A stretch of 64,000 bases of DNA from an uncultured Peptococcaceae bacterium. Lineage in GTDB: Bacteria > Bacillota > Dehalobacteriia > UBA4068 > UBA4997. Location of the stretch: the NCBI GenBank assembly GCA_937897635.1, contig CALCQI010000027.1, positions 50,316 to 114,315 on the forward strand, given 5' to 3'. A program made the translations under genes and the position numbers. This document shows positions 1 to 64,000 of the stretch, piece by piece (the stretch's first letter is position 1; each line of letters opens with the position of its first letter). Under the pieces are notes generated by a model that saw only the letters and a program-made list of their open reading frames with translations, ran no database searches and was not told the origin of the DNA.

Positions 1-709
1 ACATTTGTTTGGCAAAGTTAAGCAAAGTGCCTTTTAAGTCTGCCATGCTAATATTTTTATCCACTACCAAACCTTCTACCTGATGAAACATAGGCGAATG
101 TGTAGCATCATCATCTCTGCGGTAAACCACACCGGGGCAAATGATTTTTACAGGGTTGGGTACCAGCTTATCCATAGTGCGTGCCTGTACAGGTGAAGTA
201 TGTGTACGCAAAAGCACGCTTTCACTTATATAGAAAGAATCCTGCATTTCCCTGGCCGGGTGGTCTACCGATAAGTTAAGACGTTCAAAATTATAATAAT
301 CCAACTCTACCTGAGGCCCCTCGGCAATAGCATAGCCCATACCCAGAAAAATATCTTTTATTTGATCTATAACCATAGTTACGGGGTGTTTGCTGCCCAA
401 AATAAAATTACGGCCGGGCAGCGTAACATCTATTTCTTCTTTAGCAAGCTGTTTGGCAAGCTGCAATTGTGATAACTCTGAAAGCTTAGCCGCTAAACGC
501 TCTTCAATATGGTTTCTTACCTCATTTACCATTTGACCTGCTTTAGGCCTTTCATCAGGTGAAAGGCTGCCCATTGCTTTTGAAATTTGGGTCAATGAGC
601 CTTTTTTGCCAAGGTATTTTACTTTAAGTTCCTGAATTCTATCAGTAGAGGTAACCTCACGCAAATCATCTTCCATTATTTTTTTTATTTCCTGCAGTTT
701 GTCCAGCAT
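1..709 (-). CDS. pheS: Phenylalanine--tRNA ligase alpha subunit, N-terminal portion (3' end lies beyond window start)
   Basis: Reverse translation from ATG at 709..707 gives MLDKLQEIKKIMEDDLREVTSTDRIQELKVKYLGKKGSLT...HTSPVQARTMDK..., typical PheS N-terminus and class II core start; GGAGGA SD 5 nt upstream. Confidence 0.9.
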   Translation of the reverse strand, partial: MLDKLQEIKKIMEDDLREVTSTDRIQELKVKYLGKKGSLTQISKAMGSLSPDERPKAGQMVNEVRNHIEERLAAKLSELSQLQLAKQLAKEEIDVTLPGRNFILGSKHPVTMVIDQIKDIFLGMGYAIAEGPQVELDYYNFERLNLSVDHPAREMQDSFYISESVLLRTHTSPVQARTMDKLVPNPVKIICPGVVYRRDDDATHSPMFHQVEGLVVDKNISMADLKGTLLNFAKQM

Positions 710-769
710 AATGATCCTCCTCACAGACAATTATCAAAAATATAGTTTAAAAAATCTAAAAATAAAAGA

Positions 770-1085
770 TGCTTTACGCCCTAAGGGACGGAAAGCATCC
801 GTGGTACCACCCTAATTAACCTTCTGTATAACACATAAAAAGAAGGCAACTTAAGCTTATATAACGGCAAGCATACCGACCAACCCTACTGACACCAAGT
901 GTTCAGGCCAATTTCTCGCAGGTGAATTTCAACTTAAACTTACTGGAGCAATTTCACCTTAAGCTCCTCTCTGCGAATAAGTATTTAAGCTTACTCTCCT
1001 GTTCATCGAAAGCATTATAATAAATTACTGTAAAAGCAAGTTTTTGTAATAAACGTAAACCGATACCGAACCGGTTCTTTCAAAA
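770..1085 (-). promoter_or_regulatory. T-box riboswitch leader upstream of pheS (minus strand), with terminator hairpin + U-tract just before the SD
   Basis: Minus strand reads AATTAGGGTGGTACCACGG (canonical T-box AATTAGGGTGGNACCGCGG) at ~808-826, followed by stem GCTTTCCGTCCC/GGGCGTAAAGC and TTTTATTTTT; located between trmH-like gene and pheS start. Confidence 0.65.
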
Positions 1086-1219
1086 ATCTTCCAAAAGGCA
1101 TCCGCCGATAGATACATATCAGCACATCCTCTCTGCTATATTGTTTTATCACAAATCCTATAAATATTATAGCATAGGGAGGCTTGTCTGTGCAACATCA
1201 GGCTTATATAAATTTCAGT

Positions 1220-1993
1220 CTATTTCTCGCCAATATCCGCAAAAAATAAAATAGAGGCAGCAACCGCAACGTTCAAAGAATCCACCCCTTTAGCCATGGG
1301 TATGGATAAAGTAAAATCTGCTTTATTACGCCAAAACGCCTCCGGCCCATTGGCCTCCGAGCCTAAAAGCCAAGCCACTTTAGCTGCGCATTTAAATTCA
1401 TGGTAGTCTTCACCATTTGCATCTGCTACCAAAATTTCATAATCATGCTGCTTAAGCTGAAAATAAGCTTCTTCTGCCGTAATCATTGTAACAGGTAAAT
1501 GATAAAGAGCACCCATAGCAGCACGAACCACTTTGGGGTTATAAATATCCACTCCGTTTGCCAAAACGATAATACCCCCCAAACCCGCAGCCCAGGCACT
1601 GCGCAGGATCGTTCCCAAATTACCAGGATCCTGAATATGGTCGAGAATTGCCAGATTTTTACCTGCACTTTCTACAAAAAACTGCTTTATTTCCCAATTG
1701 TTTTTTTTAGCGGCTAAAATTATCCCTTGGCTTTCACGGGTTGCCGAAAGGCTGTGGAAAATACTATCTTTTACATCGTAGCAAGGTATCTGCTGTTGCA
1801 TAAGAGCTTTAACCAGTTTATCCCCTGCAAGTTTTTCAGTATACAAGCAATACGCTATTTTAGTATCAGTACCCAAAACCTCTTTGGCATTTCGCATACC
1901 CTCAATGATAAAAAGCCCCGTTTCATCACGGCTTTTTTTGTTTTGCAAAGAACGTATCTCTTTTACAAATTTATTGTCTCTTGAAGTTATCAT
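1220..1993 (-). CDS. TrmH/SpoU-family RNA 2'-O-methyltransferase (RlmB-like)
   Basis: 257 aa; SpoU_methylase-type motifs (LDHIQDPGNLGTILRSAWAAG, IPMAKGVDSLNVAVAASILFF); conserved position upstream of pheS as in Bacillus ysgA. Confidence 0.8.
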   Translation of the reverse strand: MITSRDNKFVKEIRSLQNKKSRDETGLFIIEGMRNAKEVLGTDTKIAYCLYTEKLAGDKLVKALMQQQIPCYDVKDSIFHSLSATRESQGIILAAKKNNWEIKQFFVESAGKNLAILDHIQDPGNLGTILRSAWAAGLGGIIVLANGVDIYNPKVVRAAMGALYHLPVTMITAEEAYFQLKQHDYEILVADANGEDYHEFKCAAKVAWLLGSEANGPEAFWRNKADFTLSIPMAKGVDSLNVAVAASILFFADIGEK

Positions 1994-2043
1994 ACAGCAC
2001 CTATAAAAAATCAGCCGTTTAAACGGCTGATTTTGATTTCAAA

Positions 2044-2400
2044 TTATTTTAAGGCAGATTTAGCGGTTTCAGCCAATTTACTGAAAGCAGTAGCATCGTT
2101 TACTGCCAATTCGGCAAGCATTTTACGGTTTATGCTAACACCTGCTTTACTCAAACCATTCATCATCCTGCTATATGAAATATCATTCATACGGGCAGCA
2201 GCATTGATACGGGTAATCCACAATTTGCGGAAATCACCTTTCTTTTTACGACGGTGAGCAAAAGCATAGTTCAAAGAATGGAGAACCTGTTCGTTAGCTA
2301 CTCTATACAGCTTGGAGCTGGAAGCGCGGTAGCCTTTGGCTAATTTTAATATTTTATTGTGTCTATGATGTTTGGTAAAACCTTTTTTTATTCTAGTCAT
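2044..2400 (-). CDS. rplT: 50S ribosomal protein L20
   Basis: 118 aa [39 protein letters not shown]... textbook L20. Confidence 0.95.
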
Positions 2401-2439
2401 GCTGAATAAACCTCGCTTTCTTTAACGTATAAGCCAATC

Positions 2440-2637
2440 CTACAGATATGGCAGCATTTTTCTAAGACGGTTATGATCTGCTCTGCTGGAAACTACAGCC
2501 TTACGCAAGTTACGTTTACGCTTGGGGCTTTTAGTTTCAAGGATATGGCTACTGAAAGCTTTATGTCTTATCAGTTTGCCGGTACCTGTAACTTTATATC
2601 TTTTAGCAGCTCCACGGTGACTCTTCATTTTAGGCAT
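2440..2637 (-). CDS. rpmI: 50S ribosomal protein L35
   Basis: 65 aa [28 protein letters not shown]... textbook L35. Confidence 0.95.
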
Positions 2638-2684
2638 AATAATCCTCCTCTACAGAAATATATACAAGCTTTACTGTATACGTA

Positions 2685-3197
2685 TTAGTTTTTAGGGGTT
2701 AAAATCATGGTCATATTGCGGCCTTCCAGCTTAGCAGGCTTTTCAACATTAGAAATTTCCGCAAGCCTTTCACTCATACGATTGCACAATACCACACCAA
2801 GCTCGGGATGAGTAACCTCTCTACCGCGAAACATAATGGTAACCTTTACCTTGTCCTTATTCATAAGGAATTTTTCCGCATTACGAGCTTTGGTTTCAAA
2901 ATCATGGTCTTCAATATTTATCCGCAGTTTTACCTCTTTTAAGATAATAATCTTTTGATTTTTTTTGGTTTCTTTATCCCTTTTTAACTGCTCAAAACGA
3001 TAACGCCCGTAATCCATGACTTTGCAAACCGGCGGTTTGGCGTTAGGTGATATTTCCACCAGATCCAAGCCTTTATCATAGGCCGTTTGCAAGGCTTCCT
3101 TAGTAGAAACAACTACCGGTTGTTCTTCGCTGTTTTCCAAAACCAGGCGCACTTCACCAATCCTGATTTCTTCATTAATCCGCAATTCTTTAAAAAT
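2685..3197 (-). CDS. infC: Translation initiation factor IF-3, non-canonical AUU start
   Basis: IF3 N/C domains (EVRLV..., KVMDYGRYRFEQ..., KVTIMFRGRE); GGAGGTG SD at 3211..3205 is exactly 7 nt from ATT (3197..3195) but 19 nt from the TTG used by the ORF track; the reading frame opens at a TAA at 3203..3201. Confidence 0.85.
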   Translation of the reverse strand: MFKELRINEEIRIGEVRLVLENSEEQPVVVSTKEALQTAYDKGLDLVEISPNAKPPVCKVMDYGRYRFEQLKRDKETKKNQKIIILKEVKLRINIEDHDFETKARNAEKFLMNKDKVKVTIMFRGREVTHPELGVVLCNRMSERLAEISNVEKPAKLEGRNMTMILTPKN

Positions 3198-3224
3198 GAT
3201 TTAACACCTCCCAAACAAATTAAA

Positions 3225-3252
3225 AAAGCGGGTGTAGAACACCCGCTTCTCA
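3225..3252 (-). terminator. Rho-independent terminator/attenuator between thrS and infC
   Basis: Minus strand GCGGGTGTTCTACACCCGC hairpin followed by TTTTTTAATTTGTTT, immediately upstream of infC SD (position consistent with the L20-controlled infC-rpmI-rplT leader attenuator of Firmicutes). Confidence 0.6.
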
Positions 3253-3389
3253 TAACAAAACCCAAAATTTTGCTATAGACCCGACCGCTTAACAGCCAAG
3301 GTGAGGATGGGCTCCTACTTTGCTTTATTTACTAAATAATATTAACACAAATTAAACCCTTTGTCAACACATTGTCAATACATGGTAGA

Positions 3390-5303
3390 TTAAAAAAACG
3401 TTTTTTCGGCAATTTGCTTTTTAAGCAATTCCATAAAGTCATTCGCTTTTTGGGTACCAATATCACCTTCACCACGTTTGCGTACAGCAACAAGGCCATC
3501 TGACATTTCTTTATCACCAATAACCAGCATATAAGGTATCTTTTGGGTTTGGGCTTCCCTGATTTTGTAGCCTATTTTTTCATTACGGGTATCCACTTCT
3601 ACCCGTATACCGGCTTTTTTATATTTTTTAGCCAATTCGTTTACATAATCAAGCTGATTACCTGTAATATTCATGATTTTTACCTGTACAGGAGCAAGCC
3701 AAAGCGGAAAAGCACCCGCAAAATGCTCCGTCAAAATACCGATAAACCGTTCCATGCTACCAAAAGCAACTCTGTGGATCATAACAGGGCGGTGTTTTTG
3801 ATTATCCTCGCCTATATAAGCCATATCAAATTTTTCGGGCATTTGGAAATCCAACTGGATAGTACCACACTGCCAAGTCCTGCCAATGCTATCTTGCAGG
3901 TGGAAATCCAATTTGGGTCCATAAAAAGCGCCATCACCCGGATTGATTTTATAAGACATCCCCATTTCATCCATGGCTTCAGCCAAGGAATTGGTAGCAA
4001 GCTCCCAAATAGCATCATCACCCATGGCTTTTTCAGGCTTTGTAGACAGTTCAACATGGTATTCAAAACCAAATAGTTTATAAATATAATCTACAAGCTT
4101 TGTAACACCTTTGATTTCCTCTTTGATTTGGCTTGGCAGCATAAAAATATGGGCATCATCCTGCGTAAAGCAGCGTACACGCATTAAACCGTGTAAAGCT
4201 CCCGAGAGCTCGTGGCGGTGTACCTGACCCAATTCACCCATTCTGATGGGTAAATCACGGTAACTGTGCAGATCGTTTTTATAAACTAAAATACCGCCGG
4301 GGCAGTTCATAGGCTTGATTGCATAATCCTCATCATCTATTTTGGTAAAATACATGTTGTCTTTATAATGATCCCAGTGCCCCGAACGTTCCCAAAGCTG
4401 GCGGTTCAAGATCATAGGAGTTTTTACCTCTACATAATCGTTGGCTTCATGCACCTCGCGCCAGAATTTTTCCAGCTCATTTCTCAAAATCATGCCCTTA
4501 GGCAAAAAGAATGGGAAACCCGGGCCTTCATCCATAAAAGTAAATAAGCCCAATTCTTGGCCTAAACGGCGATGATCACGTTTTTTGGCTTCCTCCATAC
4601 GGAAAATATAGTCATCCAGCATTTTTTGTTTGGGAAAAGTTATACCATATATCCTTTGCAGCATTTTGTTTTTCTCACTGCCGCGCCAATAAGCACCCGC
4701 CAGGCTTAAAAGCTTGATAGCCTTTACCATACCTGCATTGGGTATGTGCGGGCCTGCACATAAATCAATAAAATCGCCCTGAGTATAAGTGCTTATTACA
4801 GCATCTTCAGGCAAGTCATTGATCAATTCAACTTTATAGATTTGGCCTTTATCAGCAAAAAATTTCAGTGCTTCGGAACGGCTCATTTCTTTTCTTTGGT
4901 ATTCAGCCTTATCCTTAACTATCTTGAGCATTTCGGCTTCTATTTTTGCCATATCCTCAGGCGTAAAAACGTGTTCGGAATCCAAATCATAATAAAAACC
5001 CTCTTTGATAGCGGGGCCTATACCAAATTTAGTACCGGGGAAAAGATGCTGGACGGCTTGCGCCATGATATGAGAAGAACTGTGCCAAAAAACAACCTTG
5101 CCTTCCTCATCGTCAAAGGTAAGTACGGCAAAATCAACTTCCCCATCCAAAACTGTATTCAAATCCACAATTTTACCATTGACCTTGGCCGCCACTGCTG
5201 CTTTAGCCAGGCTGTTGCTGATATTTTTTGTAACTTCAAGCGCACTCATGGCTTCAGAAAATTCTTTTTTGCCGCCATCGGGCAAATTGATAATCAATGT
5301 CAT
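3390..5303 (-). CDS. thrS: Threonine--tRNA ligase
   Basis: 637 aa; TGS/editing/class II core/anticodon-binding architecture, motifs HRDLPIRMGELG..., FTQDDAHIF, typical length. Confidence 0.95.
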   Translation of the reverse strand: MTLIINLPDGGKKEFSEAMSALEVTKNISNSLAKAAVAAKVNGKIVDLNTVLDGEVDFAVLTFDDEEGKVVFWHSSSHIMAQAVQHLFPGTKFGIGPAIKEGFYYDLDSEHVFTPEDMAKIEAEMLKIVKDKAEYQRKEMSRSEALKFFADKGQIYKVELINDLPEDAVISTYTQGDFIDLCAGPHIPNAGMVKAIKLLSLAGAYWRGSEKNKMLQRIYGITFPKQKMLDDYIFRMEEAKKRDHRRLGQELGLFTFMDEGPGFPFFLPKGMILRNELEKFWREVHEANDYVEVKTPMILNRQLWERSGHWDHYKDNMYFTKIDDEDYAIKPMNCPGGILVYKNDLHSYRDLPIRMGELGQVHRHELSGALHGLMRVRCFTQDDAHIFMLPSQIKEEIKGVTKLVDYIYKLFGFEYHVELSTKPEKAMGDDAIWELATNSLAEAMDEMGMSYKINPGDGAFYGPKLDFHLQDSIGRTWQCGTIQLDFQMPEKFDMAYIGEDNQKHRPVMIHRVAFGSMERFIGILTEHFAGAFPLWLAPVQVKIMNITGNQLDYVNELAKKYKKAGIRVEVDTRNEKIGYKIREAQTQKIPYMLVIGDKEMSDGLVAVRKRGEGDIGTQKANDFMELLKKQIAEKTFF

Positions 5304-5309
5304 TTTTTT

Positions 5310-5575
5310 CCTCCTTTTGATTTTAAAAATAAAAAACCTTCATCCGTAAGGGACGAAAGTTATTCCGTGGTTCCACCCTAATAGAGAAAATGCCTCCACT
5401 TAATACCGTTAACGCCGATTTACGTTACCCTTGAATACGGGTACAGCTCCGAGGTGGTATAGGGAATTTTTTTTGCTAAACGCTTCCAGCCAAGGCGTTT
5501 ATTCTCTGGTACAAAAGGTACTTCCTTTTTGTCCTCTTCATTACTTGTGTTTATTATAAAGCACCACTTAAACAT
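5310..5575 (-). promoter_or_regulatory. T-box riboswitch leader upstream of thrS
   Basis: Minus strand TTAGGGTGGAACCACGG at ~5383-5366, then 9-bp wobble stem CUUUCGUCC/GGAUGAAGG and UUUUUUAUUUUU before the thrS SD. Confidence 0.65.
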
Positions 5576-5605
5576 TGTCAATTATTTAAATGCAACAAAT
5601 CCCGT

Positions 5606-5640
5606 TTTTGTAAGAAAAGGATCGTCAAAGCTATTTGACG
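5606..5640 (-). terminator. Terminator downstream of ctp-like gene
   Basis: Perfect stem GGATCGTCAAA...TTTGACGATCC followed on minus strand by TTTTCTTACAAAAAC. Confidence 0.6.
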
Positions 5641-5686
5641 ATCCTAAAATCCGTTAATCAGCATATATTTGCTTTTATTTTAATAT

Positions 5687-7174
5687 CTAATCATAATTTT
5701 TGATTATGATGCTGCCATAATCAGTGTATATTTCTATATTAAATCCAAAATATTTTTTTATGAAAGTTTCTGAAACCATAGTAGTTCCATTATTTTTGAC
5801 CAAATTTTCTTTTGTTGCCTTTCCTGATTTTTTTACCATATTGGTAACAGGATTGATAATTATTTTATCATCATAGCCTTGCATAACAATACCTCCATTT
5901 TTCAAGGAAACATTGTAACCGGCTATATAAGCGGCATCCCGCAAAGAAAGGTAGATTTTGTCGTTTATCAATTTTGGAGCCTTAAGCATTGTTATGGTAT
6001 CTTCCAAATGTTCATTCAAAAACACCAATTCCTTGCTGCCTATTTTACCTGTATAGGTCATATTTGAGGTTTTATTCAAAAGCATATTTACAGCCAAATC
6101 AGCAGCTTTATTTTCATTACCCACATAAATACTGGGTAAAACACCTTTTTGTGTATAAATATCTTGCATATTCCTGCTATATGAACGAGCAGTTGTGAAT
6201 TTCACTATAGCACCATCCGGCAGCATAAAAAGGGATTGCGCAACCCCCTTACCACCTGTTTTGGAACCTATAACCGGCACACCCAAATCCTGCATCGTAG
6301 TAGCAAATATTTCAGCCGCACTCCAAGTATTGTTGTTTACCAGAACAACTATAGGAATGTCCCAATATTCTTGATCATAAGTCCAGTAGGTTTTAAACCT
6401 GCCATTTGCCATATCCAAAAAGGCTGTTTTGCCAAAAGGTATAAGCATATCCAAAACATCTGACATTATCTGTACATCACCGCCAGGGCTATTAGATAAA
6501 TCCAAAATCAAGCTTTTTACACCTGCTTCCTTGAATTCGGCAATGATCTCTCCCATATATTTAGGCAAATTTTCATTAAAATAGCTTATAGATATATAGC
6601 CCATATCATCACCCAGCACTCCATAAGCGGGAGTCAAGTCATAAGCTGCTGTAATAATGCTTAAATTATTGGTTTTGCCATCCCTTATATATTTTAAGTT
6701 TACATTTACACCTTCGGTAGTTGGGAAAAGAGGTTTGATTTCTGTTAAAGTTTTATTGATGATTGATACTCCGTTGATTTCTGTAATTATATCTCCTGCT
6801 TTTAAACCTGCAGCTTCAGCTGCCGAATCCTTCATTACATTATTTATAAAAACACCTTGCCCTTTTTCCAGCAGTGAATAATTTATGCCGAGACCATAGC
6901 CATCTTTATTAAAATCATGCATAAACTCTGCAAATTCTTCAGGAGTATAATACTCCGCATAAGGATCATGCAGACCTTCTATGATTTTATCTATATCATT
7001 GCTTTGTAAAATACTTCTGTCATAATCAAATATATAATATTCTTCAATATAAGCCTTTACCAAGTCTGCATTGGTTGGTGCAGCAGCCATTGCGCTGCCT
7101 GAAAAAACCAAACAAAGGCATATTACCAATAATATAATAAGCCCTATTTTTTTAGTGTTTTTTATTGATTTCAC
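5687..7174 (-). CDS. S41 carboxyl-terminal processing peptidase with PDZ domain, secreted/lipid-anchored
   Basis: 495 aa; N-terminal signal peptide (LIILLVICLCLVFSGSAMAAA), PDZ (GVFINNVMKDSAAEAAGLKAGDIITEING), S41 catalytic block (LILDLSNSPGG...), C-terminal stalk-like domain. Confidence 0.8.
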   Translation of the reverse strand: MKSIKNTKKIGLIILLVICLCLVFSGSAMAAAPTNADLVKAYIEEYYIFDYDRSILQSNDIDKIIEGLHDPYAEYYTPEEFAEFMHDFNKDGYGLGINYSLLEKGQGVFINNVMKDSAAEAAGLKAGDIITEINGVSIINKTLTEIKPLFPTTEGVNVNLKYIRDGKTNNLSIITAAYDLTPAYGVLGDDMGYISISYFNENLPKYMGEIIAEFKEAGVKSLILDLSNSPGGDVQIMSDVLDMLIPFGKTAFLDMANGRFKTYWTYDQEYWDIPIVVLVNNNTWSAAEIFATTMQDLGVPVIGSKTGGKGVAQSLFMLPDGAIVKFTTARSYSRNMQDIYTQKGVLPSIYVGNENKAADLAVNMLLNKTSNMTYTGKIGSKELVFLNEHLEDTITMLKAPKLINDKIYLSLRDAAYIAGYNVSLKNGGIVMQGYDDKIIINPVTNMVKKSGKATKENLVKNNGTTMVSETFIKKYFGFNIEIYTDYGSIIIKNYD

Positions 7175-7207
7175 TTAATAATTACGCCTCTTTTCTTGTT
7201 TACAGGT

Positions 7208-7846
7208 TCACACCTTGTATTCACAAAGTTGTTGTACAATACACATATCACATTTGGGTTTTTGAGCTGTACAAACTTTCCTGCCATGCCAAATCAACCA
7301 GTGATGTGCTTCTGCCCAATCCTTTTCAGGAATAATGGCACATAAATCGGCTTCCACTTGCTCAGGATTTTTACCATTACTGAAGCCTAAACGGTGGGCC
7401 AGCCTAAACACATGCGTGTCAACAGCCAAAGCAGGTATTCCATAACCAACACTAAGCACAACATTAGCTGTTTTTCTGCCAACACCTGGTAACAGCATTA
7501 ACTCTTCCCTGGTTTTTGGCACTTCGCCTTTATATTGCTCTAAAATAATTTTACTTGCAGCCAATATATTCTTAGCCTTATTTTTGTATAGACCACAGGT
7601 TTTTATCAATTGTTCCAACTCTGCCAGTTTAATTTTAGCCAAATTTTCCGGGGTACCGTAATTTTTAAATAACTTCTCCGTTATTTTATTTACCTGATTA
7701 TCATTGGTTTGGGCGGAAAGTATTACCGCAATCAACAGTTGATAAACACTGCCAAATTTCAAAGCTGAACCGGTACCATCATATTCCTTATGTAACAAAG
7801 TAAATATTTCTTGTTCACGTGTCAAAACCATTTTACACCTCCACAT
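7208..7846 (-). CDS. nth: Endonuclease III (DNA-(apurinic or apyrimidinic site) lyase)
   Basis: HhH-GPD motif LPGVGRKTANVVL, catalytic K/D, C-terminal [4Fe-4S] CTAQKPKCDMCIVQQLC. Confidence 0.9.
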   Translation of the reverse strand: MWRCKMVLTREQEIFTLLHKEYDGTGSALKFGSVYQLLIAVILSAQTNDNQVNKITEKLFKNYGTPENLAKIKLAELEQLIKTCGLYKNKAKNILAASKIILEQYKGEVPKTREELMLLPGVGRKTANVVLSVGYGIPALAVDTHVFRLAHRLGFSNGKNPEQVEADLCAIIPEKDWAEAHHWLIWHGRKVCTAQKPKCDMCIVQQLCEYKV

Positions 7847-7982
7847 ACACAGTATGAAATTCGCTGTATAATATTAAAATCCTTTAACCGTGAAATTATA
7901 CTCCCACTTTTTTTGTAAATATGTTATAATACTAAAAGTACTTGTATTTATACTTATTTGAGATATTCAAGGAGGATTATTA

Positions 7983-8384
7983 ATGGACAGAACTTATATC
8001 ATGTTAAAACCCGATGCGCTGAAAAGAGGTTTGGCAGGCGAAATTTTAGCTCGCATTGAAAAGAAAGGCTATAAATTTGCCGATATGAAATTAATGCAGC
8101 TTAATAAAGCCATTCTTAAGGAACATTATGCTCATATAGCAGACCGCCCCTTTTTTCCCGATCTGGTAGCTTATATGACTTCCGGCCCCGTTCTCGCTAT
8201 GATAGTTGAAGGCCCCGACGTTGTATTGGGTATGCGTATTTTAATGGGTGCTACCAAATTTGAAGAAGCCGCCCCCGGAACTATCCGCGGCGACTATGCT
8301 TTCTGCACTACCGAAAACCTGATCCACGGTTCCGACTCCAAAGAAAATGCTGAAATCGAGATTAAACGCTTCTTTAATAAATAA
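7983..8384 (+). CDS. ndk: Nucleoside diphosphate kinase
   Basis: 133 aa; MLKPDALKRGL...NLIHGSDS active-site His motif. Confidence 0.95.
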   Translation: MDRTYIMLKPDALKRGLAGEILARIEKKGYKFADMKLMQLNKAILKEHYAHIADRPFFPDLVAYMTSGPVLAMIVEGPDVVLGMRILMGATKFEEAAPGTIRGDYAFCTTENLIHGSDSKENAEIEIKRFFNK

Positions 8385-8411
8385 ATTTACCTAAATAGTT
8401 TTATAAAAACC

Positions 8412-8456
8412 CAAAAAGGCTTTATATGCTAAATACATATAAAGCCTTTTATTTTT
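8412..8456 (+). terminator. Rho-independent terminator of ndk
   Basis: AAAGGCTTTATATG...CATATAAAGCCTTT hairpin followed by TATTTTTC. Confidence 0.7.
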
Positions 8457-8494
8457 CAGCAAAAAATATTTTACTGAATATATATAACAATAAT

Positions 8495-9445
8495 TTATTT
8501 CTTATATTTATTTTGCAACCTTGCCGTATTCCTTTCCCAAAATACACCATCGGCATAACCTTGAATGGATTTATCTGCATCAGCCATTTCCAAACGTCTC
8601 ATGGCAACTGCTATATAATTGGGATTAAGCTCTACGCCGCCGAAATCACGCCCTAATTTTTTGGCTACAACCGCTGTAGTACCACTACCCATAAAAGGAT
8701 CGAACACAAAATCACCCGCTTGTGAGCTTGCCAAAATAAGTTTGGCCAAAAGCTTTTCGGGCTTTTGGGTAGGATGATCGGTGTTTTCAGGCATTGACCA
8801 ATAAGGTATGGAAATATCATCCCAAAAATTTGCCGCATAGGTATTGCGAAAATTTCCTAAAGCTGTTTCTTCCCAATCTTTTGGTTCTCCGTTGATTTTA
8901 TATGGAGCAATTACTTGACGGCGCTGTTTTACTGCCTCTGCATTAAAGTAATGATCTTTGGTTCTGGTACAAAAATAGATGTCTTCCATGGCATTTTTCC
9001 AATTTTTTTTCGCACCCCTACCCTTTTCACGCTGCCAGGTAATGCGGTTTTGCAAATAAAAATATTGCTGTAAAACCTCTCCTATAATAAGGCCTGATTG
9101 CCAATCACAACAAACATAAATTTGCGCTTTGGGCTTTAACAATGGCAAAACTTTATCAAGCCATGCTACAGTATAGCTCCTATAATCATTTTGTGATTTT
9201 TTATTGAATTTTTCACCACCGTAATTTTTATTGAGATTATAAGGCGGATCTACAATCAGCAAATCCACAAAAGCAGGCGGCAAATAATTTGCTACCTCAA
9301 AAAAATCGCCCTGTACCAATTTATTTTTTATCATATCGGTATTCATTATGCCTGCATTCGGTTTTATTGCCATTGCAGAATAATAAAGTTTTTCTTTTTC
9401 CTCAAGCACTATGGTTTTGTTTCTTGAGGCTTTTTTTGCCTGCAT
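8495..9445 (-). CDS. Beta-class DNA N6-adenine (possibly N4-cytosine) methyltransferase
   Basis: 316 aa; motif IV DPPY (LLIVDPPYN) N-terminal and motif I FDPFMGSGTT C-terminal = beta-group amino-MTase order (M.PvuII/M.RsrI-like). Confidence 0.85.
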   Translation of the reverse strand: MQAKKASRNKTIVLEEKEKLYYSAMAIKPNAGIMNTDMIKNKLVQGDFFEVANYLPPAFVDLLIVDPPYNLNKNYGGEKFNKKSQNDYRSYTVAWLDKVLPLLKPKAQIYVCCDWQSGLIIGEVLQQYFYLQNRITWQREKGRGAKKNWKNAMEDIYFCTRTKDHYFNAEAVKQRRQVIAPYKINGEPKDWEETALGNFRNTYAANFWDDISIPYWSMPENTDHPTQKPEKLLAKLILASSQAGDFVFDPFMGSGTTAVVAKKLGRDFGGVELNPNYIAVAMRRLEMADADKSIQGYADGVFWERNTARLQNKYKK

Positions 9446-9456
9446 AAATTATCCTC

Positions 9457-9807
9457 CTAATAAAGCTCTAAAGTTTCACCTATATTTTCTTGCCACATCA
9501 GTAAAAGTTCTTTTAAATCGCTCCTGAATTCTTTATTGGTTTGTTCAGGAAGTTTTTCAAGTTCCTCTTTTACTTCAAAACAAAATGCTTCCGCACCATA
9601 CTTTTGCCAGTCTTTAGTTAATTCTATCTGATAACAACTGTTAGTTTTACAAGCAAAATCGAAACGGTTTTTTGCTCCTGCCAAATTAGGCGCAGCAAAT
9701 AAAAGTATTTTACCGTTTATAGTATTGGTTATTTTACAAATACCGCCAATATCCTTTTTTGTTTTATAAGCATTGATCATGTCTTTTCTATTTTCTATTG
9801 TTACCAT
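9457..9807 (-). CDS. Free-standing GIY-YIG-like nuclease domain protein with substituted signature tyrosines
   Basis: 116 aa; aligns to I-TevI catalytic domain: GGICKITNTINGKILLFAAPNLAGAKNRF...WQKYGAEAFCFEV (GIY->GIC, YIG->LLF, Arg and Glu retained); no DNA-binding domain. Confidence 0.55.
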   Translation of the reverse strand: MVTIENRKDMINAYKTKKDIGGICKITNTINGKILLFAAPNLAGAKNRFDFACKTNSCYQIELTKDWQKYGAEAFCFEVKEELEKLPEQTNKEFRSDLKELLLMWQENIGETLELY

Positions 9808-10285
9808 GATATCCCATCTCCCTTAACAAAGCCGCCAAAACTGTAAAACGCTCACCTAAAATTTCACCGTCACGCGATAAAGCATCCTGAAAAAGCTTTA
9901 TGTCTTCATCCAGCATGGGGTTTTCATCACAAACTGTAACTGTCATGGCATCACCTTGCAAACCTACCCTATCGATTTGCAAATCGTTTTCATTATAAAG
10001 TTTGGGCATGCGATAAGCTTCCCTAAAATAAAGGCTGGTCCTGCAAATCAAAATTGCTAAATCCAAAGCTCTGTGCAACGGCAATTCTTCAGACTGGCGC
10101 GACCACTTGCCGCCTGTATGACGCCATACCTTTGCTGAAATATCCACCCTGCCACGATCGTTCCATTGCGCCAAACCAAGGCTCAAGCCTTTAGCATCAC
10201 TATCATAGGCATACCTGCCATCAACATTTTCATAATTTTCTACAGTGATTACCGGTTTATGCTTAAGTGTAGACGGTATTTTCAT
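9788..10285 (-). CDS. Hypothetical protein, first gene of MTase operon (candidate restriction/specificity component)
   Basis: 165 aa, no recognisable family; overlaps the GIY-YIG gene by 20 nt (operon), good SD (GGAGAAAA) at 10293-10300. Confidence 0.5.
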   Translation of the reverse strand: MKIPSTLKHKPVITVENYENVDGRYAYDSDAKGLSLGLAQWNDRGRVDISAKVWRHTGGKWSRQSEELPLHRALDLAILICRTSLYFREAYRMPKLYNENDLQIDRVGLQGDAMTVTVCDENPMLDEDIKLFQDALSRDGEILGERFTVLAALLREMGYHGNNRK

Positions 10286-10384
10286 AATTATTTTCTCCTT
10301 TAACCAAAAACAAACTAGTAATTTACTAAATTACTAATTATGAATATAAAATATCATATAAATAGGTTAAAGTCAACAAAATAC

Positions 10385-10412
10385 TTAAAAACAAAAAAGG
10401 CCATTAGGCCTT
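10385..10412 (-). terminator. Terminator after membrane protein gene
   Basis: GGCCTAATGGCC hairpin + TTTTTTGTTTTT on minus strand. Confidence 0.6.
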
Positions 10413-10878
10413 ATTTAGTTTTTGCTGTAATTTTAAGCTCTTGAGCTTTTTTAACATTTTTCCTTCTTGCTAGAACTTGCAGGATAACGGCAAGTAAAAA
10501 ACCTACGAAAAGAACAGCAAGATTAACAAAACCGCCTGTCATGTTAGGCTCGCCGAGTAAAGCCTGCTGATAAGTGATTATGCAGTTTGCTATAAAACCC
10601 AATACGGCAGCCCCTAAAAATATACCGCCGAAAATATATTGTTTCAATGCTATGGCAATTATACCAACAATCATCATAAACAAACCATAGCCTTGAAAAA
10701 AGGCCCACTCCGCCATTTGACCATAACGTATATAATAAACCAAAAATATAAGTATCATAAAAACAAGGCCACAAGCTATACCTACCAAAGTAGATTTGCC
10801 CCATTTAGCTTTTATTGCAGTCCAATCGATTTGTGGCTTTTCCTGTTTAGGTAAAGGTGTTCTTTGAAATTTAGCCAT
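10411..10878 (-). CDS. Small integral membrane protein (4 predicted TM helices), unknown function
   Basis: 155 aa, hydrophobic stretches LVGIACGLVFMILIFLVYYI, LFMMIVGIIAIAL, IFLGAAVLGFIANCII, FVNLAVLFVGFLLAVILQVL. Confidence 0.6.
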   Translation of the reverse strand: MAKFQRTPLPKQEKPQIDWTAIKAKWGKSTLVGIACGLVFMILIFLVYYIRYGQMAEWAFFQGYGLFMMIVGIIAIALKQYIFGGIFLGAAVLGFIANCIITYQQALLGEPNMTGGFVNLAVLFVGFLLAVILQVLARRKNVKKAQELKITAKTK

Positions 10879-10921
10879 TTAAAACCTCCTGAAAATATTT
10901 AATATAGAATTAACTAAAAAA

Positions 10922-11587
10922 TTATACCCCTCTTAAAAAATCTACCTCCGCTTTGCTCAATACATTGGCTTTACCCAAATTTTGAGTATACATACTTATC
11001 AAAGCATAATGTTCTAAGGCTTCCATACGGTACCAGGCTTCTGTTAAATCCTTACCCCAAGCTAAAGCACCATGGTTAGCCAAAAGCAAAGCCTTATATT
11101 CTTTACAATAAGGAGCAATAGACTTTGGTATTTCATCTGTACCCTGCCTGGCATAAGGAGCAAGGGGAACCGTACCTAAAAATGCTATGGATTCCGCATA
11201 AATAGGCTTATCCAGTGCTATGCCGACAATAGCAAAAGCCGTAGCTACAGGAGGATGAGCGTGCACTACCGCTCCCACTTCGGTATTTTCAATATAAACC
11301 CGAAGATGCATCCTATACTCTGAAGAAGGCTTGCTTATACCAGCCAAAACATTACCCTGTAAATCCATTTTTATAAGCATTTCTTCTTGCATAAAACCTT
11401 TGGATACACCTGTTGGAGTTATCCATATTTCATTATCATTGACCTTGCAGCTTATATTACCGTCATTGGCAGCTACAAAATCCTTGGCATACATTCTTTT
11501 TCCTATTTCAATGATCTTGGCTTTAGCTTCTTTATCAGTTGTATACATAGTATTATCCCTGCTTTCCTTGTTGATTTTTTTGAGCAA
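10922..11587 (-). CDS. Class II aldolase/adducin-family protein (methylthioribulose-1-P dehydratase MtnB-like or fuculose-P aldolase-like)
   Basis: 221 aa; metal-binding His triad region ([24 protein letters not shown]); adjacent to mtnA. Start may be the internal MYTTDKE (11548). Confidence 0.75.
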
Positions 11588-12644
11588 AAAGTGCCTTTAA
11601 AGATTTCTGATAAGGAGCTTGTACTATACCATATTCCGTAATTATTGCCGTAACCAAAGAATTATCGGTTACATCAAAGGCGGGGTTATAAACCTTTATA
11701 CCTGACGGTGCCATAGGTTTTTCATACCACATTGTGGTTACTTCTTCTGGGGAACGTTCTTCTATCATAATATCTGCCCCTTTTTCAATAGTCATATCAA
11801 TAGTAGAGGTTGGAGCGCAAACGTAAAAAGGAATATTATAATGCTTGGCCAGTATGGCAACCCCCGAAGTACCTATTTTATTGGCAAAGTCCCCATTAGC
11901 AGCAACCCTGTCGCAGCCTACCAATACAGCATCTACCCAGCCGTTTTTCATAACCTGGGATGCCATATTATCGCAAATAAGGGTTGTATCCACACCATCT
12001 GACCAAAGCTCATAGGTGGAAAGCCTTGCGCCCTGCAATAATGGTCTGGTTTCATCCGTAAATACTTTAAAATTATAGCCGCGTTCCCTGCCTAAATGAA
12101 TTGGCGCAAGTGCTGTTCCATATTTTACTGTAGCAAGCTGGCCCGCATTACAATGGGTCAAAATACCGCAGCCATCCTTAAGTAGGGTAAGCGCATTTTC
12201 CCCTATTGCTTTACATACACGGATATCTTCTTCTTTTATAGTTTCAGCTTCCTCATGTAAAAGCTTTTTGATTTCTGATACAGTCAAAGCAGAACTAGCA
12301 AGCACTACATTTTCCATACGCTCAAGCGCCCAAAACAAATTTACAGCCGTAGGACGGGCAGAAGCCAAATAATTCTTAGCTTTTTTAAATTCATTATAAA
12401 AGACCTTATAATCAGAAGTATCTATTGCTTTGGCAGCCAAATAAACACCTATAGCTGCGGCAACACCTATAGCAGGAGCACCCCTTACCTGCAATAAATA
12501 AATGGCCTGCCAAATTTCAGTTTGGGTTTTCAGTTTTTTTATTACCAGTTCATTGGGCAATTTTGTTTGGTCTATAATAACTAAAGCATTTTCATTATCG
12601 GATAATGCCACCGTTTCATATTCCATGATATTATTATGGTTCAT
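11553..12644 (-). CDS. mtnA: S-methyl-5-thioribose-1-phosphate isomerase
   Basis: eIF-2B alpha/beta/delta family; [30 protein letters not shown] motifs; start taken at MNHNNIMEY (ORF-track start 12692 adds 16 hydrophobic aa). Confidence 0.85.
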
Positions 12645-12789
12645 AAGCCAACCCCTTAAAATTAAAAATTTGCAGATAAAGCTAATCTTCACATTTTTTA
12701 TAACCTACTTTAAAACTTATTATACTATTTAATTACAGTTTCGTAAATCTATAACCCTGTTCCAAATAGTAACTAAAGACATCTAAAAT

Positions 12790-12834
12790 ATTTGAACAAA
12801 AATAACAGCCTGTTTTTATAAACAACGGGCTGTT
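12790..12834 (-). terminator. Terminator downstream of membrane protein gene 12904..13710
   Basis: 10-bp stem ACAGCCTGTT/AACGGGCTGT (1 mismatch), 9-nt loop, T-rich run on minus strand. Confidence 0.5.
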
Positions 12835-12903
12835 AAAATTTTTATATTTACTGTTGAAGAAATAATCATACTAAAATTTTTATAAGAATATCCTCTTGCG
12901 TTA

Positions 12904-13710
12904 TTATTGAATTTTTGCGACTGTTCTTCTATTGAACCAAACATAAGAAATCACAAACAGCATTAAGGCAACGCAAGCTATAACGGTAATAATTACGAAA
13001 GGATACTGCCCGTTAAAACCATCTACAGAAAAATGTTTTATTAAAATACCTGCATAAGCCCAAATAATAACTAAGCCATAAGCAATATCCTTATTTTTTA
13101 AGGTTGTTAAAGCTGCTATTATTAAACCAACTATAAGAATTATAACCGTCCATATAACTTCTGATAAACCAAAACCATTCCAGCCTAAGCTAACTAAAAG
13201 TACAGTAATATTAGCTATGGTTGCTATAGTTATCCAACCGAAATATATACTGAAGGGCAAACGTATAAAAAATTTCTCTCTGCCTGAAAGCTGAGCCTTG
13301 GTTGTTTTATTGTTTATAGTTATTAAGCATAATAATAAAACAAGCATTAAGATAACGCTAAGTGGTATCTTATAATAATGCCAAGCAAAAATCCAAGCTG
13401 CGTTTATTAAAGAGGATAAGCAAAAATATACATTTATATACTTAAGTAAACTATTTTGCTCAGCAACATTATTTTTTTGAAAAAAACCAAGCTGATATAA
13501 TGTATATAAGGCAAGTAAAATATAAATAAGGCCCCAAATTGAAAATGTAACAGCGGCAGGTGCAAAAAGATTAGGATAAGAACCGGAAACCTGCCCTGTT
13601 TCAACTCCGTTAAGCGGCAAGGTAACGGCCAATACATTCACAACAATCATAATCAAAAAACAAAGCGTTGTAATTATTTTAATACCCATTCCTGTATTTT
13701 CTTTTGCCAT
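12904..13710 (-). CDS. Polytopic membrane protein, Trp-rich, unknown function
   Basis: 268 aa, ~7 hydrophobic segments, many Trp/Tyr at interfaces; start overlaps uvdE stop (ATGA). Confidence 0.6.
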   Translation of the reverse strand: MAKENTGMGIKIITTLCFLIMIVVNVLAVTLPLNGVETGQVSGSYPNLFAPAAVTFSIWGLIYILLALYTLYQLGFFQKNNVAEQNSLLKYINVYFCLSSLINAAWIFAWHYYKIPLSVILMLVLLLCLITINNKTTKAQLSGREKFFIRLPFSIYFGWITIATIANITVLLVSLGWNGFGLSEVIWTVIILIVGLIIAALTTLKNKDIAYGLVIIWAYAGILIKHFSVDGFNGQYPFVIITVIACVALMLFVISYVWFNRRTVAKIQ

Positions 13711-14996
13711 TATATCCGCCTCCTCAGTTCATGATTATTTAAAATTGTAAAATAATAAGAACCTGCCAAATAATTTTGGCCATATTGATTTACCAACTTC
13801 CACAAATACTCTTTAATAGGTTTAACAGAAATAATACCTTGTTGATATGCTTCCAGTTTTTTAAAAAATACTGCTTTTTCTTGAACTGAAACCTCATTTT
13901 TAAAATAACCCCAAATGTGTAAAGCAGTATTGATTGCGTTGCCTTTAAGCACCTCCTTTGTTAAAGCACTCTCTATCGATTCATAAAAAGCTATTGCGGG
14001 ATAACCACTTTTATCATTGAGCAATTCTCTTATTTTCAAATAATCGTTAGGGGAATTCTCTAAAATTTTATATTTATATCTGTTCCATTCCACTCCCAAA
14101 AGCTTTATTTGAGGATTTTCGGCAATAGAATTCATACATTTTACAGCAGAAAGATTTTTATCTTTAACTTCCAGCATTATATCAATATCTTTATTCAGCA
14201 AACCTTCAAAAAACAACATAAAATCCTTGATTAAAATAGTTTCCGAATGAGCTCCTTTTGGTTTGAAAAGATTTTGTTGGGAATAATGGATCTTTTGCCT
14301 ACCATCCTTTTGCTGCCAGGTTTTTTGAGCCAGTTCAAGCCAATAGTTGTCCTTTTTTGATATATCATAAGGATTAAGCTGATTATGCAGATTATCAAAA
14401 ACAACAGGCATATTTAATTTGGCGGCTATTTCCAAAACCTCATCTATATTGTAGCATTTATCATCATTTTCCAAAACCAATCTTTTTTTAACACAAGGCT
14501 CAAGATAGGAATAATTGGTTAAAAAACGTTCTATAGCTTGCTTTTTATTACCATAAATACCTCCTATATGCAAAACTATTTTGCATTCTTCACCAACACC
14601 TAAACTATCCAAAAACAAGGTATGATAATCTAAATCTGCTATAGTATTTTTTACAACATTTTTATTTACTGAGTTAAGAACAGTATATTGCCCGGGATGC
14701 ATGGAAACACGGATTCCCGCACTCACGATTTTTTCACCCAAAGCCTGAAAAGAAGGAGCAAACATATCCCACCAAGGCAGCTTATTAACGCTATTTGAAG
14801 CAAAAGGAATAATATCCGAACTTATTCTGAATAGCTTAATGCCATTTTTTATATTATACTCAATCATATTATCAAGCACAGCCAAATTATGCTTTATAAT
14901 AGCAGTTAAAACCACATCATCGGCATTTTTGGCAAGGCAGCTTTTCAGCTTCATATTATGTAGGCCTATAACTTGACACGCATAACCTATATTCAT
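13710..14996 (-). CDS. uvsE: UV damage endonuclease UvdE with ~130-aa C-terminal extension
   Basis: N-terminal ~300 aa match UvdE/TIM-barrel (MNIGYACQ..., RLVLENDDKCYNIDEVLEIA, VFDNLHNQLN); C-terminal tail (HIWGYFKNEVS...YGQNYLAGSYYF) is extra. Confidence 0.8.
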   Translation of the reverse strand: MNIGYACQVIGLHNMKLKSCLAKNADDVVLTAIIKHNLAVLDNMIEYNIKNGIKLFRISSDIIPFASNSVNKLPWWDMFAPSFQALGEKIVSAGIRVSMHPGQYTVLNSVNKNVVKNTIADLDYHTLFLDSLGVGEECKIVLHIGGIYGNKKQAIERFLTNYSYLEPCVKKRLVLENDDKCYNIDEVLEIAAKLNMPVVFDNLHNQLNPYDISKKDNYWLELAQKTWQQKDGRQKIHYSQQNLFKPKGAHSETILIKDFMLFFEGLLNKDIDIMLEVKDKNLSAVKCMNSIAENPQIKLLGVEWNRYKYKILENSPNDYLKIRELLNDKSGYPAIAFYESIESALTKEVLKGNAINTALHIWGYFKNEVSVQEKAVFFKKLEAYQQGIISVKPIKEYLWKLVNQYGQNYLAGSYYFTILNNHELRRRI

Positions 14997-15097
14997 AGCT
15001 ATTCTCCTATATCATGCTAGCAATGTTATATAAAAAAATATTATTTTTAATCAGCTATTGTAAAAAAGAGTGCATATTTTTATATACACTCTTTGAT

Positions 15098-16234
15098 TTA
15101 TGAAAGACGAGATTTGAAATCCTCATAGCCAAACTGTTTAATTATTTTAAGGCCGTATTTTTCATTATAAACCGCAATTGCAGGAAGATTGACACCATTA
15201 AAGGTGTTGTTTTTTACCATAGTATAATGAGCCATATCACCAAAAACCAAAATATCCCCCATTTTCAAGGGCTCATTGAAGGAATAATCCCCTATTATAT
15301 CTCCAGCCAAGCAGGTGGGGCCGCCCAATCTATAAGTGTGAGCCAATTCATTGGCTTTGCCTGAACCAAGTAAGGGCGGTCGATAAGGCATTTCCAGCAC
15401 ATCAGGCATATGGCAGGCAGCAGAAGCATCCACTATAGCAATATCCATACCGTTATTAACTATATCCAATACTCTTGTTACCAAATACCCCGTATTCAAG
15501 GCAATTGCTTCACCGGGCTCCAAATAAACCTGTATACCATATTTATTTTTGATAAACATGATACATTCTATAAGCTTTTCAATATCATAATCCGGCCTTG
15601 TTATGTGATGGCCTCCGCCAAAATTTAGCCATTGCATTCGGCTTATGTATTTACCAAATTTTTCATCCACAACCTTGATAGTGCGTTCCAAAACATCCGC
15701 ATTTTGTTCGCACATAGTATGAAAATGCAAGCCATCAATACCTTCAGGCATTGACTCATCAAAATTGGCCAAGGTAGTACCCAAACGTGAATTAGCAAAA
15801 CAAGGGTTGTACATATCTGTTTCGATTTCGGCATATTCAGGGTTTATCCTTATACCGCATTCAATTTTTTTATCTGCACTGTTTAGTTTATCCTTAAATT
15901 TGCGCCATTCGGCGAAAGAATTAAATATGATATGATCACATATTTTTATGATTTCATTAAAATCAGCTTGACTATAAGCAGGCGCATAAATATGAACTTC
16001 TTTACCCATTTCTTCATAGCCAAGCCTTGCTTCAAACAAAGAGCTGGCTGTAGTACCGTTTAAATATTGTCCGATAAGCGGATAGAAATAATACATGGAA
16101 AAGGCCTTTTGGGCAAGTAATATTTTACAACCTGTTTTATAAATAACATATTTGAGTGTTTCCAGGTTTTTAACCAGTAGCCTTTCATCTACCAAATAAC
16201 ATGGTGTAGGCAAAGAGCTTAAGTTTATATCCAT
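15098..16234 (-). CDS. nspC: Carboxynorspermidine/carboxyspermidine decarboxylase
   Basis: 378 aa, alanine-racemase-fold PLP decarboxylase typical of CANSDC (KILLAQKAFS, EPGEAIALNTGYLVTRVLD, GGPTCLAGD). Confidence 0.85.
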   Translation of the reverse strand: MDINLSSLPTPCYLVDERLLVKNLETLKYVIYKTGCKILLAQKAFSMYYFYPLIGQYLNGTTASSLFEARLGYEEMGKEVHIYAPAYSQADFNEIIKICDHIIFNSFAEWRKFKDKLNSADKKIECGIRINPEYAEIETDMYNPCFANSRLGTTLANFDESMPEGIDGLHFHTMCEQNADVLERTIKVVDEKFGKYISRMQWLNFGGGHHITRPDYDIEKLIECIMFIKNKYGIQVYLEPGEAIALNTGYLVTRVLDIVNNGMDIAIVDASAACHMPDVLEMPYRPPLLGSGKANELAHTYRLGGPTCLAGDIIGDYSFNEPLKMGDILVFGDMAHYTMVKNNTFNGVNLPAIAVYNEKYGLKIIKQFGYEDFKSRLS

Positions 16235-16244
16235 TGTGTTCTCC

Positions 16245-17444
16245 TTAATCTACCAGTTCAGGTTCAAAGCTTTCCTGCCAAGGCAAACCAAATTTATTCA
16301 AAGCATCCATAAACGGATCGGGATTGAATTCTTCCACATTATAAACACCGGGCTTTTGCCATTTGCCTGTAAGTACCATCATGGCACCTATCATAGCAGG
16401 TACACCTGTTGTATAAGAAACCGCCTGAGAACCAACTTCATTATAACACTCTTCATGGTCGCAAACATTATATACATAATAGTTTACAGGCTTACCATTC
16501 TTAACACCCCTGAAAATACAACCAATATTGGTTTTACCTTTGGTTCTAGGACCCAAAGAAGCGGGATCCGGCAGAACTGCTTTCAAAAATTGCAAAGGCA
16601 CTATTTTTTGGCCTTCAAAATCAATAGGTTCAATAGAAGTCATACCCACATTTTCTAAAACCTTTAAATGTGTAAGATAATTTTGCGAAAAAGTCATCCA
16701 GAACCTAATACGCTTAATACCTTTGATATTAAGAGCCAACGATTCCATTTCCTCGTGGTGCAATAAATACATATCCTTTTCGCCTATTTCGGGAAAATTA
16801 TAAACTTTTTTAATAGCCATGGGTTCAGTTTCAATAAATTTACCGTTTTCAAAATAGCTGCCCTTGGCAGTAACCTCACGAATATTGATTTCAGGATTAA
16901 AGTTTGTGGCAAAAGGATAGCCATGATCGCCTGCGTTAGCATCCAAAATATCTATATAATGGATCTCATCAAAATAATGTTTTTGAGCATATGCGGAAAA
17001 TACGCCTGTAACACCCGGGTCAAAGCCACTGCCCAAAACAGCTGTGATACCTGACTTTTCAAATTTTTCTCTGTAAGCCCATTGCCATTTATATTCAAAC
17101 TTGGCAGTATCAAGCGGTTCATAATTGGCTGTATCCAAATAATGAACTTTAGTAGCAAGACAGGCATCCATAATAGTAAGGTCTTGGTATGGCAAAGCCA
17201 CATTTATTACAATATCCGGTTTTTCTTTATTGATCAAGGCAATCAAATCATCTACATCATCAGCATTTACTTTAGCGGTAGTTATTTTGGTTTTACTACC
17301 GGCAAGCTTATTTTTTAAGGCATCGCATTTGGCAACAGTTCTGCTTGCTATACAGATTTCTTCAAAAACCTCAGGATTTTGACAGCATTTGTGCACTACC
17401 ACACTGCCCACTCCGCCGGCTCCAATAATCAACGCTTTTCCCAT
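16245..17444 (-). CDS. Carboxynorspermidine synthase / saccharopine dehydrogenase-family (CANSDH)
   Basis: 399 aa; N-terminal Rossmann GAGGVGSVV, saccharopine-DH C-terminal domain; immediately upstream of nspC as in CANSDH-CANSDC pairs. Confidence 0.85.
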   Translation of the reverse strand: MGKALIIGAGGVGSVVVHKCCQNPEVFEEICIASRTVAKCDALKNKLAGSKTKITTAKVNADDVDDLIALINKEKPDIVINVALPYQDLTIMDACLATKVHYLDTANYEPLDTAKFEYKWQWAYREKFEKSGITAVLGSGFDPGVTGVFSAYAQKHYFDEIHYIDILDANAGDHGYPFATNFNPEINIREVTAKGSYFENGKFIETEPMAIKKVYNFPEIGEKDMYLLHHEEMESLALNIKGIKRIRFWMTFSQNYLTHLKVLENVGMTSIEPIDFEGQKIVPLQFLKAVLPDPASLGPRTKGKTNIGCIFRGVKNGKPVNYYVYNVCDHEECYNEVGSQAVSYTTGVPAMIGAMMVLTGKWQKPGVYNVEEFNPDPFMDALNKFGLPWQESFEPELVD

Positions 17445-17467
17445 TTTTATTCCTCCTTAAGTATCGG

Positions 17468-18322
17468 TTATTTATAAATCTGCAACAAGAGTTCCCGTAA
17501 AAACTTACAGGCAAGTGCTGTGGATGCCCCCGTTTGGTCATAAACAGGTGAAAGCTCGTTTACATCAAGTCCTACAATATTAAGCTTGGCCACCTTGCTT
17601 ACAGCCATAAGCAATTCTTGAAAAGTTACACCGCCTGCTTCGGGTGTTCCCGTTCCGGGAAATATTGAAGGATCAAGAACATCTAAATCTATAGTAAGAT
17701 AAACAGGTTTATCTTTAACTTTTTTTATTGCTTCATCAAGCATATCAAAATTAAATTTGCACATCTCTATATGCTCTTTGGCCCAGCGAAACTCTTCTCG
17801 TTCACCACTGCGAATACCAAATTGAAAAATGGCATTATCCCCTACAAGCTCCCAACATCTTCGTAATACAGTAGCATGAGAAAGCTTTTCACCCAAATAA
17901 TCATCACGCAGATCAGCATGAGCATCAAAATGGATTATCTGCAAACCTTGGTATTTATGTGCGGCTGCCCGTACTGCACCCAAAGTTACCAAATGCTCAC
18001 CACCTATCATCAGCGGTATTTTTTTATCTGCCAAAAATTGGGCAGCATACTCTTCTATATCTGCTAGGGCTCTGGCAGCATTACCGAAGGGAAGCTCCAA
18101 ATCCCCACCATCAAAAACCTTTATATCCTCCAAATCCCTATCCTGATATGGGCTATAGGTTTCAATGCCATAGCTTTCACTACGCATGGCGGCACTGGCA
18201 AACCTGGTACCGGGTCTATAGGAAGTTGTACAATCAAAAGGTGCTCCGAAAATAACTATTTTGCTTTCCTCGTAATCGTTATCACAGCCTATAAAGGTAT
18301 GGATATTTTTACTTATCATCAT
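17468..18322 (-). CDS. speB: Agmatinase
   Basis: 284 aa ureohydrolase; Mn-binding HFDAHADL, DLDVLDP, SGERE motifs. Confidence 0.9.
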   Translation of the reverse strand: MMISKNIHTFIGCDNDYEESKIVIFGAPFDCTTSYRPGTRFASAAMRSESYGIETYSPYQDRDLEDIKVFDGGDLELPFGNAARALADIEEYAAQFLADKKIPLMIGGEHLVTLGAVRAAAHKYQGLQIIHFDAHADLRDDYLGEKLSHATVLRRCWELVGDNAIFQFGIRSGEREEFRWAKEHIEMCKFNFDMLDEAIKKVKDKPVYLTIDLDVLDPSIFPGTGTPEAGGVTFQELLMAVSKVAKLNIVGLDVNELSPVYDQTGASTALACKFLRELLLQIYK

Positions 18323-19160
18323 AAAGCAGCTCCTTTACATAGCTTGGTAAAGCAAATGATCCCAAGTGAAGCTCTGTATTATAGTATTTGGTTTTTAAGC
18401 CCAAAGCATCCCATTTTTCAGGTTTGAAACCATGAAGTGGATGATATTTTTTGGAAGCAAAACCAAAAAGCCAATGCCCTGAAGGATAAGTTGGGATATG
18501 TGCCTGATAAACCTTGCTTATAGGAAATACCGAACTAATTTTGCGGTGCGCTTTTTGCATGGCAAGGGCATCTTCCTCATAATAGGGGCTTTCATGCTGG
18601 TTTACCAAAATACCGTCCTCGCTTAAAGCCTTAAAACAGTTACCGTAAAATTCCTTAGTAAAAAGACCTTCACCTGGGCCAAATGGATCGGTAGAATCCA
18701 CTATAATCAAATCATATTCATTTTGTTTGGTACGTACAAATTTCAGGCCATCCTCGAAGAATAAGTGCACTCTTTCATCTTCAAACTTACAAGCTGTTTG
18801 AGGCAAATACTTTTTACAAACTTCCACAACTTGCTCATCTATTTCCGCCATATCTATACGCTCTATGGTTTTATAAAGAGTAAGCTCACGCACTACACCG
18901 CCATCCCCTGCTCCTATAACCAGCACTTTTTTAATATTGGGGTTCACTGCCATAGGAACATGAGTAATCATATCATGGTAAATAAATTCATCCTTTTCGG
19001 TTACCATTAAAAAACCGTCCAAAACTAAAATGCGGCCGAATTCATAGGAATCGAAAACATCTATTCTTTGAAAATCGCTTTGCAGGCTTATAAGTTGCTT
19101 ATCCACCCTGATAGAAAATTTAACATTTTCTGTGTGTTTTTCCGTGTACCATAAATCCAT
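18309..19160 (-). CDS. speE: Spermidine synthase
   Basis: 283 aa; VLVIGAGDGGVVRE, IIVDSTDPFGPGEGLF signature. Confidence 0.9.
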   Translation of the reverse strand: MDLWYTEKHTENVKFSIRVDKQLISLQSDFQRIDVFDSYEFGRILVLDGFLMVTEKDEFIYHDMITHVPMAVNPNIKKVLVIGAGDGGVVRELTLYKTIERIDMAEIDEQVVEVCKKYLPQTACKFEDERVHLFFEDGLKFVRTKQNEYDLIIVDSTDPFGPGEGLFTKEFYGNCFKALSEDGILVNQHESPYYEEDALAMQKAHRKISSVFPISKVYQAHIPTYPSGHWLFGFASKKYHPLHGFKPEKWDALGLKTKYYNTELHLGSFALPSYVKELLYDDK

Positions 19161-20615
19161 TCAATCACCCTCCACCACATTAATGTTTTCAACTTTCATA
19201 TCCTTAGTTCCTGTTAAAGAACAGCCCTTAGCTTTAGCATAATTAATATAATCAATAATTTCCACAGTGATTTTTTCCCCCGGGGCCAAAATAGGTATAC
19301 CGGGAGGATAGCACATAATAAACTCACCGCAAATCATGCCGTTGCTTTGCATAATCGGAACGGCTTTTTTATTGCTGTAAAAAGCCTTTTGGGGCGCCAT
19401 AACAACTTTGGGGTTGATATATTCATGGTCGAACATACCTGTTTTATCTTTGGCGTACAAGCGTTTTATTTCCGAAAGTGCCGAAATGAGCCTTTCAATT
19501 TCCAAAGCCCTATCGCCTGCTGAGATTATAGCTAAAATATTGCCTATATCACCAAATTCTATTTGAATACCGTAATCATCACGCAAAATATCATAAACTT
19601 CTATGCCGGCAAGGCCTATATCCCTAGTATATATAGAAAGCTTGGTTAAATCAAAATCAAAAATCTCATCACCGTCTATCAATTCTTTGCCAAAAGCATA
19701 ATAACCGCCCAATTTATTAATTTCCGAGCGAGCGTATTCAGCAAATTCCACCGTTTTTTTGAACATTTCCTTACCGTTCAAGCTTAAGTTTTTTCTGGCA
19801 ATATCAAGCGAGGAAAGCAAAAGGTAGGAAGCACTTGTTGTTTGAGTAAGGTTAATAACCTGCCTTACATAGTCGGCATCTATATTTACACCGCAAAGCA
19901 AAAAAGAGCTTTGTGTAAGCGAACCGCCTGTTTTATGCATACTTAAGGCAGACATATCTGCTCCTACGCTCATAGCATTCTCAGGCATATCTTCACCAAA
20001 ATAAAAATGAGTACCATGCGCCTCATCCACCAACACAAGCATACCATAACGGTGGGCAATAGCAGTTATTTCCCTTAAATTTGAACAAATACCGTAATAA
20101 GTTGGGTTATTTATAAAAACAGCTTTAGCATCGGGATTTTCCTCTATAGTTTTTTTAACATCAAAAACAGACATCCCAAGCGGGATGCCTAATTTTTTAT
20201 TAATGCCGGGGTTAATATACACAGGCACAGCACCGCAAATAACCAACGCATTAATTGCACTGCGGTGCACGTTTCTGGGCATGATTATTTTATCCCCTGC
20301 CTTACATACAGCCATTATCATAGCCTGTACGGCAGCGGTAGTACCGTTCACCATGAAAAAAACATCATTGGCCCCAAAGGCTTCGGCAGCCAATTCCTGT
20401 GCATCTTGAATAACGGATATAGGGTGGCATAAATTATCCAGCGGCTTCATGGAATTCACATCCACTTTAAGACAGCTTTGCCCTAAAAAATCCGTAAGTT
20501 CCTTATTGCCCCTGCCGCCTTTATGTCCAGGTACATCAAAAGGCACAACCCTGTTTTTTCTATGTTTTTCTAATGCTTCGTAAATAGGTGCATTATGTTG
20601 TGAAAGATGTTTCAT
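19161..20615 (-). CDS. speA: Arginine decarboxylase (Orn/Lys/Arg decarboxylase family, fold type I)
   Basis: 484 aa; PGHKGG, SxHKTGGSLTQSS PLP-lysine block, like B. subtilis SpeA. Confidence 0.85.
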   Translation of the reverse strand: MKHLSQHNAPIYEALEKHRKNRVVPFDVPGHKGGRGNKELTDFLGQSCLKVDVNSMKPLDNLCHPISVIQDAQELAAEAFGANDVFFMVNGTTAAVQAMIMAVCKAGDKIIMPRNVHRSAINALVICGAVPVYINPGINKKLGIPLGMSVFDVKKTIEENPDAKAVFINNPTYYGICSNLREITAIAHRYGMLVLVDEAHGTHFYFGEDMPENAMSVGADMSALSMHKTGGSLTQSSFLLCGVNIDADYVRQVINLTQTTSASYLLLSSLDIARKNLSLNGKEMFKKTVEFAEYARSEINKLGGYYAFGKELIDGDEIFDFDLTKLSIYTRDIGLAGIEVYDILRDDYGIQIEFGDIGNILAIISAGDRALEIERLISALSEIKRLYAKDKTGMFDHEYINPKVVMAPQKAFYSNKKAVPIMQSNGMICGEFIMCYPPGIPILAPGEKITVEIIDYINYAKAKGCSLTGTKDMKVENINVVEGD

Positions 20616-20633
20616 TTTTAACCTCCTTCACAA

Positions 20634-21449
20634 TTAAAAAATATTAGCGCCGCTGAATATTTCTATCATTTCGCGCCTTAACCTATCGGTTATTTCCAGC
20701 CTTTGCTTGGGCGACAATTCATAAACATCTTTATTGAAAAGATAATTTTGCAGCTCAATATCCTTAATAAGCATTTTGGTATGGAAAATATTGGATTGAT
20801 AAACATTTACATCAATAGCATCGTATCTGTGCAAAGTTTTATCATCTATATAATCCTGAATAGATGCAATGTTATGGTCTATATAAAACTTTTTACCTTC
20901 AACATCCCTGGTAAAACCGCGAACACGATAATCTATGGTAATAATATCCGAATCGAAACTATCTATAAGATAATCCAACGCATTAAGCGGAGAAATTTTA
21001 CCGCAGGTAGAAACATCAATATCTACACGAAAAGTGGAAATAGCATTATCAGGATGATATTCAGGAAAAGTATGCACGGTAACATGGCTTTTATCTAAAT
21101 GCGCATGAATGGTTTCATGGTTTTTCATTAGCCTTTCGCCTTGATTACATGATTCATCGATAAAAGATGAATCCAAAGGTCTTTCCGCGATAAGAATATT
21201 TACTGAAGCACCCTGGGGATCATAATCCTGTTTGGATATATTAAGCACATGAGCGCCTATCATTTCCGTTACATCACATAGGATTTTAGTTAATCTTTCA
21301 GAATTATACTGCTCATCGATATAAGCTATATAATCCTTTTGTTCTCTCTCACTTTTTGCATAGCAAACATCATAGATGTTGAAGCTAAGTGTTTTTGTGA
21401 GGTTGTTAAAGCCATACAATGTCAGCTTTTTTTCCAACCCTAACATCAC
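20634..21449 (-). CDS. speD: S-adenosylmethionine decarboxylase proenzyme (E. coli SpeD-type)
   Basis: 271 aa aligning nearly end-to-end with E. coli SpeD ([53 protein letters not shown]). Confidence 0.9.
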
Positions 21450-21835
21450 ACCTTTCTTTTTTAAATATATAAATTCATTATTCCATATTTCTTACTAAAA
21501 ATCAACAAACAGTTGTTATTATTCTGCCTATATCGCATTTTTCCTTTTTTAAAATATAATAATTTACCTGCTGTTAAAAAGCTCAAATCTATTGGCATAA
21601 ATTCCGGTTACCTGCATACCCACCCAGTCAAGGATAGGGTCTTTTTTACATTTGAATTTTGATTTCAGCATATTTTTGTTAAAACCTGATTTTAAAAGAT
21701 ACACAACAACTGCTTTTTCATAAATTCATTCTCACCCTTAACTCATTTATCTTTACCTTAAAACCTGTTAATCATTCAATTTTTAAAATTGCTTGCCTAT
21801 TTTAAAAGCATTCTTAAATTATTTTCAAAACCTTT

Positions 21836-23035
21836 TTAAGAAATTTTCTCTTTCAATTTTTTATATATAGAAAATTGGTTCTTGCCTTCTTTTTTAGCCC
21901 GGTACAAAGCTCTGTCTGCACATTCTAAAAACAATCTCCTGTTCCAATCATCTGTTTTTTCAGCAAAACATATACCCATGCTTATTGTAACAATTTTCAT
22001 TTCACCTTTTAAGTAAAACTCCAAGTTTTCCTGCCTAACCCTGTTCAATAATTCATCTGCAATACTTATTATTTCCTGTTCCGTTTTTCCTTCAAATAAA
22101 ACTAGAAATTCCTCGCCACCGTATCTGCCAACCTTACCGTTTTGGCCTAACACACACTTTTCTATGATATTGGTAAGTTTTATTAAACAATTATCACCCA
22201 TAACATGGCCGTATGTATCATTATATATTTTAAAGTCATCAATATCTATCATAATGCAAGTAATATTTTTTTGTTTTTTCGAAAGCATCATATCCAAATG
22301 CTCAATAATACTTTTACGATTCCCTATACGCGTAAGAAAATCATTATTAGCATAAAATTCCAGCTTAAGGCATTGCTCTTTTAAAACAAATTTATCCATA
22401 TAGGATTTTAATCTTATTTTATCGTTTAACGCTATCATTACACAAGCAGCTATCAGCATCAAAAATGGGTTTATCAGTTCCGCAAAAGTAAGTATATAAC
22501 TTAAATTAGCAAAAACTACAATCAGCATATATACTACAAAACTAATAACATTTATCATACAATGCACAAAAGGTTTTATTTTAAATGCCAATGAATTTAT
22601 TATCATTATTTGTATAAATAAATATGAAGAAAAACCATTTATAACATCAATTGCCGAAAAAACCGCACTCCAAATACCTAATACTGATACAACAGCTAAT
22701 TCCAAAAACATTAATATGGTAGACGGCTCTTTAAATTTCACTAATAAACTTATAAAAAGCAAACTGATTATTATCATAGAAGTATATAAATAAATATATT
22801 GCGGGAAAAAAAGCTCTTGCCTAAACACATATTTTTCAGCTAAATAAAAAAATAACATCATTGATTCCATGACAAAAGACATCCCTAACATAATAAATGC
22901 AGGCAATCTGTTATACCGCAGGCAATCATCACGAAAAAAGCTACGTAATTCTGATGGTATATCCTTAACTTCAATATCATCAAAGGAAATAGCGAAAGCT
23001 TCTTGGATCTTCTCTAAAACTTCTCTCTTTTGCAT
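21836..23035 (-). CDS. Membrane-anchored diguanylate cyclase (GGDEF)
   Basis: 399 aa; ~6 N-terminal TM helices then GGDEF domain with RYGGEEF active site. Confidence 0.8.
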   Translation of the reverse strand: MQKREVLEKIQEAFAISFDDIEVKDIPSELRSFFRDDCLRYNRLPAFIMLGMSFVMESMMLFFYLAEKYVFRQELFFPQYIYLYTSMIIISLLFISLLVKFKEPSTILMFLELAVVSVLGIWSAVFSAIDVINGFSSYLFIQIMIINSLAFKIKPFVHCMINVISFVVYMLIVVFANLSYILTFAELINPFLMLIAACVMIALNDKIRLKSYMDKFVLKEQCLKLEFYANNDFLTRIGNRKSIIEHLDMMLSKKQKNITCIMIDIDDFKIYNDTYGHVMGDNCLIKLTNIIEKCVLGQNGKVGRYGGEEFLVLFEGKTEQEIISIADELLNRVRQENLEFYLKGEMKIVTISMGICFAEKTDDWNRRLFLECADRALYRAKKEGKNQFSIYKKLKEKIS

Positions 23036-23119
23036 AAAATACTCCTTACAACCAATTCCTTTGCTTAAAATAGGTATAACACACAGATAAACTTCTTGAA
23101 CAATCCCGGCATAATATAT

Positions 23120-23854
23120 TCAAATCACAAAACCACCATTTGAGCTTATAACCTGCCCTGTAATAAAAGATGCCTCAGATGATGCCAAAAACAAAGCAAG
23201 CGCTGCAATATCCTTGCTTGTACCTATTCTGGCAAGAGGCGTTTCACCTTTTAATTGAGCCAATGTGTCGGGGCTTAGCCCTGCATTCATATCCGTATCA
23301 ATAACTCCAGGAGCAATACAATTAACCCTTATACCGGATAAACCCAGCTCCTTTGCCAAAGCCTTGCTAAAACCTATTACTGCCGCTTTGGTTGCGGAAT
23401 AATGCACCTCACAAGAAGCACCAACCATTCCCCAAACTGAAGAAATATTAAGGATCACACCATCTTTTTGGCTTACCATATGCGGCACAACAGCTTTACA
23501 GCAATTGTAAACACCCTTTACATTAACTGCAAATATGCTGTCCCATTCCTCTTCTGTTATATCTGTAAAAAGCTTTTGTTGGGCGATTGCGGCATTATTT
23601 ATCAGTACATCTATTGCACCATAAAGTTCTTTTGCTGTTTCAACCATTTTTTGTACTTCACAGCCATTAGAAACATCCGCCTTTACGGCAATGGCTTTAT
23701 AGCCTGCCTGTTTAAGTTCTTCAATAAGCTCCAAAGCCGAGCTTTCAGATGTATTATAGTTGATTACAACATTATAGGAAGCATAGGCAAACTGCCTTGC
23801 CATTTCCCTACCTATACCACGTGAAGCTCCCGTTATCAATACAGTTTTTGCCAT
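23120..23854 (-). CDS. SDR-family oxidoreductase (3-oxoacyl-ACP reductase-like)
   Basis: 244 aa; TGASRGIG, NNAA, S...YxxxK (YSATKAAV) triad. Confidence 0.85.
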   Translation of the reverse strand: MAKTVLITGASRGIGREMARQFAYASYNVVINYNTSESSALELIEELKQAGYKAIAVKADVSNGCEVQKMVETAKELYGAIDVLINNAAIAQQKLFTDITEEEWDSIFAVNVKGVYNCCKAVVPHMVSQKDGVILNISSVWGMVGASCEVHYSATKAAVIGFSKALAKELGLSGIRVNCIAPGVIDTDMNAGLSPDTLAQLKGETPLARIGTSKDIAALALFLASSEASFITGQVISSNGGFVI

Positions 23855-24105
23855 AAAGCATCTCCTAAAATTTTTTAATAGAACAATATGCCAATTATTT
23901 TAGCATTTAGCATTTAAAAACTTAGTCATTTTGTATAAAACCAACAATTTTTTATTATAAAAACACCTGCTATAATACATCAACCTTTTTCTCATCAACT
24001 GTTTTATTATAACACAATAAAAATAACAAAAACTCTTTTGGATGTATTAAAAAATAATCAAACAGATTTAATAAATTTAAGAAATCCTCCATTTATGGTG
24101 GTTTT

Positions 24106-27100
24106 TTAAATCAAATCTGCTTTTTGCAAAAGTCTTTTAACAATTACTGCTACTTCCGCTCTGCTTATATATTCTTTGGGTGCAAGTATGCCATTAGCTT
24201 TACCTGATACAATACCTGTTTGCAAACAAGCGGCCACACCTGCCTTAGCATAATCTGAAACTAAAGCCGCATCATTATAATAAGACAATTGCTTAACTAT
24301 TTGCGTTTCATCAAGTGGCGCTTCCAAACCAGCGATTTTCATTACTCTTGCTATTATGGTCATAGCCTGCTCACGCGTAATTTGATCATTTGGCACAAAG
24401 AGACTATTTTCATGACCATTTATCATTTCGTAAGCAACAGCAATATTAACATAGTTAAAATACCAATCGGCATTTTTAACATCTTTAAAAGAATTTGGCA
24501 ATTCATCCTCCTGCAAACCCATAGCCCGTACCATGATTGCCGCAAATTCAGCACGGGTTATTGCACCTTCCGGATCGTATAAATTATTGCCAACTCCGTT
24601 TATGATCATTCTGGAACCCATATCGTTTATACAATCCTTAGCCCAATGTCCTACAAGATCACTAAACTCAACAGGATGCCAAACCAATGTATAAATACTG
24701 TTGGTAAGGCTATTGATTTTAGCATAATATTTACCATTTATAAGAATAACCTGCGTTGGCACATGCCTTACACTGCCATCAGGTTCTAAAACTATGCCTG
24801 TAGTAATTTGTAAAGGCTCCACTCCTTCGGGGATTGCTATGATCCTTTCCACATAATTATTAAATTTTTTTACTTCTACCGTTTTATCATCATAAATACA
24901 GGTTATATTAAACTCTACCGCAGGTGCAACAATTGTAAATCCACCAGTTCCGGTAATATTTTCAACTATCCTTAAATTATCAGGTGAAACTGCTTTTATT
25001 TGAATTTTTATTTTTACATCAGATAAGACAACATCCTGCCCAAGCTGCCTAAGAAGGGAATCAATATCGATTTGCGAAGCAGCTAATCTATAAACAGCAG
25101 TATTGGTTTCAACTGCCAAGGTAGCCTCATTCTGTTCCATCTTTTTTAGCATTTCACCTGTTAAAATCCCAACCACAACATCTGAATCAGCATCTGAAGA
25201 AATTGAAATTACAGAATTTTTACCTTTATCCTCAATAATTTGTTTTAACTTTGCCAAATCTACTGTTAACATTGTGATTTTTTGCCCATTTTCATTAGTA
25301 GAAGTAACAGCATCTGCCACATCATCCGCTGCACTTTGGAGAACAGTTTCAGCCTTATTATTTGAACCACCACCTGAACTGATTACGGTTACACTTAAAG
25401 TATTTGAATAACAAACTATATCGGCAGTTACTTCATTACCGTTACTATCTATAGTTTGTACAACAATACTCAACTTAGCCCTAAGCTTATAAGTTTTTCC
25501 TGAAGCAAGTAAAACTGTAGCACCTGTTGAAGATGAACCGAGCTGCTGATTGGTTGTGGCAGTAAACCAGGTTAAACCATTATCTGCTGAAGCTTCTATA
25601 ACCAGCGATTTTGCATTGGCAATAAGCCTTTTTGCTGTATCAGTGTTTTGAAATTTCAGGTTAGCACAAGGTTGGTTATCTGAAGTAAGTGCAATAAAAG
25701 CAGACTTACAAACAGGCATTTGATAATGTTTACCATCATTTATATCCGTATAATAATCATTTTTATCAAGATATAAAAGAACTTCACCTTCCCTATTTTT
25801 AGCAAAAGTATTTACAGATGACAAGATTTCACCTATCAAATAAGCATCTAAGGAAGATTTAAGTTCTATACCGTTTACAGTTGTACAGCTTGGATAAGAT
25901 AAATCATGCCAAGACCCCCATATTATAAAACCTTTCATATTATTATGTAAATAATTTTTCTCAATTTCTGCATTAACAGTATAATACGGTATTATAACAA
26001 TACCTGCACTTAAAGTGCCTGTTCTATTATAAGCGCTTATATTATTACCGCTTAATTTTACTGTACCGCCATAAATACAAATTGCAACTTTATTATTAGA
26101 GCTATTCTCATCGGATGAACCCACAAAATTATTATTAGTAATAACCGCATTGCCACCTCTTAAAGCAATGGTATTAATAAAGTCGTTTGAGGCACCAAAA
26201 CTGCAATTATTAATAAATAAGGATTTGGCTTTGGGCTCAGTATTAACGCAGAAATTATCAAGTTTTTCTTTATTTACTTGATTTGTACGGAAATCCTTGA
26301 ATACTACATTTTCCAGCTTAACCGCACTACCTGCTTTTACATTTATTACAGCTAAAACAGTATTACCGCTGTTTTGCAAAATAACATCATTTAGTATAAA
26401 TTGTGTTCCCTGACCTTGTATATTAAAAAATATTTTGCCTGAAGCATTTTGTATACCGCTGTGCCTTTTGATCAAGGTATTTTCTGTACCCGTACCTACC
26501 TCAATAACAGCACCATTACCGTTTATAGTAAGAGTACGGCTTATACTTGTACCATTATAGCTGTATGTGGTATCAGAAACCAGATTTAAGATATCTACAC
26601 AAGGGCATTCTATATACGCCGCAAATTCTGTAGAATCAGCAGCTGTTACTTCAGAAAAAATGTTATAACTAACACTCATAACAGAGCTTTCTTTCATACC
26701 CTGTTTAATGGCAACAGCCTTGATAGTCATGGGCTTATCAATATTAATATCACCATTGTATAAAATACTTTCTGTTGTAGGGGTTGAACCATCAGTTGTA
26801 TAATATATGGCCGCACCATCCGTATTGCAAGCTAAAGCAACTTTAGTACCGGGTAAAACCAAACCGCTTAATACATTGGCTTCAGGACTTATCACTGTTC
26901 CCAGAGATAAAATATTTCCTGTAGTATAACAATTTTCTTCATTTAAAACATAATTGACGGCATCTGCTCCGCTTAAAGCAATACCGTTTACCGTAACGAA
27001 TTTATTATAAGCATAATTTTCGTCGCTAAAAACAGCTATAGCGCAAGATGTATCGGGGATGACCTCATCATTTTCCATAATACCTGATAAAATTACAGAT

Positions 27101-29163
27101 TTTATTTGAGCATTGCTTGTAGCATCATATAGCTTGTCCTCAATAGTTATTGAACTAACTGTAATAGTTTTGGGATTTACAACAAGCTCACAAGTTTGCA
27201 AGGCACTTTCATACTCATTGTCTCCTTCTTTGATTACAGTAAGCGTTACGGTACCTGCTTTATGAATACTAACCTTACCCGTTAACGCCTCCACAGAAGC
27301 AATAGCAGGATTTTTAGAAACAAAACGGAATACACCTTTACCGCTGCCGCCGCTGGGAGGTGTGGGAATAAAAACAACATCACCATAGGTTTTTGTTATA
27401 CCTGTACTGTTATATATAATAGGCTCTTGAGTTCTTTTCGTTATAGGACCTTTCAACTCGCTTTCCATTGTTGTACCCGTGTTTGTGCCTGTTAAAGCAG
27501 CAGACATTACCACAAAGCTTATGTATCTATTGGCATCTGCAGCTGTTAAGGTATAAGTTTTAGTATTAGCTCCGCTTATTTCGGTTTTATCATTTCCCAT
27601 TGCATCAGAAGAACGGTACCACTTGAAAGTACTGGCATCCTCATCATTTTCCGCGTCGGTATAAACATAGTTACCTGTAAACTGCTCACCAATTTTTGCA
27701 ATACCGGTAACGGAAACTTCTGAAACAACGGGAGCTTTATTCGGAATTATGATATTTACCCCAATCAAAACGCTATCTGCAAGAGCTCCGCCCGTACCCT
27801 GAGAGCCATCATTACCATCATTAAATACCATATTAAGCAAAAGCGAATCAGGCAAAACAGAGGCTTGATTGCTATAAGCTATTTGCCTAATAGTTGAAAG
27901 CATAAGTTCATTGGTTGCATTTGAGTTAAAAGTTAAAATAAGCACTCCTCCGCTGTTTTGGGTCACATCACCTATATTTATACCATTAGTGATCAAAGCA
28001 CCTTTTTCAGTAAGTATACCAAGGGTACCTGCGGATTTTGCAGAAAAAATGTCTGTATCATCAGCTCCGCCATCACGTAAAACTGTTAAAAACGCACCTG
28101 CATAATTACCGTTTCCCGCTGAAAGTTCAGGATCAAAAAGCTCTATATCATTACCTAACACAACACTGCCGTCAGCTTCTAAAAAAACTATATCTGCACC
28201 CCCCAATTCAGGAGCCTCATTTACGGGAACCACTGTAATATCCACCAATGCCGTTGCTGTATTGCTAATACCATCCGTTAAAGAATATTTTACTGTGCGT
28301 AAACCATTATTAGGGTCATGATAATTATAATTTGTATAATACAGGTTCTGTAACAATGCGGATACAGCAGCATTTGTAGCGTTAGTATTAAAGTTTAAAC
28401 TCATGGCGATTACATTGCCGCTGCTACCCAAGGTTTTGCTAAAAGTTCCTATAACAACACCTTCATATTTTACATAGTTATCGCTTATACCTAGGCCGTT
28501 ATCTGTATAACCAACATAAATGCTTCCTGTACCATTACCGGTATTATTAAAAGCAATAGAATCTTCATCATTAACTAAACCACTTGCAAACTCCAGTTTA
28601 AGGCTACCTCCATTCCATGAGGATGAAGAAGAAACAGTAGCTTTAATACCTGAGTCAAGAAAACATTGGATTAGTGAATCTTCAACGAAAGAAACGCTGT
28701 CACCATCAAGATCATTTATAAGCAAAGCGGTATCTGCCATAACATTGATTTCAACAACATACTCTTTTACGGGAATATTCTCATCCCATAACAGATCCCA
28801 TAAAAAAGCATTAAATGTGTAAAGCCCAGGTTCAGTAGCTTTGAATTTAATTATATGATCATCAAATAAAGATATATCATAAACATAGTTATAAAGGCTA
28901 TCATCAGCAAGATATAAATCTGCCGTTAATCCATCTGTAGCAATAGGCTGAGAATAACCGCCTATATTTATGGGGTATATGTTTTCCAAATCAGTTTCAG
29001 CAAAAATTTCCGCAGCGTTTAACAACACATATTCATCTACAGATGCGTTTTTATATAAATCTGCCGCCAAAGCAAACTTTGAGACAGGTATAAAAATAAA
29101 ACTTATTAAAAACACCACAAAAATAAGTAAGTATTTTTTAATTTTCACTTTACACATAAACAA
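24106..29163 (-). CDS. Giant S-layer-homology (SLH) anchored surface protein with right-handed beta-helix and Ig-like/cadherin-like repeats
   Basis: 1685 aa; signal peptide (LLIFVVFLISFIFIPVSKFALAADL), central parallel beta-helix repeats (NNCSFGASNDFINTIALRGGNAVITNNNFVGSSDENSSNN...), three C-terminal SLH repeats (FSDLVGHWAKDCINDMGSRMIINGV..., FKDVKNADWYFNYVNIAV..., YNDAALVSDYAKAGVAACLQTGIVSG). Confidence 0.85.
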   Translation of the reverse strand: MFMCKVKIKKYLLIFVVFLISFIFIPVSKFALAADLYKNASVDEYVLLNAAEIFAETDLENIYPINIGGYSQPIATDGLTADLYLADDSLYNYVYDISLFDDHIIKFKATEPGLYTFNAFLWDLLWDENIPVKEYVVEINVMADTALLINDLDGDSVSFVEDSLIQCFLDSGIKATVSSSSSWNGGSLKLEFASGLVNDEDSIAFNNTGNGTGSIYVGYTDNGLGISDNYVKYEGVVIGTFSKTLGSSGNVIAMSLNFNTNATNAAVSALLQNLYYTNYNYHDPNNGLRTVKYSLTDGISNTATALVDITVVPVNEAPELGGADIVFLEADGSVVLGNDIELFDPELSAGNGNYAGAFLTVLRDGGADDTDIFSAKSAGTLGILTEKGALITNGINIGDVTQNSGGVLILTFNSNATNELMLSTIRQIAYSNQASVLPDSLLLNMVFNDGNDGSQGTGGALADSVLIGVNIIIPNKAPVVSEVSVTGIAKIGEQFTGNYVYTDAENDEDASTFKWYRSSDAMGNDKTEISGANTKTYTLTAADANRYISFVVMSAALTGTNTGTTMESELKGPITKRTQEPIIYNSTGITKTYGDVVFIPTPPSGGSGKGVFRFVSKNPAIASVEALTGKVSIHKAGTVTLTVIKEGDNEYESALQTCELVVNPKTITVSSITIEDKLYDATSNAQIKSVILSGIMENDEVIPDTSCAIAVFSDENYAYNKFVTVNGIALSGADAVNYVLNEENCYTTGNILSLGTVISPEANVLSGLVLPGTKVALACNTDGAAIYYTTDGSTPTTESILYNGDINIDKPMTIKAVAIKQGMKESSVMSVSYNIFSEVTAADSTEFAAYIECPCVDILNLVSDTTYSYNGTSISRTLTINGNGAVIEVGTGTENTLIKRHSGIQNASGKIFFNIQGQGTQFILNDVILQNSGNTVLAVINVKAGSAVKLENVVFKDFRTNQVNKEKLDNFCVNTEPKAKSLFINNCSFGASNDFINTIALRGGNAVITNNNFVGSSDENSSNNKVAICIYGGTVKLSGNNISAYNRTGTLSAGIVIIPYYTVNAEIEKNYLHNNMKGFIIWGSWHDLSYPSCTTVNGIELKSSLDAYLIGEILSSVNTFAKNREGEVLLYLDKNDYYTDINDGKHYQMPVCKSAFIALTSDNQPCANLKFQNTDTAKRLIANAKSLVIEASADNGLTWFTATTNQQLGSSSTGATVLLASGKTYKLRAKLSIVVQTIDSNGNEVTADIVCYSNTLSVTVISSGGGSNNKAETVLQSAADDVADAVTSTNENGQKITMLTVDLAKLKQIIEDKGKNSVISISSDADSDVVVGILTGEMLKKMEQNEATLAVETNTAVYRLAASQIDIDSLLRQLGQDVVLSDVKIKIQIKAVSPDNLRIVENITGTGGFTIVAPAVEFNITCIYDDKTVEVKKFNNYVERIIAIPEGVEPLQITTGIVLEPDGSVRHVPTQVILINGKYYAKINSLTNSIYTLVWHPVEFSDLVGHWAKDCINDMGSRMIINGVGNNLYDPEGAITRAEFAAIMVRAMGLQEDELPNSFKDVKNADWYFNYVNIAVAYEMINGHENSLFVPNDQITREQAMTIIARVMKIAGLEAPLDETQIVKQLSYYNDAALVSDYAKAGVAACLQTGIVSGKANGILAPKEYISRAEVAVIVKRLLQKADLI

Positions 29164-29554
29164 GTCTCCTTTAATATAATGCTTTTTAGAATTTTAAAAA
29201 TAAAATTTTAAATTTGAATACGTTTGCACCAAACCATCTTCGACATTTTTCGTCATTTTACGTCATATTGGTCTATTTATAATAATATTCTGGCCTAATA
29301 ATCACTATTATTAAATGTATAACCTAAAAACAACACCATATCTCTTATTATACAACTAATTCACCAATTTTTGTATATATTTCGACTTTATTTAAAATAA
29401 TACGCTCAATAAAGCCAGCAAAACTATAATTTAGTTTAAGATGTTTATTTTTAACTATAAAAAGTTTATAATAAAAATGTTAGATATACAAAACTTATTT
29501 TTAAGGTTTTAAAAATCACAGTAAGCATAGAACATAAAAATTTATGGAGGCAAT

Positions 29555-29944
29555 ATGAAAAAACTTACTTTTACAATGGAAAATTATCTTGAAGCCATAT
29601 ATGAACTTTCTCAAGAAGGCAACGGTGTAAGGGTTTCAGATATTGCTGACCGCCTTGGCGTAACCAAAGCCAGCACCAACAGTGCTATGGCAACATTAGC
29701 TAAAAAAGGCTTAATCACAAATGAAAAGTACAAGGAAATATTTCTTACCCAAAAGGGTTTTGAGCTTGCCGAATTCACCTCCCACAAACACCATACAATA
29801 AGGGATTTTTTTATAAACATACTGCAAATCGACTCTTCTGTTGCGGATACTGATGCCTGTGCTATTGAGCATGTGATCAGCAATGCTTCTATTTTGGCAA
29901 TGCAAAATTTCATGCAAAATAAAAAGAATCAAGAGAGGAATTGA
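29555..29944 (+). CDS. DtxR/MntR-family metal-dependent transcriptional regulator (short form)
   Basis: 129 aa; N-terminal wHTH MENYLEAIYELSQEGNGVRVSDIADRLGVTKASTNSAMATLAKKGLI, metal-site His/Glu/Cys (HKHH, DACAIEH). Confidence 0.75.
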   Translation: MKKLTFTMENYLEAIYELSQEGNGVRVSDIADRLGVTKASTNSAMATLAKKGLITNEKYKEIFLTQKGFELAEFTSHKHHTIRDFFINILQIDSSVADTDACAIEHVISNASILAMQNFMQNKKNQERN

Positions 29945-30026
29945 TTTAATCTAAATCTAATAATAAGAAATCGCTAGGAAAGCTAAGCCACCATATATTC
30001 AAAGGATTTGAAAGAAGGAATAATCA

Positions 30027-31217
30027 TTGCATGAAAAATCTAATAACAATATACAACTTTGGACAAAAAATTTTATAATCATTACCCTTTTAAATTTCTT
30101 GATTTTTTTCAGTTTTCAAATGCTGCAGCCTACTTTGCCTATTTATGTAAAAGAACTGGGAGGCACTGATTCTGTAGTTGGTTTGGTAACGGGAATTTTT
30201 ACGGTATCTGCTTTAATTGCAAGGCCCTTTGCAGGCAAAACTCTTGATAAAATAGGCCGCAAACCTGTTTTTATAATAGGCCTTGCTATATTTGCCGCAT
30301 CTGTGCTTGCATACAGTTGGCTGCCTATTATAGGTCTAATCCTATTTTTTAGGTTGATTCATGGCTTTGGCTGGGGTATTTCTAATACCGCAGTTAATAC
30401 TATTGCCTCGGATAATATACCCAAAGCCCGTTTTGGTGAAGGTATGGGTTATTTCAGTTTGGCAAGCAGCCTGGCTATGGCTATTGCTCCTGCTGTTGGC
30501 TTATCCTATATTACAAAATACAGCTTTAGCAACTTGTTTTTAATAGCTTCAGCTTTGATTATTACAGTATTGCTTTTAGTTGCATTTTCCGAATATACTA
30601 AACCCGAAAAAACTTCAGAAGCTACCGCTAAAACTTCAACCAAAGACTCTTTATATGAAAAATCCTCTATTCGGCCATCTATTGTGATCTTTTTTGTTTG
30701 CACAACCTATGGTGCTGTGGTAAGTTTTATTTCTCTTTATGCTACGGAAAAAGGAATTGAGAATATTGGCCTTTTTTTTACGGTTTACGCAGTATCATTA
30801 TTGGTTTCACGCCCTGTTTTTGGACATATTAATGATCGTTTCGGCCCTGATTTTTCTGTGATACCGGGTTTGATAATGTTATTTATAGCTATGCTTTTAT
30901 TATGGCAGGCTTCTGTTCTTATAATGTTTTTATTGGTGGGCTGTATTTACGGCATAGGCTTTGGCGCAGTTCAGGCAACTATACAAACCATGGCTGTAGT
31001 TCATGTACCTACTCAAAGGCGGGGAGCAGCCAATGCCACATTTTTCACAGGCTTTGACAGCGGTATAGGATTTGGCTCAATAATTTTCGGCATGATTGCT
31101 TCTGCTTTAGGTTACAGCAATATGTATATGCTTGCCTCCGCAGCCATTGTTATAGCCTTTATTTTTTATGTGCTTTTGGCTAAAAAATCAAAATCCTTTA
31201 CAACGGATATCAAATAA
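30027..31217 (+). CDS. MFS transporter
   Basis: 396 aa, 12 TM pattern, motif A-like GKTLDKIGRKP; follows the DtxR-like gene. Confidence 0.8.
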   Translation: MHEKSNNNIQLWTKNFIIITLLNFLIFFSFQMLQPTLPIYVKELGGTDSVVGLVTGIFTVSALIARPFAGKTLDKIGRKPVFIIGLAIFAASVLAYSWLPIIGLILFFRLIHGFGWGISNTAVNTIASDNIPKARFGEGMGYFSLASSLAMAIAPAVGLSYITKYSFSNLFLIASALIITVLLLVAFSEYTKPEKTSEATAKTSTKDSLYEKSSIRPSIVIFFVCTTYGAVVSFISLYATEKGIENIGLFFTVYAVSLLVSRPVFGHINDRFGPDFSVIPGLIMLFIAMLLLWQASVLIMFLLVGCIYGIGFGAVQATIQTMAVVHVPTQRRGAANATFFTGFDSGIGFGSIIFGMIASALGYSNMYMLASAAIVIAFIFYVLLAKKSKSFTTDIK

Positions 31218-31235
31218 TCTTTTTATGTTTTTAAA

Positions 31236-31272
31236 TCAAAAAACCGCCATTTTTTCATGGCGGCTTTTTGAT
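31236..31272 (+). terminator. Rho-independent terminator of MFS gene
   Basis: AAAAAACCGCCATTTTTTCATGGCGGCTTTTTG. Confidence 0.7.
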
Positions 31273-31454
31273 ATATGAATAGTATTTATTATAATTCCAG
31301 AATATCTCCGATAGCTATATATTTTATTTTATCTCCCATTACTTTTTTAATTTTACAAAGGCAGCTAAACCCTTAAAATGACATGTATAGCACACAGCAC
31401 CGGTTTTAAGCATAAACTTACCTGTTTTGCTCAAAAATTTTGCGTCTTTAGTTT

Positions 31455-31607
31455 CACCTTTTTAGCGGCATTTTTAATAAATAGATCCTTTTTGCCCATA
31501 TCAAATAAAAGCTTATGGTTTTGGGTTTCAAGGTAAAGGCTTAAGCCATGCTCATAGCCTAATCTTGCAGAAACAGAAGTATTCTCTACAAGTGCCTTAA
31601 CTGTCAT
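31455..31607 (-). pseudogene. Remnant of an MBL-fold metallo-hydrolase gene (first ~45 codons only)
   Basis: Minus strand from ATG at 31607: MTVKALVENTSVSARLGYEHGLSLYLETQNHKLLFDMGKKDLFIKNAAKR* - matches the conserved N-terminus of MBL-fold proteins usually encoded beside the NifX/MinD-ferredoxin cluster, but stops before the HxHxDH motif. Confidence 0.45.
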
Positions 31608-31624
31608 GATTAACCCTCCGCTTT

Positions 31625-32482
31625 TTAAGGCAAAATCTCCAGTGCTTTTTCAAATAAGCTTTTAATGGCGCGTCCGGCTGCACAATCAACATCCACTACA
31701 CTTAAATTATGGTTTATTGCTATTACAGCTTTATTATCAAAGGGTATTTTACCTAAAAAAGGTATAGAGGAATCTTCACAAAAAGCTTCTATTTTATTTG
31801 AATTGGCTATATTGGTATCATATTTATTTATACAAACAGCAACTTTACTGTCAAACTGCTTGGCCGTTTTAATAATGCGTTCCATATCATTTATGCCCGA
31901 AAGTGAAGGTTCTGCCACTATCAAAACCATGTTTGCACCACTTAAAGAAGCAATAACAGGGCAACCTATACCGGGAGAACCATCTACTATTACTATATCT
32001 GTATCAACTTTATTGAGTAATAGTTGTTTTTTTACTTCACTTACCAATTTACCGGAATTGCCGCTCCCCATTTTAAGACAAGCCGTTGAAAAAATGCTTT
32101 CATCCTTATAAAGCATTAATTCACCTGCCACATTAGGTTTTAACGATATTGCAGAAACAGGGCATAAAGCCTCGCAAACTCCACAGCCCTCACAACTATA
32201 AGTATCCACCAGATAATTTTCTTTTAAGCTGATTGCCTCAAAGCGGCAATTTTGTCTGCATACATCACAACGCAAACATAAACCGGAATCTATTACAGCC
32301 TTAGGCATACCATAATACTCCGAACATAGCGGATTTGTATTTTTGTTCATCAGCAAATGTAGGTTAGGTGCATCAACATCACAGTCAGCATACATTTTAG
32401 CCTTGGCAAGCTTAATCAAAGCAGAGGCAATAGTTGTTTTACCTGTACCGCCTTTACCGCTTAGAATCAAAAGCTGCTTCAT
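31625..32482 (-). CDS. MinD/Mrp-like P-loop ATPase with inserted 2x[4Fe-4S] ferredoxin domain (CooC-like)
   Basis: Start chosen at MKQLLILSGKGGTGKTT (deviant Walker A); CLRCDVCRQNC and CEGCGVCEALCP clusters; ORF-track start 32557 adds 25 aa overlapping upstream gene. Confidence 0.8.
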   Translation of the reverse strand: MKQLLILSGKGGTGKTTIASALIKLAKAKMYADCDVDAPNLHLLMNKNTNPLCSEYYGMPKAVIDSGLCLRCDVCRQNCRFEAISLKENYLVDTYSCEGCGVCEALCPVSAISLKPNVAGELMLYKDESIFSTACLKMGSGNSGKLVSEVKKQLLLNKVDTDIVIVDGSPGIGCPVIASLSGANMVLIVAEPSLSGINDMERIIKTAKQFDSKVAVCINKYDTNIANSNKIEAFCEDSSIPFLGKIPFDNKAVIAINHNLSVVDVDCAAGRAIKSLFEKALEILP

Positions 32483-33332
32483 TATGTACCTCCTCAGCAA
32501 TTTTTTGCCATAAGGCAGAAAATAATTGAGCATATTCCATATTTTCTCTTGACACAATCAAAGCGTTTGAATTCAATTCACCAAGCTTTTTATCAAAAGG
32601 GATTTTAGCCAAAATTCTGATCTTTTTTGCTTTACAAAACTCTTCCGAGGGATTAACAGCCTCAATACATTTGTTCAAGACAACTCCATGCGGTTTCTTG
32701 AATAAACTTATCAATTCATAAACAAGCTTTAGATTATGCATACCAAACAATGTCGGCTCTGCTACTAATAAGCAGTAATCGGCATCCTTAATGCTTTCCA
32801 TAACAATACAGGCACTGCCCGGTGGGCAATCAATAAAAATATTTTCATCCATATCTTGAGCCATGTGCAAAAGCTTATTGATGATAGGAATACCGGAAGA
32901 TTCACCTATTTTTAAAATACCGCTCATAACGGTTATATCTTCCGAAACACCTTTTTGCACTGACCCTATTATTCTGTCTTTTTCAGTCAAAGCTTTTTCA
33001 GGGCAAAAAAGAACGCAACCGCCGCAGGAATGGCAAATTTCATCAAACAACATCCATTTACCCTGAATATAGGCCAGCGCATTGAATTTACAAAATTCCA
33101 CACATTTACGGCAGCCTGTACACCTTGCTGGATCAACAAAAGGAACTTTTACAGTTACATTTTCAGTTTGTAAATTTTGAGGCTTAAAAAAAAGATGGCC
33201 GTTTGGTTCCTCAACATCACAATCAATATAAACAGAATTTTGTGTAACAGAGGCCAAATTTACTGACAAAAAAGTTTTACCCGTACCACCTTTACCGCTA
33301 AGTACGGCTATTTTGATTTTTTTAGTTGCCAT
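32454..33332 (-). CDS. Second MinD/Mrp-like ATPase with 2x[4Fe-4S] ferredoxin insert
   Basis: 292 aa; KIAVLSGKGGTGKTF, CTGCRKCVEFC, CHSCGGCVLFCP. Confidence 0.8.
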   Translation of the reverse strand: MATKKIKIAVLSGKGGTGKTFLSVNLASVTQNSVYIDCDVEEPNGHLFFKPQNLQTENVTVKVPFVDPARCTGCRKCVEFCKFNALAYIQGKWMLFDEICHSCGGCVLFCPEKALTEKDRIIGSVQKGVSEDITVMSGILKIGESSGIPIINKLLHMAQDMDENIFIDCPPGSACIVMESIKDADYCLLVAEPTLFGMHNLKLVYELISLFKKPHGVVLNKCIEAVNPSEEFCKAKKIRILAKIPFDKKLGELNSNALIVSRENMEYAQLFSALWQKIAEEVHNEAAFDSKR

Positions 33333-33684
33333 GATGAAATCCAGGATGCACCTCCTGAAGCAATTCCAGTTTGCCTTCTGAAAAAGCCTTTAGATTATCC
33401 TCTACAGAATCATTGATAGTTTTATAAAGCTTAACTTTTGCCGTATTGAATATTTCTGCTGCATTTTCGCCACAACGTGGGGTGAGCAAAACATCCACTT
33501 TATTATCAACTATGAATTGCGCAGCTTTTACCCCAGCCCCTCCACGGCTTTCCGCAGCTGTATTTTCCAAAAAATTATACTCCTTTTTAGCATCATCAAA
33601 TACTAAAAAATAAGGTGTACGACCAAAAGAAATACATATTTTGGTACTGCTGGATTTTTCTTCTACAGGTATGGCAATTTTCAT
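33322..33684 (-). CDS. NifB/NifX/NafY-family dinitrogenase FeMo-cofactor-binding-like protein
   Basis: Start at MKIAIPV with AAGGGGG SD; GAGVKAAQFI, VDVLLTPRCGENA motifs; the ORF-track N-terminal 15 aa are not supported by an RBS. Confidence 0.8.
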   Translation of the reverse strand: MKIAIPVEEKSSSTKICISFGRTPYFLVFDDAKKEYNFLENTAAESRGGAGVKAAQFIVDNKVDVLLTPRCGENAAEIFNTAKVKLYKTINDSVEDNLKAFSEGKLELLQEVHPGFHHGN

Positions 33685-33878
33685 AACATAACCCCCTTGA
33701 TTATATTTTATATCATAAACCATCAACATGAATTATTTTCAATAAAGGTAAAAGGGTCAACCCTGTTACTTTTATTGGCCTTTACCATTCCCCTGTAAAG
33801 CCAATTCTTTACAGCACCAAACAGCAAAGTTCAAGCCAACTACTTTTATTAAAAGTATTGTGCATAACTGTAAGCCTT

Positions 33879-34106
33879 TTAAGCCTTGCCACCAAAACCT
33901 CTTTTTGCTCTACCAATAAATTTAAAGGCTTTGTCTGTGCTGGAGTCAGTAACCGCATTTCTACCACCTGATCTTCTGCAGCTAAACCCGGCACCAAAAC
34001 CAAGGCCTTTACCATCTCTACGAGAAGCTCCGCTTTTGCAGTTTCCAAGGCCTCTACCCGTCTTAGATCCTTGTCCAGTTGGACCAGTTCCATCTCTACC
34101 CGGCAT
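33879..34106 (-). CDS. DUF5320-family small Gly/Arg-rich protein
   Basis: Start at MPGRDGTGPTGQG (signature MPxxDGTGP of DUF5320) with AAGGAGGTG SD 7 nt upstream; first gene of cluster. Confidence 0.65.
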   Translation of the reverse strand: MPGRDGTGPTGQGSKTGRGLGNCKSGASRRDGKGLGFGAGFSCRRSGGRNAVTDSSTDKAFKFIGRAKRGFGGKA

Positions 34107-34123
34107 TTCTAACACCTCCTTAT

Positions 34124-34190
34124 TATTGACATATGTTCTTTTCAATTACTATTATAATACATTATGAACATATGTCAATAACTTGTTTAT
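34124..34190. promoter_or_regulatory. Promoter of DUF5320 operon bracketed by a 16-bp perfect inverted repeat (candidate operator)
   Basis: TTATTGACATATGTTC ... GAACATATGTCAATAA, arms separated by a 27-bp spacer; on the minus strand the upstream arm supplies TTGACA, 16-17 bp later TATAAT; downstream arm overlaps the expected +1. Confidence 0.55.
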
Positions 34191-34440
34191 ATTCTATCTT
34201 AAAATTATAAAAACCAAAAGCTTTTATACTAAAGCTTTTGGTTTGTTTTTATATAACCACTTAACAATAAATTGATGTAAAGTTTATTAATGTATCAACT
34301 GCTTATATAAAGTACTTTTTGTTTACTGAATAAACACTTTTCTGTTTTACCCTAAGTTTTTACGCGTTTTTTATTTTTATATCCGCAGCTATCTAAAAAT
34401 CTTTCTTAGCACATATGCCCTGAAAAAAATATTTTCTTCG

Positions 34441-34510
34441 CCCATAATAAAAAGTGCTATTAAAGCTATAGCCTATTTATTTAATATCACTTCTTTTTTA
34501 TTCATATGCC
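34441..34510 (-). pseudogene. Truncated duplicate of the gerAB 5' end
   Basis: ~85% identical over ~85 bp to 35865..35950; minus-strand translation MNKKEVILNK* (gerAB begins MNKKEVISNKQ). Confidence 0.6.
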
Positions 34511-34520
34511 CCCATCCAAA

Positions 34521-34730
34521 TTATTTTTTTACAAAATCCCCTAGTATACTTTCAATAACTTTAATTGGCTGAGGCAACTGTATACCGGAAAGCAGCAAAA
34601 TACTTATAACAAAAGCAAATAATATAGTTACAGAGTATATCCATGTTTCTTTCTTTTTTTTGTTTTTATATAAAATATACAGCTCAGGTAAAGCAACTAT
34701 TAAATATATTAAAATTATTAAAATATACAT
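34521..34730 (-). CDS. Germinant-receptor D-subunit-like small membrane protein
   Basis: 69 aa, two TM helices (ILIILIYLIVALPELYILY / IYSVTILFAFVISILLLSGI); immediately downstream of gerAB. Confidence 0.6.
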   Translation of the reverse strand: MYILIILIYLIVALPELYILYKNKKKKETWIYSVTILFAFVISILLLSGIQLPQPIKVIESILGDFVKK

Positions 34731-34800
34731 ATTTTGTTCCCCTATTTTAATTAGATTTACACTTATAGTTTTCTGAAATTCCTATATTCGTTTTATATAT

Positions 34801-35931
34801 TTATTTTGCTTGCTCAACCAAACCTTTACTGTTTCGGCTTGGATTTTTACCTATTTTTTTGCTTTTTATTTCGGCAGCTATCCAAGTGATCACAGGTATA
34901 ATTATTTCAAAAGGTATAACATAATAGGGCCATACATTTATAGCAAAATCAAAAAATGCCATAATACTTTCCATTTCAAGAATAGATAAATTCACGGCTA
35001 AAAAAGCAATAGGCAAAACAATAAACCTATAATCATCACAGTTAAATAGTTTAGCTACACCATTACACGTAGCTAATAAAAAAACATTACCCTGCACATA
35101 AATCCCTATTAAATAAATAACGGCAGCTATTATATCGAACCTTTGTAAAAAATTACCTATACTTATGCGTGAAACCATTACATAACTTGGGTAATAAAAA
35201 CCCTCTGCTAAATCATCACCCAAAACCAAAATAACTATTATATAAATTATAATTAAAAGCACCGCACCTACAAATAAACCTGTAAGATATATTTTATAAG
35301 GTGAGTTTTTTTCTGCCGAAAACGAAAATATCATTGTAAAACCAATTACATACATAAATGGAAAACCAAAGCTTAAAAATGCTCCTTCTAATATAGGTTT
35401 AACTCCTTCATAAGCCACAGGCAGCAAATTACCAGGATCCAATTTAGGTATTAAAAGCAATAGGATTATAATTTCCAACACTATAGGCACTATTAAAAAA
35501 ATTTCTGCCCATCTGCCGAAAACCTCTATTCCTTGTTTGGTTATATAAGCAGATATAACAGCAAATACACTTGTAGTAACTATACATGGGGTTTCCATTA
35601 TCATAACTGTTCTTATAAAAAAGCCAATGTCTTCAAAAAGCAGGGCAAGTGAATGAAATGCATACCAAATAAATATTACAATAAAAATTTTACCCACAAT
35701 TTTACCAAAACAAATTTCCATAATATCAAAGATATTTTTATTAGGAAACAAGGCATGTAACCGGGCAAACATGATAAAAAAGGGAATAGCCGCCATTACA
35801 GCCAAAAGCATGGCTATCCAAATATCCTTACCGGCAACTATTCCCTGAATATAAATACTTGCTTCTCCTATAATAAAAAGCGCTATTAATGCTATAGCCT
35901 GTTTGTTTGATATTACTTCTTTTTTATTCAT
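34801..35931 (-). CDS. gerAB: Spore germination protein, GerAB/GerKB family (APC-superfamily permease-like B subunit)
   Basis: 376 aa, ~10 TM helices, typical B-subunit length and N-terminus. Confidence 0.85.
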   Translation of the reverse strand: MNKKEVISNKQAIALIALFIIGEASIYIQGIVAGKDIWIAMLLAVMAAIPFFIMFARLHALFPNKNIFDIMEICFGKIVGKIFIVIFIWYAFHSLALLFEDIGFFIRTVMIMETPCIVTTSVFAVISAYITKQGIEVFGRWAEIFLIVPIVLEIIILLLLIPKLDPGNLLPVAYEGVKPILEGAFLSFGFPFMYVIGFTMIFSFSAEKNSPYKIYLTGLFVGAVLLIIIYIIVILVLGDDLAEGFYYPSYVMVSRISIGNFLQRFDIIAAVIYLIGIYVQGNVFLLATCNGVAKLFNCDDYRFIVLPIAFLAVNLSILEMESIMAFFDFAINVWPYYVIPFEIIIPVITWIAAEIKSKKIGKNPSRNSKGLVEQAK

Positions 35932-36079
35932 ATACCGCCACCCAAATCACTTTTGATATCTGCAGTTAGCAAAATACTTATAGCAAAAGCAAAAAATATT
36001 GTTACAATATATATACAAATTTTTTATTATATAGCAAATACAGCTTTAGTAAAGCAGTTATCAAATATACAAAAAACAT
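35929..36079 (-). pseudogene. Frameshifted paralog of the D-subunit gene between gerAC and gerAB
   Basis: ATG at 36079: MFFVYLITALLKLYLLYNKKFVYIL* then, in the -1 frame, YIVTIFFAFAISILLTADIKSDLGGGI*, whose TGA overlaps the gerAB ATG; aligns to the intact D protein (ELYILYKNKKKKETWIYSVTILFAFVISILLL). Confidence 0.55.
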
Positions 36080-36096
36080 TAAGATATATTTTATTT

Positions 36097-37299
36097 TTAT
36101 TCGACTATTTTAATTGGTTTTTGTGATGATGAGGATAACTTTAAATTTAGGTCTATCTTTGTAGTAAACTGCATATCCTTATAAACCTCATCCCAGTTTT
36201 TTTCTATTGTTTTCCAATAACCGGGCATTTTTCTTTTAATAGTGCCATTAAAATCAAATATATCCGTAGCCTGATTTTTTTGAGTCTTTTTTATTAAAGC
36301 TGCTATTTTTTTAACCAATATGCTTTCCATATCTTTTATTAAAATTTCTCTTTTATCTTTATCAATAAAATTGACACTGCTCTGCAATTCCGAAATACCA
36401 ACATCTATATCTGCTTCAATTTGCATTACAGGTTTATTATTTTTAATAATTGGTGTTAATTTTACCTTACTTGAGCATATCTCCAAAGCAATTTTAGTGT
36501 TTTCACCAAATTTATTTTCTTCAATATTAAAAACACCGCCTTTAAGCTCGTCTCTTATCAATAAAGCAATTTGTGATTCTTCCCCATCCAAAAAATATGC
36601 CAGTTTATCTTCTTTGAATACGGCAGAGCCCAATATTTCCGCAATTTTTTTATCTTCATAATTTTTTGTATAAACCACAGGTAAAGCAACTGAATTTGTT
36701 TTTACGTTTAATTTGGCCAGGAAATCCACAAATTCATCTGCTATTGATTTGGATATAGGCTTATTAGATTTTAAAATATCATTCAAATAATAAGAATTTA
36801 TAGCATTTAATTCATTAGATGTTTTAAATATTTCTTCAGCAGTTTCAGCCCTTGAAACTAACACCCACATATCCGGCCTGGTTTCAGTATCACGCCATAT
36901 TATATCCAAAACAGGTACAATACCTTCCCTAGCTATATCCTCACTTATTACCATAACCTTAGTATGTCCCCAAAATATACGTTTACCTGTTTGACTTATA
37001 GCATTTCGCATTGCATCAAATATAGTAAGGCCCTGCGACTTCACCAAGACTGCTGTTGTTGAAGCTTCTTTTTCAGAAGATTGCTGGTTTACTAACTCAA
37101 TAGTTAAAATATAATTATCTGTTTGAGTATCTTTATCTACGGCTACTCCTGTAGCAATAGCAATATTTTCAATATCCCTGTAATTCCAACAGGATGAAAT
37201 CATAGGTATACAAATAAGCAATAAAAATATCAACAAAATTTTAGGCTTTAGATTATTATTTTTTAGCAAAAGATTTGGCACCCGCCCTTCTAAGTGCAA
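36097..37299 (-). CDS. gerAC: Spore germination lipoprotein, GerAC family
   Basis: 400 aa; lipobox IPMISSC then Ger(x)C domain; true start probably a few codons inside (overlaps gerAA by 44 nt as called). Confidence 0.8.
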   Translation of the reverse strand: MHLEGRVPNLLLKNNNLKPKILLIFLLLICIPMISSCWNYRDIENIAIATGVAVDKDTQTDNYILTIELVNQQSSEKEASTTAVLVKSQGLTIFDAMRNAISQTGKRIFWGHTKVMVISEDIAREGIVPVLDIIWRDTETRPDMWVLVSRAETAEEIFKTSNELNAINSYYLNDILKSNKPISKSIADEFVDFLAKLNVKTNSVALPVVYTKNYEDKKIAEILGSAVFKEDKLAYFLDGEESQIALLIRDELKGGVFNIEENKFGENTKIALEICSSKVKLTPIIKNNKPVMQIEADIDVGISELQSSVNFIDKDKREILIKDMESILVKKIAALIKKTQKNQATDIFDFNGTIKRKMPGYWKTIEKNWDEVYKDMQFTTKIDLNLKLSSSSQKPIKIVE

Positions 37300-38779
37300 A
37301 TTTAGGCCTTTTGTTAATTAGCCATATGGGGGCTTTTACTGCGGTATCTTGAATATTTTGAATATCCATAAGGGAAGCATTCATCATATATGGTACACCG
37401 AAGGACCGCATTGAAATCAAATAGACAACTAAAACCATAACACTTAACATATATCCATAAAGCCCTAAAAAAGCTGCCATAATAAGATAAAAAGTTCTAA
37501 CAACAATTAAAGCACCTTTCATTTTAAAAATCAAAAATGCAGAAATTCCCGTAAATGCTGTTACAATAACCATAGGAGCACTGATGATTTTTGCCGCTAC
37601 GGCAGCTTCGCCTAAAACAAGTGCTCCCACAATACTTATAGCCATACCAACAGATAAAGGCAGCCTTACACCTGCTTCTCTCATAACTTCAAAAACCAAC
37701 AGCATGATTATCAATTCCACTATAGTTGGAAAAGGCACATCCTTCCTGGCTGCCGCAATGCTTAGCATTAAAGGTGTAGGCAACAATTCCTGATGAAATG
37801 TTACTATAGCAAGATATACTGCAGGGATACTTGTAGTTAAAAAAAAGGCCAGTATTCTTAGCAATCTGTTCATAGAGGCAAAAACATAATTATTATAATA
37901 ATCTTCATTTGCCTGAAAATACTCAAAAAACAAATATGGCAAGGTTAATACGCTGGGGGAACCATCACAAATCACAGCTACCCTTCCTTCAATAAGTTTA
38001 GCCGCAACAACATCAGGGCGTTCCGTATCTCCTATTGTACTAAACATACTTAAAGGTGAATCCTGGATGAGGTCTTGAATATATCGGGAATCCAAAATAC
38101 CCTCCTGATCTATTTTATTTAATCTTATCATTAATTCCTGTAAAATTTTTTTACTTGCTATACCCTCTATATAGCATACACAAATTTTGGTTTTGGTAAT
38201 GCTGCCCAGTTCCATATATTTGAATTTAAGATCAGGATTAACTATTTTTCTTTCTAATAAAGACATATTAACCTTGATAGATTCGGTAAACCCTTCCCTT
38301 GGCCCCCTTGTTATTCTTTCCGATTCCGGCTCGGTTATGGCCCTGGTAACCCATTCTTTGGTATTTATAACAAGGGCTTTAGAGAAGCCTTCCACAAGCA
38401 CAACAGTATCGCCATATAATATTGAATGCACAACCGTGCTTATATCCGCAACTTTTTTTACATCCCTGCAGGCTATAACTTTATTGCTAAGATAATTTAA
38501 CAGCTTGTTTTTTTTGATATTTTTACCCATAAGATTTTCCATAATAGGACGAATGATTTTATCGTTAACAATCTTTTCGGAAGACAAGGTATCCGCAAAA
38601 ACAATACAGTATTGGGGATGCCTGGAACCCTGTTCCTTCAAATACCTGTATACCACCATATCATCATTATTTAAAATCTGCTTGAGCAAAGCAATGTTTT
38701 CTGTTATAGAAGGCGAAAACGAATAACTTACTTGCCCCGCCACAGATGTCTTTTCAAAATCCACAGATTCTTTCTTCAT
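37256..38779 (-). CDS. gerAA: Spore germination protein, GerAA/GerKA family (A subunit)
   Basis: 507 aa; soluble N-domain then 5-6 TM C-domain characteristic of GerA A-subunits. Confidence 0.85.
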   Translation of the reverse strand: MKKESVDFEKTSVAGQVSYSFSPSITENIALLKQILNNDDMVVYRYLKEQGSRHPQYCIVFADTLSSEKIVNDKIIRPIMENLMGKNIKKNKLLNYLSNKVIACRDVKKVADISTVVHSILYGDTVVLVEGFSKALVINTKEWVTRAITEPESERITRGPREGFTESIKVNMSLLERKIVNPDLKFKYMELGSITKTKICVCYIEGIASKKILQELMIRLNKIDQEGILDSRYIQDLIQDSPLSMFSTIGDTERPDVVAAKLIEGRVAVICDGSPSVLTLPYLFFEYFQANEDYYNNYVFASMNRLLRILAFFLTTSIPAVYLAIVTFHQELLPTPLMLSIAAARKDVPFPTIVELIIMLLVFEVMREAGVRLPLSVGMAISIVGALVLGEAAVAAKIISAPMVIVTAFTGISAFLIFKMKGALIVVRTFYLIMAAFLGLYGYMLSVMVLVVYLISMRSFGVPYMMNASLMDIQNIQDTAVKAPIWLINKRPKFALRRAGAKSFAKK

Positions 38780-38939
38780 ATAAATCTCCTTGATTTCAAT
38801 AGGATTTTTATAATATTTTCAACCAAATACAGGAAAACTATGCGTTAAAACTGGTAGTTAAGCAAAAACACCAAACAAAAAAGACCCTTAAGGGTCTTTT
38901 TTATTATCACAATTTCATATTATGAAAGCTATAAATTTA

Positions 38940-39506
38940 CTAATTTTTAATCACAGAAACAGCAAGCGGCGGGCAATTTGGACGGTTTACAAATTCACTC
39001 ACTATCACTGTATATTTTTTACTGTCCAGCCTTTTTAAATAGGTAAGCACCGCATCCTTTTCTGCAAAACCGCTGTCTTTACCGTAATAAATACAAATAC
39101 TTATTATCCCATGCTTACAAAGCAGGCTAAGCCCTTTATCGATTGCTTGAATACTGGTTTCAGGCTCTGTAGAGATTTTATGGTTTCCGCCCGGCAGCCA
39201 GCCCAAATTAAAAGTAATACAGGAAACGCTGTTTATTTTTGCATAGTTATCCATATTTATATGGCTATCTAAAACCAATTTGCCAATTGAAGCCAATCCA
39301 TTTTGATGCAAAAGCTCTTCTGTGCTTTCCAATGCTTCTTTTTGAATATCAAAAGCAATAACTTTGCCTGTATCCCCAACTAAACGACAAAGCAACAAGG
39401 TATCATTGCCTCTGCCTGCTGTAGCATCAATACACAAATCCCCCTGTTTTACATGCCTTGAGATAAATTCATGCGCTATTTGCACCGCTCCCAAAGAATT
39501 TTTCAT
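38940..39506 (-). CDS. Class I SAM-dependent methyltransferase, YtqB-like putative rRNA/tRNA methylase
   Basis: 188 aa; LCIDATAGRGNDTLLL (motif I), FDIQKEAL, NLGWLPGG. Confidence 0.75.
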   Translation of the reverse strand: MKNSLGAVQIAHEFISRHVKQGDLCIDATAGRGNDTLLLCRLVGDTGKVIAFDIQKEALESTEELLHQNGLASIGKLVLDSHINMDNYAKINSVSCITFNLGWLPGGNHKISTEPETSIQAIDKGLSLLCKHGIISICIYYGKDSGFAEKDAVLTYLKRLDSKKYTVIVSEFVNRPNCPPLAVSVIKN

Positions 39507-39752
39507 ATCACCTGTTTTTCTCCTTTAAAAAAATTTGCAATAAATCAGTATTTAAGAATAAAATCATATACTTACATTTTTATTAAGTTTCGAAATAATG
39601 GCTTCTTTGTCCAATACTTATATGTTCTGCCTGTTGTAATTGCTTCATAAGCGTTCACAATGGCTTTTGATAAGTTGAAATCATGGTTTGAAATATTTTT
39701 ATTATAATAGCCTATCGATAATCTTAATTAGATAAACTTAAACTTATTGATT

Positions 39753-40625
39753 TTATGTTTCATAACATAATTCAAAAAATGCTTTCATAGATTCCGTAAG
39801 ATACTTGTTCTTATGATATATAATACTGAATTTACGTTTTAAATCAAAACCATCCACTTTTATGATAGAAATTTCCTCATTTTCAACTTCCTTTTCAACC
39901 AACTTATATGATATAACTGCAATACCTATCCCATTTATTGCCGCACTTTTCAAACCTTCAGAACCATTGGATTCCCATACAAAATGCCATTTTATATCAT
40001 TAAGTGCCATAATATTTTCAAATAATTCCCTGGTACCGCTGCCTTGTTCACGAATAATAAAACCATAATTGCTCAACTCCAATGGAGCAACATTTTTAAC
40101 TTTATACAAAGGATGATTCCTGCCGCAGACAAGTACCAGTTCATCATCCATAAAAGCGTTTGAGATAATATCAGGCGTGTGAACCATACCTTCTACTACT
40201 GCAAAATCAATTTCATTTTTTATAATAAGGGCTTCTATTTCTTGTGTGTTTTTGGTAACTATTTTAACATTCATGTAAGGAAATTTATTAATAAATTCAT
40301 TCACCAGTTTTGGCAAAAGATAGGTACCAACGGTAATGCTTGCACCAATTTTTATAATACCGCTTTTATCTGTATTTTTCACGGCCTGTTCCATTTCATC
40401 AAACAAGGCAATGATATGCCGTGCATATATTAAAAACCTTTTACCGGTTTCTGTTATATACAAACGTCTTGAAAGACGATCAAAAAGTTTTATACCATAA
40501 TACTCTTCAATTTCGGATATTGCCTGGCTTACAGTTGGTTGGGCAATAAATAAAGCTTCTGCAGCAGCAGTCATGCTGCCCAGATCTGCTACTTTTATAA
40601 ATATCCTTAAATGCCTAAGTGTCAT
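39753..40625 (-). CDS. LysR-family transcriptional regulator
   Basis: 290 aa; N-terminal HTH MTLRHLRIFIKVADLGSMTAAAEALFIAQPTVSQAI, LysR substrate-binding domain; divergent from yeiH-like gene. Confidence 0.85.
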   Translation of the reverse strand: MTLRHLRIFIKVADLGSMTAAAEALFIAQPTVSQAISEIEEYYGIKLFDRLSRRLYITETGKRFLIYARHIIALFDEMEQAVKNTDKSGIIKIGASITVGTYLLPKLVNEFINKFPYMNVKIVTKNTQEIEALIIKNEIDFAVVEGMVHTPDIISNAFMDDELVLVCGRNHPLYKVKNVAPLELSNYGFIIREQGSGTRELFENIMALNDIKWHFVWESNGSEGLKSAAINGIGIAVISYKLVEKEVENEEISIIKVDGFDLKRKFSIIYHKNKYLTESMKAFFELCYET

Positions 40626-40741
40626 AAAATCCTCCCCATATATAGGTATTTACCTATATTATATATAATATTATAGTATTTTACAAAGAAATATTAAAAT
40701 AATATAATATAAACAAATATATTTTGAAAGGACAATCCTTC

Positions 40742-41803
40742 ATGAATAAACTGAATAAGATAATACCAGGTATACTGCTTTGTTTTGCAATAGCAAGCCC
40801 CGCATGGTTTTTAGGAAAGGCTTTACCACTAATAGGAAGCCCTGTTTTTGCCATTCTTCTGGGAATGTTTATCACAATGGTTTATCCAAAAGTTCTATCG
40901 GAAAAAATATCAATCACCACAAAAAACTCCGTTTCCGTATATCTTGATTTTGATAATGGAGTAAAATATACATCAAAAAATCTCTTGCAATATTCAATTG
41001 TTTTACTGGGTTTTGAAATGAATCTTTTTAATATAATTAAAGTTGGCGGTCAGTCTTTACTTATTATACTATTTACTCTTACTTCCGCATTTTTAACTGC
41101 TTTTTTTATAGGCAAAGCCTTAAAAATAAATGGGAAAACAGCTACATTGATAGGCGTAGGGACATCTATATGCGGCGGATCGGCAATTGCAGCCACTGCG
41201 CCTGTTATAGGTGCCAAAAGCGAAGATGTTGCTCAGGCAATATCAACCATTTTTCTGTTTAATATCATTGCTGTTTTTATTTTTCCTTCATTAGGACATA
41301 TGCTTAACATGAGTGATATTGGTTTTGGTATGTGGGCAGGAACAGCCATAAACGATACTTCATCTGTTGTTGCCAGCGGAACGGCTTGGAGTAATGCAGC
41401 AGGTAACAATACTGCCCTTACCTTTGCTACAATAGTTAAACTTACCCGCACCCTAATGATTGTACCTATAACCCTTGTACTTGCAATATATACAGCCAAA
41501 AAAACTAAAGCTGCCGCAAATAGCGGCAACTTTAGTTTCTATAAAGTTTTCCCTTGGTTTGTTATTGGCTTTGTTGCCGCAGCTGTGATCAATACTTTTG
41601 CAGGAATTCCGGCAACATCCTCTCATGGGCTTGCTACAATCGGCAAGTTTTTGATTGTTATGGCAATGGCAGGAATAGGGCTTAATACACACCTTAAAAA
41701 ACTTCTCACCAATGGCCTTAAACCAATATTTTTGGGACTTTGCTGCTGGTTTGCAGTAGCCAGTATATCACTTTTAGTGCAGATATTCACTAAGATATGG
41801 TAA
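40742..41803 (+). CDS. YeiH/UPF0324-family membrane protein (putative sulfate exporter family)
   Basis: ~353 aa from MNKLNKIIPG; 10-11 TM; classical yeiH-LysR(yeiE-like) divergent pair. Confidence 0.75.
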   Translation: MNKLNKIIPGILLCFAIASPAWFLGKALPLIGSPVFAILLGMFITMVYPKVLSEKISITTKNSVSVYLDFDNGVKYTSKNLLQYSIVLLGFEMNLFNIIKVGGQSLLIILFTLTSAFLTAFFIGKALKINGKTATLIGVGTSICGGSAIAATAPVIGAKSEDVAQAISTIFLFNIIAVFIFPSLGHMLNMSDIGFGMWAGTAINDTSSVVASGTAWSNAAGNNTALTFATIVKLTRTLMIVPITLVLAIYTAKKTKAAANSGNFSFYKVFPWFVIGFVAAAVINTFAGIPATSSHGLATIGKFLIVMAMAGIGLNTHLKKLLTNGLKPIFLGLCCWFAVASISLLVQIFTKIW

Positions 41804-41933
41804 AAGTTATGTTATAACAATGACTTAATATATAATTGACTTTATGTTAACTAAAGCTAAAAACTGAATATGACATCTATGCATCATCCAGCATAGCCTA
41901 ATAAAATGTTCTGAAACAATACTTTAGTAATAA

Positions 41934-42734
41934 TCATTTCAACCGGTCTAAAGCTTTTAAAATCCCATAGATGATTGCCTGTGGTCTAGGTGGGCAGCCC
42001 GGCACATAAACATCAACGGGCACAATATTATCGATACCGTTACCCGTAGCATAGGTATCCTTAAAAATCCCTCCGCTGCAAGCACAGGCACCTACAGCAA
42101 CCACGAGCTTTGGATCAGGAGCGGCATTATAGGTTTTTACTAACGCAAGCTGCATATTTCTTGTAGCGGTACCTGTAACAAGGAGCATATCGGCATGCCT
42201 TGGCGAAGCCACAAAGTTTATGCCCAGCCTTTCAATATCATTTACAGGATTATTCAAACCGTTTATTTCATAATCACAGCCATTACAGGAGCCTGCATCC
42301 ACTTCCCTAATTTGTAAGCTTCTGCCAAACAGCTTTTTAATATTTGTTTTTAATTCATTACAAATAACTTCATAGTCTTTGTTAGGAATATCTTTTTCTT
42401 CTATTAACGATGGCTTAATTCTAAGCTTGCTTTTATCCTTTTCAGCAAGCTCAAATTCATGTGTCATTTTTGCTGCCCCCAAGGAACATACTTCTTCACA
42501 TAAGGTACAGAATATGCACTCATCATAATTTATACCTATATTACTTAAGGTTTTATCCAGTACAATTGCCTGGGAAGGGCAGCGTGAAACACATTCCCCA
42601 CACCTATTGCATTTACTTAAATCTATTTCAGGCCTGCCAATAAACAGTCTTGAATCCAGCGGCTTATTAGGGTACTTACTGGTAAGCCTTGGATATTGGA
42701 TCATCTTTTTAACAATGTTTAACATATTCACCAT
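41934..42734 (-). CDS. Fused 2x[4Fe-4S] ferredoxin (HyfH/NuoI-like) + hydrogenase-type small subunit (HyfI/NuoB-like)
   Basis: 266 aa; CNRCGECVSRCP and CIFCTLCEEVC, then GSCNGCDYE...GACACSGG...GCPP (NuoB/EchC proximal-cluster cysteines). Confidence 0.8.
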   Translation of the reverse strand: MVNMLNIVKKMIQYPRLTSKYPNKPLDSRLFIGRPEIDLSKCNRCGECVSRCPSQAIVLDKTLSNIGINYDECIFCTLCEEVCSLGAAKMTHEFELAEKDKSKLRIKPSLIEEKDIPNKDYEVICNELKTNIKKLFGRSLQIREVDAGSCNGCDYEINGLNNPVNDIERLGINFVASPRHADMLLVTGTATRNMQLALVKTYNAAPDPKLVVAVGACACSGGIFKDTYATGNGIDNIVPVDVYVPGCPPRPQAIIYGILKALDRLK

Positions 42735-42767
42735 CCCAATTTATCCTAAAATCAAAACAACTCCACT

Positions 42768-44378
42768 TTATAAATCGTTTCCCGCATATGATAAATTAAA
42801 ACTCTTATTAATAAGTGGGAAATCAGGCACGATATTTCCTTTTACGGCATGACACAAGGCAGGCCAGTTGCAAAAGGAAGGAGTCCTTACTTTATATCTA
42901 AAAATCGTATTGTTTTCCCCCGTCATTATCCAATGGATATTTTCACCTCTCGGAGCTTCCGTTAAGCCAAAGGCAAAACGATAAGGCTCAACAGAACCTA
43001 CAGGCTCCAACACTTTCCCTCCGGGCATATTTTCAATAGCCCGTATCATAAGGCTGATCGATTCAAAACACTCTTCTATTTTTGTATTCATTCTACAATT
43101 TATATCGCCGTTATTATGTTTTGGTATGTTAAATTTCAGCTTATCATAAGCTTCATAAGGAAAGCTTTTTCTAACATCGAAGCATAATCCCGAAGCACGG
43201 CCGCCCGGACCAACTGCATTCAAATCTGTGGCGATTTTGGTTTTAAGTATGCCGGTGTTTTCAACCCTATCAATAAACATGGTATTGGCTTTGATAATTT
43301 TAAGCGTATCATAAAGCTCTTTTTTTATTTTTTCCAAACCTGCTATAACTTTTACTTCTTTACCTGCAACAAAATCCTGCCTTACTCCACCAATTTTATT
43401 AACACTTCTTAAAAAACGCATACCGCAAAGCTCATCGGCAACCGCATACGCCCAGCCTCTCATCATCCTAAACTGGAATGTGCCAAAACCATAGGCAGAA
43501 TCAAGGCATAACCCGCCTAAATCTCCAAGATGGCTGGTAAGCCTTTCAAGCTCTGCAAAAACTACCCTAGTATATTGGGCTCTAGAAGGTATTTTTACCT
43601 TGGCTATCTTTTCAATGGCCTCACAATAGGCAAGTGAATTGGCAAAGGTTTCATCCCCTGATATACGTTCCGAAACATACAAGCACTTTTCAATGCTCTG
43701 CCCTTCGCACATTTTTTCTATACCCTTATGAACATAATAAAGCTGTGCTTCCAAATTTATAACAGGTTCACCCGCAACACTGAACCGAAAATGACCGGGT
43801 TCTATGATACCTGCGTGTACAGGACCTACAGGAATTTCATAAACTCCCTCACCTGTTACCTTTTGGAAAGGGGTTACCTCTTTGGCAAAATCGGGCTTGT
43901 GCTTTACATCAAATTCCTTGCGTAAAGGAAATTCCGCCTTAGGCCAGTTACTGTGGAAAACAAGCCTTTTGGGGTTAGGATGCCCCTTTGGAAAAATCCC
44001 AAATAAATCATTGATTTCTCTTTCATATAAATCAGCAGCAGGTATATTAGGGGTAATTGAAAAAATTTCCATTTGATTTGGATCAATCAAGGTTTTAATA
44101 ATTAGAAGCAAGGCTTGCTTCCTGTCCGCAAATACATAATATACAGCATATTTGCTGCAAATACTCTTTTCATCATTAGCAAACATTGAAACAAGAGGGT
44201 AACCCTGCGTGGTATTGATATAAGTGCAAATCTCCAATATTTTAGCAGGGTTTACCTTCATATATAGTTCATTCGTATTTTCGGTACTGCTACTATAGAT
44301 ATTTTCAGCAAAAGCTTCTGTAAGTTTATTTTTCAACTCGGTTAAAATCACCATTTTGCTCTCCATTCTATGCTCCAA
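42768..44378 (-). CDS. HyfG/HycE-like 'large subunit' (NuoC-NuoD fusion) LACKING the [NiFe]-binding cysteines
   Basis: 536 aa; NuoD-like core PVGPVHAGIIEPGHFRFSV...; where [NiFe] hydrogenases have RxCGxCxxxH the sequence is ERISGDETFAN, and the C-terminus ends KSFNLSYAGNDL instead of DPCxSCxxR. Confidence 0.8.
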   Translation of the reverse strand: MEHRMESKMVILTELKNKLTEAFAENIYSSSTENTNELYMKVNPAKILEICTYINTTQGYPLVSMFANDEKSICSKYAVYYVFADRKQALLLIIKTLIDPNQMEIFSITPNIPAADLYEREINDLFGIFPKGHPNPKRLVFHSNWPKAEFPLRKEFDVKHKPDFAKEVTPFQKVTGEGVYEIPVGPVHAGIIEPGHFRFSVAGEPVINLEAQLYYVHKGIEKMCEGQSIEKCLYVSERISGDETFANSLAYCEAIEKIAKVKIPSRAQYTRVVFAELERLTSHLGDLGGLCLDSAYGFGTFQFRMMRGWAYAVADELCGMRFLRSVNKIGGVRQDFVAGKEVKVIAGLEKIKKELYDTLKIIKANTMFIDRVENTGILKTKIATDLNAVGPGGRASGLCFDVRKSFPYEAYDKLKFNIPKHNNGDINCRMNTKIEECFESISLMIRAIENMPGGKVLEPVGSVEPYRFAFGLTEAPRGENIHWIMTGENNTIFRYKVRTPSFCNWPALCHAVKGNIVPDFPLINKSFNLSYAGNDL

Positions 44379-45840
44379 TGATAATATTTTGCGCTTGAGT
44401 GATAAGGTTTTTTAGCTCATCCGGAATAAACAAGCCACTTATGCTTATTACCAAGAACAGCACTACAATTACAATGGTTCCGGCCTTATTAGTTTCACCC
44501 GGCTGCAATTCCTCTTCTTGATTATTGCCATAGAACATTTTAAATAAAGTAACCGCAATACCCGCAAATATAATTGCCAAAAGCAGAGCTAAAGCCCCCC
44601 CCACCACAAACTTTTTAGCGGTGAATAAAGATACCATTATGCTAAGTTCACTGGCAAAAACACTGAAAGGCGGTGTACCTGCTATAGCAAATAAACCAAG
44701 TAAAAACACTGTTCCTGAAATCGGCAGCAGTTTAAGTATAGCTTTGATTTCGGAAATCTGTTTTGTATTATATTTTTGCAATATATTACCTGAAGCTAAG
44801 AATAACATAGCCTTAGTAAGTGAATGGTTAATCATATGAAGCAAAGCTCCAAAAACAGACAGGGGTGTAAAAACACCCATAGCAACAGCAATAATACCCA
44901 TATGTTCTATGCTTGAATAAGCCAATAACCTTTTATAGTCCTTTTGCGTAAGTATGAAGATAGCCGCGGTAAGTATAGATAAAATCCCCAAAGCTATCAA
45001 CAGCCTGCCTGTATAAATACTGCTGCCAAGATTGCGGTTTACAACAGCTACCGTACGAATTATCCCATACATTGCGCTATTCAGCAAAACCCCCGAAAGC
45101 AATGCACTGATTGGCGAAGGTGCTTGGCTATGAGCATCAGGCAGCCATGTATGCATGGGAGCGAGACCCGCCTTAGTACCAAAACCTATTAAAATAAAGA
45201 TAAATGCCAGCTTAACTATAGGGCTTTTTAAAGATTCCGCATTATTATACAATGCTATCCAATCTAAAAATTGGTTATTCTCCAATACCCCTATGGATGA
45301 AAGATGCAAAAATATAATACCCAGCAAGGCAATCGCGATACCTACCGAACAAATGAGCACATATTTCCAAGCTGCCTCAAGCGAATATTTATCATTGTAA
45401 AAGCCAACCAAAAATGCTGAGGCTAAAGTGGTTGCTTCAATGGCTATCCACATAATACCCATATTTTTTACAGTTAAAGCAAGTATCATTGTAAACATGA
45501 AAGCATACATCAAAATATAATAAAGCCTTAACCTTCCTCTATCTATTTTTCCATGCTTTATTTCCGTTTCCATATATGAAACAGAATAGATACTTGCCAT
45601 AAAACCAATAAGAATAACTATATCAAGAACTATAATGCTTAAGGCATCAATATAAAATATACCCCCCAAAGCAGTATGATGTGCACTGCCTAAAACCATA
45701 ACATCTGTAGTAAGATAAACCGCAATTATGATCAAAAGGCTTGAAGTCAATAAGCTTATAGTATGTTGGATTATACTGTTTTTAAAAAGCATGAACAGTA
45801 AAACAGCAATAACGGGTAAGGCAATCAAGAAAAATCCCAT
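44368..45840 (-). CDS. HyfF/NuoN/MrpD-like antiporter-type membrane subunit
   Basis: 490 aa, 14 TM, NADH-quinone oxidoreductase chain L/M/N proton-pumping domain motifs (WLPDAHSQAPSPISALL). Confidence 0.8.
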   Translation of the reverse strand: MGFFLIALPVIAVLLFMLFKNSIIQHTISLLTSSLLIIIAVYLTTDVMVLGSAHHTALGGIFYIDALSIIVLDIVILIGFMASIYSVSYMETEIKHGKIDRGRLRLYYILMYAFMFTMILALTVKNMGIMWIAIEATTLASAFLVGFYNDKYSLEAAWKYVLICSVGIAIALLGIIFLHLSSIGVLENNQFLDWIALYNNAESLKSPIVKLAFIFILIGFGTKAGLAPMHTWLPDAHSQAPSPISALLSGVLLNSAMYGIIRTVAVVNRNLGSSIYTGRLLIALGILSILTAAIFILTQKDYKRLLAYSSIEHMGIIAVAMGVFTPLSVFGALLHMINHSLTKAMLFLASGNILQKYNTKQISEIKAILKLLPISGTVFLLGLFAIAGTPPFSVFASELSIMVSLFTAKKFVVGGALALLLAIIFAGIAVTLFKMFYGNNQEEELQPGETNKAGTIVIVVLFLVISISGLFIPDELKNLITQAQNIIIGA

Positions 45841-45849
45841 CGTTTTATC

Positions 45850-46524
45850 TTATCCTTTCAGGTTGCTTAGTTTATCAATATTAATAGATTCAAACTTCTC
45901 GTTTATTTTAAACACCATAATACCCAATACCATAACGGCTGTGATCATATCAACAAAAATACCTATATCTACAATAAAAGGCATACCTTGGGTAGAAAAC
46001 ATTGCTGTAACAAAAAGCCCGTTTTCAATAACCAAAAAGCCTATTATCTGGCCAATAGCCTTTCTTCTGCTTATCATAAAAAACAGCCCTATCAAAATAA
46101 CCGAAACCGAATTAACAACCTGAACATTGATCATACCATCATTGATACCTTCAATAGTTGCAAGAGAAAAATAAGTAAAAACAACCAAAGTACAGCATAC
46201 CAGAATAAGAATGGGAATATTTAGAATAAAATCTTTTTCAACCTTATATTCCGCTTTAGCATAAGCTTTACTTAAAATATTAGGTATCCAAATAACTTTT
46301 AGGATTATAATGAGCAAACAAACCACCAAAACATCAAAACGCCCCTCTTCAGTTATAGTTTTTATGCCCATAATACCCGCGGCAAGAGCTATCAAAAACG
46401 ATTGGAACCTAAAGGTTTTAATATAGGATTTGCTCATTTTATTTGCCATCAAAATAAATGACGATAGTAAGATCAAAATTGATAATGAATCAAAAAAACT
46501 AGACATAGCGGCCTCCCAAAACAA
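45850..46524 (-). CDS. HyfE-like small membrane subunit
   Basis: 224 aa, 7 TM, position and size match E. coli HyfE. Confidence 0.65.
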   Translation of the reverse strand: MFWEAAMSSFFDSLSILILLSSFILMANKMSKSYIKTFRFQSFLIALAAGIMGIKTITEEGRFDVLVVCLLIIILKVIWIPNILSKAYAKAEYKVEKDFILNIPILILVCCTLVVFTYFSLATIEGINDGMINVQVVNSVSVILIGLFFMISRRKAIGQIIGFLVIENGLFVTAMFSTQGMPFIVDIGIFVDMITAVMVLGIMVFKINEKFESINIDKLSNLKG

Positions 46525-47455
46525 AGTACTGTAAAAATCCTAAAAAAGATAATATAAATGACAATGCTGCCAAATTGGGTATACTGAACAGCTTGAACTT
46601 TACTGTATTAATCTCTGCTATAGCAATGATTATGGCAATACCTATCACTTTGACCAAATAAATAATGACTGAAAGAATAACCGCGCCAATACCTGTTATA
46701 GCTATAAGCTGATCATGCGGCAGTAAAAGGTTTACCAATAAGGTTATAAAGACAAGCTGTTTTATAGCCGCACCATATTCCATTAGAGCAAGGTGTCTTC
46801 CCGAATACTCTAAAATCATTGCTTCATGCACCATAGTCAATTCAAGATGCGTATTTGGATCATCCACAGGTATCCTGGAGGTTTCAGCAATAATTATAGT
46901 CATCAAAGCCATAAAGATCATTATATAAACAGGATGCAGCAAAGGTACACCTATATTTTGCATTGTATTCATCATCTCAAGCAAGGACGTAGATTGGGAA
47001 ATAAGACCTACCGTAAACAATGAAACCAAAATAGAAGGCTCAATCAATGAGGAAATCATGCCCTCTCTGCTGCTACCCATCCCACCAAAAGTACTTGCAG
47101 TATCCAAAGCGGCTATCATCGTAAAAAACCTGCCCAACGCCAGTATAGAAACAAGCATGATGATATCTCCGGGAATTTGCTCAGGCACAATCATGGTAGA
47201 TACAGGCACAAGCAACGCCGCTGCAACAGCGGTTGTAAAAACAATATATGGCGTTACCTTAAACACCCAAGAAGATACATCTGAAACCACAGAGCTTTTT
47301 TTGAAGAGTTTGTATAAATTAAAATACATCTGAAAAATAGGCGCACCCTTCCTTTTCTGCGAAAAAGCCTTGGTTTTATTAGTGATGCCGTTTAGTAAAG
47401 GCGCTGTCAGCAGAATGACCAATAACTGTATTACTATATAAAGTAAATTTTTCAT
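46499..47455 (-). CDS. HyfC/HycD/NuoH-like membrane subunit
   Basis: 318 aa, 8 TM, respiratory-chain NADH dehydrogenase subunit 1 family. Confidence 0.8.
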   Translation of the reverse strand: MKNLLYIVIQLLVILLTAPLLNGITNKTKAFSQKRKGAPIFQMYFNLYKLFKKSSVVSDVSSWVFKVTPYIVFTTAVAAALLVPVSTMIVPEQIPGDIIMLVSILALGRFFTMIAALDTASTFGGMGSSREGMISSLIEPSILVSLFTVGLISQSTSLLEMMNTMQNIGVPLLHPVYIMIFMALMTIIIAETSRIPVDDPNTHLELTMVHEAMILEYSGRHLALMEYGAAIKQLVFITLLVNLLLPHDQLIAITGIGAVILSVIIYLVKVIGIAIIIAIAEINTVKFKLFSIPNLAALSFILSFLGFLQYFVLGGRYV

Positions 47456-47476
47456 ATCTGTTTCTCCTCAAACTTT

Positions 47477-49561
47477 TTAGGCAAATATATTGTAAACCAT
47501 CAATACTAAAACAGTAACAAAAATATAGATCAAGTAATTATGGATACTGCCTGTTTGCACCCTGAACGTAGTTCTTCTGGAAAAGCTTTTAATCATTTTA
47601 CACACAGGATGATATATATACTTTTCAAAAACAGGTTCATCTGCTGTAACATACTTTATTGATTCAGGATGATATGGTAAATCTCCCGTAATCAAGGTTT
47701 TTCTGGAAGGTCTGAACAGTATCCTGAAAACGATTTTAAGGGGTTTAGAAAAACCAATAGAGCTATATTGCATTCTTGAATTAAGCGCTTCAAAACCACA
47801 ATCCCATGTACCATATTTTCTTTCTATGTATTTGCCGCCATTGATTCTAATGATTAAAAGGGTAAACAAAATTAACCCTGCCATAACAATAAAAAATACA
47901 ACAGGGGATATACTGCTGCCTGATATATTCAAAGAATAATAAGCTATGCCAAGGCCGCCATGCATATATTCCAAAACAGAGCTCCCCACAACACCAAAAA
48001 CAACTTTGTCAATCAACTTCAAAATAAGTAAAGGGAAAAGCCCTGCGGCCAGGCATAATGCTGCCATTATCCCCATTCCTATATTCATTGTAACAGGAAC
48101 CTCTTTGGCATCTAAAGAACACTCACTGCGTGGCAAACCCAAAAAAGAAATGCCGAAGAATTTAACAAAACAAGCTGCAGCCATTGCCCCTGCTAAGCCA
48201 AGGGCAGCCACTGCCAAAATAGATAATATATTGAGCCCTGCTTGCCCTAACACAATATTTGCAAAAAGAGATTGGTAAGTAAGCCATTCGCTGACAAAGC
48301 CATTGAAAGGAATAATTGAAGATATAGCAAGTGAAAAACATAATATTAAAAAAGCTGTGATAGGCATAGTTTTGATCAAGCCGCCAAGCTTTTCAATATC
48401 CTTTGTATGCGTAGCATATTGAATGGATCCTGCGCCAAGAAAAAGCCCACCTTTGAATAAGGCATGGTTAACGGTATGAAAAAGAGCGGCTACAAGTGCC
48501 AATGCCCCTAAAAACTGATTGTTTTGGGCAAAAGCTATAAAACATACACCTAAGCCAATCAAAATGATACCAATGTTTTCAATACTGGAATAAGCCAAAA
48601 GCCGCTTGATATTATGCTCCATTAAAGCATAAGCCACCCCAAGAACAGCAGAAACAATACCAATGCCTAAAATAAGTGTACCCCACCAAGTGCTCTGAAC
48701 ACCTAAATAGCAAAGCACAAAACGCAGCAATCCATAAATAGCTGTTTTTATCATAATACCGGACATCAAGGCAGATACATTGCTGGGCGCAGCGGGATGT
48801 GCGTAAGGTAGCCAAATATGAAGCGGTATAGCTCCCGCCTTTGTTGCAAAACCAATCAAAAACATAATGAAGATGATATTCTTTGCAAATTCCGGTATAG
48901 CAGCAGAGCTGCCAAATATATCAAATGATCCGGTATAGCAGTAAATCATCATAAAACCTATAAGTAAAAAAGCCGCACCTATATGTGTCATAATAATATA
49001 AATCATACCGGCCCGCTGATTTTCTTCATGTTCCAATTCAAAAATAACTAAAAAGTAGGAAAGCACAGACATTGCTTCCCACGAAATATAGAAGAAAACA
49101 GCATTAGCAGATGTTAATACCAAAATCATAGATAAAATAAAAGCGGAATACAGAAAATTAAAAAGTCCTACATTTCTTTTCCCATAATAATGGGAAATAT
49201 AACCTATAGAATATACGGAAACACACAATGCCAAAACGGCTAAAACAATTAAAAAAATTGCGGAAAGGTTGTCTATTTTCATATCTATTGTGATAAAGGG
49301 TATCGGTGATTGAAATAGGCTTAAGCTTAAAGCAATGTTTTGAAAAAGGATTTGCCCAATTGAAGCTCCCGCTAAAAGAACGGATGCCACAATATATATT
49401 GAATTAGAAACAATATTACACATTTTAGGCCACTTCATTAAAGAAAGGGCTGCCGCCGCACCAAGCAAATAAAGTAACAGCGCAGCCTTAAATAAATTGC
49501 CCGCTAGAAACGCCTCCATTAAAAAAAATACCTCCTGAAAATTTAGTTTATACCACACCAA
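47477..49561 (-). CDS. HyfB/NuoL/MrpA-like antiporter-type membrane subunit
   Basis: 694 aa, ~16 TM, WLPYAHPAAPSNVSALMSG motif, HyfB-like C-terminal extension; start may be internal (MEAFLAGNL...). Confidence 0.8.
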   Translation of the reverse strand: MVWYKLNFQEVFFLMEAFLAGNLFKAALLLYLLGAAAALSLMKWPKMCNIVSNSIYIVASVLLAGASIGQILFQNIALSLSLFQSPIPFITIDMKIDNLSAIFLIVLAVLALCVSVYSIGYISHYYGKRNVGLFNFLYSAFILSMILVLTSANAVFFYISWEAMSVLSYFLVIFELEHEENQRAGMIYIIMTHIGAAFLLIGFMMIYCYTGSFDIFGSSAAIPEFAKNIIFIMFLIGFATKAGAIPLHIWLPYAHPAAPSNVSALMSGIMIKTAIYGLLRFVLCYLGVQSTWWGTLILGIGIVSAVLGVAYALMEHNIKRLLAYSSIENIGIILIGLGVCFIAFAQNNQFLGALALVAALFHTVNHALFKGGLFLGAGSIQYATHTKDIEKLGGLIKTMPITAFLILCFSLAISSIIPFNGFVSEWLTYQSLFANIVLGQAGLNILSILAVAALGLAGAMAAACFVKFFGISFLGLPRSECSLDAKEVPVTMNIGMGIMAALCLAAGLFPLLILKLIDKVVFGVVGSSVLEYMHGGLGIAYYSLNISGSSISPVVFFIVMAGLILFTLLIIRINGGKYIERKYGTWDCGFEALNSRMQYSSIGFSKPLKIVFRILFRPSRKTLITGDLPYHPESIKYVTADEPVFEKYIYHPVCKMIKSFSRRTTFRVQTGSIHNYLIYIFVTVLVLMVYNIFA

Positions 49562-50094
49562 AAATTTTGCCAGATTTGTTCATAATGCATATTCACATTC
49601 TCTGATTGATAAATAATGATACTGGATAAAGTACCATGAATCATTGCAAAATACGAAATAGCAACATCATCCACATCCTGCTTACGAATAATTTCCGCCT
49701 CCATATTTGAAATAATTATTTCTTTAACTATTCTAAAACACTGCTTAGATAGAGTATCGATTTTTGCAATGAGCGTTTCTTCAAATGCTTTGGGCGGAAA
49801 AAGTAAAAGCCTTTTCCAAAAGTAAAGCTTGGTTTTGGATTTATCATAATAATTCAAGATCATAAAAAAAATAGTTTTCAAGTCTTTAGAGCCTTCATTT
49901 ATTTCAAAAAAATACTCATTAATCTCTTGATCAATGACTGCATATAACAAATCTTCTTTACTTGTAAAATGAGCATATATAGAGGCCTTTTGAATACCAA
50001 CTTCACTTGCCACTTCATTTAAGGAAAATTCATTGCCTTTATCAGCAAATAATCTAAACGCTGAATCCATCAGCTTTTTTTTAGTTTCCATCAA
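49543..50094 (-). CDS. TetR-family transcriptional regulator, first gene of and overlapping the hyf-like operon
   Basis: 183 aa; HTH LMDSAFRLFADKGNEFSLNEVASEVGIQKASIYAHFTSKEDLL; stop overlaps next gene by 19 nt. Confidence 0.8.
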   Translation of the reverse strand: MMETKKKLMDSAFRLFADKGNEFSLNEVASEVGIQKASIYAHFTSKEDLLYAVIDQEINEYFFEINEGSKDLKTIFFMILNYYDKSKTKLYFWKRLLLFPPKAFEETLIAKIDTLSKQCFRIVKEIIISNMEAEIIRKQDVDDVAISYFAMIHGTLSSIIIYQSENVNMHYEQIWQNFWCGIN

Positions 50095-50335
50095 AATCCT
50101 CCTTCATTAAAACCTTCCTACCTAACGTAAGGTAGCCTTAAACATTATATAGTTGAAAACCTTGTTTGTCAATGATTAACATATCTGTATAGCAATTTAA
50201 AAGTGCAACAACAAACTGCTGCACTTTATTTTAATATTAGTTTTTATTAACCCTTTATTAATTTCAAACTGTAAATTTTAACTTAATTTATTTTATGACC
50301 TGCTATATTTTTACTATAAAATATCTAAAATTATA

Positions 50336-50860
50336 TTAGCAATCAATTCCGGTACGTGAAAGCACCCCCTGATTAAAATAGTGTTTGACTTCCTTGATTT
50401 CACTTACCAAATCCGCTGCTTCTATAAGTTTTTTAGAAGCATAGCGGCCTGTTAGGATTACTTCTACATGTTCAAGTTTTTCCTGTAAAGCCGAAATGAT
50501 TTCCTGATCGGTTAATAACTTATAAAATACAGCAATCGTAACTTCATCCATGATCACCACATCATATTCACCGCTGCAAAGCGCATGACGGCATCGTTCC
50601 AACCCTGTTTGGGCACGGTTTATATCCTCCTTATCAGGTTTTCTGTCTATAAAACATTCAGTACCATATTGCTCTATAGTAACCCCCTTAATAAAGGCAG
50701 TGCATTTCGTTTCCTGATAAGCCATACCTTTAACAAACTGGCCTATATAAACTTTTTTTCCTGCCATAGCCGCCCGTAATGCCAAGCCAAATGCCGCTGT
50801 GGTCTTGCCTTTACCGTTTCCTGTATAAACATGGATATATCCTTTTGCCAATCTGCTCAT
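50336..50860 (-). CDS. cobO: Cob(I)yrinic acid a,c-diamide adenosyltransferase (CobO/BtuR-type)
   Basis: 174 aa; P-loop GNGKGKTTAAFGLALRA, DEVTIA motif. Confidence 0.85.
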   Translation of the reverse strand: MSRLAKGYIHVYTGNGKGKTTAAFGLALRAAMAGKKVYIGQFVKGMAYQETKCTAFIKGVTIEQYGTECFIDRKPDKEDINRAQTGLERCRHALCSGEYDVVIMDEVTIAVFYKLLTDQEIISALQEKLEHVEVILTGRYASKKLIEAADLVSEIKEVKHYFNQGVLSRTGIDC

Positions 50861-51291
50861 CCTTTCTTACAAACTGTAAATATTTTGTGCTAAAACCATC
50901 TTTTTATCTTCCTTCTTATAGTATAGTTGCAAAAAACCTTGTATTCAAGTTCTTACTCCAATTTACTAAAAAGGAACACATTCTGGCAAAATCCAATCAT
51001 ATCTTTAATCGTTTAAAATATCTACGTATTTAATATCTCTACAGCCACATTAAGCCATTTAAAGCTTTAATATTTCTAATTTATTATTTTATTTATAATA
51101 TCACTTTTTTAGAACCATAAACATAAATTTCATTAACATTAACGCTTTAGTAACTTAATAATAATTTTTTTATGCAAATTGCCTATTTTCTGGAACCTCT
51201 CTAAGCTTATTTTACATATTATGCTATTAGCTTAAACTAAAACTTTTATTTGAGGCTAATAAAAATTATATAACCTTTAGGAGGAAATCTT

Positions 51292-51591
51292 ATGATAAAA
51301 CTGGATAATGTATCCGTAGGAAGTTATGTTACGGTTGAAAATCTTTTATCCTCTGGCACATTAAGGGAAAGAATGCTGGCCCTTGGTTTAACTAAAGGTA
51401 CCAGAGTAGAGGTTGTAAGAAAAGGTCCATCAGGCGACCCTACAGTTTACAATATACGTGGTGCGATGATAGCTTTCAGAAAAGAGGAAGCCTCCTTAAT
51501 TTCAGTTGCTTATAATAAAAAACAAAGCGAAAAGTGTAATGATAGCTATAAGGAATTGGCAAGTATCCTTAATTTAGGTTGCTCATCATAA
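51292..51591 (+). CDS. feoA: FeoA-domain ferrous iron transport protein with C-terminal tail
   Basis: 99 aa; SH3-like FeoA core (VTVENLLSSGTLRERMLALGLTKGTRVEVVRKGPSGDPTVYNIRGAMIAFRKEEA). Confidence 0.8.
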   Translation: MIKLDNVSVGSYVTVENLLSSGTLRERMLALGLTKGTRVEVVRKGPSGDPTVYNIRGAMIAFRKEEASLISVAYNKKQSEKCNDSYKELASILNLGCSS

Positions 51592-51644
51592 AGCATTGTT
51601 AAGCAATACTTATTTTTATATAGCTAAAATTAAGGGGGTTTAAT

Positions 51645-53756
51645 ATGGGTTTAACATTTCAATCCACTCAAAATGCTGCCTTAACAGATCTTTTTAAAAT
51701 TGAAAAGAAAGAAGGACAGCATGTTATTGCCCTTGCAGGCAACCCTAACACAGGTAAAAGCACTGTTTTCAATTCCCTAACAGGACTTCATCAGCATACA
51801 GGCAACTGGCCCGGTAAAACAGTAGTAAACGCAAAAGGAGAATTTACTCATAACGGGCAAAAAAATATCCTTGTAGACCTTCCCGGAACCTATTCACTAT
51901 TCGCCTCCTCTGTTGAGGAAGAAGCAGCAAGAGATTTTATATGTTTAGGGAATCACGATGCAGTAATAGTAGTTACTGATGCTACCTGTTTGGAAAGAAA
52001 CTTGAACCTTGTTTATCAGGTTATGGAACTTACTGATAATGTAGTATTGTGTATAAACCTTATAGATGAAGCAAAAAAGAAAAATATAATAATAGATGGC
52101 CAAGGTATAGAAAAAGAACTGGGTATCCCGGTAGTTTTATGCGCAGCCAGAAGCGGTATAGGTATAAAGGAACTTAAGGAAGCCGTTTACAAAGTTACTG
52201 CAGGCCGGCTTAAACCAAACCCCGAAATCTTAAAATATCAAAATTACATAGAGAAACAGGTTGATTCTATTCAACCCATTATAGAAAAACATATACAGGG
52301 AATAAATTCCAGATGGCTTGCCTTAAGATTCTTAGGTGGAGATGCCAAACTAATAAAAGAGATCTTTAACAATATAGATAAAAAAACCCTTAATGAAATA
52401 CAGAAAATCATAAATTTATCTACTGTACATGATGATAACATAAATATTAGGGATGATATTACAGAGCGGATCTATAAAAGAGCAGAAGAATTAAGAAATA
52501 AGTATGTTAAAACAGATAAAGCCAAAATCAACAGGGATAGAATAATCGATAACTATATAACCTCAAAAATTTTTGGCATTCCTCTAATGCTTTTGACCTT
52601 AGCTTTAGTATTTTGGATCACCATTACAGGGGCAAATATTCCTTCAGCAATGTTAGCAGATTTTCTCTTTGGCATCGAAGACAAAATAACCTTGTGGTTT
52701 AACAGCATGAATGCACCGGCATGGCTGCATGGAGTTCTTGTACTTGGGCTTTACAGAACTCTTGCTTGGGTTGTTTCTGTTATGCTGCCGCCTATGGCCA
52801 TATTCTTCCCCCTATTTACAATACTTGAGGACTTAGGCTACTTGCCCAGAGTAGCTTTTAACCTTGATCACCTTTTCAAAAAAGCTTGTGCCCATGGCAA
52901 GCAATGCTTAACCATGTGTATGGGCTTTGGTTGTAATGCTGCGGGAGTAATAGCCTGTAGAATAATTGATTCTCCCAGAGAAAGGCTTATTGCAATCTTA
53001 ACCAATAACTTTGTACCCTGTAATGGCAGGTTCCCTACTTTAATAGCTATATCTACAGTTTTTCTTATTTCTAAAGGCGGTTTAGGCTCAGGTATTCTAC
53101 CAGTTCTCTCAGTAACGGGTTTAGTTATCATTGGCATAACTGTAACCTTATTAGTATCATATATACTATCTAAAACCATCTTAAAAGGAATTCCCTCTAC
53201 CTTTACCCTAGAGCTTCCTCCTTACAGAGTACCTAAAATAGGCAGAGTCCTATATACATCCATAATCGATAGGACCATATTTGTGCTGCGCAGAGCTGCA
53301 ATTGTTGCCGCTCCAGCCGGTGCCATAACTTGGATACTTGCAAACATATATATTGGTGATTTAAGCATTATAGGTCATATGGCTGCTTTTTTTGATCCAT
53401 TTGCCCAAATCATCGGACTTGACGGCTTTATATTGATGGCTTTCGTTCTGGGGCTGCCCGCTAATGAAATTGTTCTGCCAATACTGCTGATGTCTTATTT
53501 ATCAACAGGCTCTATGATAGAATTTGAAAGCATAGCTTCTTTAAGAACTATATTATTGGAGCATAACTGGACATATCTTACAGCATTAAATACTATGCTG
53601 TTCAGCTTACTGCATTGGCCTTGTGCTACAACCCTTTTAACTATCAAGAAGGAAACCGGAAGTTTGAAATGGACTGGGCTTGCGGCACTCATCCCAACAG
53701 TAATAGCAATTGCTGTATGCTTACTAACAACTATTGTTTGGAGGTTATTTGTATAA
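51645..53756 (+). CDS. feoB: Ferrous iron transport protein B
   Basis: 703 aa; G-protein domain GNPNTGKSTVFNSLTG, DLPG, then polytopic gate/permease domain. Confidence 0.9.
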   Translation: MGLTFQSTQNAALTDLFKIEKKEGQHVIALAGNPNTGKSTVFNSLTGLHQHTGNWPGKTVVNAKGEFTHNGQKNILVDLPGTYSLFASSVEEEAARDFICLGNHDAVIVVTDATCLERNLNLVYQVMELTDNVVLCINLIDEAKKKNIIIDGQGIEKELGIPVVLCAARSGIGIKELKEAVYKVTAGRLKPNPEILKYQNYIEKQVDSIQPIIEKHIQGINSRWLALRFLGGDAKLIKEIFNNIDKKTLNEIQKIINLSTVHDDNINIRDDITERIYKRAEELRNKYVKTDKAKINRDRIIDNYITSKIFGIPLMLLTLALVFWITITGANIPSAMLADFLFGIEDKITLWFNSMNAPAWLHGVLVLGLYRTLAWVVSVMLPPMAIFFPLFTILEDLGYLPRVAFNLDHLFKKACAHGKQCLTMCMGFGCNAAGVIACRIIDSPRERLIAILTNNFVPCNGRFPTLIAISTVFLISKGGLGSGILPVLSVTGLVIIGITVTLLVSYILSKTILKGIPSTFTLELPPYRVPKIGRVLYTSIIDRTIFVLRRAAIVAAPAGAITWILANIYIGDLSIIGHMAAFFDPFAQIIGLDGFILMAFVLGLPANEIVLPILLMSYLSTGSMIEFESIASLRTILLEHNWTYLTALNTMLFSLLHWPCATTLLTIKKETGSLKWTGLAALIPTVIAIAVCLLTTIVWRLFV

Positions 53757-53843
53757 TTAATAAATCAAACAGGCGGCAGATAAGCAAAAGGCAAAGCTTT
53801 TTAATGGTATTTGCTAAACAATGCTTTAATATGTCCATGATTT

Positions 53844-54329
53844 TTATTTATTATTTCTTGTTTTTCTATATTTATTAAATTTTTCCAGTGAATCAGGATG
53901 ATCATTAAAAAAGGCCATCACATCTTTTATACCGCTTAGTATTTCTTCATTTATTGTATGTTCAATTTTTTCTGTTTCCTGTAATAATCCCTCGGTAACA
54001 TTTAAAAATTCTAGAAACTTTTCTATTATATTATGGCGTTCAAGCAGTGATTTTCCTATTTCCATCCCACTTAATTCAAGCATTATCACACCATATTTTT
54101 CATATTTTATAAGTTTTAAGTCTGCCAGTTTTTGTATCATTTTAGTAACGGATGGTGGTTGCACATTCAATGCCGAAGCAAGGTCATTAACCCTTGTAAA
54201 CCCCTTATCAGCAGAAAGCCTGTATATCATTTCCATATAATCTTCAGCCGAGGGTGATAACAGTTCTCGATCTTTTCTCATATATTCTCTAAATGTAAAA
54301 AATTCACGTTCACACATCACATTTCCCAC
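53844..54329 (-). CDS. DtxR/MntR-family metal-dependent regulator (convergent with feoB)
   Basis: 161 aa; LSPSAEDYMEMIYRL...VNDLASALNVQPPSVTKMIQKLADLKLI wHTH. Confidence 0.75.
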   Translation of the reverse strand: MGNVMCEREFFTFREYMRKDRELLSPSAEDYMEMIYRLSADKGFTRVNDLASALNVQPPSVTKMIQKLADLKLIKYEKYGVIMLELSGMEIGKSLLERHNIIEKFLEFLNVTEGLLQETEKIEHTINEEILSGIKDVMAFFNDHPDSLEKFNKYRKTRNNK

Positions 54330-54612
54330 CTTTTTGGTTATTTATTGCTTAATTATATGATTATATTTATTTTAAAAAAATTCTAGCCGGTTACTACTTA
54401 AATATTATTAAACTGGCATATTTATGTTATATTTAATTTTATAACCTATATTTGTACTATCAAATGCTGCCAATAAGGTAGCTTTTTGATTTTTTAAATA
54501 AATAAATTAACATATAAAGGTAATTCTTAGCGTTTAATAACAATATATATGTTTAAATGCCATTAAATTTTTAATAAAATAGCTTGTTTAGCGTTATGGA
54601 GGTAGATAGGTA

Positions 54613-55641
54613 ATGTTGCTGATTTTAAAAAAAAGAACCTTAATAGGCTTATGTCTTGCAATAGTATTTGGCATAATTATATTCTTAAGTGCTTGGCTGC
54701 TGTCATCAAACAATAGCTCTATCAATGTTTCATTAGATGAAGATGAAGCTGAAGATTATATAAAATGGGTAGATTTTAATGTACCCTATGAAGCCATGCA
54801 TAAAGCCTTAAAGTTGGATATAGATTCACAAGAAAAAGAAATAAAATTAAACTGGATAGAACTTCTTGCATACCTGGCCGCAAAAAATGGTAACAATTTT
54901 AAATGCTTCAAAGAAGAACAATTGAATAGCATTGCACAAATGCTGGAATCAGGTAAAAGTATCCAAGAGTTAACAAAAAATATGGAATATTATCCATATT
55001 ATTATGAGGCCTATAGTGCTATATTATCCGGTTTTGCAGGAGAATACCAAATTGAAGTTGCAAATGAGACTGGAGAGGAAAAACAGTGGGAAAGACATTA
55101 CGGACTCAAGGTTTTTTCACCCATTGCTAAAAACTTCCCCTATAGCCATTATGATGATTTTGGAAATAGCCGTTCTTACGGTTTTAAAAGAGTACATCTT
55201 GGTAATGACTTAATAGGCCAGGTTGGCACACCTATTATAGCTGTAGAGGGCGGCATTGTAGAAGCATTGGGCTGGAATAAGTATGGTGGCTGGCGTATAG
55301 GGATACGCTCTTTTGATGAAAAGAGATATTATTACTACGCACATCTTAGAAAAAATTTTCCATACCGTAAAGACTTAGAGGTGGGCTCCATAGTTAAGGC
55401 TGGTGATGTTATTGGGTATCTGGGCAGAACGGGTTACAGTACAAAGGAAAATGTAAATAATATTCCCCAAGCACACCTTCATTTTGGCATGCAGCTTATT
55501 TTTGATGAATCACAAAAGGAAAACAAGAATGAAATTTGGATAGATGTATATCAAATCATTCGGCTCTTAGATAGGCAAAGGTCAGAAGTTATTAAAAATC
55601 CTGAAACTAAGGATTACAGCAGAATTTATGATATCAGGTGA
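54613..55641 (+). CDS. Membrane-anchored M23-family metallopeptidase (LytM-like)
   Basis: 342 aa; N-terminal TM; HLGNDL (HxxxD) and AHLHFG (HxH) zinc motifs. Confidence 0.8.
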   Translation: MLLILKKRTLIGLCLAIVFGIIIFLSAWLLSSNNSSINVSLDEDEAEDYIKWVDFNVPYEAMHKALKLDIDSQEKEIKLNWIELLAYLAAKNGNNFKCFKEEQLNSIAQMLESGKSIQELTKNMEYYPYYYEAYSAILSGFAGEYQIEVANETGEEKQWERHYGLKVFSPIAKNFPYSHYDDFGNSRSYGFKRVHLGNDLIGQVGTPIIAVEGGIVEALGWNKYGGWRIGIRSFDEKRYYYYAHLRKNFPYRKDLEVGSIVKAGDVIGYLGRTGYSTKENVNNIPQAHLHFGMQLIFDESQKENKNEIWIDVYQIIRLLDRQRSEVIKNPETKDYSRIYDIR

Positions 55642-55909
55642 TTTAAGGAAAAACCCTGTTTGAAGGAAGTCCAAACAAAAACAGGATTATACAATAGCTT
55701 ATAAGGTTTATAGGTAATACCCATAATCCATAGGTAAGCAGCAAGTTTTATCCGTTTTCTTTTGTTTTGATTTCCCCTGTTGCTTCTTTCCCTAAAAGCA
55801 CTAATGTTTCGAAATAAGTAAGAGTAAAAATAAAAACAACTACTTAAATCCTATTTTATAATATTACAATAAGTTTGATAAAACAAAACAGATGCAATTA
55901 TATCTGCAG

Positions 55910-56350
55910 CTATAATTTTTTATACATTTGCATATAATTCAATTCCGAAAACCCCATTTTTTGATATAATACCATTGCCCTTTGATTTGATTTTTCTACC
56001 TCAAGACGAATTCTAACAACTTTGTTTTTATAGATATCTTCTATAAATGATAAAAGCTCTTTTCCAAAACCATGGCCTTGATATTTAGGCAAAATATACA
56101 CTTCTTCTACCCATAATACAAGGCCGCCAGCCTCATTTGAATAAGTAATGGAAAGTAGTGAATATCCTACAATTTCTCCTTTACACTCAAATATGTATCC
56201 ATCAACATATGGGCTTTCGGAAATGATTGCATCAAATGTTTTATTTATATTATTATCAGGAATACTTTGTAAAACAGCATCAGAATGATAAAATTTTTTT
56301 GACATAGCTATATATTTATCTTTATCCTTTATATCAATTTTTCTTATCAT
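55910..56350 (-). CDS. GNAT-family N-acetyltransferase
   Basis: 146 aa; acetyl-CoA motif A QGHGFGKELL. Confidence 0.8.
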   Translation of the reverse strand: MIRKIDIKDKDKYIAMSKKFYHSDAVLQSIPDNNINKTFDAIISESPYVDGYIFECKGEIVGYSLLSITYSNEAGGLVLWVEEVYILPKYQGHGFGKELLSFIEDIYKNKVVRIRLEVEKSNQRAMVLYQKMGFSELNYMQMYKKL

Positions 56351-56399
56351 CTTTAATACCCCAACTTCCTTATAATTTTTCTTTCTTTGAATCGCTCTA

Positions 56400-56760
56400 A
56401 AATTAAATACTGATAACCTAATTAATTTAATTTATTTCACTACTATTCAGTGATAACGCGTCTAAGAGTAAATCTAAATTCTCACCTAACATAGAAAAAT
56501 CACCATCAAGATTATCTATCATACTAAACACAACCAATAATACTGCCTGATAAGGATTAGAAATGAAGGCGTACATGATTATTATACCGGCCATATGCAA
56601 AACCATTTACTGCTATATCAATTTCTTTTTCGTTCTTAAATGAAAATAAGTTGGTAAATTCATTCTTAAGCGTATTAAAGTATCGCTCAATAGGAGCGAT
56701 ATTTTAATACGCTTAAAAATTAGCTGCTCAAATTTTATTATATTTTATTCTTTCCTAATG
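56400..56760 (-). mobile_element. Decayed IS fragment: C-terminal piece of an integrase-core (rve) DDE transposase preceded by a 22-bp inverted duplication
   Basis: Minus strand ...IERYFNTLKNEFTNLFSFKNEKEIDIAVNGFAYGRYNNHVRLH* (conserved ExFxxLKxE...YNxxRxH transposase tail) with no start codon; the same DNA forms palindrome TAAGCGTATTAAAGTATCGCTC/GAGCGATATTTTAATACGCTTA at 56663..56716. Confidence 0.4.
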
Positions 56761-56969
56761 CACTAAGACTGCAAACAAATTTGCGCAAAATACTTAACAG
56801 TGCCGACCGTCATTTTGCTTTGGTTGTTTTTTGTTTAACAATGACAATGCACCTCTTTTTAGCTCAAAAGCAATTTCATTATTAACGTTATTGCAGCTAT
56901 TTGAACCTTATTTGAGGTGCATTATCTCGTACTGATAGTATTAACTTCAATGTGGGTATTATTTGACGA

Positions 56970-57584
56970 TTACATCACACCAATTTCATTTACTCCGTCT
57001 TCATCTTCATCTACGTCTATTGCACTTGAAACAGGTGCATTTACAGATAATACTGTTTGGTCACCCTCGGCTTCAACTACGATCCCTGTTGGAAAATTGA
57101 TATCACTTATATATATCCTTTGTCCTTCGTCTAAGCCTGACACATCAATTTCAATATTATCTGGTATATTTTGAGGCAATCCTTTAACAGGTATAGTATC
57201 CATTTGTCTTATTAAAAGTAGTTTTTTTAAATCTATCGATTCTTTCCCAATTATTCTAATCTCTAAATCCGCCTTAATTTCTTCAGTAAGTGATATCTGT
57301 TGAAAATCAATATTTAAAATTTTTCTATTTATAGGTGAATGCTGTATTTCTTTTACTATTACAGTATGTGTTTCCTGTCCTTCTAAATCAAGATTAAATA
57401 AATAGTTCCTACCATATTTTGATAAGCTCTTCTTAAATTCGTCCTCTTTGACTTTTACTGGAAATGATTCAATTTCTTTACCATAGATACTACCGGGCAA
57501 ATAACCTGTTTTTCTTAACCTTCTACTTGCACTACTACTTGCTTTAACTCTTTTTTCAATTCTTATTGTTGCTGTTTTCTTCAT
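56970..57584 (-). CDS. 50S ribosomal protein L25 / general stress protein Ctc
   Basis: 204 aa; L25 N-domain (TIRIEKRVKASSSASRRLRKTGYLPGSIYGK) plus Ctc-type C-domain and acidic tail. Confidence 0.85.
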   Translation of the reverse strand: MKKTATIRIEKRVKASSSASRRLRKTGYLPGSIYGKEIESFPVKVKEDEFKKSLSKYGRNYLFNLDLEGQETHTVIVKEIQHSPINRKILNIDFQQISLTEEIKADLEIRIIGKESIDLKKLLLIRQMDTIPVKGLPQNIPDNIEIDVSGLDEGQRIYISDINFPTGIVVEAEGDQTVLSVNAPVSSAIDVDEDEDGVNEIGVM

Positions 57585-58457
57585 ATTATTAGTCTCCTCT
57601 GATTTTGAATATTTTTTATAAAAGATTTATTGGTTTTCATAAATCACCTCCAATAAAAAACCAGATGTTGTCAACTCAACAAGCCCTGCCATTCTTGCTC
57701 TGCTAAATCTTTTCTTTTTTAAAAATTTTGCATCCTCTTTGCTGATAAATTAACTATCCTAGTCATATTTAATACTTGGCTTCCCCTATTTAGCAATAGC
57801 ATTATGTACGGCTTCTAAAACATCAACTGTATTAAGTGTATCAGATAATGACCCAAGCCACAACATCCCGGCTATACCAGCCTAGGATAGCGATATGAAC
57901 TTCTAGACATCTTGGTCTGACCTCATATAGTCAAAAAATAGAAGAAACACTATATTGTATATAAGAGCTATACTAATTTTGTTAATATTAATTTTTAAAA
58001 GCATGAATTAACAGTTGCATTCAATACTCCCTTTGACAAAATAACTGATGATAAAGATTTATGTATAAATTATACGGGTATTAAAAATTTTGCAAGTAAT
58101 GATATGCTGCTTAAAATTAATTAAACCTCTGACATAAGTTATGTGATTAATTTAGCAACACAAGCCCTATATCCCTGTTATTATATTTTTTGGAATAGTT
58201 TTGCCCATTACATTAAATTTGCAGATACTTCCTTTATCCTTATACATAGATATATTATTTTCGAAACTTCTTTAATTTCTAAATATTCTACTAATACATA
58301 AATGATTTATTTGCTTTTTATTTTTTATTTTCATCAACTACTTGCAAGTCTGCATCCTTTTCTCCATATATTTTTTAATGAATAGTGTATTTAACTTTGA
58401 TAACTATTAATTTTTTTATAAAATTATTGCAACAATAACTAATAAATAAAAACAAAC

Positions 58458-58748
58458 TTACTGATTCTTTTCTTTCTTTTTTTTATATGCTATAAATGCT
58501 GTTTTAATTGAAGAATAAACTCCTACTGCTGCATTTCCATAAAAAAAACCCATAAAGATTCCTGCACTAATATTCCCTTTGTGTGCAAAAAAAATGGATA
58601 TTATAAAACCTATAAAGCTTGCAATTGTTGGTACAAAAACACGTGGTATAGGTAAAAATAATTTAACAATTTGTGTAACTATTACCACTACAGGTACCGC
58701 TATAATTGCATCCCAAAAATTTGTATAAATGATTGGAAAAGCGTCCAT
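58458..58748 (-). CDS. Small 3-TM membrane protein, phage holin-like
   Basis: 96 aa; three hydrophobic helices and a lysine-rich C-terminus (YKKKKEKNQ). Confidence 0.45.
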   Translation of the reverse strand: MDAFPIIYTNFWDAIIAVPVVVIVTQIVKLFLPIPRVFVPTIASFIGFIISIFFAHKGNISAGIFMGFFYGNAAVGVYSSIKTAFIAYKKKKEKNQ

Positions 58749-59422
58749 AATTACCTCCTAAAATAATCTTAAAGATTATTTTAGGTAAAATGGTAATAAA
58801 ATATGCATACTAAGATATTTAAGCAAAACTTAGATACCTGATTATATCGTTTTCCTCTTACTCTTTTTCTATAATTTAAGAAAACAAGTACAGCTGATAG
58901 CACTATTGAGCAGATTGTACTGATAAGTGTAACTGAAAGTTCCTGTGCTATTATAAGCAAAAATGCATTTCGCTTTAACCTGACCCAGAAATAAAAAATG
59001 TAGCAAATACCATACCGCTCAAATAGATTCAGTTATCGAGCTTGCAATAAAAAAAGAAAACTTTTTTCTAAAGTGGGCTGTAATACATATCATCATCTGA
59101 GTTCTTCCAAACTGCCATCCGCAATATAGGGAATAAACATCAAAAAGCCCATATAACAGGGAACGCCACTTTTAATTTCAAGTAAGAATACAGGAAAAAT
59201 ATATAATCAGTATTGAACAATAGGTTTGTGTACCATTATACATGAGTAGATTTGGCTTTATGTACTGCTTTACAGGAAAACCGTTTCAGGCAAAAGAGAC
59301 GATAACAGAGCTCCCAAGACTACTTTGTTTCAACTTTACCTGATCATACAAGGCAAAGCTATCATTTGTTTCCTGTGGAAGTTGTGTTATTTTATATATT
59401 TTATAATATTCGGAAAATGTGT

Positions 59423-60415
59423 CTACAATATTATACTAAAATCATATTCAAATCGGCCGCTTTCGCAAATCATATATCTGCCGTATTGCTCCCGAGTATA
59501 GATATCGGGAAAACATTCAAATTCATACATACAGCTTGCCAGTGTTTTAAGTTCTTCTACATTGGTGATTTTTGCAAAGGCTGCAAGTTCAGATAAAGCC
59601 GTAACTTCATGCTGACCCATCTCCTTAAAAATTACAGCAAATTGATTGAGAAAATACAGGTCTGTCCGAGCCTCAATTACCATATTTGCAAGGTTATCTG
59701 GGATACTGTGTTCCTCCACCTGCCAATGGATTTCTTCAAGGCTTTCTACACCCAATCGTTCTAAAGTCTTATTCAGATCATTCTGCTCGATTGGCAGATA
59801 CAGATGTTCATAGCGATTTTTGGTACTCAGCAGCAGTGTAATGGGAGTATTCTCATATTGGTAATACGGAAAGTTTCTGCCGTCATAGGTCTGTACAATT
59901 TCATTGCTGTTTCTATATACCACTCCATACGGTGTTATCATAGGATTAGGGTTTTCTGCAATCATTTTTTCAAAGTAGTTTCGTCCGTCAAGGCTTTTTA
60001 ATTCCTCTGTACTGACACCTATTTGTTCTGTTAGGTACATCTGCCTACCTACAGCATTTAAATCGCTAAAATCGGCTACAAGGCTGTAACAATGGGTATT
60101 AAAGCTGAGGTTAATAAGCTCCGTCATCGTTTCAGCTTTTTCGGCATAAGCAGTTGCATAAAAGGTGGCAAGCTCATTCTGGTCGAAGCTGTCTAACCGT
60201 TTCATCAGGAAGTTTAATTCGTCAAGATTTACTGTTTGATGGGAGAGCAGGGCTGACAATCTTTCATCGTTATGGACAGTACCGATTTTAATCTCTGTTT
60301 TTGCGGTATTGGCAACACCAAGACTGTCGCATAAAATCTGCAGTTCTTTTTCCTTACTGGGAAAAGTAAGGTTTTGATAATTGTTTTCATGCATACATTG
60401 AATCATTGCTCGCAT
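59423..60415 (-). CDS. Hypothetical protein (accessory-region protein, no recognisable domain)
   Basis: 330 aa, soluble, acidic; translationally coupled (overlap) with the Cys-rich 75-aa ORF upstream. Confidence 0.5.
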   Translation of the reverse strand: MRAMIQCMHENNYQNLTFPSKEKELQILCDSLGVANTAKTEIKIGTVHNDERLSALLSHQTVNLDELNFLMKRLDSFDQNELATFYATAYAEKAETMTELINLSFNTHCYSLVADFSDLNAVGRQMYLTEQIGVSTEELKSLDGRNYFEKMIAENPNPMITPYGVVYRNSNEIVQTYDGRNFPYYQYENTPITLLLSTKNRYEHLYLPIEQNDLNKTLERLGVESLEEIHWQVEEHSIPDNLANMVIEARTDLYFLNQFAVIFKEMGQHEVTALSELAAFAKITNVEELKTLASCMYEFECFPDIYTREQYGRYMICESGRFEYDFSIIL

Positions 60416-60630
60416 ATTTTTTTCCTCCTGTGATTGATTTTTTGCATATCAGTTCTTAGACAATCTCCTTCACGGCTATAACAGATAAAGCCGTGGAATG
60501 CATAGGGGCAATCACTACAGCTTTTAAAGGGGCCATTTGGTCGCTTTTCAGTTAAGATTTTCTCCACAGATACAAGAGAATCCGAATCATAACAAGCTGG
60601 TTTTCTGTTTTTCTTATAATGTACTAACAT
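60403..60630 (-). CDS. Small cysteine-rich (zinc-ribbon-like) protein
   Basis: 75 aa; CSDC-x8-C-x6-C pattern plus 2 further Cys; overlaps next gene by 13 nt. Confidence 0.45.
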   Translation of the reverse strand: MLVHYKKNRKPACYDSDSLVSVEKILTEKRPNGPFKSCSDCPYAFHGFICYSREGDCLRTDMQKINHRRKKICEQ

Positions 60631-60853
60631 GAGTTACTCCTTTCTTTGGAAATAAAAAAGCCGGAGAATTGGAACGCATTTTTGCATTCATATCTCCGGC
60701 TCAGTAAAGGAATTCAGGATAATATACTGGAATATATTCCAATTGATAATAGGTACTAATTTATCAGGTTTTTTAAAAAATAAAGAGGCAATGCGGCAAT
60801 AATTTATTATCTTGCCGCATTGCCTCTTTATTCATCTTAACTTTAACTCAAAT

Positions 60854-61642
60854 CTATTTGGTGATTATTTCTGCAATTAAATTGCCATCATTATTAAAAG
60901 AGAGTTTTAGATGTTTAGTCATTATTTTTCCATCTTTAAAATGCACTTCAATTGTTATATTATCTGAGGGTAAATCAGCAAAACTAACAGGTCCGTCTTC
61001 AGAAACTATGTCTATTGCATACCATGGGGACCAATTTACATCAAAGGATTTTTCACCAAGCTCCGCATGGAAGTTTGTAATAATTTCTTTTCCTACTTTT
61101 ACAAATGAGCCACTGTCCTCTAGTACGTGTAACATGATTTTTGACTTTTGTTTTTCATCTTGTTTAGGCTGACTCATTTGTTTTGCTGCAATTGAATCAA
61201 AAAATGTTAATTCCCCCATATCTGAAGTATATTTTACAGAAGATATATTATCCCCTTTTACGGAAATACCACCGGAATCAAAACCTACATCATAGGCATA
61301 TATTTTTTCGCCTGTTTCATCAAGATAAAAATGCCGATCACCTCTTGATATTTTTCCAAACGGGAGTATTACTTGTGTATTTCCTTCGATATTAATAATC
61401 TGGCCACCACCATCATCAGCAAAAGCAACTAAGGCAAATGCAGGTTTAGTTAGATTACTTGTCATAAATCCTACACCAATTAAAAAGCATATAGCCACCG
61501 CCGCTGCAACAAATCTTTTCTGAATTCCCGAATGTTTTTTAACCGTATTATTGTTGAGCCTTTGTTTTGTCTTTTCAATCAAATTTATATCCGGTGTAAC
61601 GGAATTGAAATCCTTTTTATATTCCTTTCTAAACATAATCAT
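60854..61642 (-). CDS. Membrane-anchored anti-sigma factor (single TM, extracytoplasmic C-domain)
   Basis: 262 aa; cytoplasmic N-region, TM FVAAAVAICFLIGVGFM, overlaps ECF sigma gene stop (operon). Confidence 0.6.
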   Translation of the reverse strand: MIMFRKEYKKDFNSVTPDINLIEKTKQRLNNNTVKKHSGIQKRFVAAAVAICFLIGVGFMTSNLTKPAFALVAFADDGGGQIINIEGNTQVILPFGKISRGDRHFYLDETGEKIYAYDVGFDSGGISVKGDNISSVKYTSDMGELTFFDSIAAKQMSQPKQDEKQKSKIMLHVLEDSGSFVKVGKEIITNFHAELGEKSFDVNWSPWYAIDIVSEDGPVSFADLPSDNITIEVHFKDGKIMTKHLKLSFNNDGNLIAEIITK

Positions 61643-62144
61643 ATTCTCCTTTCAAATTTTGTTTTAATAGTTCTCTTGCCCGAAAAAGTTGTGTTTTTAC
61701 AGTGGAATCTTTTCGATTAAGAATGTTAGCGATTTCGGATACAGAATAATCTTCATAGTAATAAAGATGTATCACTATACGGTACTTTTCCGGTAGCTTC
61801 AGCACCTCATAGAAGACTTCACCCTTGTCATTTTCCAGTAGACTTGTGCTATAATTTTCAGAATTCCACGAAGGTTCATCTTTAAGAACAATCTTTTTTT
61901 TCCAAGCGGAAGTCAAAAGGTTTTTGCTGAGATTAACTGTGACCCTAATTAACCAAGCCTTACAATGTTCCTCACTGCTAAATCTTTGATTGGCTTTATG
62001 ACATTTTAAGAATACTTCCTGAAATAAATCTTCTGCATCTGCTTTGTTTCGTGTCCGTGCATATGCAAGTCTGTATACCATGTCAGAGTATTGCTGCATA
62101 ATACTCTCTATAGAAATGTCAGCCATTTTTGCATCCTGGGTTAT
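61629..62144 (-). CDS. ECF-type RNA polymerase sigma-70 family factor
   Basis: Region 2 (DAEDLFQEVFLKCHKANQRF...WLIRVTVNLSKN) and region 4 HTH (YSVSEIANILNRKDSTVKTQLFRARELLK); start taken at MITQDAK. Confidence 0.8.
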   Translation of the reverse strand: MTQDAKMADISIESIMQQYSDMVYRLAYARTRNKADAEDLFQEVFLKCHKANQRFSSEEHCKAWLIRVTVNLSKNLLTSAWKKKIVLKDEPSWNSENYSTSLLENDKGEVFYEVLKLPEKYRIVIHLYYYEDYSVSEIANILNRKDSTVKTQLFRARELLKQNLKGEYDYV

Positions 62145-62856
62145 CATCTTTTCCCTCCCTTCTATAAACAACACAAATCTGGGCATAAAAAGGTTTCATT
62201 TTGAGATAAAAAGATTTCACTCAGAACCAACTTGAGAGCTGACGCATTATCCCGAAAATCCCCTTTTTTCAGTCCTATAAAATTTTATATTGTTATGTCG
62301 TCATGTTCGACCATACTTTGAAATTTCTTAAGCAGAAATTAATTCTATTATTTTTCTACATTTTTAGTATAGAATAGCGCCCTTTTTCCAACCTGTCAAA
62401 AACCGTCAAAAGACGATTTTTCGAGGATTATTAAAAAGGACGCCACTGAAAAATAATGTTATTGTCTGTTTTTCAATTGTTGTTTTATTTTATAATTCCT
62501 TTTATTATAAAATGATTTTGCATCATTTTGAGAGCTATATCTGAAAAATCATCTTCTGCATCAGTATTTTTCACCGAAAAAGGGGGCTAAAATCATGCAT
62601 TTTTAACCCCTTTTTTGTTCATTTTTTACCCCAAAACCACTATATGTTGTGGTCAAAATCTACTTTTTGCCCTCCAAACCACAACGCTGCATCAGAATCA
62701 CGCTCTCAACGTGCCTTGAGGATACAAAAAAGATGTCGTACCTCTCTGGTACCCCCTTGGCGGGTATGCATATTTCTAAAACAGTCGCCTGAATAAGCCA
62801 TTTTTTAGTCGATTTGGTGCCTGCTTTTGCTAACAATTCTAGCAAATTGAAAGCAA

Positions 62857-62895
62857 TAAAACCTTCAAAAGGCGTGTTGTCATCTTGAAGGCTTT
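62857..62895. terminator. Bidirectional hairpin terminator downstream of the radical-SAM gene
   Basis: CCTTCAAAAGGCGTGTTGTCATCTTGAAGG flanked by T-runs on both strands. Confidence 0.55.
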
Positions 62896-62932
62896 ATTTG
62901 ATACAATTTACTAATCTATATTGATTTTCAGA

Positions 62933-64000
62933 TCAAAGAATTATTTTCGAAAAATTTTTGTATTTTTCTTTCCATTCAATCGTCATGTTCCTATTAAGCT
63001 TTGCGATATTACAAAAATAATCATTAACCGCTAATGGATCTCCCAGAGGATCTTCATTTGCATTTCTAACCATACACATGGTACAAAACTCTTTATCAAG
63101 GCATTGAATGCATTTAGGAAAATCTTTTCTCCGCAAGCCTCTTAGATATTGTATTTCTTCAGAATTATTCCAGATTTCCTCGAGAGGGGTATCTTTAACA
63201 TTGCCAATAATATAGCTCTGCCAGCCAGCACATGGATATACATTTCCGTTTTCCGCTATGCAAATGGATGAATGACAAATGCTACAAACATAATCGTCTG
63301 CTGCTATATTCTTTTTCTTCTCCGCTTCCTTTTCAATTTGCTCCAAATAACTCGTGTCATTCACAATGATATCGTTAATAAAATTTTTTACTTCATCCCT
63401 AGACAAACGGTTATTTAGGTTTTCCGTTGTATGATTGTATCTTCCAATGATAACAAAGTCGCTTCCGACACGAAGCTTATATTTTTTTGCCCACTTTTTA
63501 ACATCATCGTAACAACTTTTGTTTTGTTTCATTATGGGACAGCTTATTTGTAAAGGTATATCATTTTCAACAAGCTTCAAAATTGCATTCTTTGTTTTTT
63601 CAAAGCTTCCTTTCACTTGGGTTATTTCATCATGAATATTAGGATTCATTGAATATAGTGAGACCTGAACACCTAAAAGCGGGTTTGTTTTCATTTCTTT
63701 GATAATCTCATCATTAAGTAATGTTAAATTACTAAGAATATTTACTGAAAGATTGTACTCTTTGCATTTTCTTAAAAAATCGCAAAAGCTTTTGTGCAAC
63801 ATTGGTTCTCCGCCACTTAATGTCAAATGCAATAACTTCATATTTTTACATTGATTTAAAATATCATAAAACAAATCAGATTCGATATCGCTTACTTTGT
63901 TCTCATGTGGGATATAGCAATGTACGCATCTTTCGTTGCACTTGCTTGTAATTTCTATGTGTAAATTTGTAAGTTGAGGTTTGCCTTTAAAATATTCTTC
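62933..64000 (-). CDS. Radical SAM / SPASM-domain peptide-modifying enzyme (5' end beyond window)
   Basis: Frame continues to the window end: ...EITSKCNERCVHCY (CxxxCxxC) at 63930-64000; C-terminal Cys-rich SPASM region CSICHSSIC...CAGWQ...CIQCLDKEFCTMCMV. Confidence 0.8.
   Translation of the reverse strand, partial: EEYFKGKPQLTNLHIEITSKCNERCVHCYIPHENKVSDIESDLFYDILNQCKNMKLLHLTLSGGEPMLHKSFCDFLRKCKEYNLSVNILSNLTLLNDEIIKEMKTNPLLGVQVSLYSMNPNIHDEITQVKGSFEKTKNAILKLVENDIPLQISCPIMKQNKSCYDDVKKWAKKYKLRVGSDFVIIGRYNHTTENLNNRLSRDEVKNFINDIIVNDTSYLEQIEKEAEKKKNIAADDYVCSICHSSICIAENGNVYPCAGWQSYIIGNVKDTPLEEIWNNSEEIQYLRGLRRKDFPKCIQCLDKEFCTMCMVRNANEDPLGDPLAVNDYFCNIAKLNRNMTIEWKEKYKNFSKIIL

Follow-up and report, generated by a model that had tools for sequence, protein, structure and literature searches.

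Nucleotide switching in dimeric ATPases such as NifH, BchL, CooC, and Mrp-NBP35 drives electron transfer or the insertion of metals and clusters. The orange protein (ORP) system, which is already known, has been partly studied in Desulfovibrio, and is poorly understood, is the closest described counterpart of the locus analyzed here. In Desulfovibrio vulgaris, His-tagged Orp3 “systematically” copurifies with Orp4 and Orp8, and the Orp3-Orp4-Orp8 complex receives Fe-S clusters from MrpORP; homologs of Orp8 carry a noncovalent Mo-Cu-S cluster (PMC6345978). A further point of reference is the IssA (thioferrate Fe-S storage) clade, in which MTH1175 has been placed (PMC5524996).

The locus lies in a window of 64,000 nucleotides from an uncultured Peptococcaceae bacterium, the window being the whole stretch of DNA that was analyzed. 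All genes of the cluster are on the minus strand, in the order DUF5320, NifX-like, ATPase 1, ATPase 2, and a broken MBL gene (Table 1), and the families that had been named from the sequence alone (DUF5320, NifX-like, two MinD-ferredoxin ATPases, and an MBL stub) all proved correct by Pfam, NCBIfam, and PDB comparisons. The NifX-like gene overlaps that of ATPase 1 by 11 nt, the two ATPase genes overlap by 29 nt, and these three core genes span 2.1 kb of open frame without interruption. The terminator downstream also serves a convergent MFS transporter gene (30027..31217, plus strand); the other neighbors of the locus are a Ger operon and a DtxR-like regulator.

Table 1. Features of the locus, with positions counted from the first nucleotide of the window; asterisks denote stops.
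Feature	Position	Strand	Details
σ70-type promoter region	34126..34178	-	TTGACA 34178..34173, 16-nt spacer, TATAAT 34156..34151
Operator-like site 1	34178..34166	-	TTGACATATGTTC, overlaps -35 hexamer
Operator-like site 2	34138..34126	-	GAACATATGTCAA, just downstream of -10 hexamer
Ribosome-binding site AGGAGG	34120..34115	-	
DUF5320 gene, frameshift-truncated	33879..34106	-	75 aa, MPGRDGTGP..., PF17253 E=2e-10
DUF5320 C-terminal helix remnant	33872..33949	-, +1 frame	..TPAQTKPLNLLVEQKEVLVARLKRL..
Possible 3' remnant of deleted DUF134 gene (weak)	33659..33739	-	KIIHVDGL*YKI*SRGLCYENCHTCRR vs KVLLIEGGEYRL-CEGLGNGCGRGCHRHRR
NifX-like, MTH1175/IssA-clade metallocluster-binding protein (predicted)	33322..33684	-	120 aa, intact, PF02579 E=2.6e-20
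ATPase 1 (M1 ortholog)	32454..33332	-	292 aa, intact; Pfam CbiA and Fer4 families
ATPase 2 (M2 ortholog)	31625..32482	-	285 aa, intact; Pfam CbiA and Fer4 families
MBL pseudogene piece 1, codons 1-49	31461..31607	-	Frame stays open to stop at 31431
MBL pseudogene piece 2, residues ~218-255	31345..31458	-, different frame	HCTG -> HFKG
MBL pseudogene piece 3, residues ~255-274	31292..31351	-, third frame	VMGDKIKYIAIGDILEL*
Bidirectional intrinsic terminator	31244..31263	both	CCGCCAT-loop-ATGGCGG, T-runs on each strand (terminator scan); minus-strand read GCCGCCATGAAAAAATGGCGGTTTTTTGA

The locus was compared with 80 related loci from many Bacillota and two Chloroflexota. The NifX-M1-M2 core is present, in unchanged order, in every one of the 80 that reaches that far. 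The accessory complement is more variable: DUF134 occurs in nearly all of these loci, a second NifX-like gene in about 60, Mrp/NBP35 and DUF5320 in about 45 each, MBL in 32, and an IscU-like gene in about 20, the last being an IscU/NifU-type scaffold encoded within the relatives' clusters (TIGR03419, 150 bits). In the window, DUF134, Mrp, and the second NifX-like gene were found neither at the locus nor anywhere across the 64 kb, and the IscU-like scaffold is absent from the window as well. The locus is a cut-down copy of an ORP-type cluster common to anaerobes, and the decay of its accessory genes is ordinary gene loss. A reduced layout, P-[D5]-X-M1-M2 alone, was also found in other lineages (e.g., L024 and L075). 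The earlier proposal that the module is being remodeled was right, and the remodeling is wider than claimed, with a frameshift in DUF5320 and no DUF134, Mrp, or second NifX-like gene. Because accessory genes are broken or absent while all three core genes are intact, the core appears to be a self-sufficient unit.

The sequence-only reading had recognized an N-terminal stub of the MBL gene. That stub is present, as an ORF (31607..31431, 58 aa) encoding the N terminus of an MBL-fold protein, with residues 1 to 49 showing 53 to 65% identity to the same residues of 27 full-length MBL proteins (273 to 282 aa) found at the same cluster position in relatives. The remnant is more than a stub, however, since C-terminal pieces persist in two other frames: piece 2 was detected by tblastn with many full-length MBL queries (E values down to 9e-8), and piece 3 is 50% identical to residues 255 to 274 of the L014 protein, with L039 and L031 concurring. 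The lesion is an internal deletion (codons ~50 to 217) combined with at least one further frameshift; from the junction with piece 1 at ~31460, about 168 MBL codons have been deleted, the HxHxDH metal site included. A Pfam search with the spliced remnant gave no match. The MBL gene had also been said normally to complete the module, which the comparison contradicts: only 31 of 73 assessable relatives have a homolog immediately downstream, intact in 27, and DUF134, Mrp/NBP35, and the second NifX-like gene are all commoner partners. The gene has been broken independently in four other lineages (L013, L046, L059, and L070).

The DUF5320 gene is also damaged, a lesion that had gone unnoticed in the first reading. 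Its 75-aa product keeps the cationic, Gly/Arg-rich N-terminal part (pI 11.5, 27% Gly, and 2 Cys) but not the C-terminal coiled-coil helix typical of the family; the open frame matches PF17253 only over model positions 1 to 57 of 99, short of a full-length match. DUF5320 homologs are mostly 80 to 105 aa long and typically end in ...KTQKELLxEQKxxLxxRLxxIxKQLExL, and tblastn with 43 of them located LLxEQKxxLxxRL at 33919..33872 in a frame other than that of the ORF. A frame-corrected chimera scored 57.5 bits versus 42.8, with coverage extended to model positions 1 to 92 of 99. Frameshifted or truncated DUF5320 genes also occur in Clostridium tyrobutyricum (two strains) and in L065 and L080. Searching a 311-nt stretch with 70 DUF134 proteins (tblastn) returned a possible DUF134 remnant with a best E value of about 0.002 and two in-frame stops, at a position occupied by DUF134, the presumed regulator of the cluster, in nearly all relatives.

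The MBL and DUF5320 lesions are found again in all five further assemblies spanning them (from ENA, NCBI MAGs, and JGI), which differ from the window by 0 to 21 SNPs over 5.5 kb and show no indel difference. As these assemblies are independent, the lesions are real, and the caveat that the MBL stub might be a sequencing artifact is ruled out. Between strains (0.4% apart), the core carries 6 or 7 synonymous SNPs and 1 nonsynonymous SNP, and the two remnants carry 0 synonymous and 3 nonsynonymous SNPs, a comparison of 10 to 11 sites in total; the SNPs in the NifX-like gene are exclusively synonymous, and DUF5320 has 2 nonsynonymous and 0 synonymous SNPs. The three core genes are under constraint, as seen in the retained invariant motifs, this SNP pattern (10 to 11 sites), and the intact promoter.

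That promoter matches the σ70 consensus at 12 of 12 positions, and about 50 of the related loci have the dual-site layout TTGACATATGyC ... TATAAT ... rGCATATGyC upstream of their clusters. A conserved σ70 promoter bracketed by two palindromic operator-like sites is a new side finding of this analysis. No σ54-like match was detected upstream of DUF5320, the window-wide count of such matches was at chance level (58 versus 52.9), and no enhancer-binding protein was found among the flanking genes.

Both ATPases are of the MinD/NifH class and carry an inserted 2x[4Fe-4S] ferredoxin domain with two CxxCxxCxxxC motifs. The deviant Walker A motif, SGKGGTGKT in both, is invariant, together with the eight ferredoxin Cys residues and C38, C169, C175, C187, and C233 in 47 of 47 M1 homologs, and with the eight ferredoxin Cys residues and C34, C174, C217, and C235 in 81 of 81 M2 homologs. 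M2 is 63 to 69% identical across the 80 loci, and M1 and M2 share about 30% identity with each other. The P-loop half is closest to MinD (PDB 1hyq, 1.7e-9; 4v03, 5e-8; NCBIfam minD_arch and minD_bact), with NCBIfam MinD scores of 48 to 56 bits, far under the family cutoffs above 200. An invariant Cys lies seven residues past the Walker B Asp. This residue would sit roughly at the position of the NifH cluster ligand Cys132; the ATPase profile alignment to NifH is reliable only around Walker A and switch I and not at switch II.

In a library of 50%-identity representatives, M2 homologs form 531 clusters at E<=1e-30, and M1-M2 fusions of ~600 aa account for 32 of the best 150 of these. Every one of the 32 has an N-terminal half nearest to M1 and a C-terminal half nearest to M2. 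Because the two ATPases are naturally fused, always in gene order, these proteins support the assignment of M1 and M2 as a putative heterodimer. Other fusions include M2::NifX2, M1-M2-NifX2, and MinD-Fdx joined to a DUF5320-like tail. With the M1-M2 proteins, those that contain NifX-like domains lend indirect support to a putative Orp3-Orp4-Orp8-type complex.

Nearly all related loci that extend far enough have, at the same position, a gene whose product is 51 to 64% identical to the NifX-like protein. Its best PDB matches are MTH1175 (1eo1, 2.6e-19) and then TM1290 (1rdu, 3.1e-15), and the D. gigas ORP (2wfb) is detected at E=7.8e-6. On the best PDB match and the published placement of MTH1175, it is predicted to belong to the IssA/MTH1175 clade. 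The protein ends in ...EVHPGFHHGN, without a cationic Gly/aromatic-rich tail.

The relatives' accessory genes reveal the correspondence to the ORP system. In locus L012, the Mrp gene matches positions 1 to 246 of the NCBIfam MrpORP model NF041136 (350 bits) and the gene next to it matches positions 265 to 365 (118 bits), a pair that exceeds the 450-bit cutoff only when summed. By these model matches, Mrp and the second NifX-like gene of the relatives are a split MrpORP, which identifies the cluster as the counterpart of the Desulfovibrio ORP system. The NifX-like-M1-M2 core of the window would then equate with the Orp8-Orp3-Orp4 subcomplex, judging by domain architecture, cluster context, and published descriptions. 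The module is thus not an unrecognized one, given that the relatives' version includes the split MrpORP and corresponds to the D. vulgaris ORP cluster (PMC6345978). The reservation in the sequence-only reading that the cluster might belong to a characterized pathway in close relatives was half borne out: the system has been characterized, but in a distant relative, and it is poorly understood. The suggested handling of Fe-S or another metallocluster agrees with what the homologous Desulfovibrio system shows.

We consider it probable, with moderate confidence, that the locus is a reduced ORP-type operon in which a NifX-like carrier and an ATPase heterodimer handle Fe-S and from which accessory genes have been lost. 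The σ70 promoter, with its two palindromic operator-like sites, would drive three translationally coupled genes. The NifX-like (IssA-clade) protein would hold inorganic metal-sulfur species, which the M1/M2 heterodimer, whose invariant Cys residues outside the ferredoxin domains would lie in the switch regions, through ATP hydrolysis and electrons delivered via its ferredoxin domains, may assemble, reduce, or mobilize on the carrier; the Fe-S species would then pass from the carrier to client proteins. Clusters for the complex itself would here come from the housekeeping Fe-S machinery and not from a dedicated MrpORP. An ATP- and electron-coupled mechanism of this kind is suggested by family resemblance.

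Other readings of the locus draw on some of the same features. If the NifX-like protein bound a [S2MoS2CuS2MoS2]-type cluster that the ATPases assemble or dispose of, the operon would serve heterometal (Mo/W-Cu-S) handling or thiomolybdate detoxification. The D. gigas ORP is indeed a detectable homolog of the NifX-like protein (2wfb, E=7.8e-6), and Orp8 homologs carry Mo-Cu-S (PMC6345978), but MTH1175 and TM1290 are far nearer, no molybdate/tungstate or copper genes adjoin the locus, and the relatives' clusters contain Fe-S scaffold and carrier genes, all of which render this role unlikely. It is improbable, too, that the ATPases belong to a MinD/ParA-like cell division or positioning system, bound to the membrane by C-terminal amphipathic helices so as to place the septum or a protein complex, and with the Fe-S domains acting as redox sensors. 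The ATPases are invariably partnered by NifX-like cluster carriers and often by IscU-like and Mrp/NBP35 proteins, some ATPases are fused to NifX-like domains, the 16 ferredoxin Cys and about 9 more invariant Cys suggest metal chemistry, and no minC- or minE-like partner was found among the 20 ORFs of at least 180 aa scanned on either side. These points weigh against P-loop halves that are nearest to MinD in PDB and NCBIfam and have a deviant Walker A of the MinD/ParA class, as well as against the Desulfovibrio data, in which D. vulgaris cells that lose orp expression show morphological defects, MrpORP is polar, and MinD-like amphipathic C termini are predicted for Orp3 and Orp4 (PMC8359166, PMC6345978); a part in cell division has been proposed for the ORP complex there, but the division phenotype could be indirect.

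Another alternative sees the entire locus as a dying remnant whose three intact genes are unused and not yet disabled by mutation. In its favor, the genes on both sides of the core are pseudogenes, the usual regulator and Fe-S donors are not encoded, and MBL and DUF5320 have decayed repeatedly among relatives. We give this alternative little credence, however, in view of a 2.1-kb open frame that keeps every family-invariant residue, a perfect promoter, ribosome-binding sites, and overlapping start and stop codons, an SNP pattern (6 or 7 synonymous to 1 nonsynonymous in the core and 0 to 3 in the remnants, over 10 to 11 sites) that separates core from remnants, and the occurrence of P-[D5]-X-M1-M2 alone in L024 and L075. 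Trafficking of a nitrogenase cofactor (FeMo-co or NifB-co) is highly improbable, although PF02579 is the family of NifX, NafY, and the NifB C-terminal domain. As had been stated from the outset, there is no nitrogenase here: tblastn with NifH found nothing in the 64 kb, and a Pfam scan of the 20 ORFs of at least 180 aa on either side identified no nif genes, the neighbors having no link to nitrogen fixation. Many of the taxa that bear the cluster are not known as nitrogen fixers. The NifX-like protein groups with MTH1175 and TM1290, outside the NifX, NafY, and NifB clades (PMC5524996).

Beyond the reduced ORP-type operon lies a broader reading, which we put forward as a tentative possibility and in which the core would be the engine of an unrecognized system for Fe-S handling, anaerobe-wide and separate from ISC, SUF, and NIF. 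Under this scheme, taken as a whole, a NifH-like heterodimer with ferredoxin wiring would reductively mobilize or assemble polymeric or cluster Fe-S on an IssA-clade carrier, DUF5320 would be a detachable IssA-like cationic tail, and DUF134, with its Cys/His-rich C terminus, would be a cluster-sensing repressor acting on the conserved TGrCATATGyCA operators. Gene-loss variants like that in the window would then mark the minimal functional set.

Among known ATPases, M1 and M2 resemble the SIMIBI-class NifH/BchL/CooC/Mrp-NBP35 group in the deviant Walker A, in the dimer implied by the M1-M2 fusions, and in a switch I motif, DCDV[DE]xPN, that recalls GCDPKAD of NifH. They differ from this group in the nearest sequence relative of their P-loop half, which is MinD, in a complete 2x[4Fe-4S] ferredoxin domain inserted after switch I, and in the obligate heterodimer that the two paralogs are proposed to form. 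IssA of Pyrococcus furiosus shares with the NifX-like protein the globular PF02579/IPR003731 domain of the MTH1175 clade and, as predicted for the latter, a role in anaerobic Fe-S supply (PMC5524996), as well as an associated cationic, Gly-rich, aromatic-containing disordered segment. In IssA, this tail is on the same polypeptide, whereas the NifX-like protein is tailless and tail-like chemistry (pI ~11.6, ~32% Gly) is found only on the separate DUF5320 protein, damaged in this genome; moreover, no ATPase partners have been described for IssA. The full-length MBL proteins of relatives match 2p4z of Thermoanaerobacter (E=3e-41) and TM1679 (3h3e, E=4e-25), both uncharacterized structural-genomics MBL-fold proteins, compared with which the gene in the window has lost the metal-binding core.

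The ORP system differs from the window in several respects. No MrpORP is encoded anywhere in the 64 kb; the window has one operon with a σ70 promoter and palindromic operator-like sites, whereas Desulfovibrio has two divergent operons with σ54, OrpR, and IHF; the Bacillota version adds the accessory families DUF5320, DUF134, IscU-like, and MBL; and the NifX-like protein is nearer to MTH1175 than to ORP, a Mo-Cu binder whose D. gigas version carries a Mo-Cu-S cluster and not Fe-S. Both systems have two MinD-type ATPases, paralogs that bear a pair of [4Fe-4S] ferredoxin motifs apiece (Orp3/Orp4), and an adjoining single-domain PF02579 protein (Orp8), though here MTH1175 is far closer than ORP. 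Clusters of this type are restricted to anaerobes, MrpORP (Orp9) is likewise encoded by the window's relatives, where it is split between neighboring genes, and the three proteins that copurify in Desulfovibrio would be exactly the intact core of the window.

The four co-directional genes and the downstream stub described in the sequence-only reading are present as described, and its family calls are right: the genes fall in the named Pfam families, and both MinD-type ATPases, M1 and M2, have the Walker A motif SGKGGTGKT and two CxxCxxCxxxC motifs. The NifX-like, M1 and M2 genes form a tightly packed trio, hereafter the core, and all cluster features lie on the minus strand. The locus is, with high probability, a reduced module of the orange protein (ORP) type, with a functional three-gene core.

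Features of the cluster and of its promoter in related loci
Feature	Position	Strand	Remarks
Terminator hairpin	34244..34211	-	end of upstream spore-germination genes
σ70-type promoter (TTGACA, 16 nt, TATAAT)	34178..34151	-	12/12 consensus positions
Putative operator sites (two)	34178..34166 and 34138..34126	-	both kept in the window
DUF5320	34106..33879	-	75 aa; PF17253, E=2e-10; preceded by a ribosome-binding site
Spacer, DUF5320 to NifX-like		-	194 nt
NifX-like protein, PF02579	33684..33322	-	120 aa
M1, MinD-type ATPase with ferredoxin insert	33332..32454	-	292 aa
M2, MinD-type ATPase with ferredoxin insert	32482..31625	-	285 aa
58-aa ORF (MBL stub)	31607..31431	-	own ribosome-binding site
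MBL piece 1, residues 1-49	31607..31461	-	original frame
MBL piece 2, residues ~218-255	31458..31345	-	second frame; HCTG to HFKG
MBL piece 3, residues 255-274	31351..31292	-	third frame
Bidirectional terminator	31263..31244		common to cluster and convergent MFS transporter gene
Promoter element in relatives	L008 3963-4010; L012 ~3625; L013 3983-4032
Dual-palindrome promoter before HdrD-like operon	L072 9010..8960; also L025 4012	-	L072 genes 8752..7114 (-)

A genome-collection scan with M2 yielded 80 related loci (63-69% protein identity), across which nine families were mapped. In its canonical order, the cluster runs promoter, (DUF5320), DUF134, (IscU/NifU-like), NifX-like, M1, M2, (MBL), (Mrp/NBP35), second NifX-like. 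NifX-M1-M2 is present in the same order in each related locus that reaches that far, and nearly all loci have DUF134. The second NifX-like gene occurs in ∼60 loci, Mrp and DUF5320 in ∼45 each, the IscU-like gene in ∼20, and the MBL-fold gene in 32; the latter is thus optional, not the defining partner for which it had been taken. The Mrp gene of one related locus (L012) matched positions 1-246 of the NCBI MrpORP equivalog model at 350 bits, and the next NifX-like gene matched positions 265-365 at 118 bits. The two adjacent genes together represent a split MrpORP, the protein (Orp9) that is part of the ORP complex of Desulfovibrio vulgaris (PMC6345978). With a split MrpORP in its relatives, the module belongs to the known ORP-type cluster and is not an unrecognized system. 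DUF134, IscU-like, Mrp and second NifX-like genes were found nowhere in the 64 kb of the window; its locus is therefore one of the most reduced versions, consisting of the promoter, a damaged DUF5320 gene, the core and a damaged MBL gene.

The family is large: M2 searched against 1.84 billion representative proteins gave 4926 matches at E≤1e-3 and 531, each a cluster at 50% identity, at E≤1e-30. Members are spread across anaerobic Bacillota and also occur in Desulfovibrio (PMC6345978). Copies of the full nine-gene version from Oscillibacter, Christensenellaceae, Eubacterium aggregans, Clostridium tyrobutyricum, Faecalicatena and a Flexilinea (Chloroflexota) MAG share 87-98% DNA identity (L012 3600-8950 compared with L029, L045, L034, L015, L011, L007, L028/L033 and L069), and in L008 a serine recombinase-like ORF (1860..3593; read from translation alone) lies immediately upstream of the cluster. 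Given this identity among distant anaerobes and the recombinase-like ORF, the nine-gene version looks as though a mobile element had transferred it horizontally, and recently.

The damage in the window lies on both sides of the core. In 27 of the 80 related loci, M2 is followed, after 26-46 nt, by the start of a gene for an MBL-fold protein of 273-282 aa. Judged from its sequence, the copy in the window is an internal-deletion pseudogene: it lacks about 168 codons, among them those for the metal-binding core, the remainder is scrambled over frames, and the spliced remnant had no Pfam match. Such decay is recurrent, the MBL gene being broken in four other loci: only the last 43-67 residues are left in L013 and L046, L059 is frameshifted, and the internal deletion in L070 (1-44 + 192-251 + 253-273) much resembles the one in the window. 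Most DUF5320 homologues at related loci have a length of 80-105 aa, and their usual C-terminal end is a conserved helix, ...KTQKELLxEQKxxLxxRLxxIxKQLExL. The window DUF5320 matches only positions 1-57 of the 99 in the Pfam model, and its helix, LLVEQKEVLVARLKRL, lies in the +1 frame (33949..33872, minus strand); a frame-corrected chimera scored 57.5 bits instead of 42.8 and covered positions 1-92. A programmed frameshift was rejected: the shift needed is +1, a nearby T_TTA_AAT heptamer fits the register of the downstream frame alone, which is the wrong one, and the sequence past the helix has diverged and lost its stop, so that the frame change is best read as a mutation and not as recoding. 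DUF5320 is also truncated in L065 and L080 and frameshifted in two C. tyrobutyricum strains (L028, 612-794, and L033). The C. tyrobutyricum frameshift, …SKTKKSCSMNRKPCCKID…, is in an A-rich run at the same junction of Gly/Arg-rich part and coiled coil in both strains, and is independent of the lesion in the window. The spacer before the NifX-like gene, the position occupied by DUF134 in relatives, weakly resembles the DUF134 C-terminus (E~0.002, two stops). This stop-containing sequence suggests a deletion from the end of DUF5320 through DUF134, with a possible DUF134 remnant left in the spacer. Thus, the MBL gene is broken as originally claimed, but the decay is wider, DUF5320 being hit as well and DUF134 and MrpORP being absent.

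These lesions are not artefacts of sequencing or assembly. An M2 of identical sequence is encoded by at least 10 contigs, which come from independent projects (ENA, two NCBI MAGs, JGI, Logan). Five of them cover the lesions; their alignments with the window, 4.9-5.5 kb long, contain 0-21 SNPs but no indels, and all five have the identical 58-aa stub and DUF5320 frame; this identical structure in other covering assemblies, two of them 0.4% diverged, rules out the artefactual stub that the sequence-only reading had allowed for. Between strains differing by 0.4%, the three core genes carry 6-7 synonymous SNPs and 1 nonsynonymous SNP, compared with 0 and 3, respectively, in the two remnants; the counts are low (Fisher p about 0.02-0.03 by our own arithmetic), and their direction is what a maintained core beside unmaintained remnants should give. 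The idea that the locus as such is dying is contradicted by this pattern, by the motifs retained in the core and by the intact promoter. The locus amounts to a natural deletion experiment: the candidate regulator, the dedicated Fe-S donor MrpORP, the MBL protein and the DUF5320 helix are all losable, and the core is still constrained.

In ∼50 related loci, the promoter reads TTATTGACATATGyC, 10-12 nt, TATAAT, 10-13 nt, rGCATATGyCA; that is, two TGrCATATGyCA palindromes bracket the -10 element, one over the -35 element and one just past the -10. This element is found upstream of the cluster across many Bacillota, usually with DUF5320 as the first gene. In Desulfosporosinus, it also lies 5' of a gene for an HdrD-like CCG-domain (Fe-S) protein, a hint that a small regulon may extend beyond the ORP-type cluster. 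The conserved dual palindrome points to a dedicated regulator, of which it is presumably the operator, and DUF134, with its sigma-70 region-4-like helix-turn-helix and Cys/His-rich tail, is the obvious candidate. Literature searches with the operator sequences returned unrelated papers only and no description of the element, and in an Rfam scan of 31000..34800 at E≤1 all matches were below threshold and attributable to chance, with no riboswitch or leader among them. Within the DUF5320-NifX spacer, ∼140 nt 5' of the NifX-like gene, TGGCTTGAACTTTGC (33824..33838, minus strand) has the GG/GC elements of a σ54 promoter at the correct spacing with 2 mismatches. Such 2-mismatch matches occur at chance frequency across the window (58 observed versus 52.9 expected), so a σ54 promoter at 33838..33824 was discarded as probably meaningless.

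The 150 best representatives in the M2 search include 32 proteins of ∼600 aa that contain two ATPase halves (examples among P0122-P0169). In all 32, the N-terminal half is nearer M1 and the C-terminal half nearer M2, as in the gene order, which argues strongly for an M1-M2 heterodimer; the fusions also support a pairing that appears obligatory. Other fusions join an M2-type ATPase (P0157 and P0199, ∼395 aa) or M1-M2 (P0140, 710 aa) to a second-type NifX domain, and P0257 (409 aa) is a MinD-ferredoxin ATPase with a DUF5320-like Gly/Arg/Gln-rich tail, MPNRDATGP...GRGQG. Beyond the 8 ferredoxin cysteines, C38, C169, C175, C187 and C233 are invariant in M1, as are C34, C174, C217 and C235 in M2. 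The switch I motif DCDV[DE]xPN resembles GCDPKAD of NifH, and a profile alignment to Azotobacter vinelandii NifH agrees for switch I; of M1 and M2, only M2 aligned, with Walker A and switch I alone credible and switch II misaligned. A Cys seven residues past the Walker B Asp falls approximately at the NifH cluster-ligand position, where the alignment is unreliable. At the level of motifs, this Cys may be equivalent to NifH Cys132, the cluster ligand.

The solved structures nearest to the NifX-like protein are MTH1175 (E=2.6e-19) and TM1290, the Desulfovibrio gigas ORP being much farther (E=7.8e-6); MTH1175 was placed in the IssA clade by Vaccaro et al. (PMC5524996). In DUF5320 proteins, the median pI over the N-terminal 60-70 residues is 11.6, and this part contains ∼32% Gly and, mostly, two Cys, a composition from which one might, purely as a hypothesis, regard DUF5320 as an IssA-like tail supplied in trans. 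In a search for NifX::DUF5320 fusions among DUF5320 homologues, the best 120 matches were all stand-alone (88-105 aa), and literature searches on DUF5320, DUF134 and COG1149 found nothing relevant.

For the core, we tentatively propose ATP- and electron-coupled Fe-S handling. The M1/M2 dimer would couple ATP binding and hydrolysis to work on an Fe-S species, with electrons flowing through its four [4Fe-4S] clusters; the species would be assembled, reduced or released on the NifX-like carrier and then delivered to client proteins. Maturation of the complex would, in the window species, fall to the housekeeping Fe-S machinery. The Fe-S context of the module is shown by the IscU-like gene and split MrpORP of relatives. 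Handling of a Mo-Cu cluster rests on ORP itself and seems unlikely, given that the window NifX-like protein is nearer the IssA/MTH1175 group. A cell-division positioning system would accord with the resemblance to MinD and with the Desulfovibrio phenotypes, morphological defects from which such a role was proposed for ORP (PMC8359166), but is distinctly improbable, as it leaves the invariant cluster-carrier partners unexplained. Nitrogenase cofactor trafficking is unsupported by anything in the window.

Several neighbors deserve mention. A DtxR/MntR-type metal-dependent repressor gene (29555..29944, plus strand) lies directly 5' of the MFS transporter gene (30027..31217, plus strand); the pair is convergent with the cluster, shares its terminator and is kept in every assembly of the species that reaches that far; a connection with metal homeostasis is possible. 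Downstream of the pair, a 1685-aa surface protein (24106..29163, minus strand) combines SLH domains with Ig-like, YDG and Fn3-associated repeats; at this position in one assembly, L084, a gene call of only 316 aa comes first, and a second call, of 37 aa, lies where the contig ends. An Fe-S-rich, membrane-bound group-4 (Ech/Hyc-like) [NiFe] hydrogenase cluster (41934..49561, minus strand) lies 8 kb from the ORP-type cluster, with unrelated genes between; it encodes a Fer4-domain small subunit, a fused 30-kDa/49-kDa large subunit and NuoH/L/M-like membrane subunits, beside a TetR-family gene (49543..50094). A polyamine biosynthesis operon (13710..21449, minus strand) encodes arginine/ornithine decarboxylases, an agmatinase-type arginase-family protein, spermidine synthase, AdoMet decarboxylase and a saccharopine-dehydrogenase-like protein, followed by a UvdE endonuclease fused to DUF1722.

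The locus adds no new kind of system, being a reduced version of a cluster type already known, ORP. Unsurprising in itself, it serves as a natural example of a minimal set and bears on Fe-S cluster storage and routing in strict anaerobes. Comparison offers several handles: the predicted M1-M2 pairing, the split MrpORP of Firmicutes, the dual-palindrome putative operator and the apparently horizontally moving nine-gene version. The Desulfovibrio ORP system differs in having a σ54/OrpR promoter, two operons and an encoded MrpORP, whereas the window has a σ70-type promoter, one operon and no MrpORP. In Desulfovibrio, Orp3 and Orp4 are paralogues with two [4Fe-4S] ferredoxin motifs each, and Orp8 is a PF02579 "orange protein"; His-tagged Orp3 "systematically" copurifies with Orp4 and Orp8, and Fe-S clusters pass from holo-MrpORP to the apo Orp3-Orp4-Orp8 subcomplex (PMC6345978). 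By architecture and cluster context, the intact core in the window is the apparent counterpart of this subcomplex; what is left after the losses would thus match a biochemically defined unit.

Follow-up and report, generated by a model that had tools for sequence, protein, structure and literature searches.

Tandem duplication and reciprocal loss as the likely source of a changed gene order in a GerA-family germinant-receptor operon

Germinant-receptor operons can carry the traces of their own rearrangement, and such a case is found in the 64,000-nucleotide stretch of DNA analysed here (hereafter, the window). On its minus strand lies a GerA-family operon that reads gerAA, gerAC, Dψ, gerAB, D, gerABψ and terminator, where ψ marks a decayed copy. 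It is very likely that this order arose by tandem duplication followed by reciprocal loss inside the operon, with A-C-D-B becoming A-C-B-D. Each gene of the duplicated unit is intact in exactly one copy, unit 2 holding the intact D and unit 1 the intact gerAB. The two units are homologous, the redundant copies bear identifiable lesions, the ancestral order occurs in relatives, and intact duplicated forms exist there as well. A sequence-only reading of this DNA had proposed a duplicated D-gerAB unit in which complementary halves decayed, and all of its testable parts (repeat, lesions and relatives) held. The features are collected in Table 1.

The duplicated unit and its relics

Two short segments had been said to recur, and both do. 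The gerAB start region, spanning the gerAB ribosome-binding site, is found at 34427-34528 and 35853-35954 (102 nt, 85% identity), and the middle of the D gene at 34594-34651 and 35968-36025 (58 nt, 83% identity). Both are parts of one longer co-linear duplication, in which 36121..35813 is paired with 34758..34388. The alignment spans about 310 and 370 nt, respectively, with an identity of 75-85%, and its local score of 204 compares with a mean of 24.5 (sd 3.1) and a maximum of 37 in 200 shuffles. Units 1 and 2 are adjacent, multi-gene blocks in the same orientation, as is expected of a tandem-duplication-random-loss (TDRL) event. The duplicated unit measures 1363 nt and includes, at its left end, the last ~25 nt of gerAC (36121-36097). 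The right-hand end of unit 2, the 42 nt expected beyond the gerAB stop, was searched for but can no longer be detected, and the exact duplication boundary is therefore taken from unit 1. The start of the duplication inside the gerAC 3′ end and the gerAB 3′ tail within gerABψ are additions to the earlier reading.

The upstream copy of the small D gene, Dψ, is degenerate when compared with the intact homologues at the same position in relatives. Its ribosome-binding site reads AGTCGA versus AGGAGA in relatives, the homologous start position reads ATAAAA, with loss of the start codon, and a 13-nt deletion in the lysine-rich loop has shifted the frame. Moreover, a 52-nt deletion has taken away the conserved LPxP..IE C-terminus together with the stop codon. 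The part corresponding to the first membrane-spanning segment (TM1) is in the frame of an ATG at 36079, and that corresponding to the second (TM2) is in the -1 frame, which ends at a TGA (35930-35928) overlapping the gerAB ATG (35931-35929). With a D-family HMM, TM2 is matched in one frame (E=2.8e-7), and TM1 gives only a weak match, in a different frame. Frames and HMM agree on the frameshifted D paralog that had been placed between gerAC and gerAB, with its TGA overlapping the gerAB start. The question of whether the "pseudogene" frame might be the conserved one was also answered by the homologues, where the opposite was found: a single uninterrupted ORF of 68-70 aa occupies this position. 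The 3′ end of the Dψ region still holds the gerAB ribosome-binding site, and it has probably survived because it carries the translation-initiation region of gerAB.

The second gerAB start encodes, as had been read, MNKKEVILNK followed by a stop (ATG 34505-34503, TAG 34475-34473). The stop reflects a CAG-to-TAG nonsense change at codon 11 and lies, along with small indels, within the 5′ 118 nt of the copy (34505-34388). These 118 nt are fused at a 9-nt repeat to ~80 nt of the gerAB 3′ end (34396-34317), an internal deletion of 936 nt. The tail at 34396..34317 aligns with gerAB 34885..34804 with a score of 44, compared with 24.1±3.0 and a maximum of 36 for shuffles. In intact gerAB, the repeat TTGGATAGC occurs twice, 936 nt apart, and the fusion point in gerABψ holds a single copy, TTAGATAGC (34396-34388), that aligns to both. 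The presence of TTGGATAGC twice in gerAB and once at the relic's fusion argues for a second gerAB that was once full length and was later deleted internally. Judged by their lesions, Dψ and gerABψ are probably pseudogenes, that is, relics that would no longer be expressed.

The intact 69-aa D gene described 3′ of gerAB is indeed present. Unit 2 opens with a relic of the gerAC 3′ end, in which the former gerAC stop is now CAA and which supplies the ribosome-binding site of intact D (AGGGGA); this relic has probably survived because it holds that site.

From these remnants we infer the following order of events. An ancestral operon with the order gerAA-gerAC-D-gerAB, the usual one in related Clostridia, would have undergone a 1363-nt head-to-tail duplication reaching from ~25 nt before the gerAC stop to ~42 nt past the gerAB stop, giving AA-AC-D-AB-D-AB. 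In the upstream D, by then redundant, the ribosome-binding site and the start codon would have disappeared, and the 13-nt and 52-nt deletions would have occurred. For its part, the redundant downstream gerAB would have gained a nonsense codon and then lost 936 nt between two 9-nt direct repeats. The operon would thereby have kept its four working genes but rearranged them to AA-AC-AB-D, with the hairpin at 34244-34211 closing it.

Table 1. Features of the germinant-receptor operon and its relics (positions in the window)
Feature	Coordinates	Strand	Basis or remark
Terminator-like hairpin between gerAA and the upstream rRNA methylase gene	38905-38874		
gerAA, A subunit of the germinant receptor (507 aa), opening the operon	37256..38779	-	PF03323 GerA
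gerAC, germinant-receptor C subunit (lipoprotein)	36097..37299	-	PF25198, PF05504, TIGR02887
Duplicated unit 1	36121..34759	-	
Dψ, degenerate small D gene upstream of gerAB	35928..36094	-	Alignment with intact D and the D genes of relatives L019, L021 and L022
gerAB, intact germinant-receptor B subunit (permease), 376 aa, retained upstream copy	34801..35931	-	
9-nt direct repeat TTGGATAGC, first copy in gerAB, homologue of the 5′ breakpoint of the gerABψ deletion	35813..35821	-	Exact match
9-nt direct repeat TTGGATAGC, second copy in gerAB, homologue of the 3′ breakpoint	34877..34885	-	Exact match
Duplicated unit 2	34758..~34317	-	
gerAC 3′-end relic opening unit 2	34732..34758	-	22/27 nt identical to 36121-36095 (gerAC end); runs directly into the D homology
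D, intact copy retained downstream (69 aa, two membrane-spanning segments)	34521..34730	-	
gerABψ, decayed downstream gerAB copy	34317..34505	-	85% identity to gerAB start, plus aligned 3′ tail
Intrinsic-terminator-like hairpin at the operon end, 3′ of gerABψ	34211..34244	-	14-bp stem, then T-run

The operon's genes and the D family

Membership of the GerA family follows from matches to the A, C and B subunits alike (Pfam and NCBIfam). The gerAA product matches PF03323 GerA (Pfam) with E=1e-164 over model positions 3-465 of 466, and gerAC matches PF25198 (E=8.9e-43), PF05504 (E=3.2e-33) and TIGR02887 (292 bits, cut-off 163). Similarly, gerAB matches PF03845 (E=1.3e-41) and TIGR00912 (226 bits, cut-off 140; model positions 2-355 of 357). 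The true start of gerAC is uncertain, since the products predicted by different gene callers range over 368-400 aa and the calls differ among conspecific contigs. The genes from gerAA to D are probably co-transcribed as one operon; a terminator-like site was searched for in the gerAB-D interval, and none is present there. Forespore-specific (sigma-G) expression and a place in the spore inner membrane are expected of such a receptor; the motif GCATA-N18-GAAAATA, 5′ of gerAA at 38843-38814, may be a sigma-G promoter, by its resemblance to the consensus. An Rfam scan of the window returned only two T-box leaders, both elsewhere, and no known RNA element in the intergenic relics.

The D protein consists of TM1, a KNKKKKE loop, TM2 and an LPQP..IE end. 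Its hydropathy profile has two hydrophobic segments, at about residues 1-21 and 29-53, with KNKKKKE between them, and the family alignment displays the same layout. A word-index search with D matched the same species only, and the family emerged with an exhaustive HMMER search (E<=1e-3) that yielded 48 small representatives of 66-112 aa, all but one of them (47/48) under 90 aa. The family is one of conserved 66-74-aa proteins with two membrane-spanning segments, and the D protein has no match among the families of Pfam and NCBIfam. By the D-family HMM, 27 related operons have the gene between AC and AB, and in four operons, the window's among them, it follows AB; within its clade, the gene is found almost always between the C and B genes, and the great majority of the complete related operons surveyed contain it. 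The members that were looked up are annotated as "hypothetical" or are without a functional name.

The label "D subunit" is given to the small gene by analogy in size, in its two transmembrane helices and in operon position. On a Priestia megaterium plasmid (NZ_CP085427.1), a 74-aa two-helix gene adjoins a gerUA-like gene and is a probable GerUD homologue; against the clostridial D HMM it gives non-colinear helix matches only (7.7 bits), and Pfam and NCBIfam have a model for neither protein. The conserved and unannotated small membrane protein flagged here may be a fourth receptor subunit.

Relatives and competing histories

Related operons were found by scanning contigs with a GerAB alignment, a single GerAB protein query having found nothing, and 27 of them have the order gerAA-gerAC-D-gerAB. 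The earlier reading had looked to related genomes for either a plain or an intact duplicated arrangement, and both exist: plain gerAA-AC-D-AB occurs in L019, L022 and others, and intact AA-AC-D-AB-D-AB in two metagenomic relatives, L021 and L104. The upstream neighbour in L021 is an rRNA methylase gene, as in the window; the L104 contig begins within gerAC, which places its upstream neighbour out of view. The nearest relatives of the window's GerAB are 52-58% identical, and the search for a close relative (60-99% identity) found none, the next nearest GerAB being 58% identical.

The trees show that the intact duplications of L021 and L104 arose independently of that in the window and are not its direct ancestor, and an undecayed duplicated intermediate from the window's own lineage is absent among the relatives found. 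By sequence comparison, the window duplication appears specific to its own lineage. Gene conversion could nevertheless make an older duplication look recent, and it is conceivable, if doubtful, that the D-gerAB duplication is old and common to the L021/L104 lineage, its copies having been homogenised by conversion and decay having occurred in the window lineage only. Such a history would find support in L021, with its intact duplicated operon and the same rRNA methylase neighbour, in the same arrangement in L104, and in the equal distance of the window's GerAB from both L021 copies (56.5% and 56.6%). However, the two L021 copies cluster together with bootstraps of 97% (AB) and 98% (D), and the single unit of L019 groups with them rather than outside. 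The window's units are mutually closest in three of three segments, at 75-81% nucleotide identity versus 52-78% to any other species. The older duplication would also need conversion in two lineages, a clean loss in L019 and a cessation of conversion before the relics decayed.

The remaining alternatives to tandem duplication and reciprocal loss concern the repeat itself and the status of Dψ. The window comes from a metagenome-type organism, and its sequence is AT-rich with homopolymer runs, features that would favour an artefact or chance AT-rich similarity, yet the probability of either is negligible. Low-complexity or chance similarity was ruled out by the shuffle controls for unit (204) and tail (44), the unit score being far above every shuffle. 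Sequencing or assembly error at the A-run frameshift was likewise ruled out, since 16 conspecific loci, taken from 13 different assemblies, are 100% identical over the Dψ region; those assemblies were produced by different pipelines and drawn from NCBI, ENA, JGI and Logan. A collapsed or duplicated read artefact is impossible because the copies differ by 15-25%. It is very unlikely, too, that a partial copy of ~450 nt (gerAC end, D and gerAB start) was inserted 3′ of gerAB, for instance by illegitimate recombination or template switching, with no full tandem duplication and with later decay of the upstream D. Just ~440 nt of unit 2 are left, and its far end is unalignable past the gerAB stop, as this route would allow; however, gerABψ retains the 5′ 118 nt of gerAB as well as ~80 nt from its 3′ end, joined exactly at the 9-nt repeat, and intact full duplications of the D-gerAB module occur in relatives. 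Because the joint matches the repeat at both gerAB sites, a full copy followed by repeat-mediated deletion is the simplest account. Finally, there is only a slim chance that Dψ still functions, either as a 25-aa single-helix peptide from the ATG at 36079 (a 25-codon ORF, 36079-36002) or as a two-helix product that would depend on a -1 shift in the AAAAAA run. In Bacillus megaterium, germination through GerU remained efficient with GerUD variants cut down to one transmembrane helix (PMC4661057). Moreover, the remnant has been kept and is identical in all conspecific assemblies, and the TM2 frame would be regained if ribosomes shifted by -1 at AAT AAA AAA T. Against this, the conserved ribosome-binding site is destroyed, the original start codon is gone, the ATG at 36079 lacks a preceding Shine-Dalgarno-like sequence, T AAA AAA does not fit the canonical X XXY YYZ pattern of a slippery heptamer, and the conserved LPxP..IE segment has been lost by deletion. 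The conspecific assemblies, which have two SNPs in gerABψ (34435 and 34440), are 99.5-100% identical and therefore too alike for identity to indicate constraint, or for polymorphism to have the power to test relaxed constraint on the relics.

Comparison with known systems

Germinant-receptor operons vary widely in gene order (ABC or ACB, some with D and some lacking it, some with additional B genes), and the steps between these orders are rarely visible. In the proposed duplication and loss, the pathway from A-C-D-B to A-C-B-D is directly readable because both decayed copies survive, and one can recover the breakpoints, the microhomology at one deletion and why the gerAC fragment moved with D. 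Germinant-receptor operons with duplications and gene relics have been described before, and the window offers a clear, unsurprising example of change in operon gene order, from an uncultured organism, that leaves the current understanding of germination unchanged.

The TDRL model of gene-order change is established for animal mitochondrial genomes. As in that model, a contiguous block would have undergone tandem duplication and each gene would have lost one of its copies, the order changing with no net change in content, and pseudogene relics mark the intermediate stage. The window differs in that the event lies inside a bacterial operon, involves two genes only and is constrained by translation signals; the gerAC fragment had to travel with D because the D ribosome-binding site lies inside gerAC. 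A full-text literature search combining TDRL, operon and bacteria returned mitochondrial papers only; the idea may nevertheless have been used for bacteria before.

It is tempting to suggest, tentatively, that tandem duplication of D-gerAB with reciprocal loss is a recurrent clostridial route to new gene order and subunit number, with the window as the one intermediate caught on the way. Candidate independent instances are the intact D-AB-D-AB operons (L021 and L104), a D-AB-AB-AB array (L103), and the AA-AC-AB-D operons of the Clostridium tagluense group (L076, L081 and L092), where a possible gerAC-3′ relic before D is suggestive (z about 3.9, 3.8 and 1.6, respectively). If this were true, the mitochondrial TDRL model would apply to bacterial operons, and the small, unannotated two-helix protein would count as a fourth subunit, nearly universal in this receptor clade.

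The D subunits of Bacillus (GerUD, GerKD and YfkS) resemble the window's protein in being small (~75 aa, compared with 69 aa), in having two predicted transmembrane helices, and in being encoded within or adjoining a gerA-family operon. They differ in a longer loop of ~20 residues, that of the window's D being short and lysine-rich, and in the position of the gene, which in the clostridial family is almost always between C and B; moreover, for the probable P. megaterium GerUD homologue, sequence similarity to clostridial D was not detected. A pairing of D with a truncated B, as at 34730-34317 of the window, is found at BMQ_3896 of B. megaterium, where a D-subunit gene adjoins a truncated B-subunit gene (PMC4661057). 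That pair, however, is orphaned, lying apart from any working operon, and its D protein has a deleterious effect in combination with GerU (PMC4661057). In Clostridium botulinum ATCC 3502, a pentacistronic gerXB-XA2-XB2-XC2-XB operon occurs along with a gerXA fragment (CBO1973A), and the extra gerXB genes and fragments were read by the authors as evidence of recombination at ger loci (PMC4161481). There, as here, B-subunit genes are duplicated within a receptor operon and a short pseudogene remnant runs into the start of the gene beside it. The extra B genes of C. botulinum are intact, however, and a D gene plays no part, whereas in the window both redundant copies have decayed in complementary fashion and the gene order has changed.

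The operon and its co-linear repeat

The region under study is encoded on the minus strand of a low-GC genome from the Clostridia, and its three large genes were confirmed as the A, C and B subunits of the GerA family by Pfam and NCBIfam models, all matched over their full length with scores well over the curated cut-offs. No terminator-like site was found between gerAB and D, and all four genes are predicted to be co-transcribed as far as the hairpin at the operon end.

Features of the germinant-receptor operon in the window, and gene order at related loci
Feature or locus	Position	Strand	Basis, order or remark
gerAA	38779-37256	-	ORF listing and sequence
gerAC	37299-36097	-	ORF listing and sequence
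166-nt "spacer"	between gerAC and gerAB	-	ORF listing and sequence
gerAB	35931-34801	-	ORF listing and sequence
70-nt spacer	between gerAB and the 69-codon gene	-	ORF listing and sequence
69-codon D gene	34730-34521	-	ORF listing and sequence
Non-coding, ~300 nt	between D and hairpin	-	ORF listing and sequence
Terminator-like hairpin	34244-34211	-	operon end
L019			AA-AC-D-AB; single unit
L022/L023			AA-AC-D-AB; single unit
L021	4772-7487 (tandem part)		AA-AC-D-AB-D-AB; all intact; upstream rRNA methylase neighbour as in window
L104	1097-5183		AC-D-AB-D-AB-AB; contig from long reads, indel errors evident
L103	1169-4182		AC-D-AB-AB-AB; third AB cut by contig end

Where gerAC starts depends on the gene caller (368-400 aa), and in its longest version the ORF overlaps gerAA by 44 nt. 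In one of the conspecific assemblies, L017, gerAC differs by an in-frame indel of 18 nt (window 36942-36959), giving 394 aa vs 400. About 35 nt 5′ of the gerAA start lies GCATA-N18-GAAAATA (38814-38843, minus strand), which we take to resemble forespore sigma-factor promoters. Directly 3′ of the operon is a conserved minus-strand cluster (31625-34145) of a DUF5320 gene, a NifX/NifB-like gene (PF02579) and two CbiA/MinD-type ATPases with 4Fe-4S domains, preceded by a perfect sigma-70-like promoter, TTGACA-16-TATAAT (34178-34151). Elsewhere in the window, Rfam places two T-box leaders, at 781-1015 and 5346-5550 (minus strand; 122 and 93.5 bits).

Two repeated segments had been pointed out in a sequence-only reading of this DNA, and both were recovered by a repeat search (102 nt at 85% and 58 nt at 83%), together with three more blocks that join them into a single co-linear repeat. 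When 36121..35813 was aligned locally, with gaps, to 34758..34388, the score was 204, against a mean of 24.5 (sd 3.1, max 37) for 200 shuffles. The same reading was correct in that the second gerAB start reads MNKKEVILNK-stop, that the TGA of the D-remnant frame overlaps the gerAB ATG, and that an intact 69-aa D gene follows gerAB. The locus holds two homologous tandem units with complementary disabling lesions: a decayed D and an intact gerAB in unit 1 (36121..34759), and an intact D and a decayed gerAB in unit 2 (34758..~34317).

Exact-sequence look-up with the D and GerAB proteins recovered the locus from NCBI MAGs, ENA, JGI and Logan contigs produced by different assemblers. All 16 loci that contain the D remnant, from 13 different assemblies, agree at every base of the 206 nt across it, and the downstream relic differs among conspecific loci at two SNPs only. 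An assembly or sequencing artefact is ruled out by this recurrence through different pipelines; with conspecific genomes 99.5-100% identical overall, the comparison excludes error but carries no information on selective constraint.

Lesions and translation signals in the two units

Both units were aligned with the region from the gerAC end through D to the gerAB start of three relatives. Homology between the units starts ~25 nt ahead of the gerAC stop codon, so unit 2 carries a relic of the C-terminal gerAC codons (34758-34732, 22 of 27 nt identical) in which the former stop is CAA. In the relatives D starts merely 1-3 nt past the gerAC stop, which puts its ribosome-binding site (AGGAGA) inside gerAC. 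The site persists in unit 2 as AGGGGA, 8 nt 5′ of the D ATG; in unit 1 it is mutated to AGTCGA and the start-codon position reads ATAAAA.

The upstream D remnant has further suffered a 13-nt deletion in the lysine-rich loop, placing its first and second transmembrane helices (TM1 and TM2) in different frames, and a 52-nt deletion that takes out the stop codon along with the conserved C-terminal LPxP..IE. With an HMM of the D family, one frame matched over TM2 (E=2.8e-7, in a very small search) and another, only weakly, over TM1. The remnant keeps "ILLTADIK", comparable to "ILLTADVK" in the L019 D protein, which confirms that the shifted frame did once encode D.

The downstream gerAB copy retains its ribosome-binding site, ATG and 118 nt at ~85% identity, with codon 11 changed from CAG to TAG and small indels besides. 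Further on, 34396..34317 aligns with the last ~80 nt of gerAB (34885..34804; score 44, shuffles 24.1±3.0, max 36). The two remnants are joined at a single TTAGATAGC, and intact gerAB has TTGGATAGC at exactly both corresponding positions, 936 nt apart; on the best reading, then, the copy was once full-length and would have lost 936 nt by deletion between short direct repeats.

Judged by the offset between the units (36121 minus 34758), the duplicated segment measures 1363 nt and would end ~42 nt beyond the gerAB stop; the corresponding end of unit 2 was sought but is not recognisable. We propose one tandem duplication of 1363 nt, after which D was lost from the upstream unit and gerAB from the downstream unit. 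Retention of the 3′ end of the D remnant would be explained by the ribosome-binding site of gerAB within it, and retention of the gerAC relic by that of D. The duplication and decay suggested earlier are supported, with refinements.

Operon order and duplication among relatives

The nearest GerAB homologues to that of the window are just 52-58% identical. Related genomes yielded both the plain order (L019, L022/L023) and the duplicated one (L021), so that the outgroup order and intact duplicated forms are both on record. Intact tandem D-gerAB-D-gerAB is found in the metagenomic relatives L021 and L104, the latter with one more gerAB, and these two share a downstream trp operon; L103 is also metagenomic.

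Among GTDB species representatives, a search with aligned GerAB proteins located 79 loci, which were annotated by phmmer and the D HMM. Of these, 26 are AA-AC-D-AB (27 with L072, once its D gene was recognised) and four, the window included, AA-AC-AB-D; there are also several variants in which AC, AB or D-AB is present in additional copies. From these counts, A-C-D-B is ancestral in the clade and the window order derived.

The other AA-AC-AB-D loci (L076, L081 and L092) belong to three psychrotolerant Clostridium genomes: a Clostridium sp. MAG, C. tagluense and Clostridium sp. CF012. Within their AB-D spacers (L076:6110-6166; L081:6110-6166; L092:6116-6166), a stretch of ~30 nt resembles their own gerAC 3′ end (z = 3.9, 3.8 and 1.6 against shuffles, respectively), a hint, no more than suggestive, of the same duplication-loss route with relics nearly erased. 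AA-AC-D-AC-AB-AB recurs in Sporosalibacterium, Thermotalea and Marinisporobacter (L040, L069, L082, L094, about 800-7300), and Clostridium caldaquaticum (L073:2100-11071) has AA-AC-D-AB-AB and then directly a second AA-AC-D-AB operon. About half of the GTDB relatives have an "orphan" gerAB without adjacent same-strand gerAA or gerAC (39 chains, 38 of 79 loci, L026-L102), a few of them (L053, L089) with AA and AC on the opposite strand.

The window units are mutual nearest relatives in all three alignment segments (75-81% nucleotide identity vs 52-78% to other species), and the L021 copies pair in neighbour-joining trees (bootstrap 97% for AB, 98% for D); the L021/L104 duplication therefore arose independently and is no ancestor of the window locus. 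Gene conversion in both lineages, the alternative to independent duplication, seems improbable to us, and under either reading the D-gerAB module is clearly duplication-prone. Decay of the upstream D is itself open to a small reservation: since a single helix of GerUD is reported to be enough for function in B. megaterium (PMC4661057), we allow a slim chance that the 25-codon ORF at 36079-36002 in the remnant is not entirely inert.

The D family and known parallels

A word-index search with the D protein matched the same species only, and HMMER, run exhaustively against 1.84 billion representative proteins, gave 50 matches at E<=1e-3, 48 of them proteins of 66-112 aa and 47 under 90 aa. The shared layout is TM1, an L-Y-K-x-K-K-K-E loop, TM2 and then (L/I)PSP..IE; the clostridial members (window 34521-34730 and P0061-P0109) have 66-74 aa and conserve a YKxKKKKE loop and the motif LPSP..IE. 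No Pfam or NCBIfam model covers the family, the members looked up are without exception "hypothetical" or lack a functional name, and in most related operons the gene lies between gerAC and gerAB. The locus thereby draws attention to a family of proteins, as yet unannotated, that goes with these germinant receptors.

In Bacillus, D subunits are defined as two-helix proteins of ~75 aa that modulate the receptor and whose genes lie within or next to its operon (PMC4661057), and the window protein is like them in size, topology and position. We found no similarity in sequence between it and a probable P. megaterium GerUD homologue, so "D subunit" would hold by analogy, not as demonstrated family membership. 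That homologue is a divergently oriented 74-aa two-helix gene ahead of a gerUA-like operon on a P. megaterium plasmid (NZ_CP085427.1; L105:4548-11458), where three consecutive GerAB-family genes follow, another example of B-gene amplification.

The process in the window matches the tandem-duplication-random-loss model, which is used for changes of gene order in mitochondria. Searched for in full text together with operons and bacteria, the model turned up in mitochondrial papers only, which is weak evidence of absence. Among germination genes, C. botulinum and C. sporogenes are described as having B genes that are duplicated or orphan, and a fragment of gerXA that overlaps a gerXB start (PMC4161481), and in B. 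megaterium a D gene (BMQ_3896) adjoins a truncated B gene (PMC4661057). The window locus is a clean, well-documented example of this known kind of event, and its added value, though modest, is that a change of gene order in an operon is visible at an intermediate stage.

Follow-up and report, generated by a model that had tools for sequence, protein, structure and literature searches.

A TetR-headed, hyf-ordered operon of a Clostridia bacterium whose large subunit lacks the Ni-Fe cysteines

We sought to establish what kind of complex is encoded by an operon that follows the gene order of the E. coli hydrogenase-4 (Hyf) system and whose large subunit has none of the residues that ligate nickel and iron. 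The operon lies in a 64-kb window, the whole stretch of DNA that was analysed, from a Clostridia bacterium. The ORF listing of this window shows seven co-oriented frames on the minus strand between 41934 and 50094, and the locus including its promoter occupies 41934-50172 (-). A TetR-family gene comes first and is followed by six genes, ehrA-B-C-D-L-S, that correspond in order to HyfB-C-E-F-G-(H+I), the last being a fusion of HyfH and HyfI. The homologous membrane and small subunits were recognized in this order by NCBIfam/Pfam and PDB matches. A previous sequence-only reading had described the arrangement as Hyf without HyfD; the order was borne out, but HyfD is not the only gene missing, as HyfA, HyfJ and HyfR are absent as well. 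The six-gene synteny was kept in 76 Bacillota loci, and the reading frames were intact in about 75.

Loss of the Ni-Fe site in EhrL

The large subunit EhrL (42768..44366, -) is a fused NuoC-like and NuoD/HycE-like protein with Complex1_30kDa and Complex1_49kDa domains, and its public annotation is 'Ni,Fe-hydrogenase III large subunit'. The ORF noted earlier as 536 aa long was found as described, but database calls begin at M5, which gives 532 aa from ATG 44366. The top PDB match in phmmer was E. coli HycE (7z0s_E, E = 2.3e-93, residues 19-533), and the matches to MbhL (E = 2.6e-41) and MbsL (E = 1e-26) were far weaker. In the alignment to HycE, RVCGICGFAHS is paired with RISGDETFANS, so that the L1 cysteines are gone; the former L1 motif now reads SERISGDETFANS (43635..43673, -), with Cys replaced by Ser, Ile by Asp, Cys by Glu and His by Asn. 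At the former L2 motif, HycE DPCYSC is paired with NLSYAG within the C-terminal SFNLSYAGNDL (42771..42803, -), where the two cysteines have become Ser and Gly and a stop codon follows. All four of the Ni-Fe cysteines are replaced, and the loss of both motifs claimed in the sequence-only reading was confirmed by this alignment. The chain ends with ...GNDL, level with the C-terminus of mature HycE, and has no protease-cleaved tail (0 residues, versus 20-34 in true Hyc/Hyf). As judged from these residues, a [NiFe] hydrogenase identity is impossible for the predicted complex.

The earlier reading had named a corrected sequence that restores the cysteines as a case that would overturn it. Sequencing error does not account for the loss, because the 120 closest database homologues (68-100% identity) have identical Cys-less motifs. 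INKSFNLSYAGNDL was found in 120 of 127 close homologues, and the former L1 motif is invariant or nearly so within the clade. Among more distant representatives selected at 50% identity, 85 of 121 were also Cys-less, and a signature S-G-D ... N-L-S-Y-x-G-x-D-L was common across this large radiation. The individual substitutions recurred in these 85 sequences (C1 to Ser in 60, x to Asp in 67, C3 to Ser and C4 to Gly in 76 each), most of which carry S-G-D; at the second former Cys position EhrL has Glu, whereas most relatives have Ser or Thr. In total, 163 of 536 EhrL positions were at least 97% conserved among 69 orthologues that represent several families. EhrL also lacks the NuoD quinone ligands, the Tyr of RIEY being replaced by Gly and the His of PSAH by Ile in the alignment to E. 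coli NuoCD. An AlphaFold model of EhrL had 7z0s_E as its best PDB match (TM 0.84), followed by NuoCD. Since the pLDDT of this model falls below 50 at the pocket (residues 165-206, 237-239 and 497-532) and the model is unreliable there, the pocket chemistry was read from sequence alone.

Proteins of this kind have been described before. Cys-less relatives of group 4 hydrogenases are called Ehr (energy-converting-hydrogenase-related) and are of unknown function (PMC3569383, PMC4378227, PMC10284858, PMC6349859, PMC7894505, PMC4758237); they are defined by a group 4/NuoD-homologous large subunit without Ni-Fe cysteines (PMC3569383, PMC4378227, PMC10284858). The original sources are Coppi 2005 and Marreiros et al. 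2013, as they are cited in PMC3569383, PMC7894505, PMC6349859 and PMC4378227. Sets of six syntenic Hyf/Nuo-like genes whose large subunit lacks RxCGxCxxxH and DPCxxCxxH/R have already been published under this name for other Firmicutes and many phyla. The locus is not new in kind, as the Ehr family has been described since 2005; what is new here is the consensus sigma-A promoter and the conserved 18-bp palindrome upstream of the TetR gene. Residue-level alignment, family-wide conserved substitutions, the tree and the literature agree on the Ehr placement that had been proposed from the letters, and on these grounds the locus is very probably an Ehr member rather than a hydrogenase.

By published description the locus resembles the Ehr operon of Geobacter sulfurreducens (EhrA-D/L/S, GSU0739-0745), with which it shares the type of large subunit, the self-contained operon and the complete set of NuoL-like, NuoH-like, HyfE-like, NuoM/N-like, large and small subunits (PMC7894505). 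In an NJ tree of 122 sequences, built without bootstrap and without HydDB reference sequences, the Cys-less sequences grouped together and apart from true Hyc/Hyf, and adjoined a tail-less clade with four cysteines. This neighbouring clade is putatively that of the group 4f-like [NiFe] hydrogenases ('Ehf'), exemplified by Desru_3260-3265 of Desulfotomaculum ruminis, which have been termed 'Ehr with four Cys'. Its members have a similar six-gene layout, no tail and a similar SF(E/N)L-x-Y-x-x-x-D(R/L) terminus, but retain CGxC and CYxC. A few sequences, P0146 and P0134 among them, were placed inconsistently in the tree.

Fe-S and membrane subunits

The small subunit EhrS (41934..42734, -) joins a HycF/HyfH-like ferredoxin domain with two [4Fe-4S] sites (residues ~5-110; Fer4 dicluster) to a NuoB/HycG/HyfI-like domain (~127-264; Oxidored_q6). 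Matches to both HycF (E = 4.4e-16) and HycG (E = 1.1e-41) in one ORF bear out the fusion of HyfH and HyfI noted earlier. Eight cysteines in the first domain (C42, C45, C48, C52, C73, C76, C79, C83) and four in the second (C150, C153, C217, C247) were 100% conserved in 70 orthologues. The four proximal and the ferredoxin cysteines are as the sequence-only reading had them; its statement that both ferredoxin motifs end in CP was wrong, as the second ends in CS. As predicted from these motifs, a three-cluster Fe-S wire is kept, consisting of two [4Fe-4S] clusters in the ferredoxin-like domain and the proximal cluster. In contrast, the small subunit of a distant Ehr locus has 172 aa and a NuoB domain only. 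As the ferredoxin domain is missing altogether from more distant Ehr complexes, an input of electrons by ferredoxin cannot hold for the family as a whole.

The membrane arm is encoded by four genes. EhrA (47477..49519, -; 680 aa from ATG 49519) is a HyfB-like antiporter-type subunit, matched by NF005086 'hydrogenase 4 subunit B' (667 bits), by PF00361 (Proton_antipo_M) and by HycC (7z0s_C, E = 2.8e-70). In 56 orthologues its residues E162, K241, K272, K370 and E425 were invariant (numbered from TTG 49561, the start of the longest ORF), and EhrA retains the TM7 Lys, for which HycC has Leu. EhrB (46499..47455, -; 318 aa; PF00146 NADHdh, E = 1.4e-35) is HyfC- and NuoH-like and contains many invariant acidic residues, including E131, E139, D198, D199, E205, E211, E216 and E226. 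EhrC (45850..46524, -; 224 aa if read from TTG 46524, 218 aa if read from ATG 46506) is HyfE-like by NF008556 'hydrogenase 4 membrane subunit' (E = 7e-24), with a weak match to PF00420. EhrD (44368..45840, -; 490 aa), HyfF-like and antiporter-type, matched HyfF models with up to 469 bits as well as PF00361, and its E135, K223, H230, K343 and E398 were invariant. By these residue assignments, the two antiporter-like subunits, which also match MrpA/MrpD-type structures well, keep their canonical Glu/Lys residues, and the NuoH-like subunit is rich in conserved acidic residues.

The relation to E. coli Hyf/Hyc (7Z0S) is close in architecture: the B-C-E-F-G-H-I order, the fused NuoC-NuoD large subunit with the same EPGHFR loop, and top PDB matches that are all FHL subunits (HycE, HycG, HycF, HycC). 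Identity, however, is about 32%, HyfH and HyfI are fused, and HyfA/HycB, HyfD, HyfJ, FdhF, Hyp and HycI are absent along with the Ni-Fe cysteines and the C-terminal tail. With complex I (NuoB/CD/H/I/L/M/N) and Pyrococcus MBH/MBS the locus shares the Fe-S wire, a NuoD-like pocket, the NuoH-like and antiporter-like subunits and the Lys/Glu chains, but relative to complex I it lacks the quinone Tyr/His, NuoA, NuoJ, NuoK and the NADH module, and has two PF00361 subunits, not three.

Proposed function and competing readings

The most likely function is that of a ferredoxin-linked, ion-translocating oxidoreductase that makes no H2. Reduced ferredoxin or another low-potential donor would feed electrons into the fused ferredoxin domain, from which they would pass through the proximal cluster to an acceptor other than a proton or a canonical quinone. 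This acceptor may be seated in the remodelled polar pocket formed by Ser-Gly-Asp-Glu ... Asn-Leu-Ser-Tyr-Ala-Gly, and turnover would, as it does in MBH, FHL and complex I, drive H+ or Na+ across the membrane by way of both antiporter-like subunits. We consider the combined reading of an Ehr-type complex with a ferredoxin wire, ion translocation and a TetR-repressed promoter to be somewhat better than an even bet, with a probability of about 0.55; its specific element of a redox-driven pump with a non-H2 acceptor is more tentative, at slightly under even odds.

Two of the competing readings are highly improbable. If the locus were a conventional H2-evolving Hyf/formate hydrogenlyase, as its gene order, its best matches to Hyf/Hyc and its public label would suggest, then the cysteine loss would have to reflect sequence error or alternative ligands. 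The identical motifs in 120 independent homologues, with hundreds more distant ones, and the tail-less end without a maturation site effectively refute this. HyfA/HycB polyferredoxin, formate dehydrogenase H (FdhF), Hyp and HycI were moreover absent from the 64-kb window and not recurrent in ~60 related loci; no ORF of 150 aa or more in the window belonged to a Hyp or HycI family, in line with the earlier remark that no maturation or protease genes are nearby. The locus could instead be a decaying, non-functional hydrogenase relic whose catalytic ligands are gone, and in one MAG (L075) ehrL is indeed cut by IS3-type elements, which indicates that the complex is dispensable in that MAG. Against decay, dN/dS was 0.05-0.13 for all six genes in the Clostridia clade, at saturating dS, and all six are under strong purifying selection, which is tightest on ehrL (0.05-0.076). 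These selection data refute a relic, and the 163 highly conserved EhrL positions and the intact frames likewise speak against it.

Two further readings keep a working complex and change its role. The membrane arm might be a secondary transporter, a Mrp-like cation/proton antiporter for pH or Na+ homeostasis, redox-gated or redox-independent, with the peripheral Fe-S arm, devoid of Ni-Fe cysteines, serving as a structural cap or ferredoxin-redox sensor and with no terminal acceptor. The full Glu/Lys sets and the good MrpA/MrpD-type matches are consistent with this, as is the absence of both sets of acceptor-site ligands (Ni-Fe Cys and quinone Tyr/His). Across ~60 loci, no gene for an oxidoreductase or for electron input recurred next to the complex, no partner gene is conserved in the Clostridia clade, and transport systems are common targets of TetR regulators. 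In Methylocystis, acid stress strongly induces a distantly related 'group 4f' complex for which an ...AARVS motif is reported (bioRxiv 10.1101/2025.08.29.672306). However, the 12 Fe-S cysteines with their dedicated 2x[4Fe-4S] entry domain are kept in 70 orthologues, the peripheral EhrL is the most constrained subunit, and the residues of the former active site are nearly invariant. Such near-invariance exceeds the needs of a mere cap, and we regard an antiporter as unlikely. Still less probable is a minimal complex-I/Fpo/NDH-1-like ferredoxin:menaquinone oxidoreductase whose pocket binds menaquinone. NuoCD/NuoD is the next-best match to EhrL after HycE in both sequence and fold, the EhrL RTPSF motif resembles that of NuoD, the acidic residues of NuoH-like EhrB are conserved, and several hosts belong to Desulfosporosinus and Desulfitobacteriia, which respire and contain menaquinone. 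The NuoD Tyr and His are nevertheless replaced by Gly and Ile, and equivalents of NuoA, NuoJ and NuoK are absent. Acetobacterium, moreover, is a well-represented genus of the clade, and its model species is not known to have quinones or cytochromes.

TetR gene, promoter and palindrome

The regulator gene (49543..50091, -; 182 aa; PF00440 TetR_N, E = 7.2e-13) starts at ATG 50091 behind the ribosome-binding site GAAGGAGG. Upstream of it, a sigma-A/sigma-70-type promoter TTGACA-17 nt-TATAAT (50144..50172, -) was the sole 12/12 consensus match in 41500-50500, and TTGACA...TAT(A/G)AT recurred at an equal relative position in 12 other TetR-bearing loci. Directly downstream of the -10 box, and before the TetR ribosome-binding site, lies an 18-bp palindrome, CTACCTTACGTTAGGTAG (50118..50135, -), a putative TetR operator. 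It matched once in the 64-kb window, with 0.05 matches expected by chance. Each of the 13 TetR-bearing loci has the form CTACCTwwCGwwAGGTAG 16-29 nt 5' of its TetR start, exact in nine and with one mismatch in four, and in the loci compared the palindrome was confined to that position.

Ligand-responsive control, which had been suggested from the TetR gene, is supported, and is strengthened by the conservation of both promoter and palindrome. In the arrangement we propose, the single sigma-A promoter would start expression of a transcript with TetR as its first gene, and TetR bound to the palindrome would repress it until a ligand releases the protein. The sequence-only reading had also taken TetR and the first structural gene to overlap and to be translationally coupled. 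This overlap is present only with the longest ORF (TTG 49561) and is an artefact of that choice, and coupling by way of it is not supported. In the 12 other TetR-bearing loci, gaps of 9-45 nt with a Shine-Dalgarno sequence separate TetR from ehrA. The likely ehrA start is ATG 49519, which is preceded by AGGAGG and lies 23 nt past the TetR stop.

TetR orthologues (62-79% identity) lie directly 5' of the complex in 13 loci. The gene is present in about a quarter of the clade loci and absent from the two closest relatives of the window, and the closest solved TetR structures are the uncharacterised Listeria proteins Lmo2088 and Lmo0852.

Operon layout and the cysteine-less large subunit

The Ehr operon consists of seven tightly packed genes on the minus strand (41934-50172), whose products were identified with Pfam and NCBIfam. 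In transcription order these are a TetR-family regulator, a HyfB-like antiporter-type subunit (EhrA, matching NF005086 'hydrogenase 4 subunit B' at 667 bits, exactly the model cut-off), a NuoH/HyfC-like subunit, a HyfE-like subunit, a HyfF-like antiporter-type subunit (EhrD), a large subunit with fused NuoC and NuoD/HycE-like parts (EhrL), and a 2x[4Fe-4S] ferredoxin domain joined to a NuoB/HycG-like domain (EhrS). The top PDB matches were all subunits of E. coli formate hydrogenlyase 7Z0S (HycE 2.3e-93, HycG 1.1e-41, HycF 4.4e-16, HycC 2.8e-70), and the likeness of the gene order to hyf is therefore real. The sequence-only reading had described this order as that of E. coli hyf minus HyfD; the likeness holds, but HyfA, HyfJ and HyfR are missing as well. 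As a separate observation, EhrA (47477-49519; GFATKAGAIPLHIWLP) keeps the canonical TM7 lysine, which is a leucine in E. coli HycC (PDB 7z0s_C; GFGLLAGIIPLHGWVP).

We aligned EhrL residue by residue with its E. coli counterpart HycE using HMMER. At the N-terminal Ni-Fe motif L1 (43635-43673), RISGDETFANS pairs with HycE RVCGICGFAHS, and at the C-terminal motif L2 (42771-42803), NLSYAG pairs with HycE DPCYSC. Since the residues paired with the HycE cysteines are not cysteines in EhrL, all four Ni-Fe ligands are replaced (Cys to Ser, Cys to Glu, Cys to Ser and Cys to Gly, with Asp between the first two positions), which bears out the loss noticed from the sequence alone. In our own alignment EhrL ends exactly where mature, proteolysed HycE ends, and true Hyc/Hyf representatives carry 20-34 further residues. 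The quinone-binding Tyr and His of E. coli NuoCD pair with Gly and Ile. Lacking both the Ni-Fe cysteines and the NuoCD Tyr/His, the EhrL site is, as judged from these alignments, not of the Ni-Fe type, nor of the canonical quinone type. An AlphaFold2 model of EhrL had a correct overall fold (pTM 0.79), with pLDDT below 50 at the pocket elements, and a fold search with this model, which only repeats the result of the sequence comparison, returned 7z0s_E (TM 0.84) followed by NuoCD. The predicted structure confirms a HycE-like fold and, the pocket being unreliable, has no bearing on pocket chemistry.

The small subunit retains the motifs CxxCxxCxxxCP and CxxCxxCxxxCS together with the four proximal-cluster cysteines. 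The latter had been correctly recognized in the earlier reading, as had the two ferredoxin motifs, except that the second ends in CS and not in CP. Fusion of the HycF/HyfH-like dicluster domain to the small subunit is a feature of the Clostridia EhrL clade to which the window belongs, and is found in a 47%-identical relative, whereas the small subunit of a 40%-identical Ehr has 172 aa and the NuoB domain only.

Conservation and placement among Ehr complexes

The 120 closest database proteins were 68-100% identical and came from Desulfosporosinus, Acetobacterium, Desulfitibacter, Dehalobacterium and many Clostridia MAGs; almost all of them carry SERISGDE[TS]F..NS and ...INKSFNLSYAGNDL. A scan of one genome per species yielded 76 loci, exclusively from Bacillota/Clostridia, with identities of 53-83%, below which identity falls to 31-35% with the true Hyf of Campylobacterota. 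The six-gene order was identical in all 76 loci, as far as contigs extend. Among about 60-70 orthologues, none of the 12 Fe-S cysteines varies (100% conservation), the antiporter-type subunits share an invariant Glu/Lys/His set (EhrA E162, K241, K272, K370 and E425, counted from the longest ORF; EhrD E135, K223, K343 and E398), and acidic residues are kept in the NuoH-like subunit. Nei-Gojobori dN/dS values against three relatives were 0.05-0.13 for every gene, and the lowest of the operon (0.05-0.076) belonged to the Cys-less large subunit. A sequencing error, pseudogenisation and a true hydrogenase were each considered as explanations of the missing cysteines and rejected, given the Cys-less motifs in close homologues and the low dN/dS. 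In one related locus (L075, a Bacillota MAG; 10010-14441), ehrL is split by ~2.9 kb with two IS3-type transposase gene sets (rve, HTH_Tnp_1), and the complex there is therefore inactivated.

Ehr complexes are widespread. When 1.84 billion cluster representatives were searched exhaustively with HMMER, the large subunit matched 8873 clusters at 50% identity, of which 998 reached E <= 1e-30. We scored 121 full-length sequences among the best 150 clusters, a set in which a few sequences belong to the clade and two are Campylobacterota Hyf taken from fetched loci. Most were Cys-less (91/121; 6 from the window's clade and 85 more distant), 22 had four (or three) cysteines but no tail and a terminus reading 'SFELCYxCxDR', and 8 were true Hyc/Hyf with 'DPCxSC' and a tail. 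The Cys-less sequences share the terminus ...SFNLSY[AS]GxDL. Among the 85 more distant ones, the first Cys is replaced by Ser in 60 and the residue between the cysteines by Asp in 67, while the third Cys has become Ser and the fourth Gly in 76 each. The simplest interpretation of this shared signature is that the cysteines were lost long ago and that selection then favoured another kind of site. A neighbour-joining tree, without bootstrap support and with a few sequences oddly placed, sets the Cys-less group beside the tail-less four-Cys clade and outside Hyc/Hyf, and the window's clade forms a single branch within the Cys-less radiation.

Evolutionary schemes set Ehr complexes between group 4 hydrogenases and complex I. 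The name Ehr has been given, in the Firmicute Sulfobacillus, to six Hyf/Nuo-like genes in synteny whose large subunit lacks the motifs (PMC4378227). The signature, the tree and this match to Ehr as described in the literature show that the placement among Ehr modules proposed from the sequence alone was right. The window operon is a genuine, well-conserved Ehr, not new in kind and no surprise to specialists. Elsewhere, the EhrA/C/L/S subunits of Geobacter are higher on formate (PMC7894505), and an FDH-Ehr pairing in Margulisbacteria has been put forward speculatively (PMC6349859). A distant 'group 4f' complex of Methylocystis, reported with an ...AARVS motif, is induced 16- to 20-fold at pH 5 (bioRxiv 10.1101/2025.08.29.672306). 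Since the former L1 site reads AAR[VIL]SGD in several Cys-less representatives of our alignment (P0232, P0238, P0251), this acid-induced complex may be a Cys-less Ehr and not a hydrogenase.

The TetR gene and its putative operator

The TetR gene had been described as overlapping the first structural gene, a feature that arises from the longest ORF (TTG 49561). The junction reads ...AAC TAA attttcAGGAGGtattttttttaATG, in which the TetR stop (49543-49545) is separated from the likely ehrA ATG (49519) by a 23-nt gap with a consensus Shine-Dalgarno sequence. The other 12 TetR-bearing loci have TetR-ehrA gaps of 9-45 nt, with a Shine-Dalgarno sequence in each. The TetR and ehr genes are probably co-transcribed, without any overlap. 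TetR orthologues of 62-79% identity lie directly upstream of the operon in 13 loci (Desulfosporosinus, Acetobacterium and relatives, some Peptococcaceae and Desulfitobacteriia), and are absent from ~41 other loci, among them the window's two closest relatives.

The only perfect TTGACA-17-TATAAT in the region (50172-50144, minus strand) lies upstream of the TetR gene. It is followed by an 18-bp palindrome, CTACCTTACGTTAGGTAG (50135-50118, minus strand), of which the 64-kb window has a single copy, where chance would give 0.05. All TetR-bearing loci have the corresponding motif CTACCTwwCGwwAGGTAG at 16-29 nt before the TetR start (exact in 9, one mismatch in 4), and among all fetched loci it occurs only at this position. 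Because the genes share a promoter, the palindrome is conserved and the repressor is the first gene, the straightforward reading of these sequences is that tetR-ehr forms an autoregulated transcription unit with the palindrome as putative operator. The closest PDB matches of the TetR (the nearest being uncharacterised Listeria proteins) included no relative with a known ligand, no Rex box or shared 10-mer was found in the upstream regions of 41 TetR-less loci, and in our literature search neither the Clostridia clade nor its TetR or putative operator turned up in any paper. The gene located upstream of the TetR promoter encodes an ATP:corrinoid adenosyltransferase (CobA/CobO; 50336-50860, minus strand) and is followed by a hairpin, AAAGTGCAGCA...TGTTGCACTTTT (about 50205-50235, minus strand), that resembles its terminator.

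Possible function and genomic surroundings

The three-cluster wire and the ion-translocation apparatus are intact and under strong selection, and the pocket is strongly conserved yet without cysteines and without quinone ligands. The dicluster subunit is the electron entry point in MBH, Ech and FHL, and the fused ferredoxin-type entry domain points to ferredoxin as partner. By analogy with these three complexes, electrons would enter from ferredoxin, an acceptor would be reduced near the proximal cluster, and this reduction would drive the export of H+ or Na+. The model species of Acetobacterium has no quinones, so the presence of the clade in this genus argues against a quinone. We give roughly a one-in-five chance to the full proposal that Clostridial Ehr is an unrecognised coupling site, a ferredoxin-oxidising H+/Na+ pump that reduces an acceptor other than protons or quinones, or employs a non-cysteinyl cofactor, in the conserved Ser-Gly-Asp-Glu/Asn-Leu-Ser-Tyr pocket, operating beside Rnf in acetogens such as Acetobacterium and also in Desulfosporosinus and Desulfitobacteriia, and that the TetR effector is that substrate or a direct metabolic proxy of it.

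The main rival holds that there is no acceptor and that the complex is a redox-gated or plain Mrp-like antiporter. When ORFs within 5 kb of the operon were clustered across ~60 loci, we found no conserved electron-input or partner gene; TetR was the only recurrent gene at the operon border, and the remaining clusters were either of general kinds (ABC transporters, histidine kinases) or confined to a single lineage. This absence of partner genes is compatible with an antiporter, as is the acid induction of a distant relative, but an antiporter agrees less well with the Fe-S ligands and the large subunit being so extremely conserved.

The locus itself leaves the question of Ehr function unanswered, and the Clostridia clade gives practical handles on it. 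Two details are worth recording, namely the fused ferredoxin domain and the TetR/putative operator pair. A subclade has a dedicated TetR and a sharply defined putative operator, and the ligand of this TetR could show what the physiological signal or substrate is. The clade is present in the cultured Desulfosporosinus acidiphilus SJ4, Acetobacterium bakii and A. fimetarium, and since cultured species of both genera have the TetR-bearing version, the old question becomes modestly more testable. The public gene names ('Ni,Fe-hydrogenase III large subunit', 'hydrogenase 4 subunit B', 'NADH-quinone oxidoreductase subunit C') can mislead, since metabolic reconstructions built on them would wrongly infer H2 evolution or NADH oxidation.

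Several neighbouring genes were recorded in passing. Five Acetobacterium-type loci (L003, L011, L021, L028, L029) have a beta-class carbonic anhydrase gene (Pro_CA) directly upstream of TetR and a BacA (undecaprenyl-diphosphatase) gene directly downstream of ehrS, all on the same strand, in a lineage-specific arrangement (~3436-4005 and 12700-13530 in L003). About 3 kb downstream of the window's Ehr operon lies an operon for a GerA-type spore germinant receptor (GerA, GerAC, spore permease; 34801-38779, minus strand), and GerAC and spore-permease genes lie 2.3-2.9 kb downstream of Ehr on the opposite strand in five other Bacillota loci (L019, L022, L024, L040, L066), an arrangement that may have arisen by chance or be a remnant of synteny. 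Two neighbouring P-loop ATPases of the MinD/ParA/NUBPL type, both with a 4Fe-4S ferredoxin insert (31625-33332, minus strand; ~9 kb from Ehr), are possible candidates for Fe-S delivery. FeoA and FeoB ferrous iron transport genes (51292-54329) lie beside an iron-dependent repressor of the DtxR/IdeR type, encoded on the other strand. No tRNAs were found in the window, and an Rfam scan returned nothing besides two T-box leaders far from the Ehr operon (781-1015 and 5346-5550, minus strand), the second directly upstream of a threonyl-tRNA synthetase gene (3390-5303). A polyamine biosynthesis cluster (15098-21449, minus strand) encodes AdoMet decarboxylase, Orn/Lys/Arg decarboxylase, spermidine synthase, an agmatinase-type arginase, a saccharopine-dehydrogenase-like enzyme (carboxynorspermidine dehydrogenase type) and a PLP decarboxylase, and the gene at 24106-29163 (minus strand) encodes a 1685-aa surface protein with three SLH domains, a YDG domain and chitobiase C-terminal/Fn3-associated domains.
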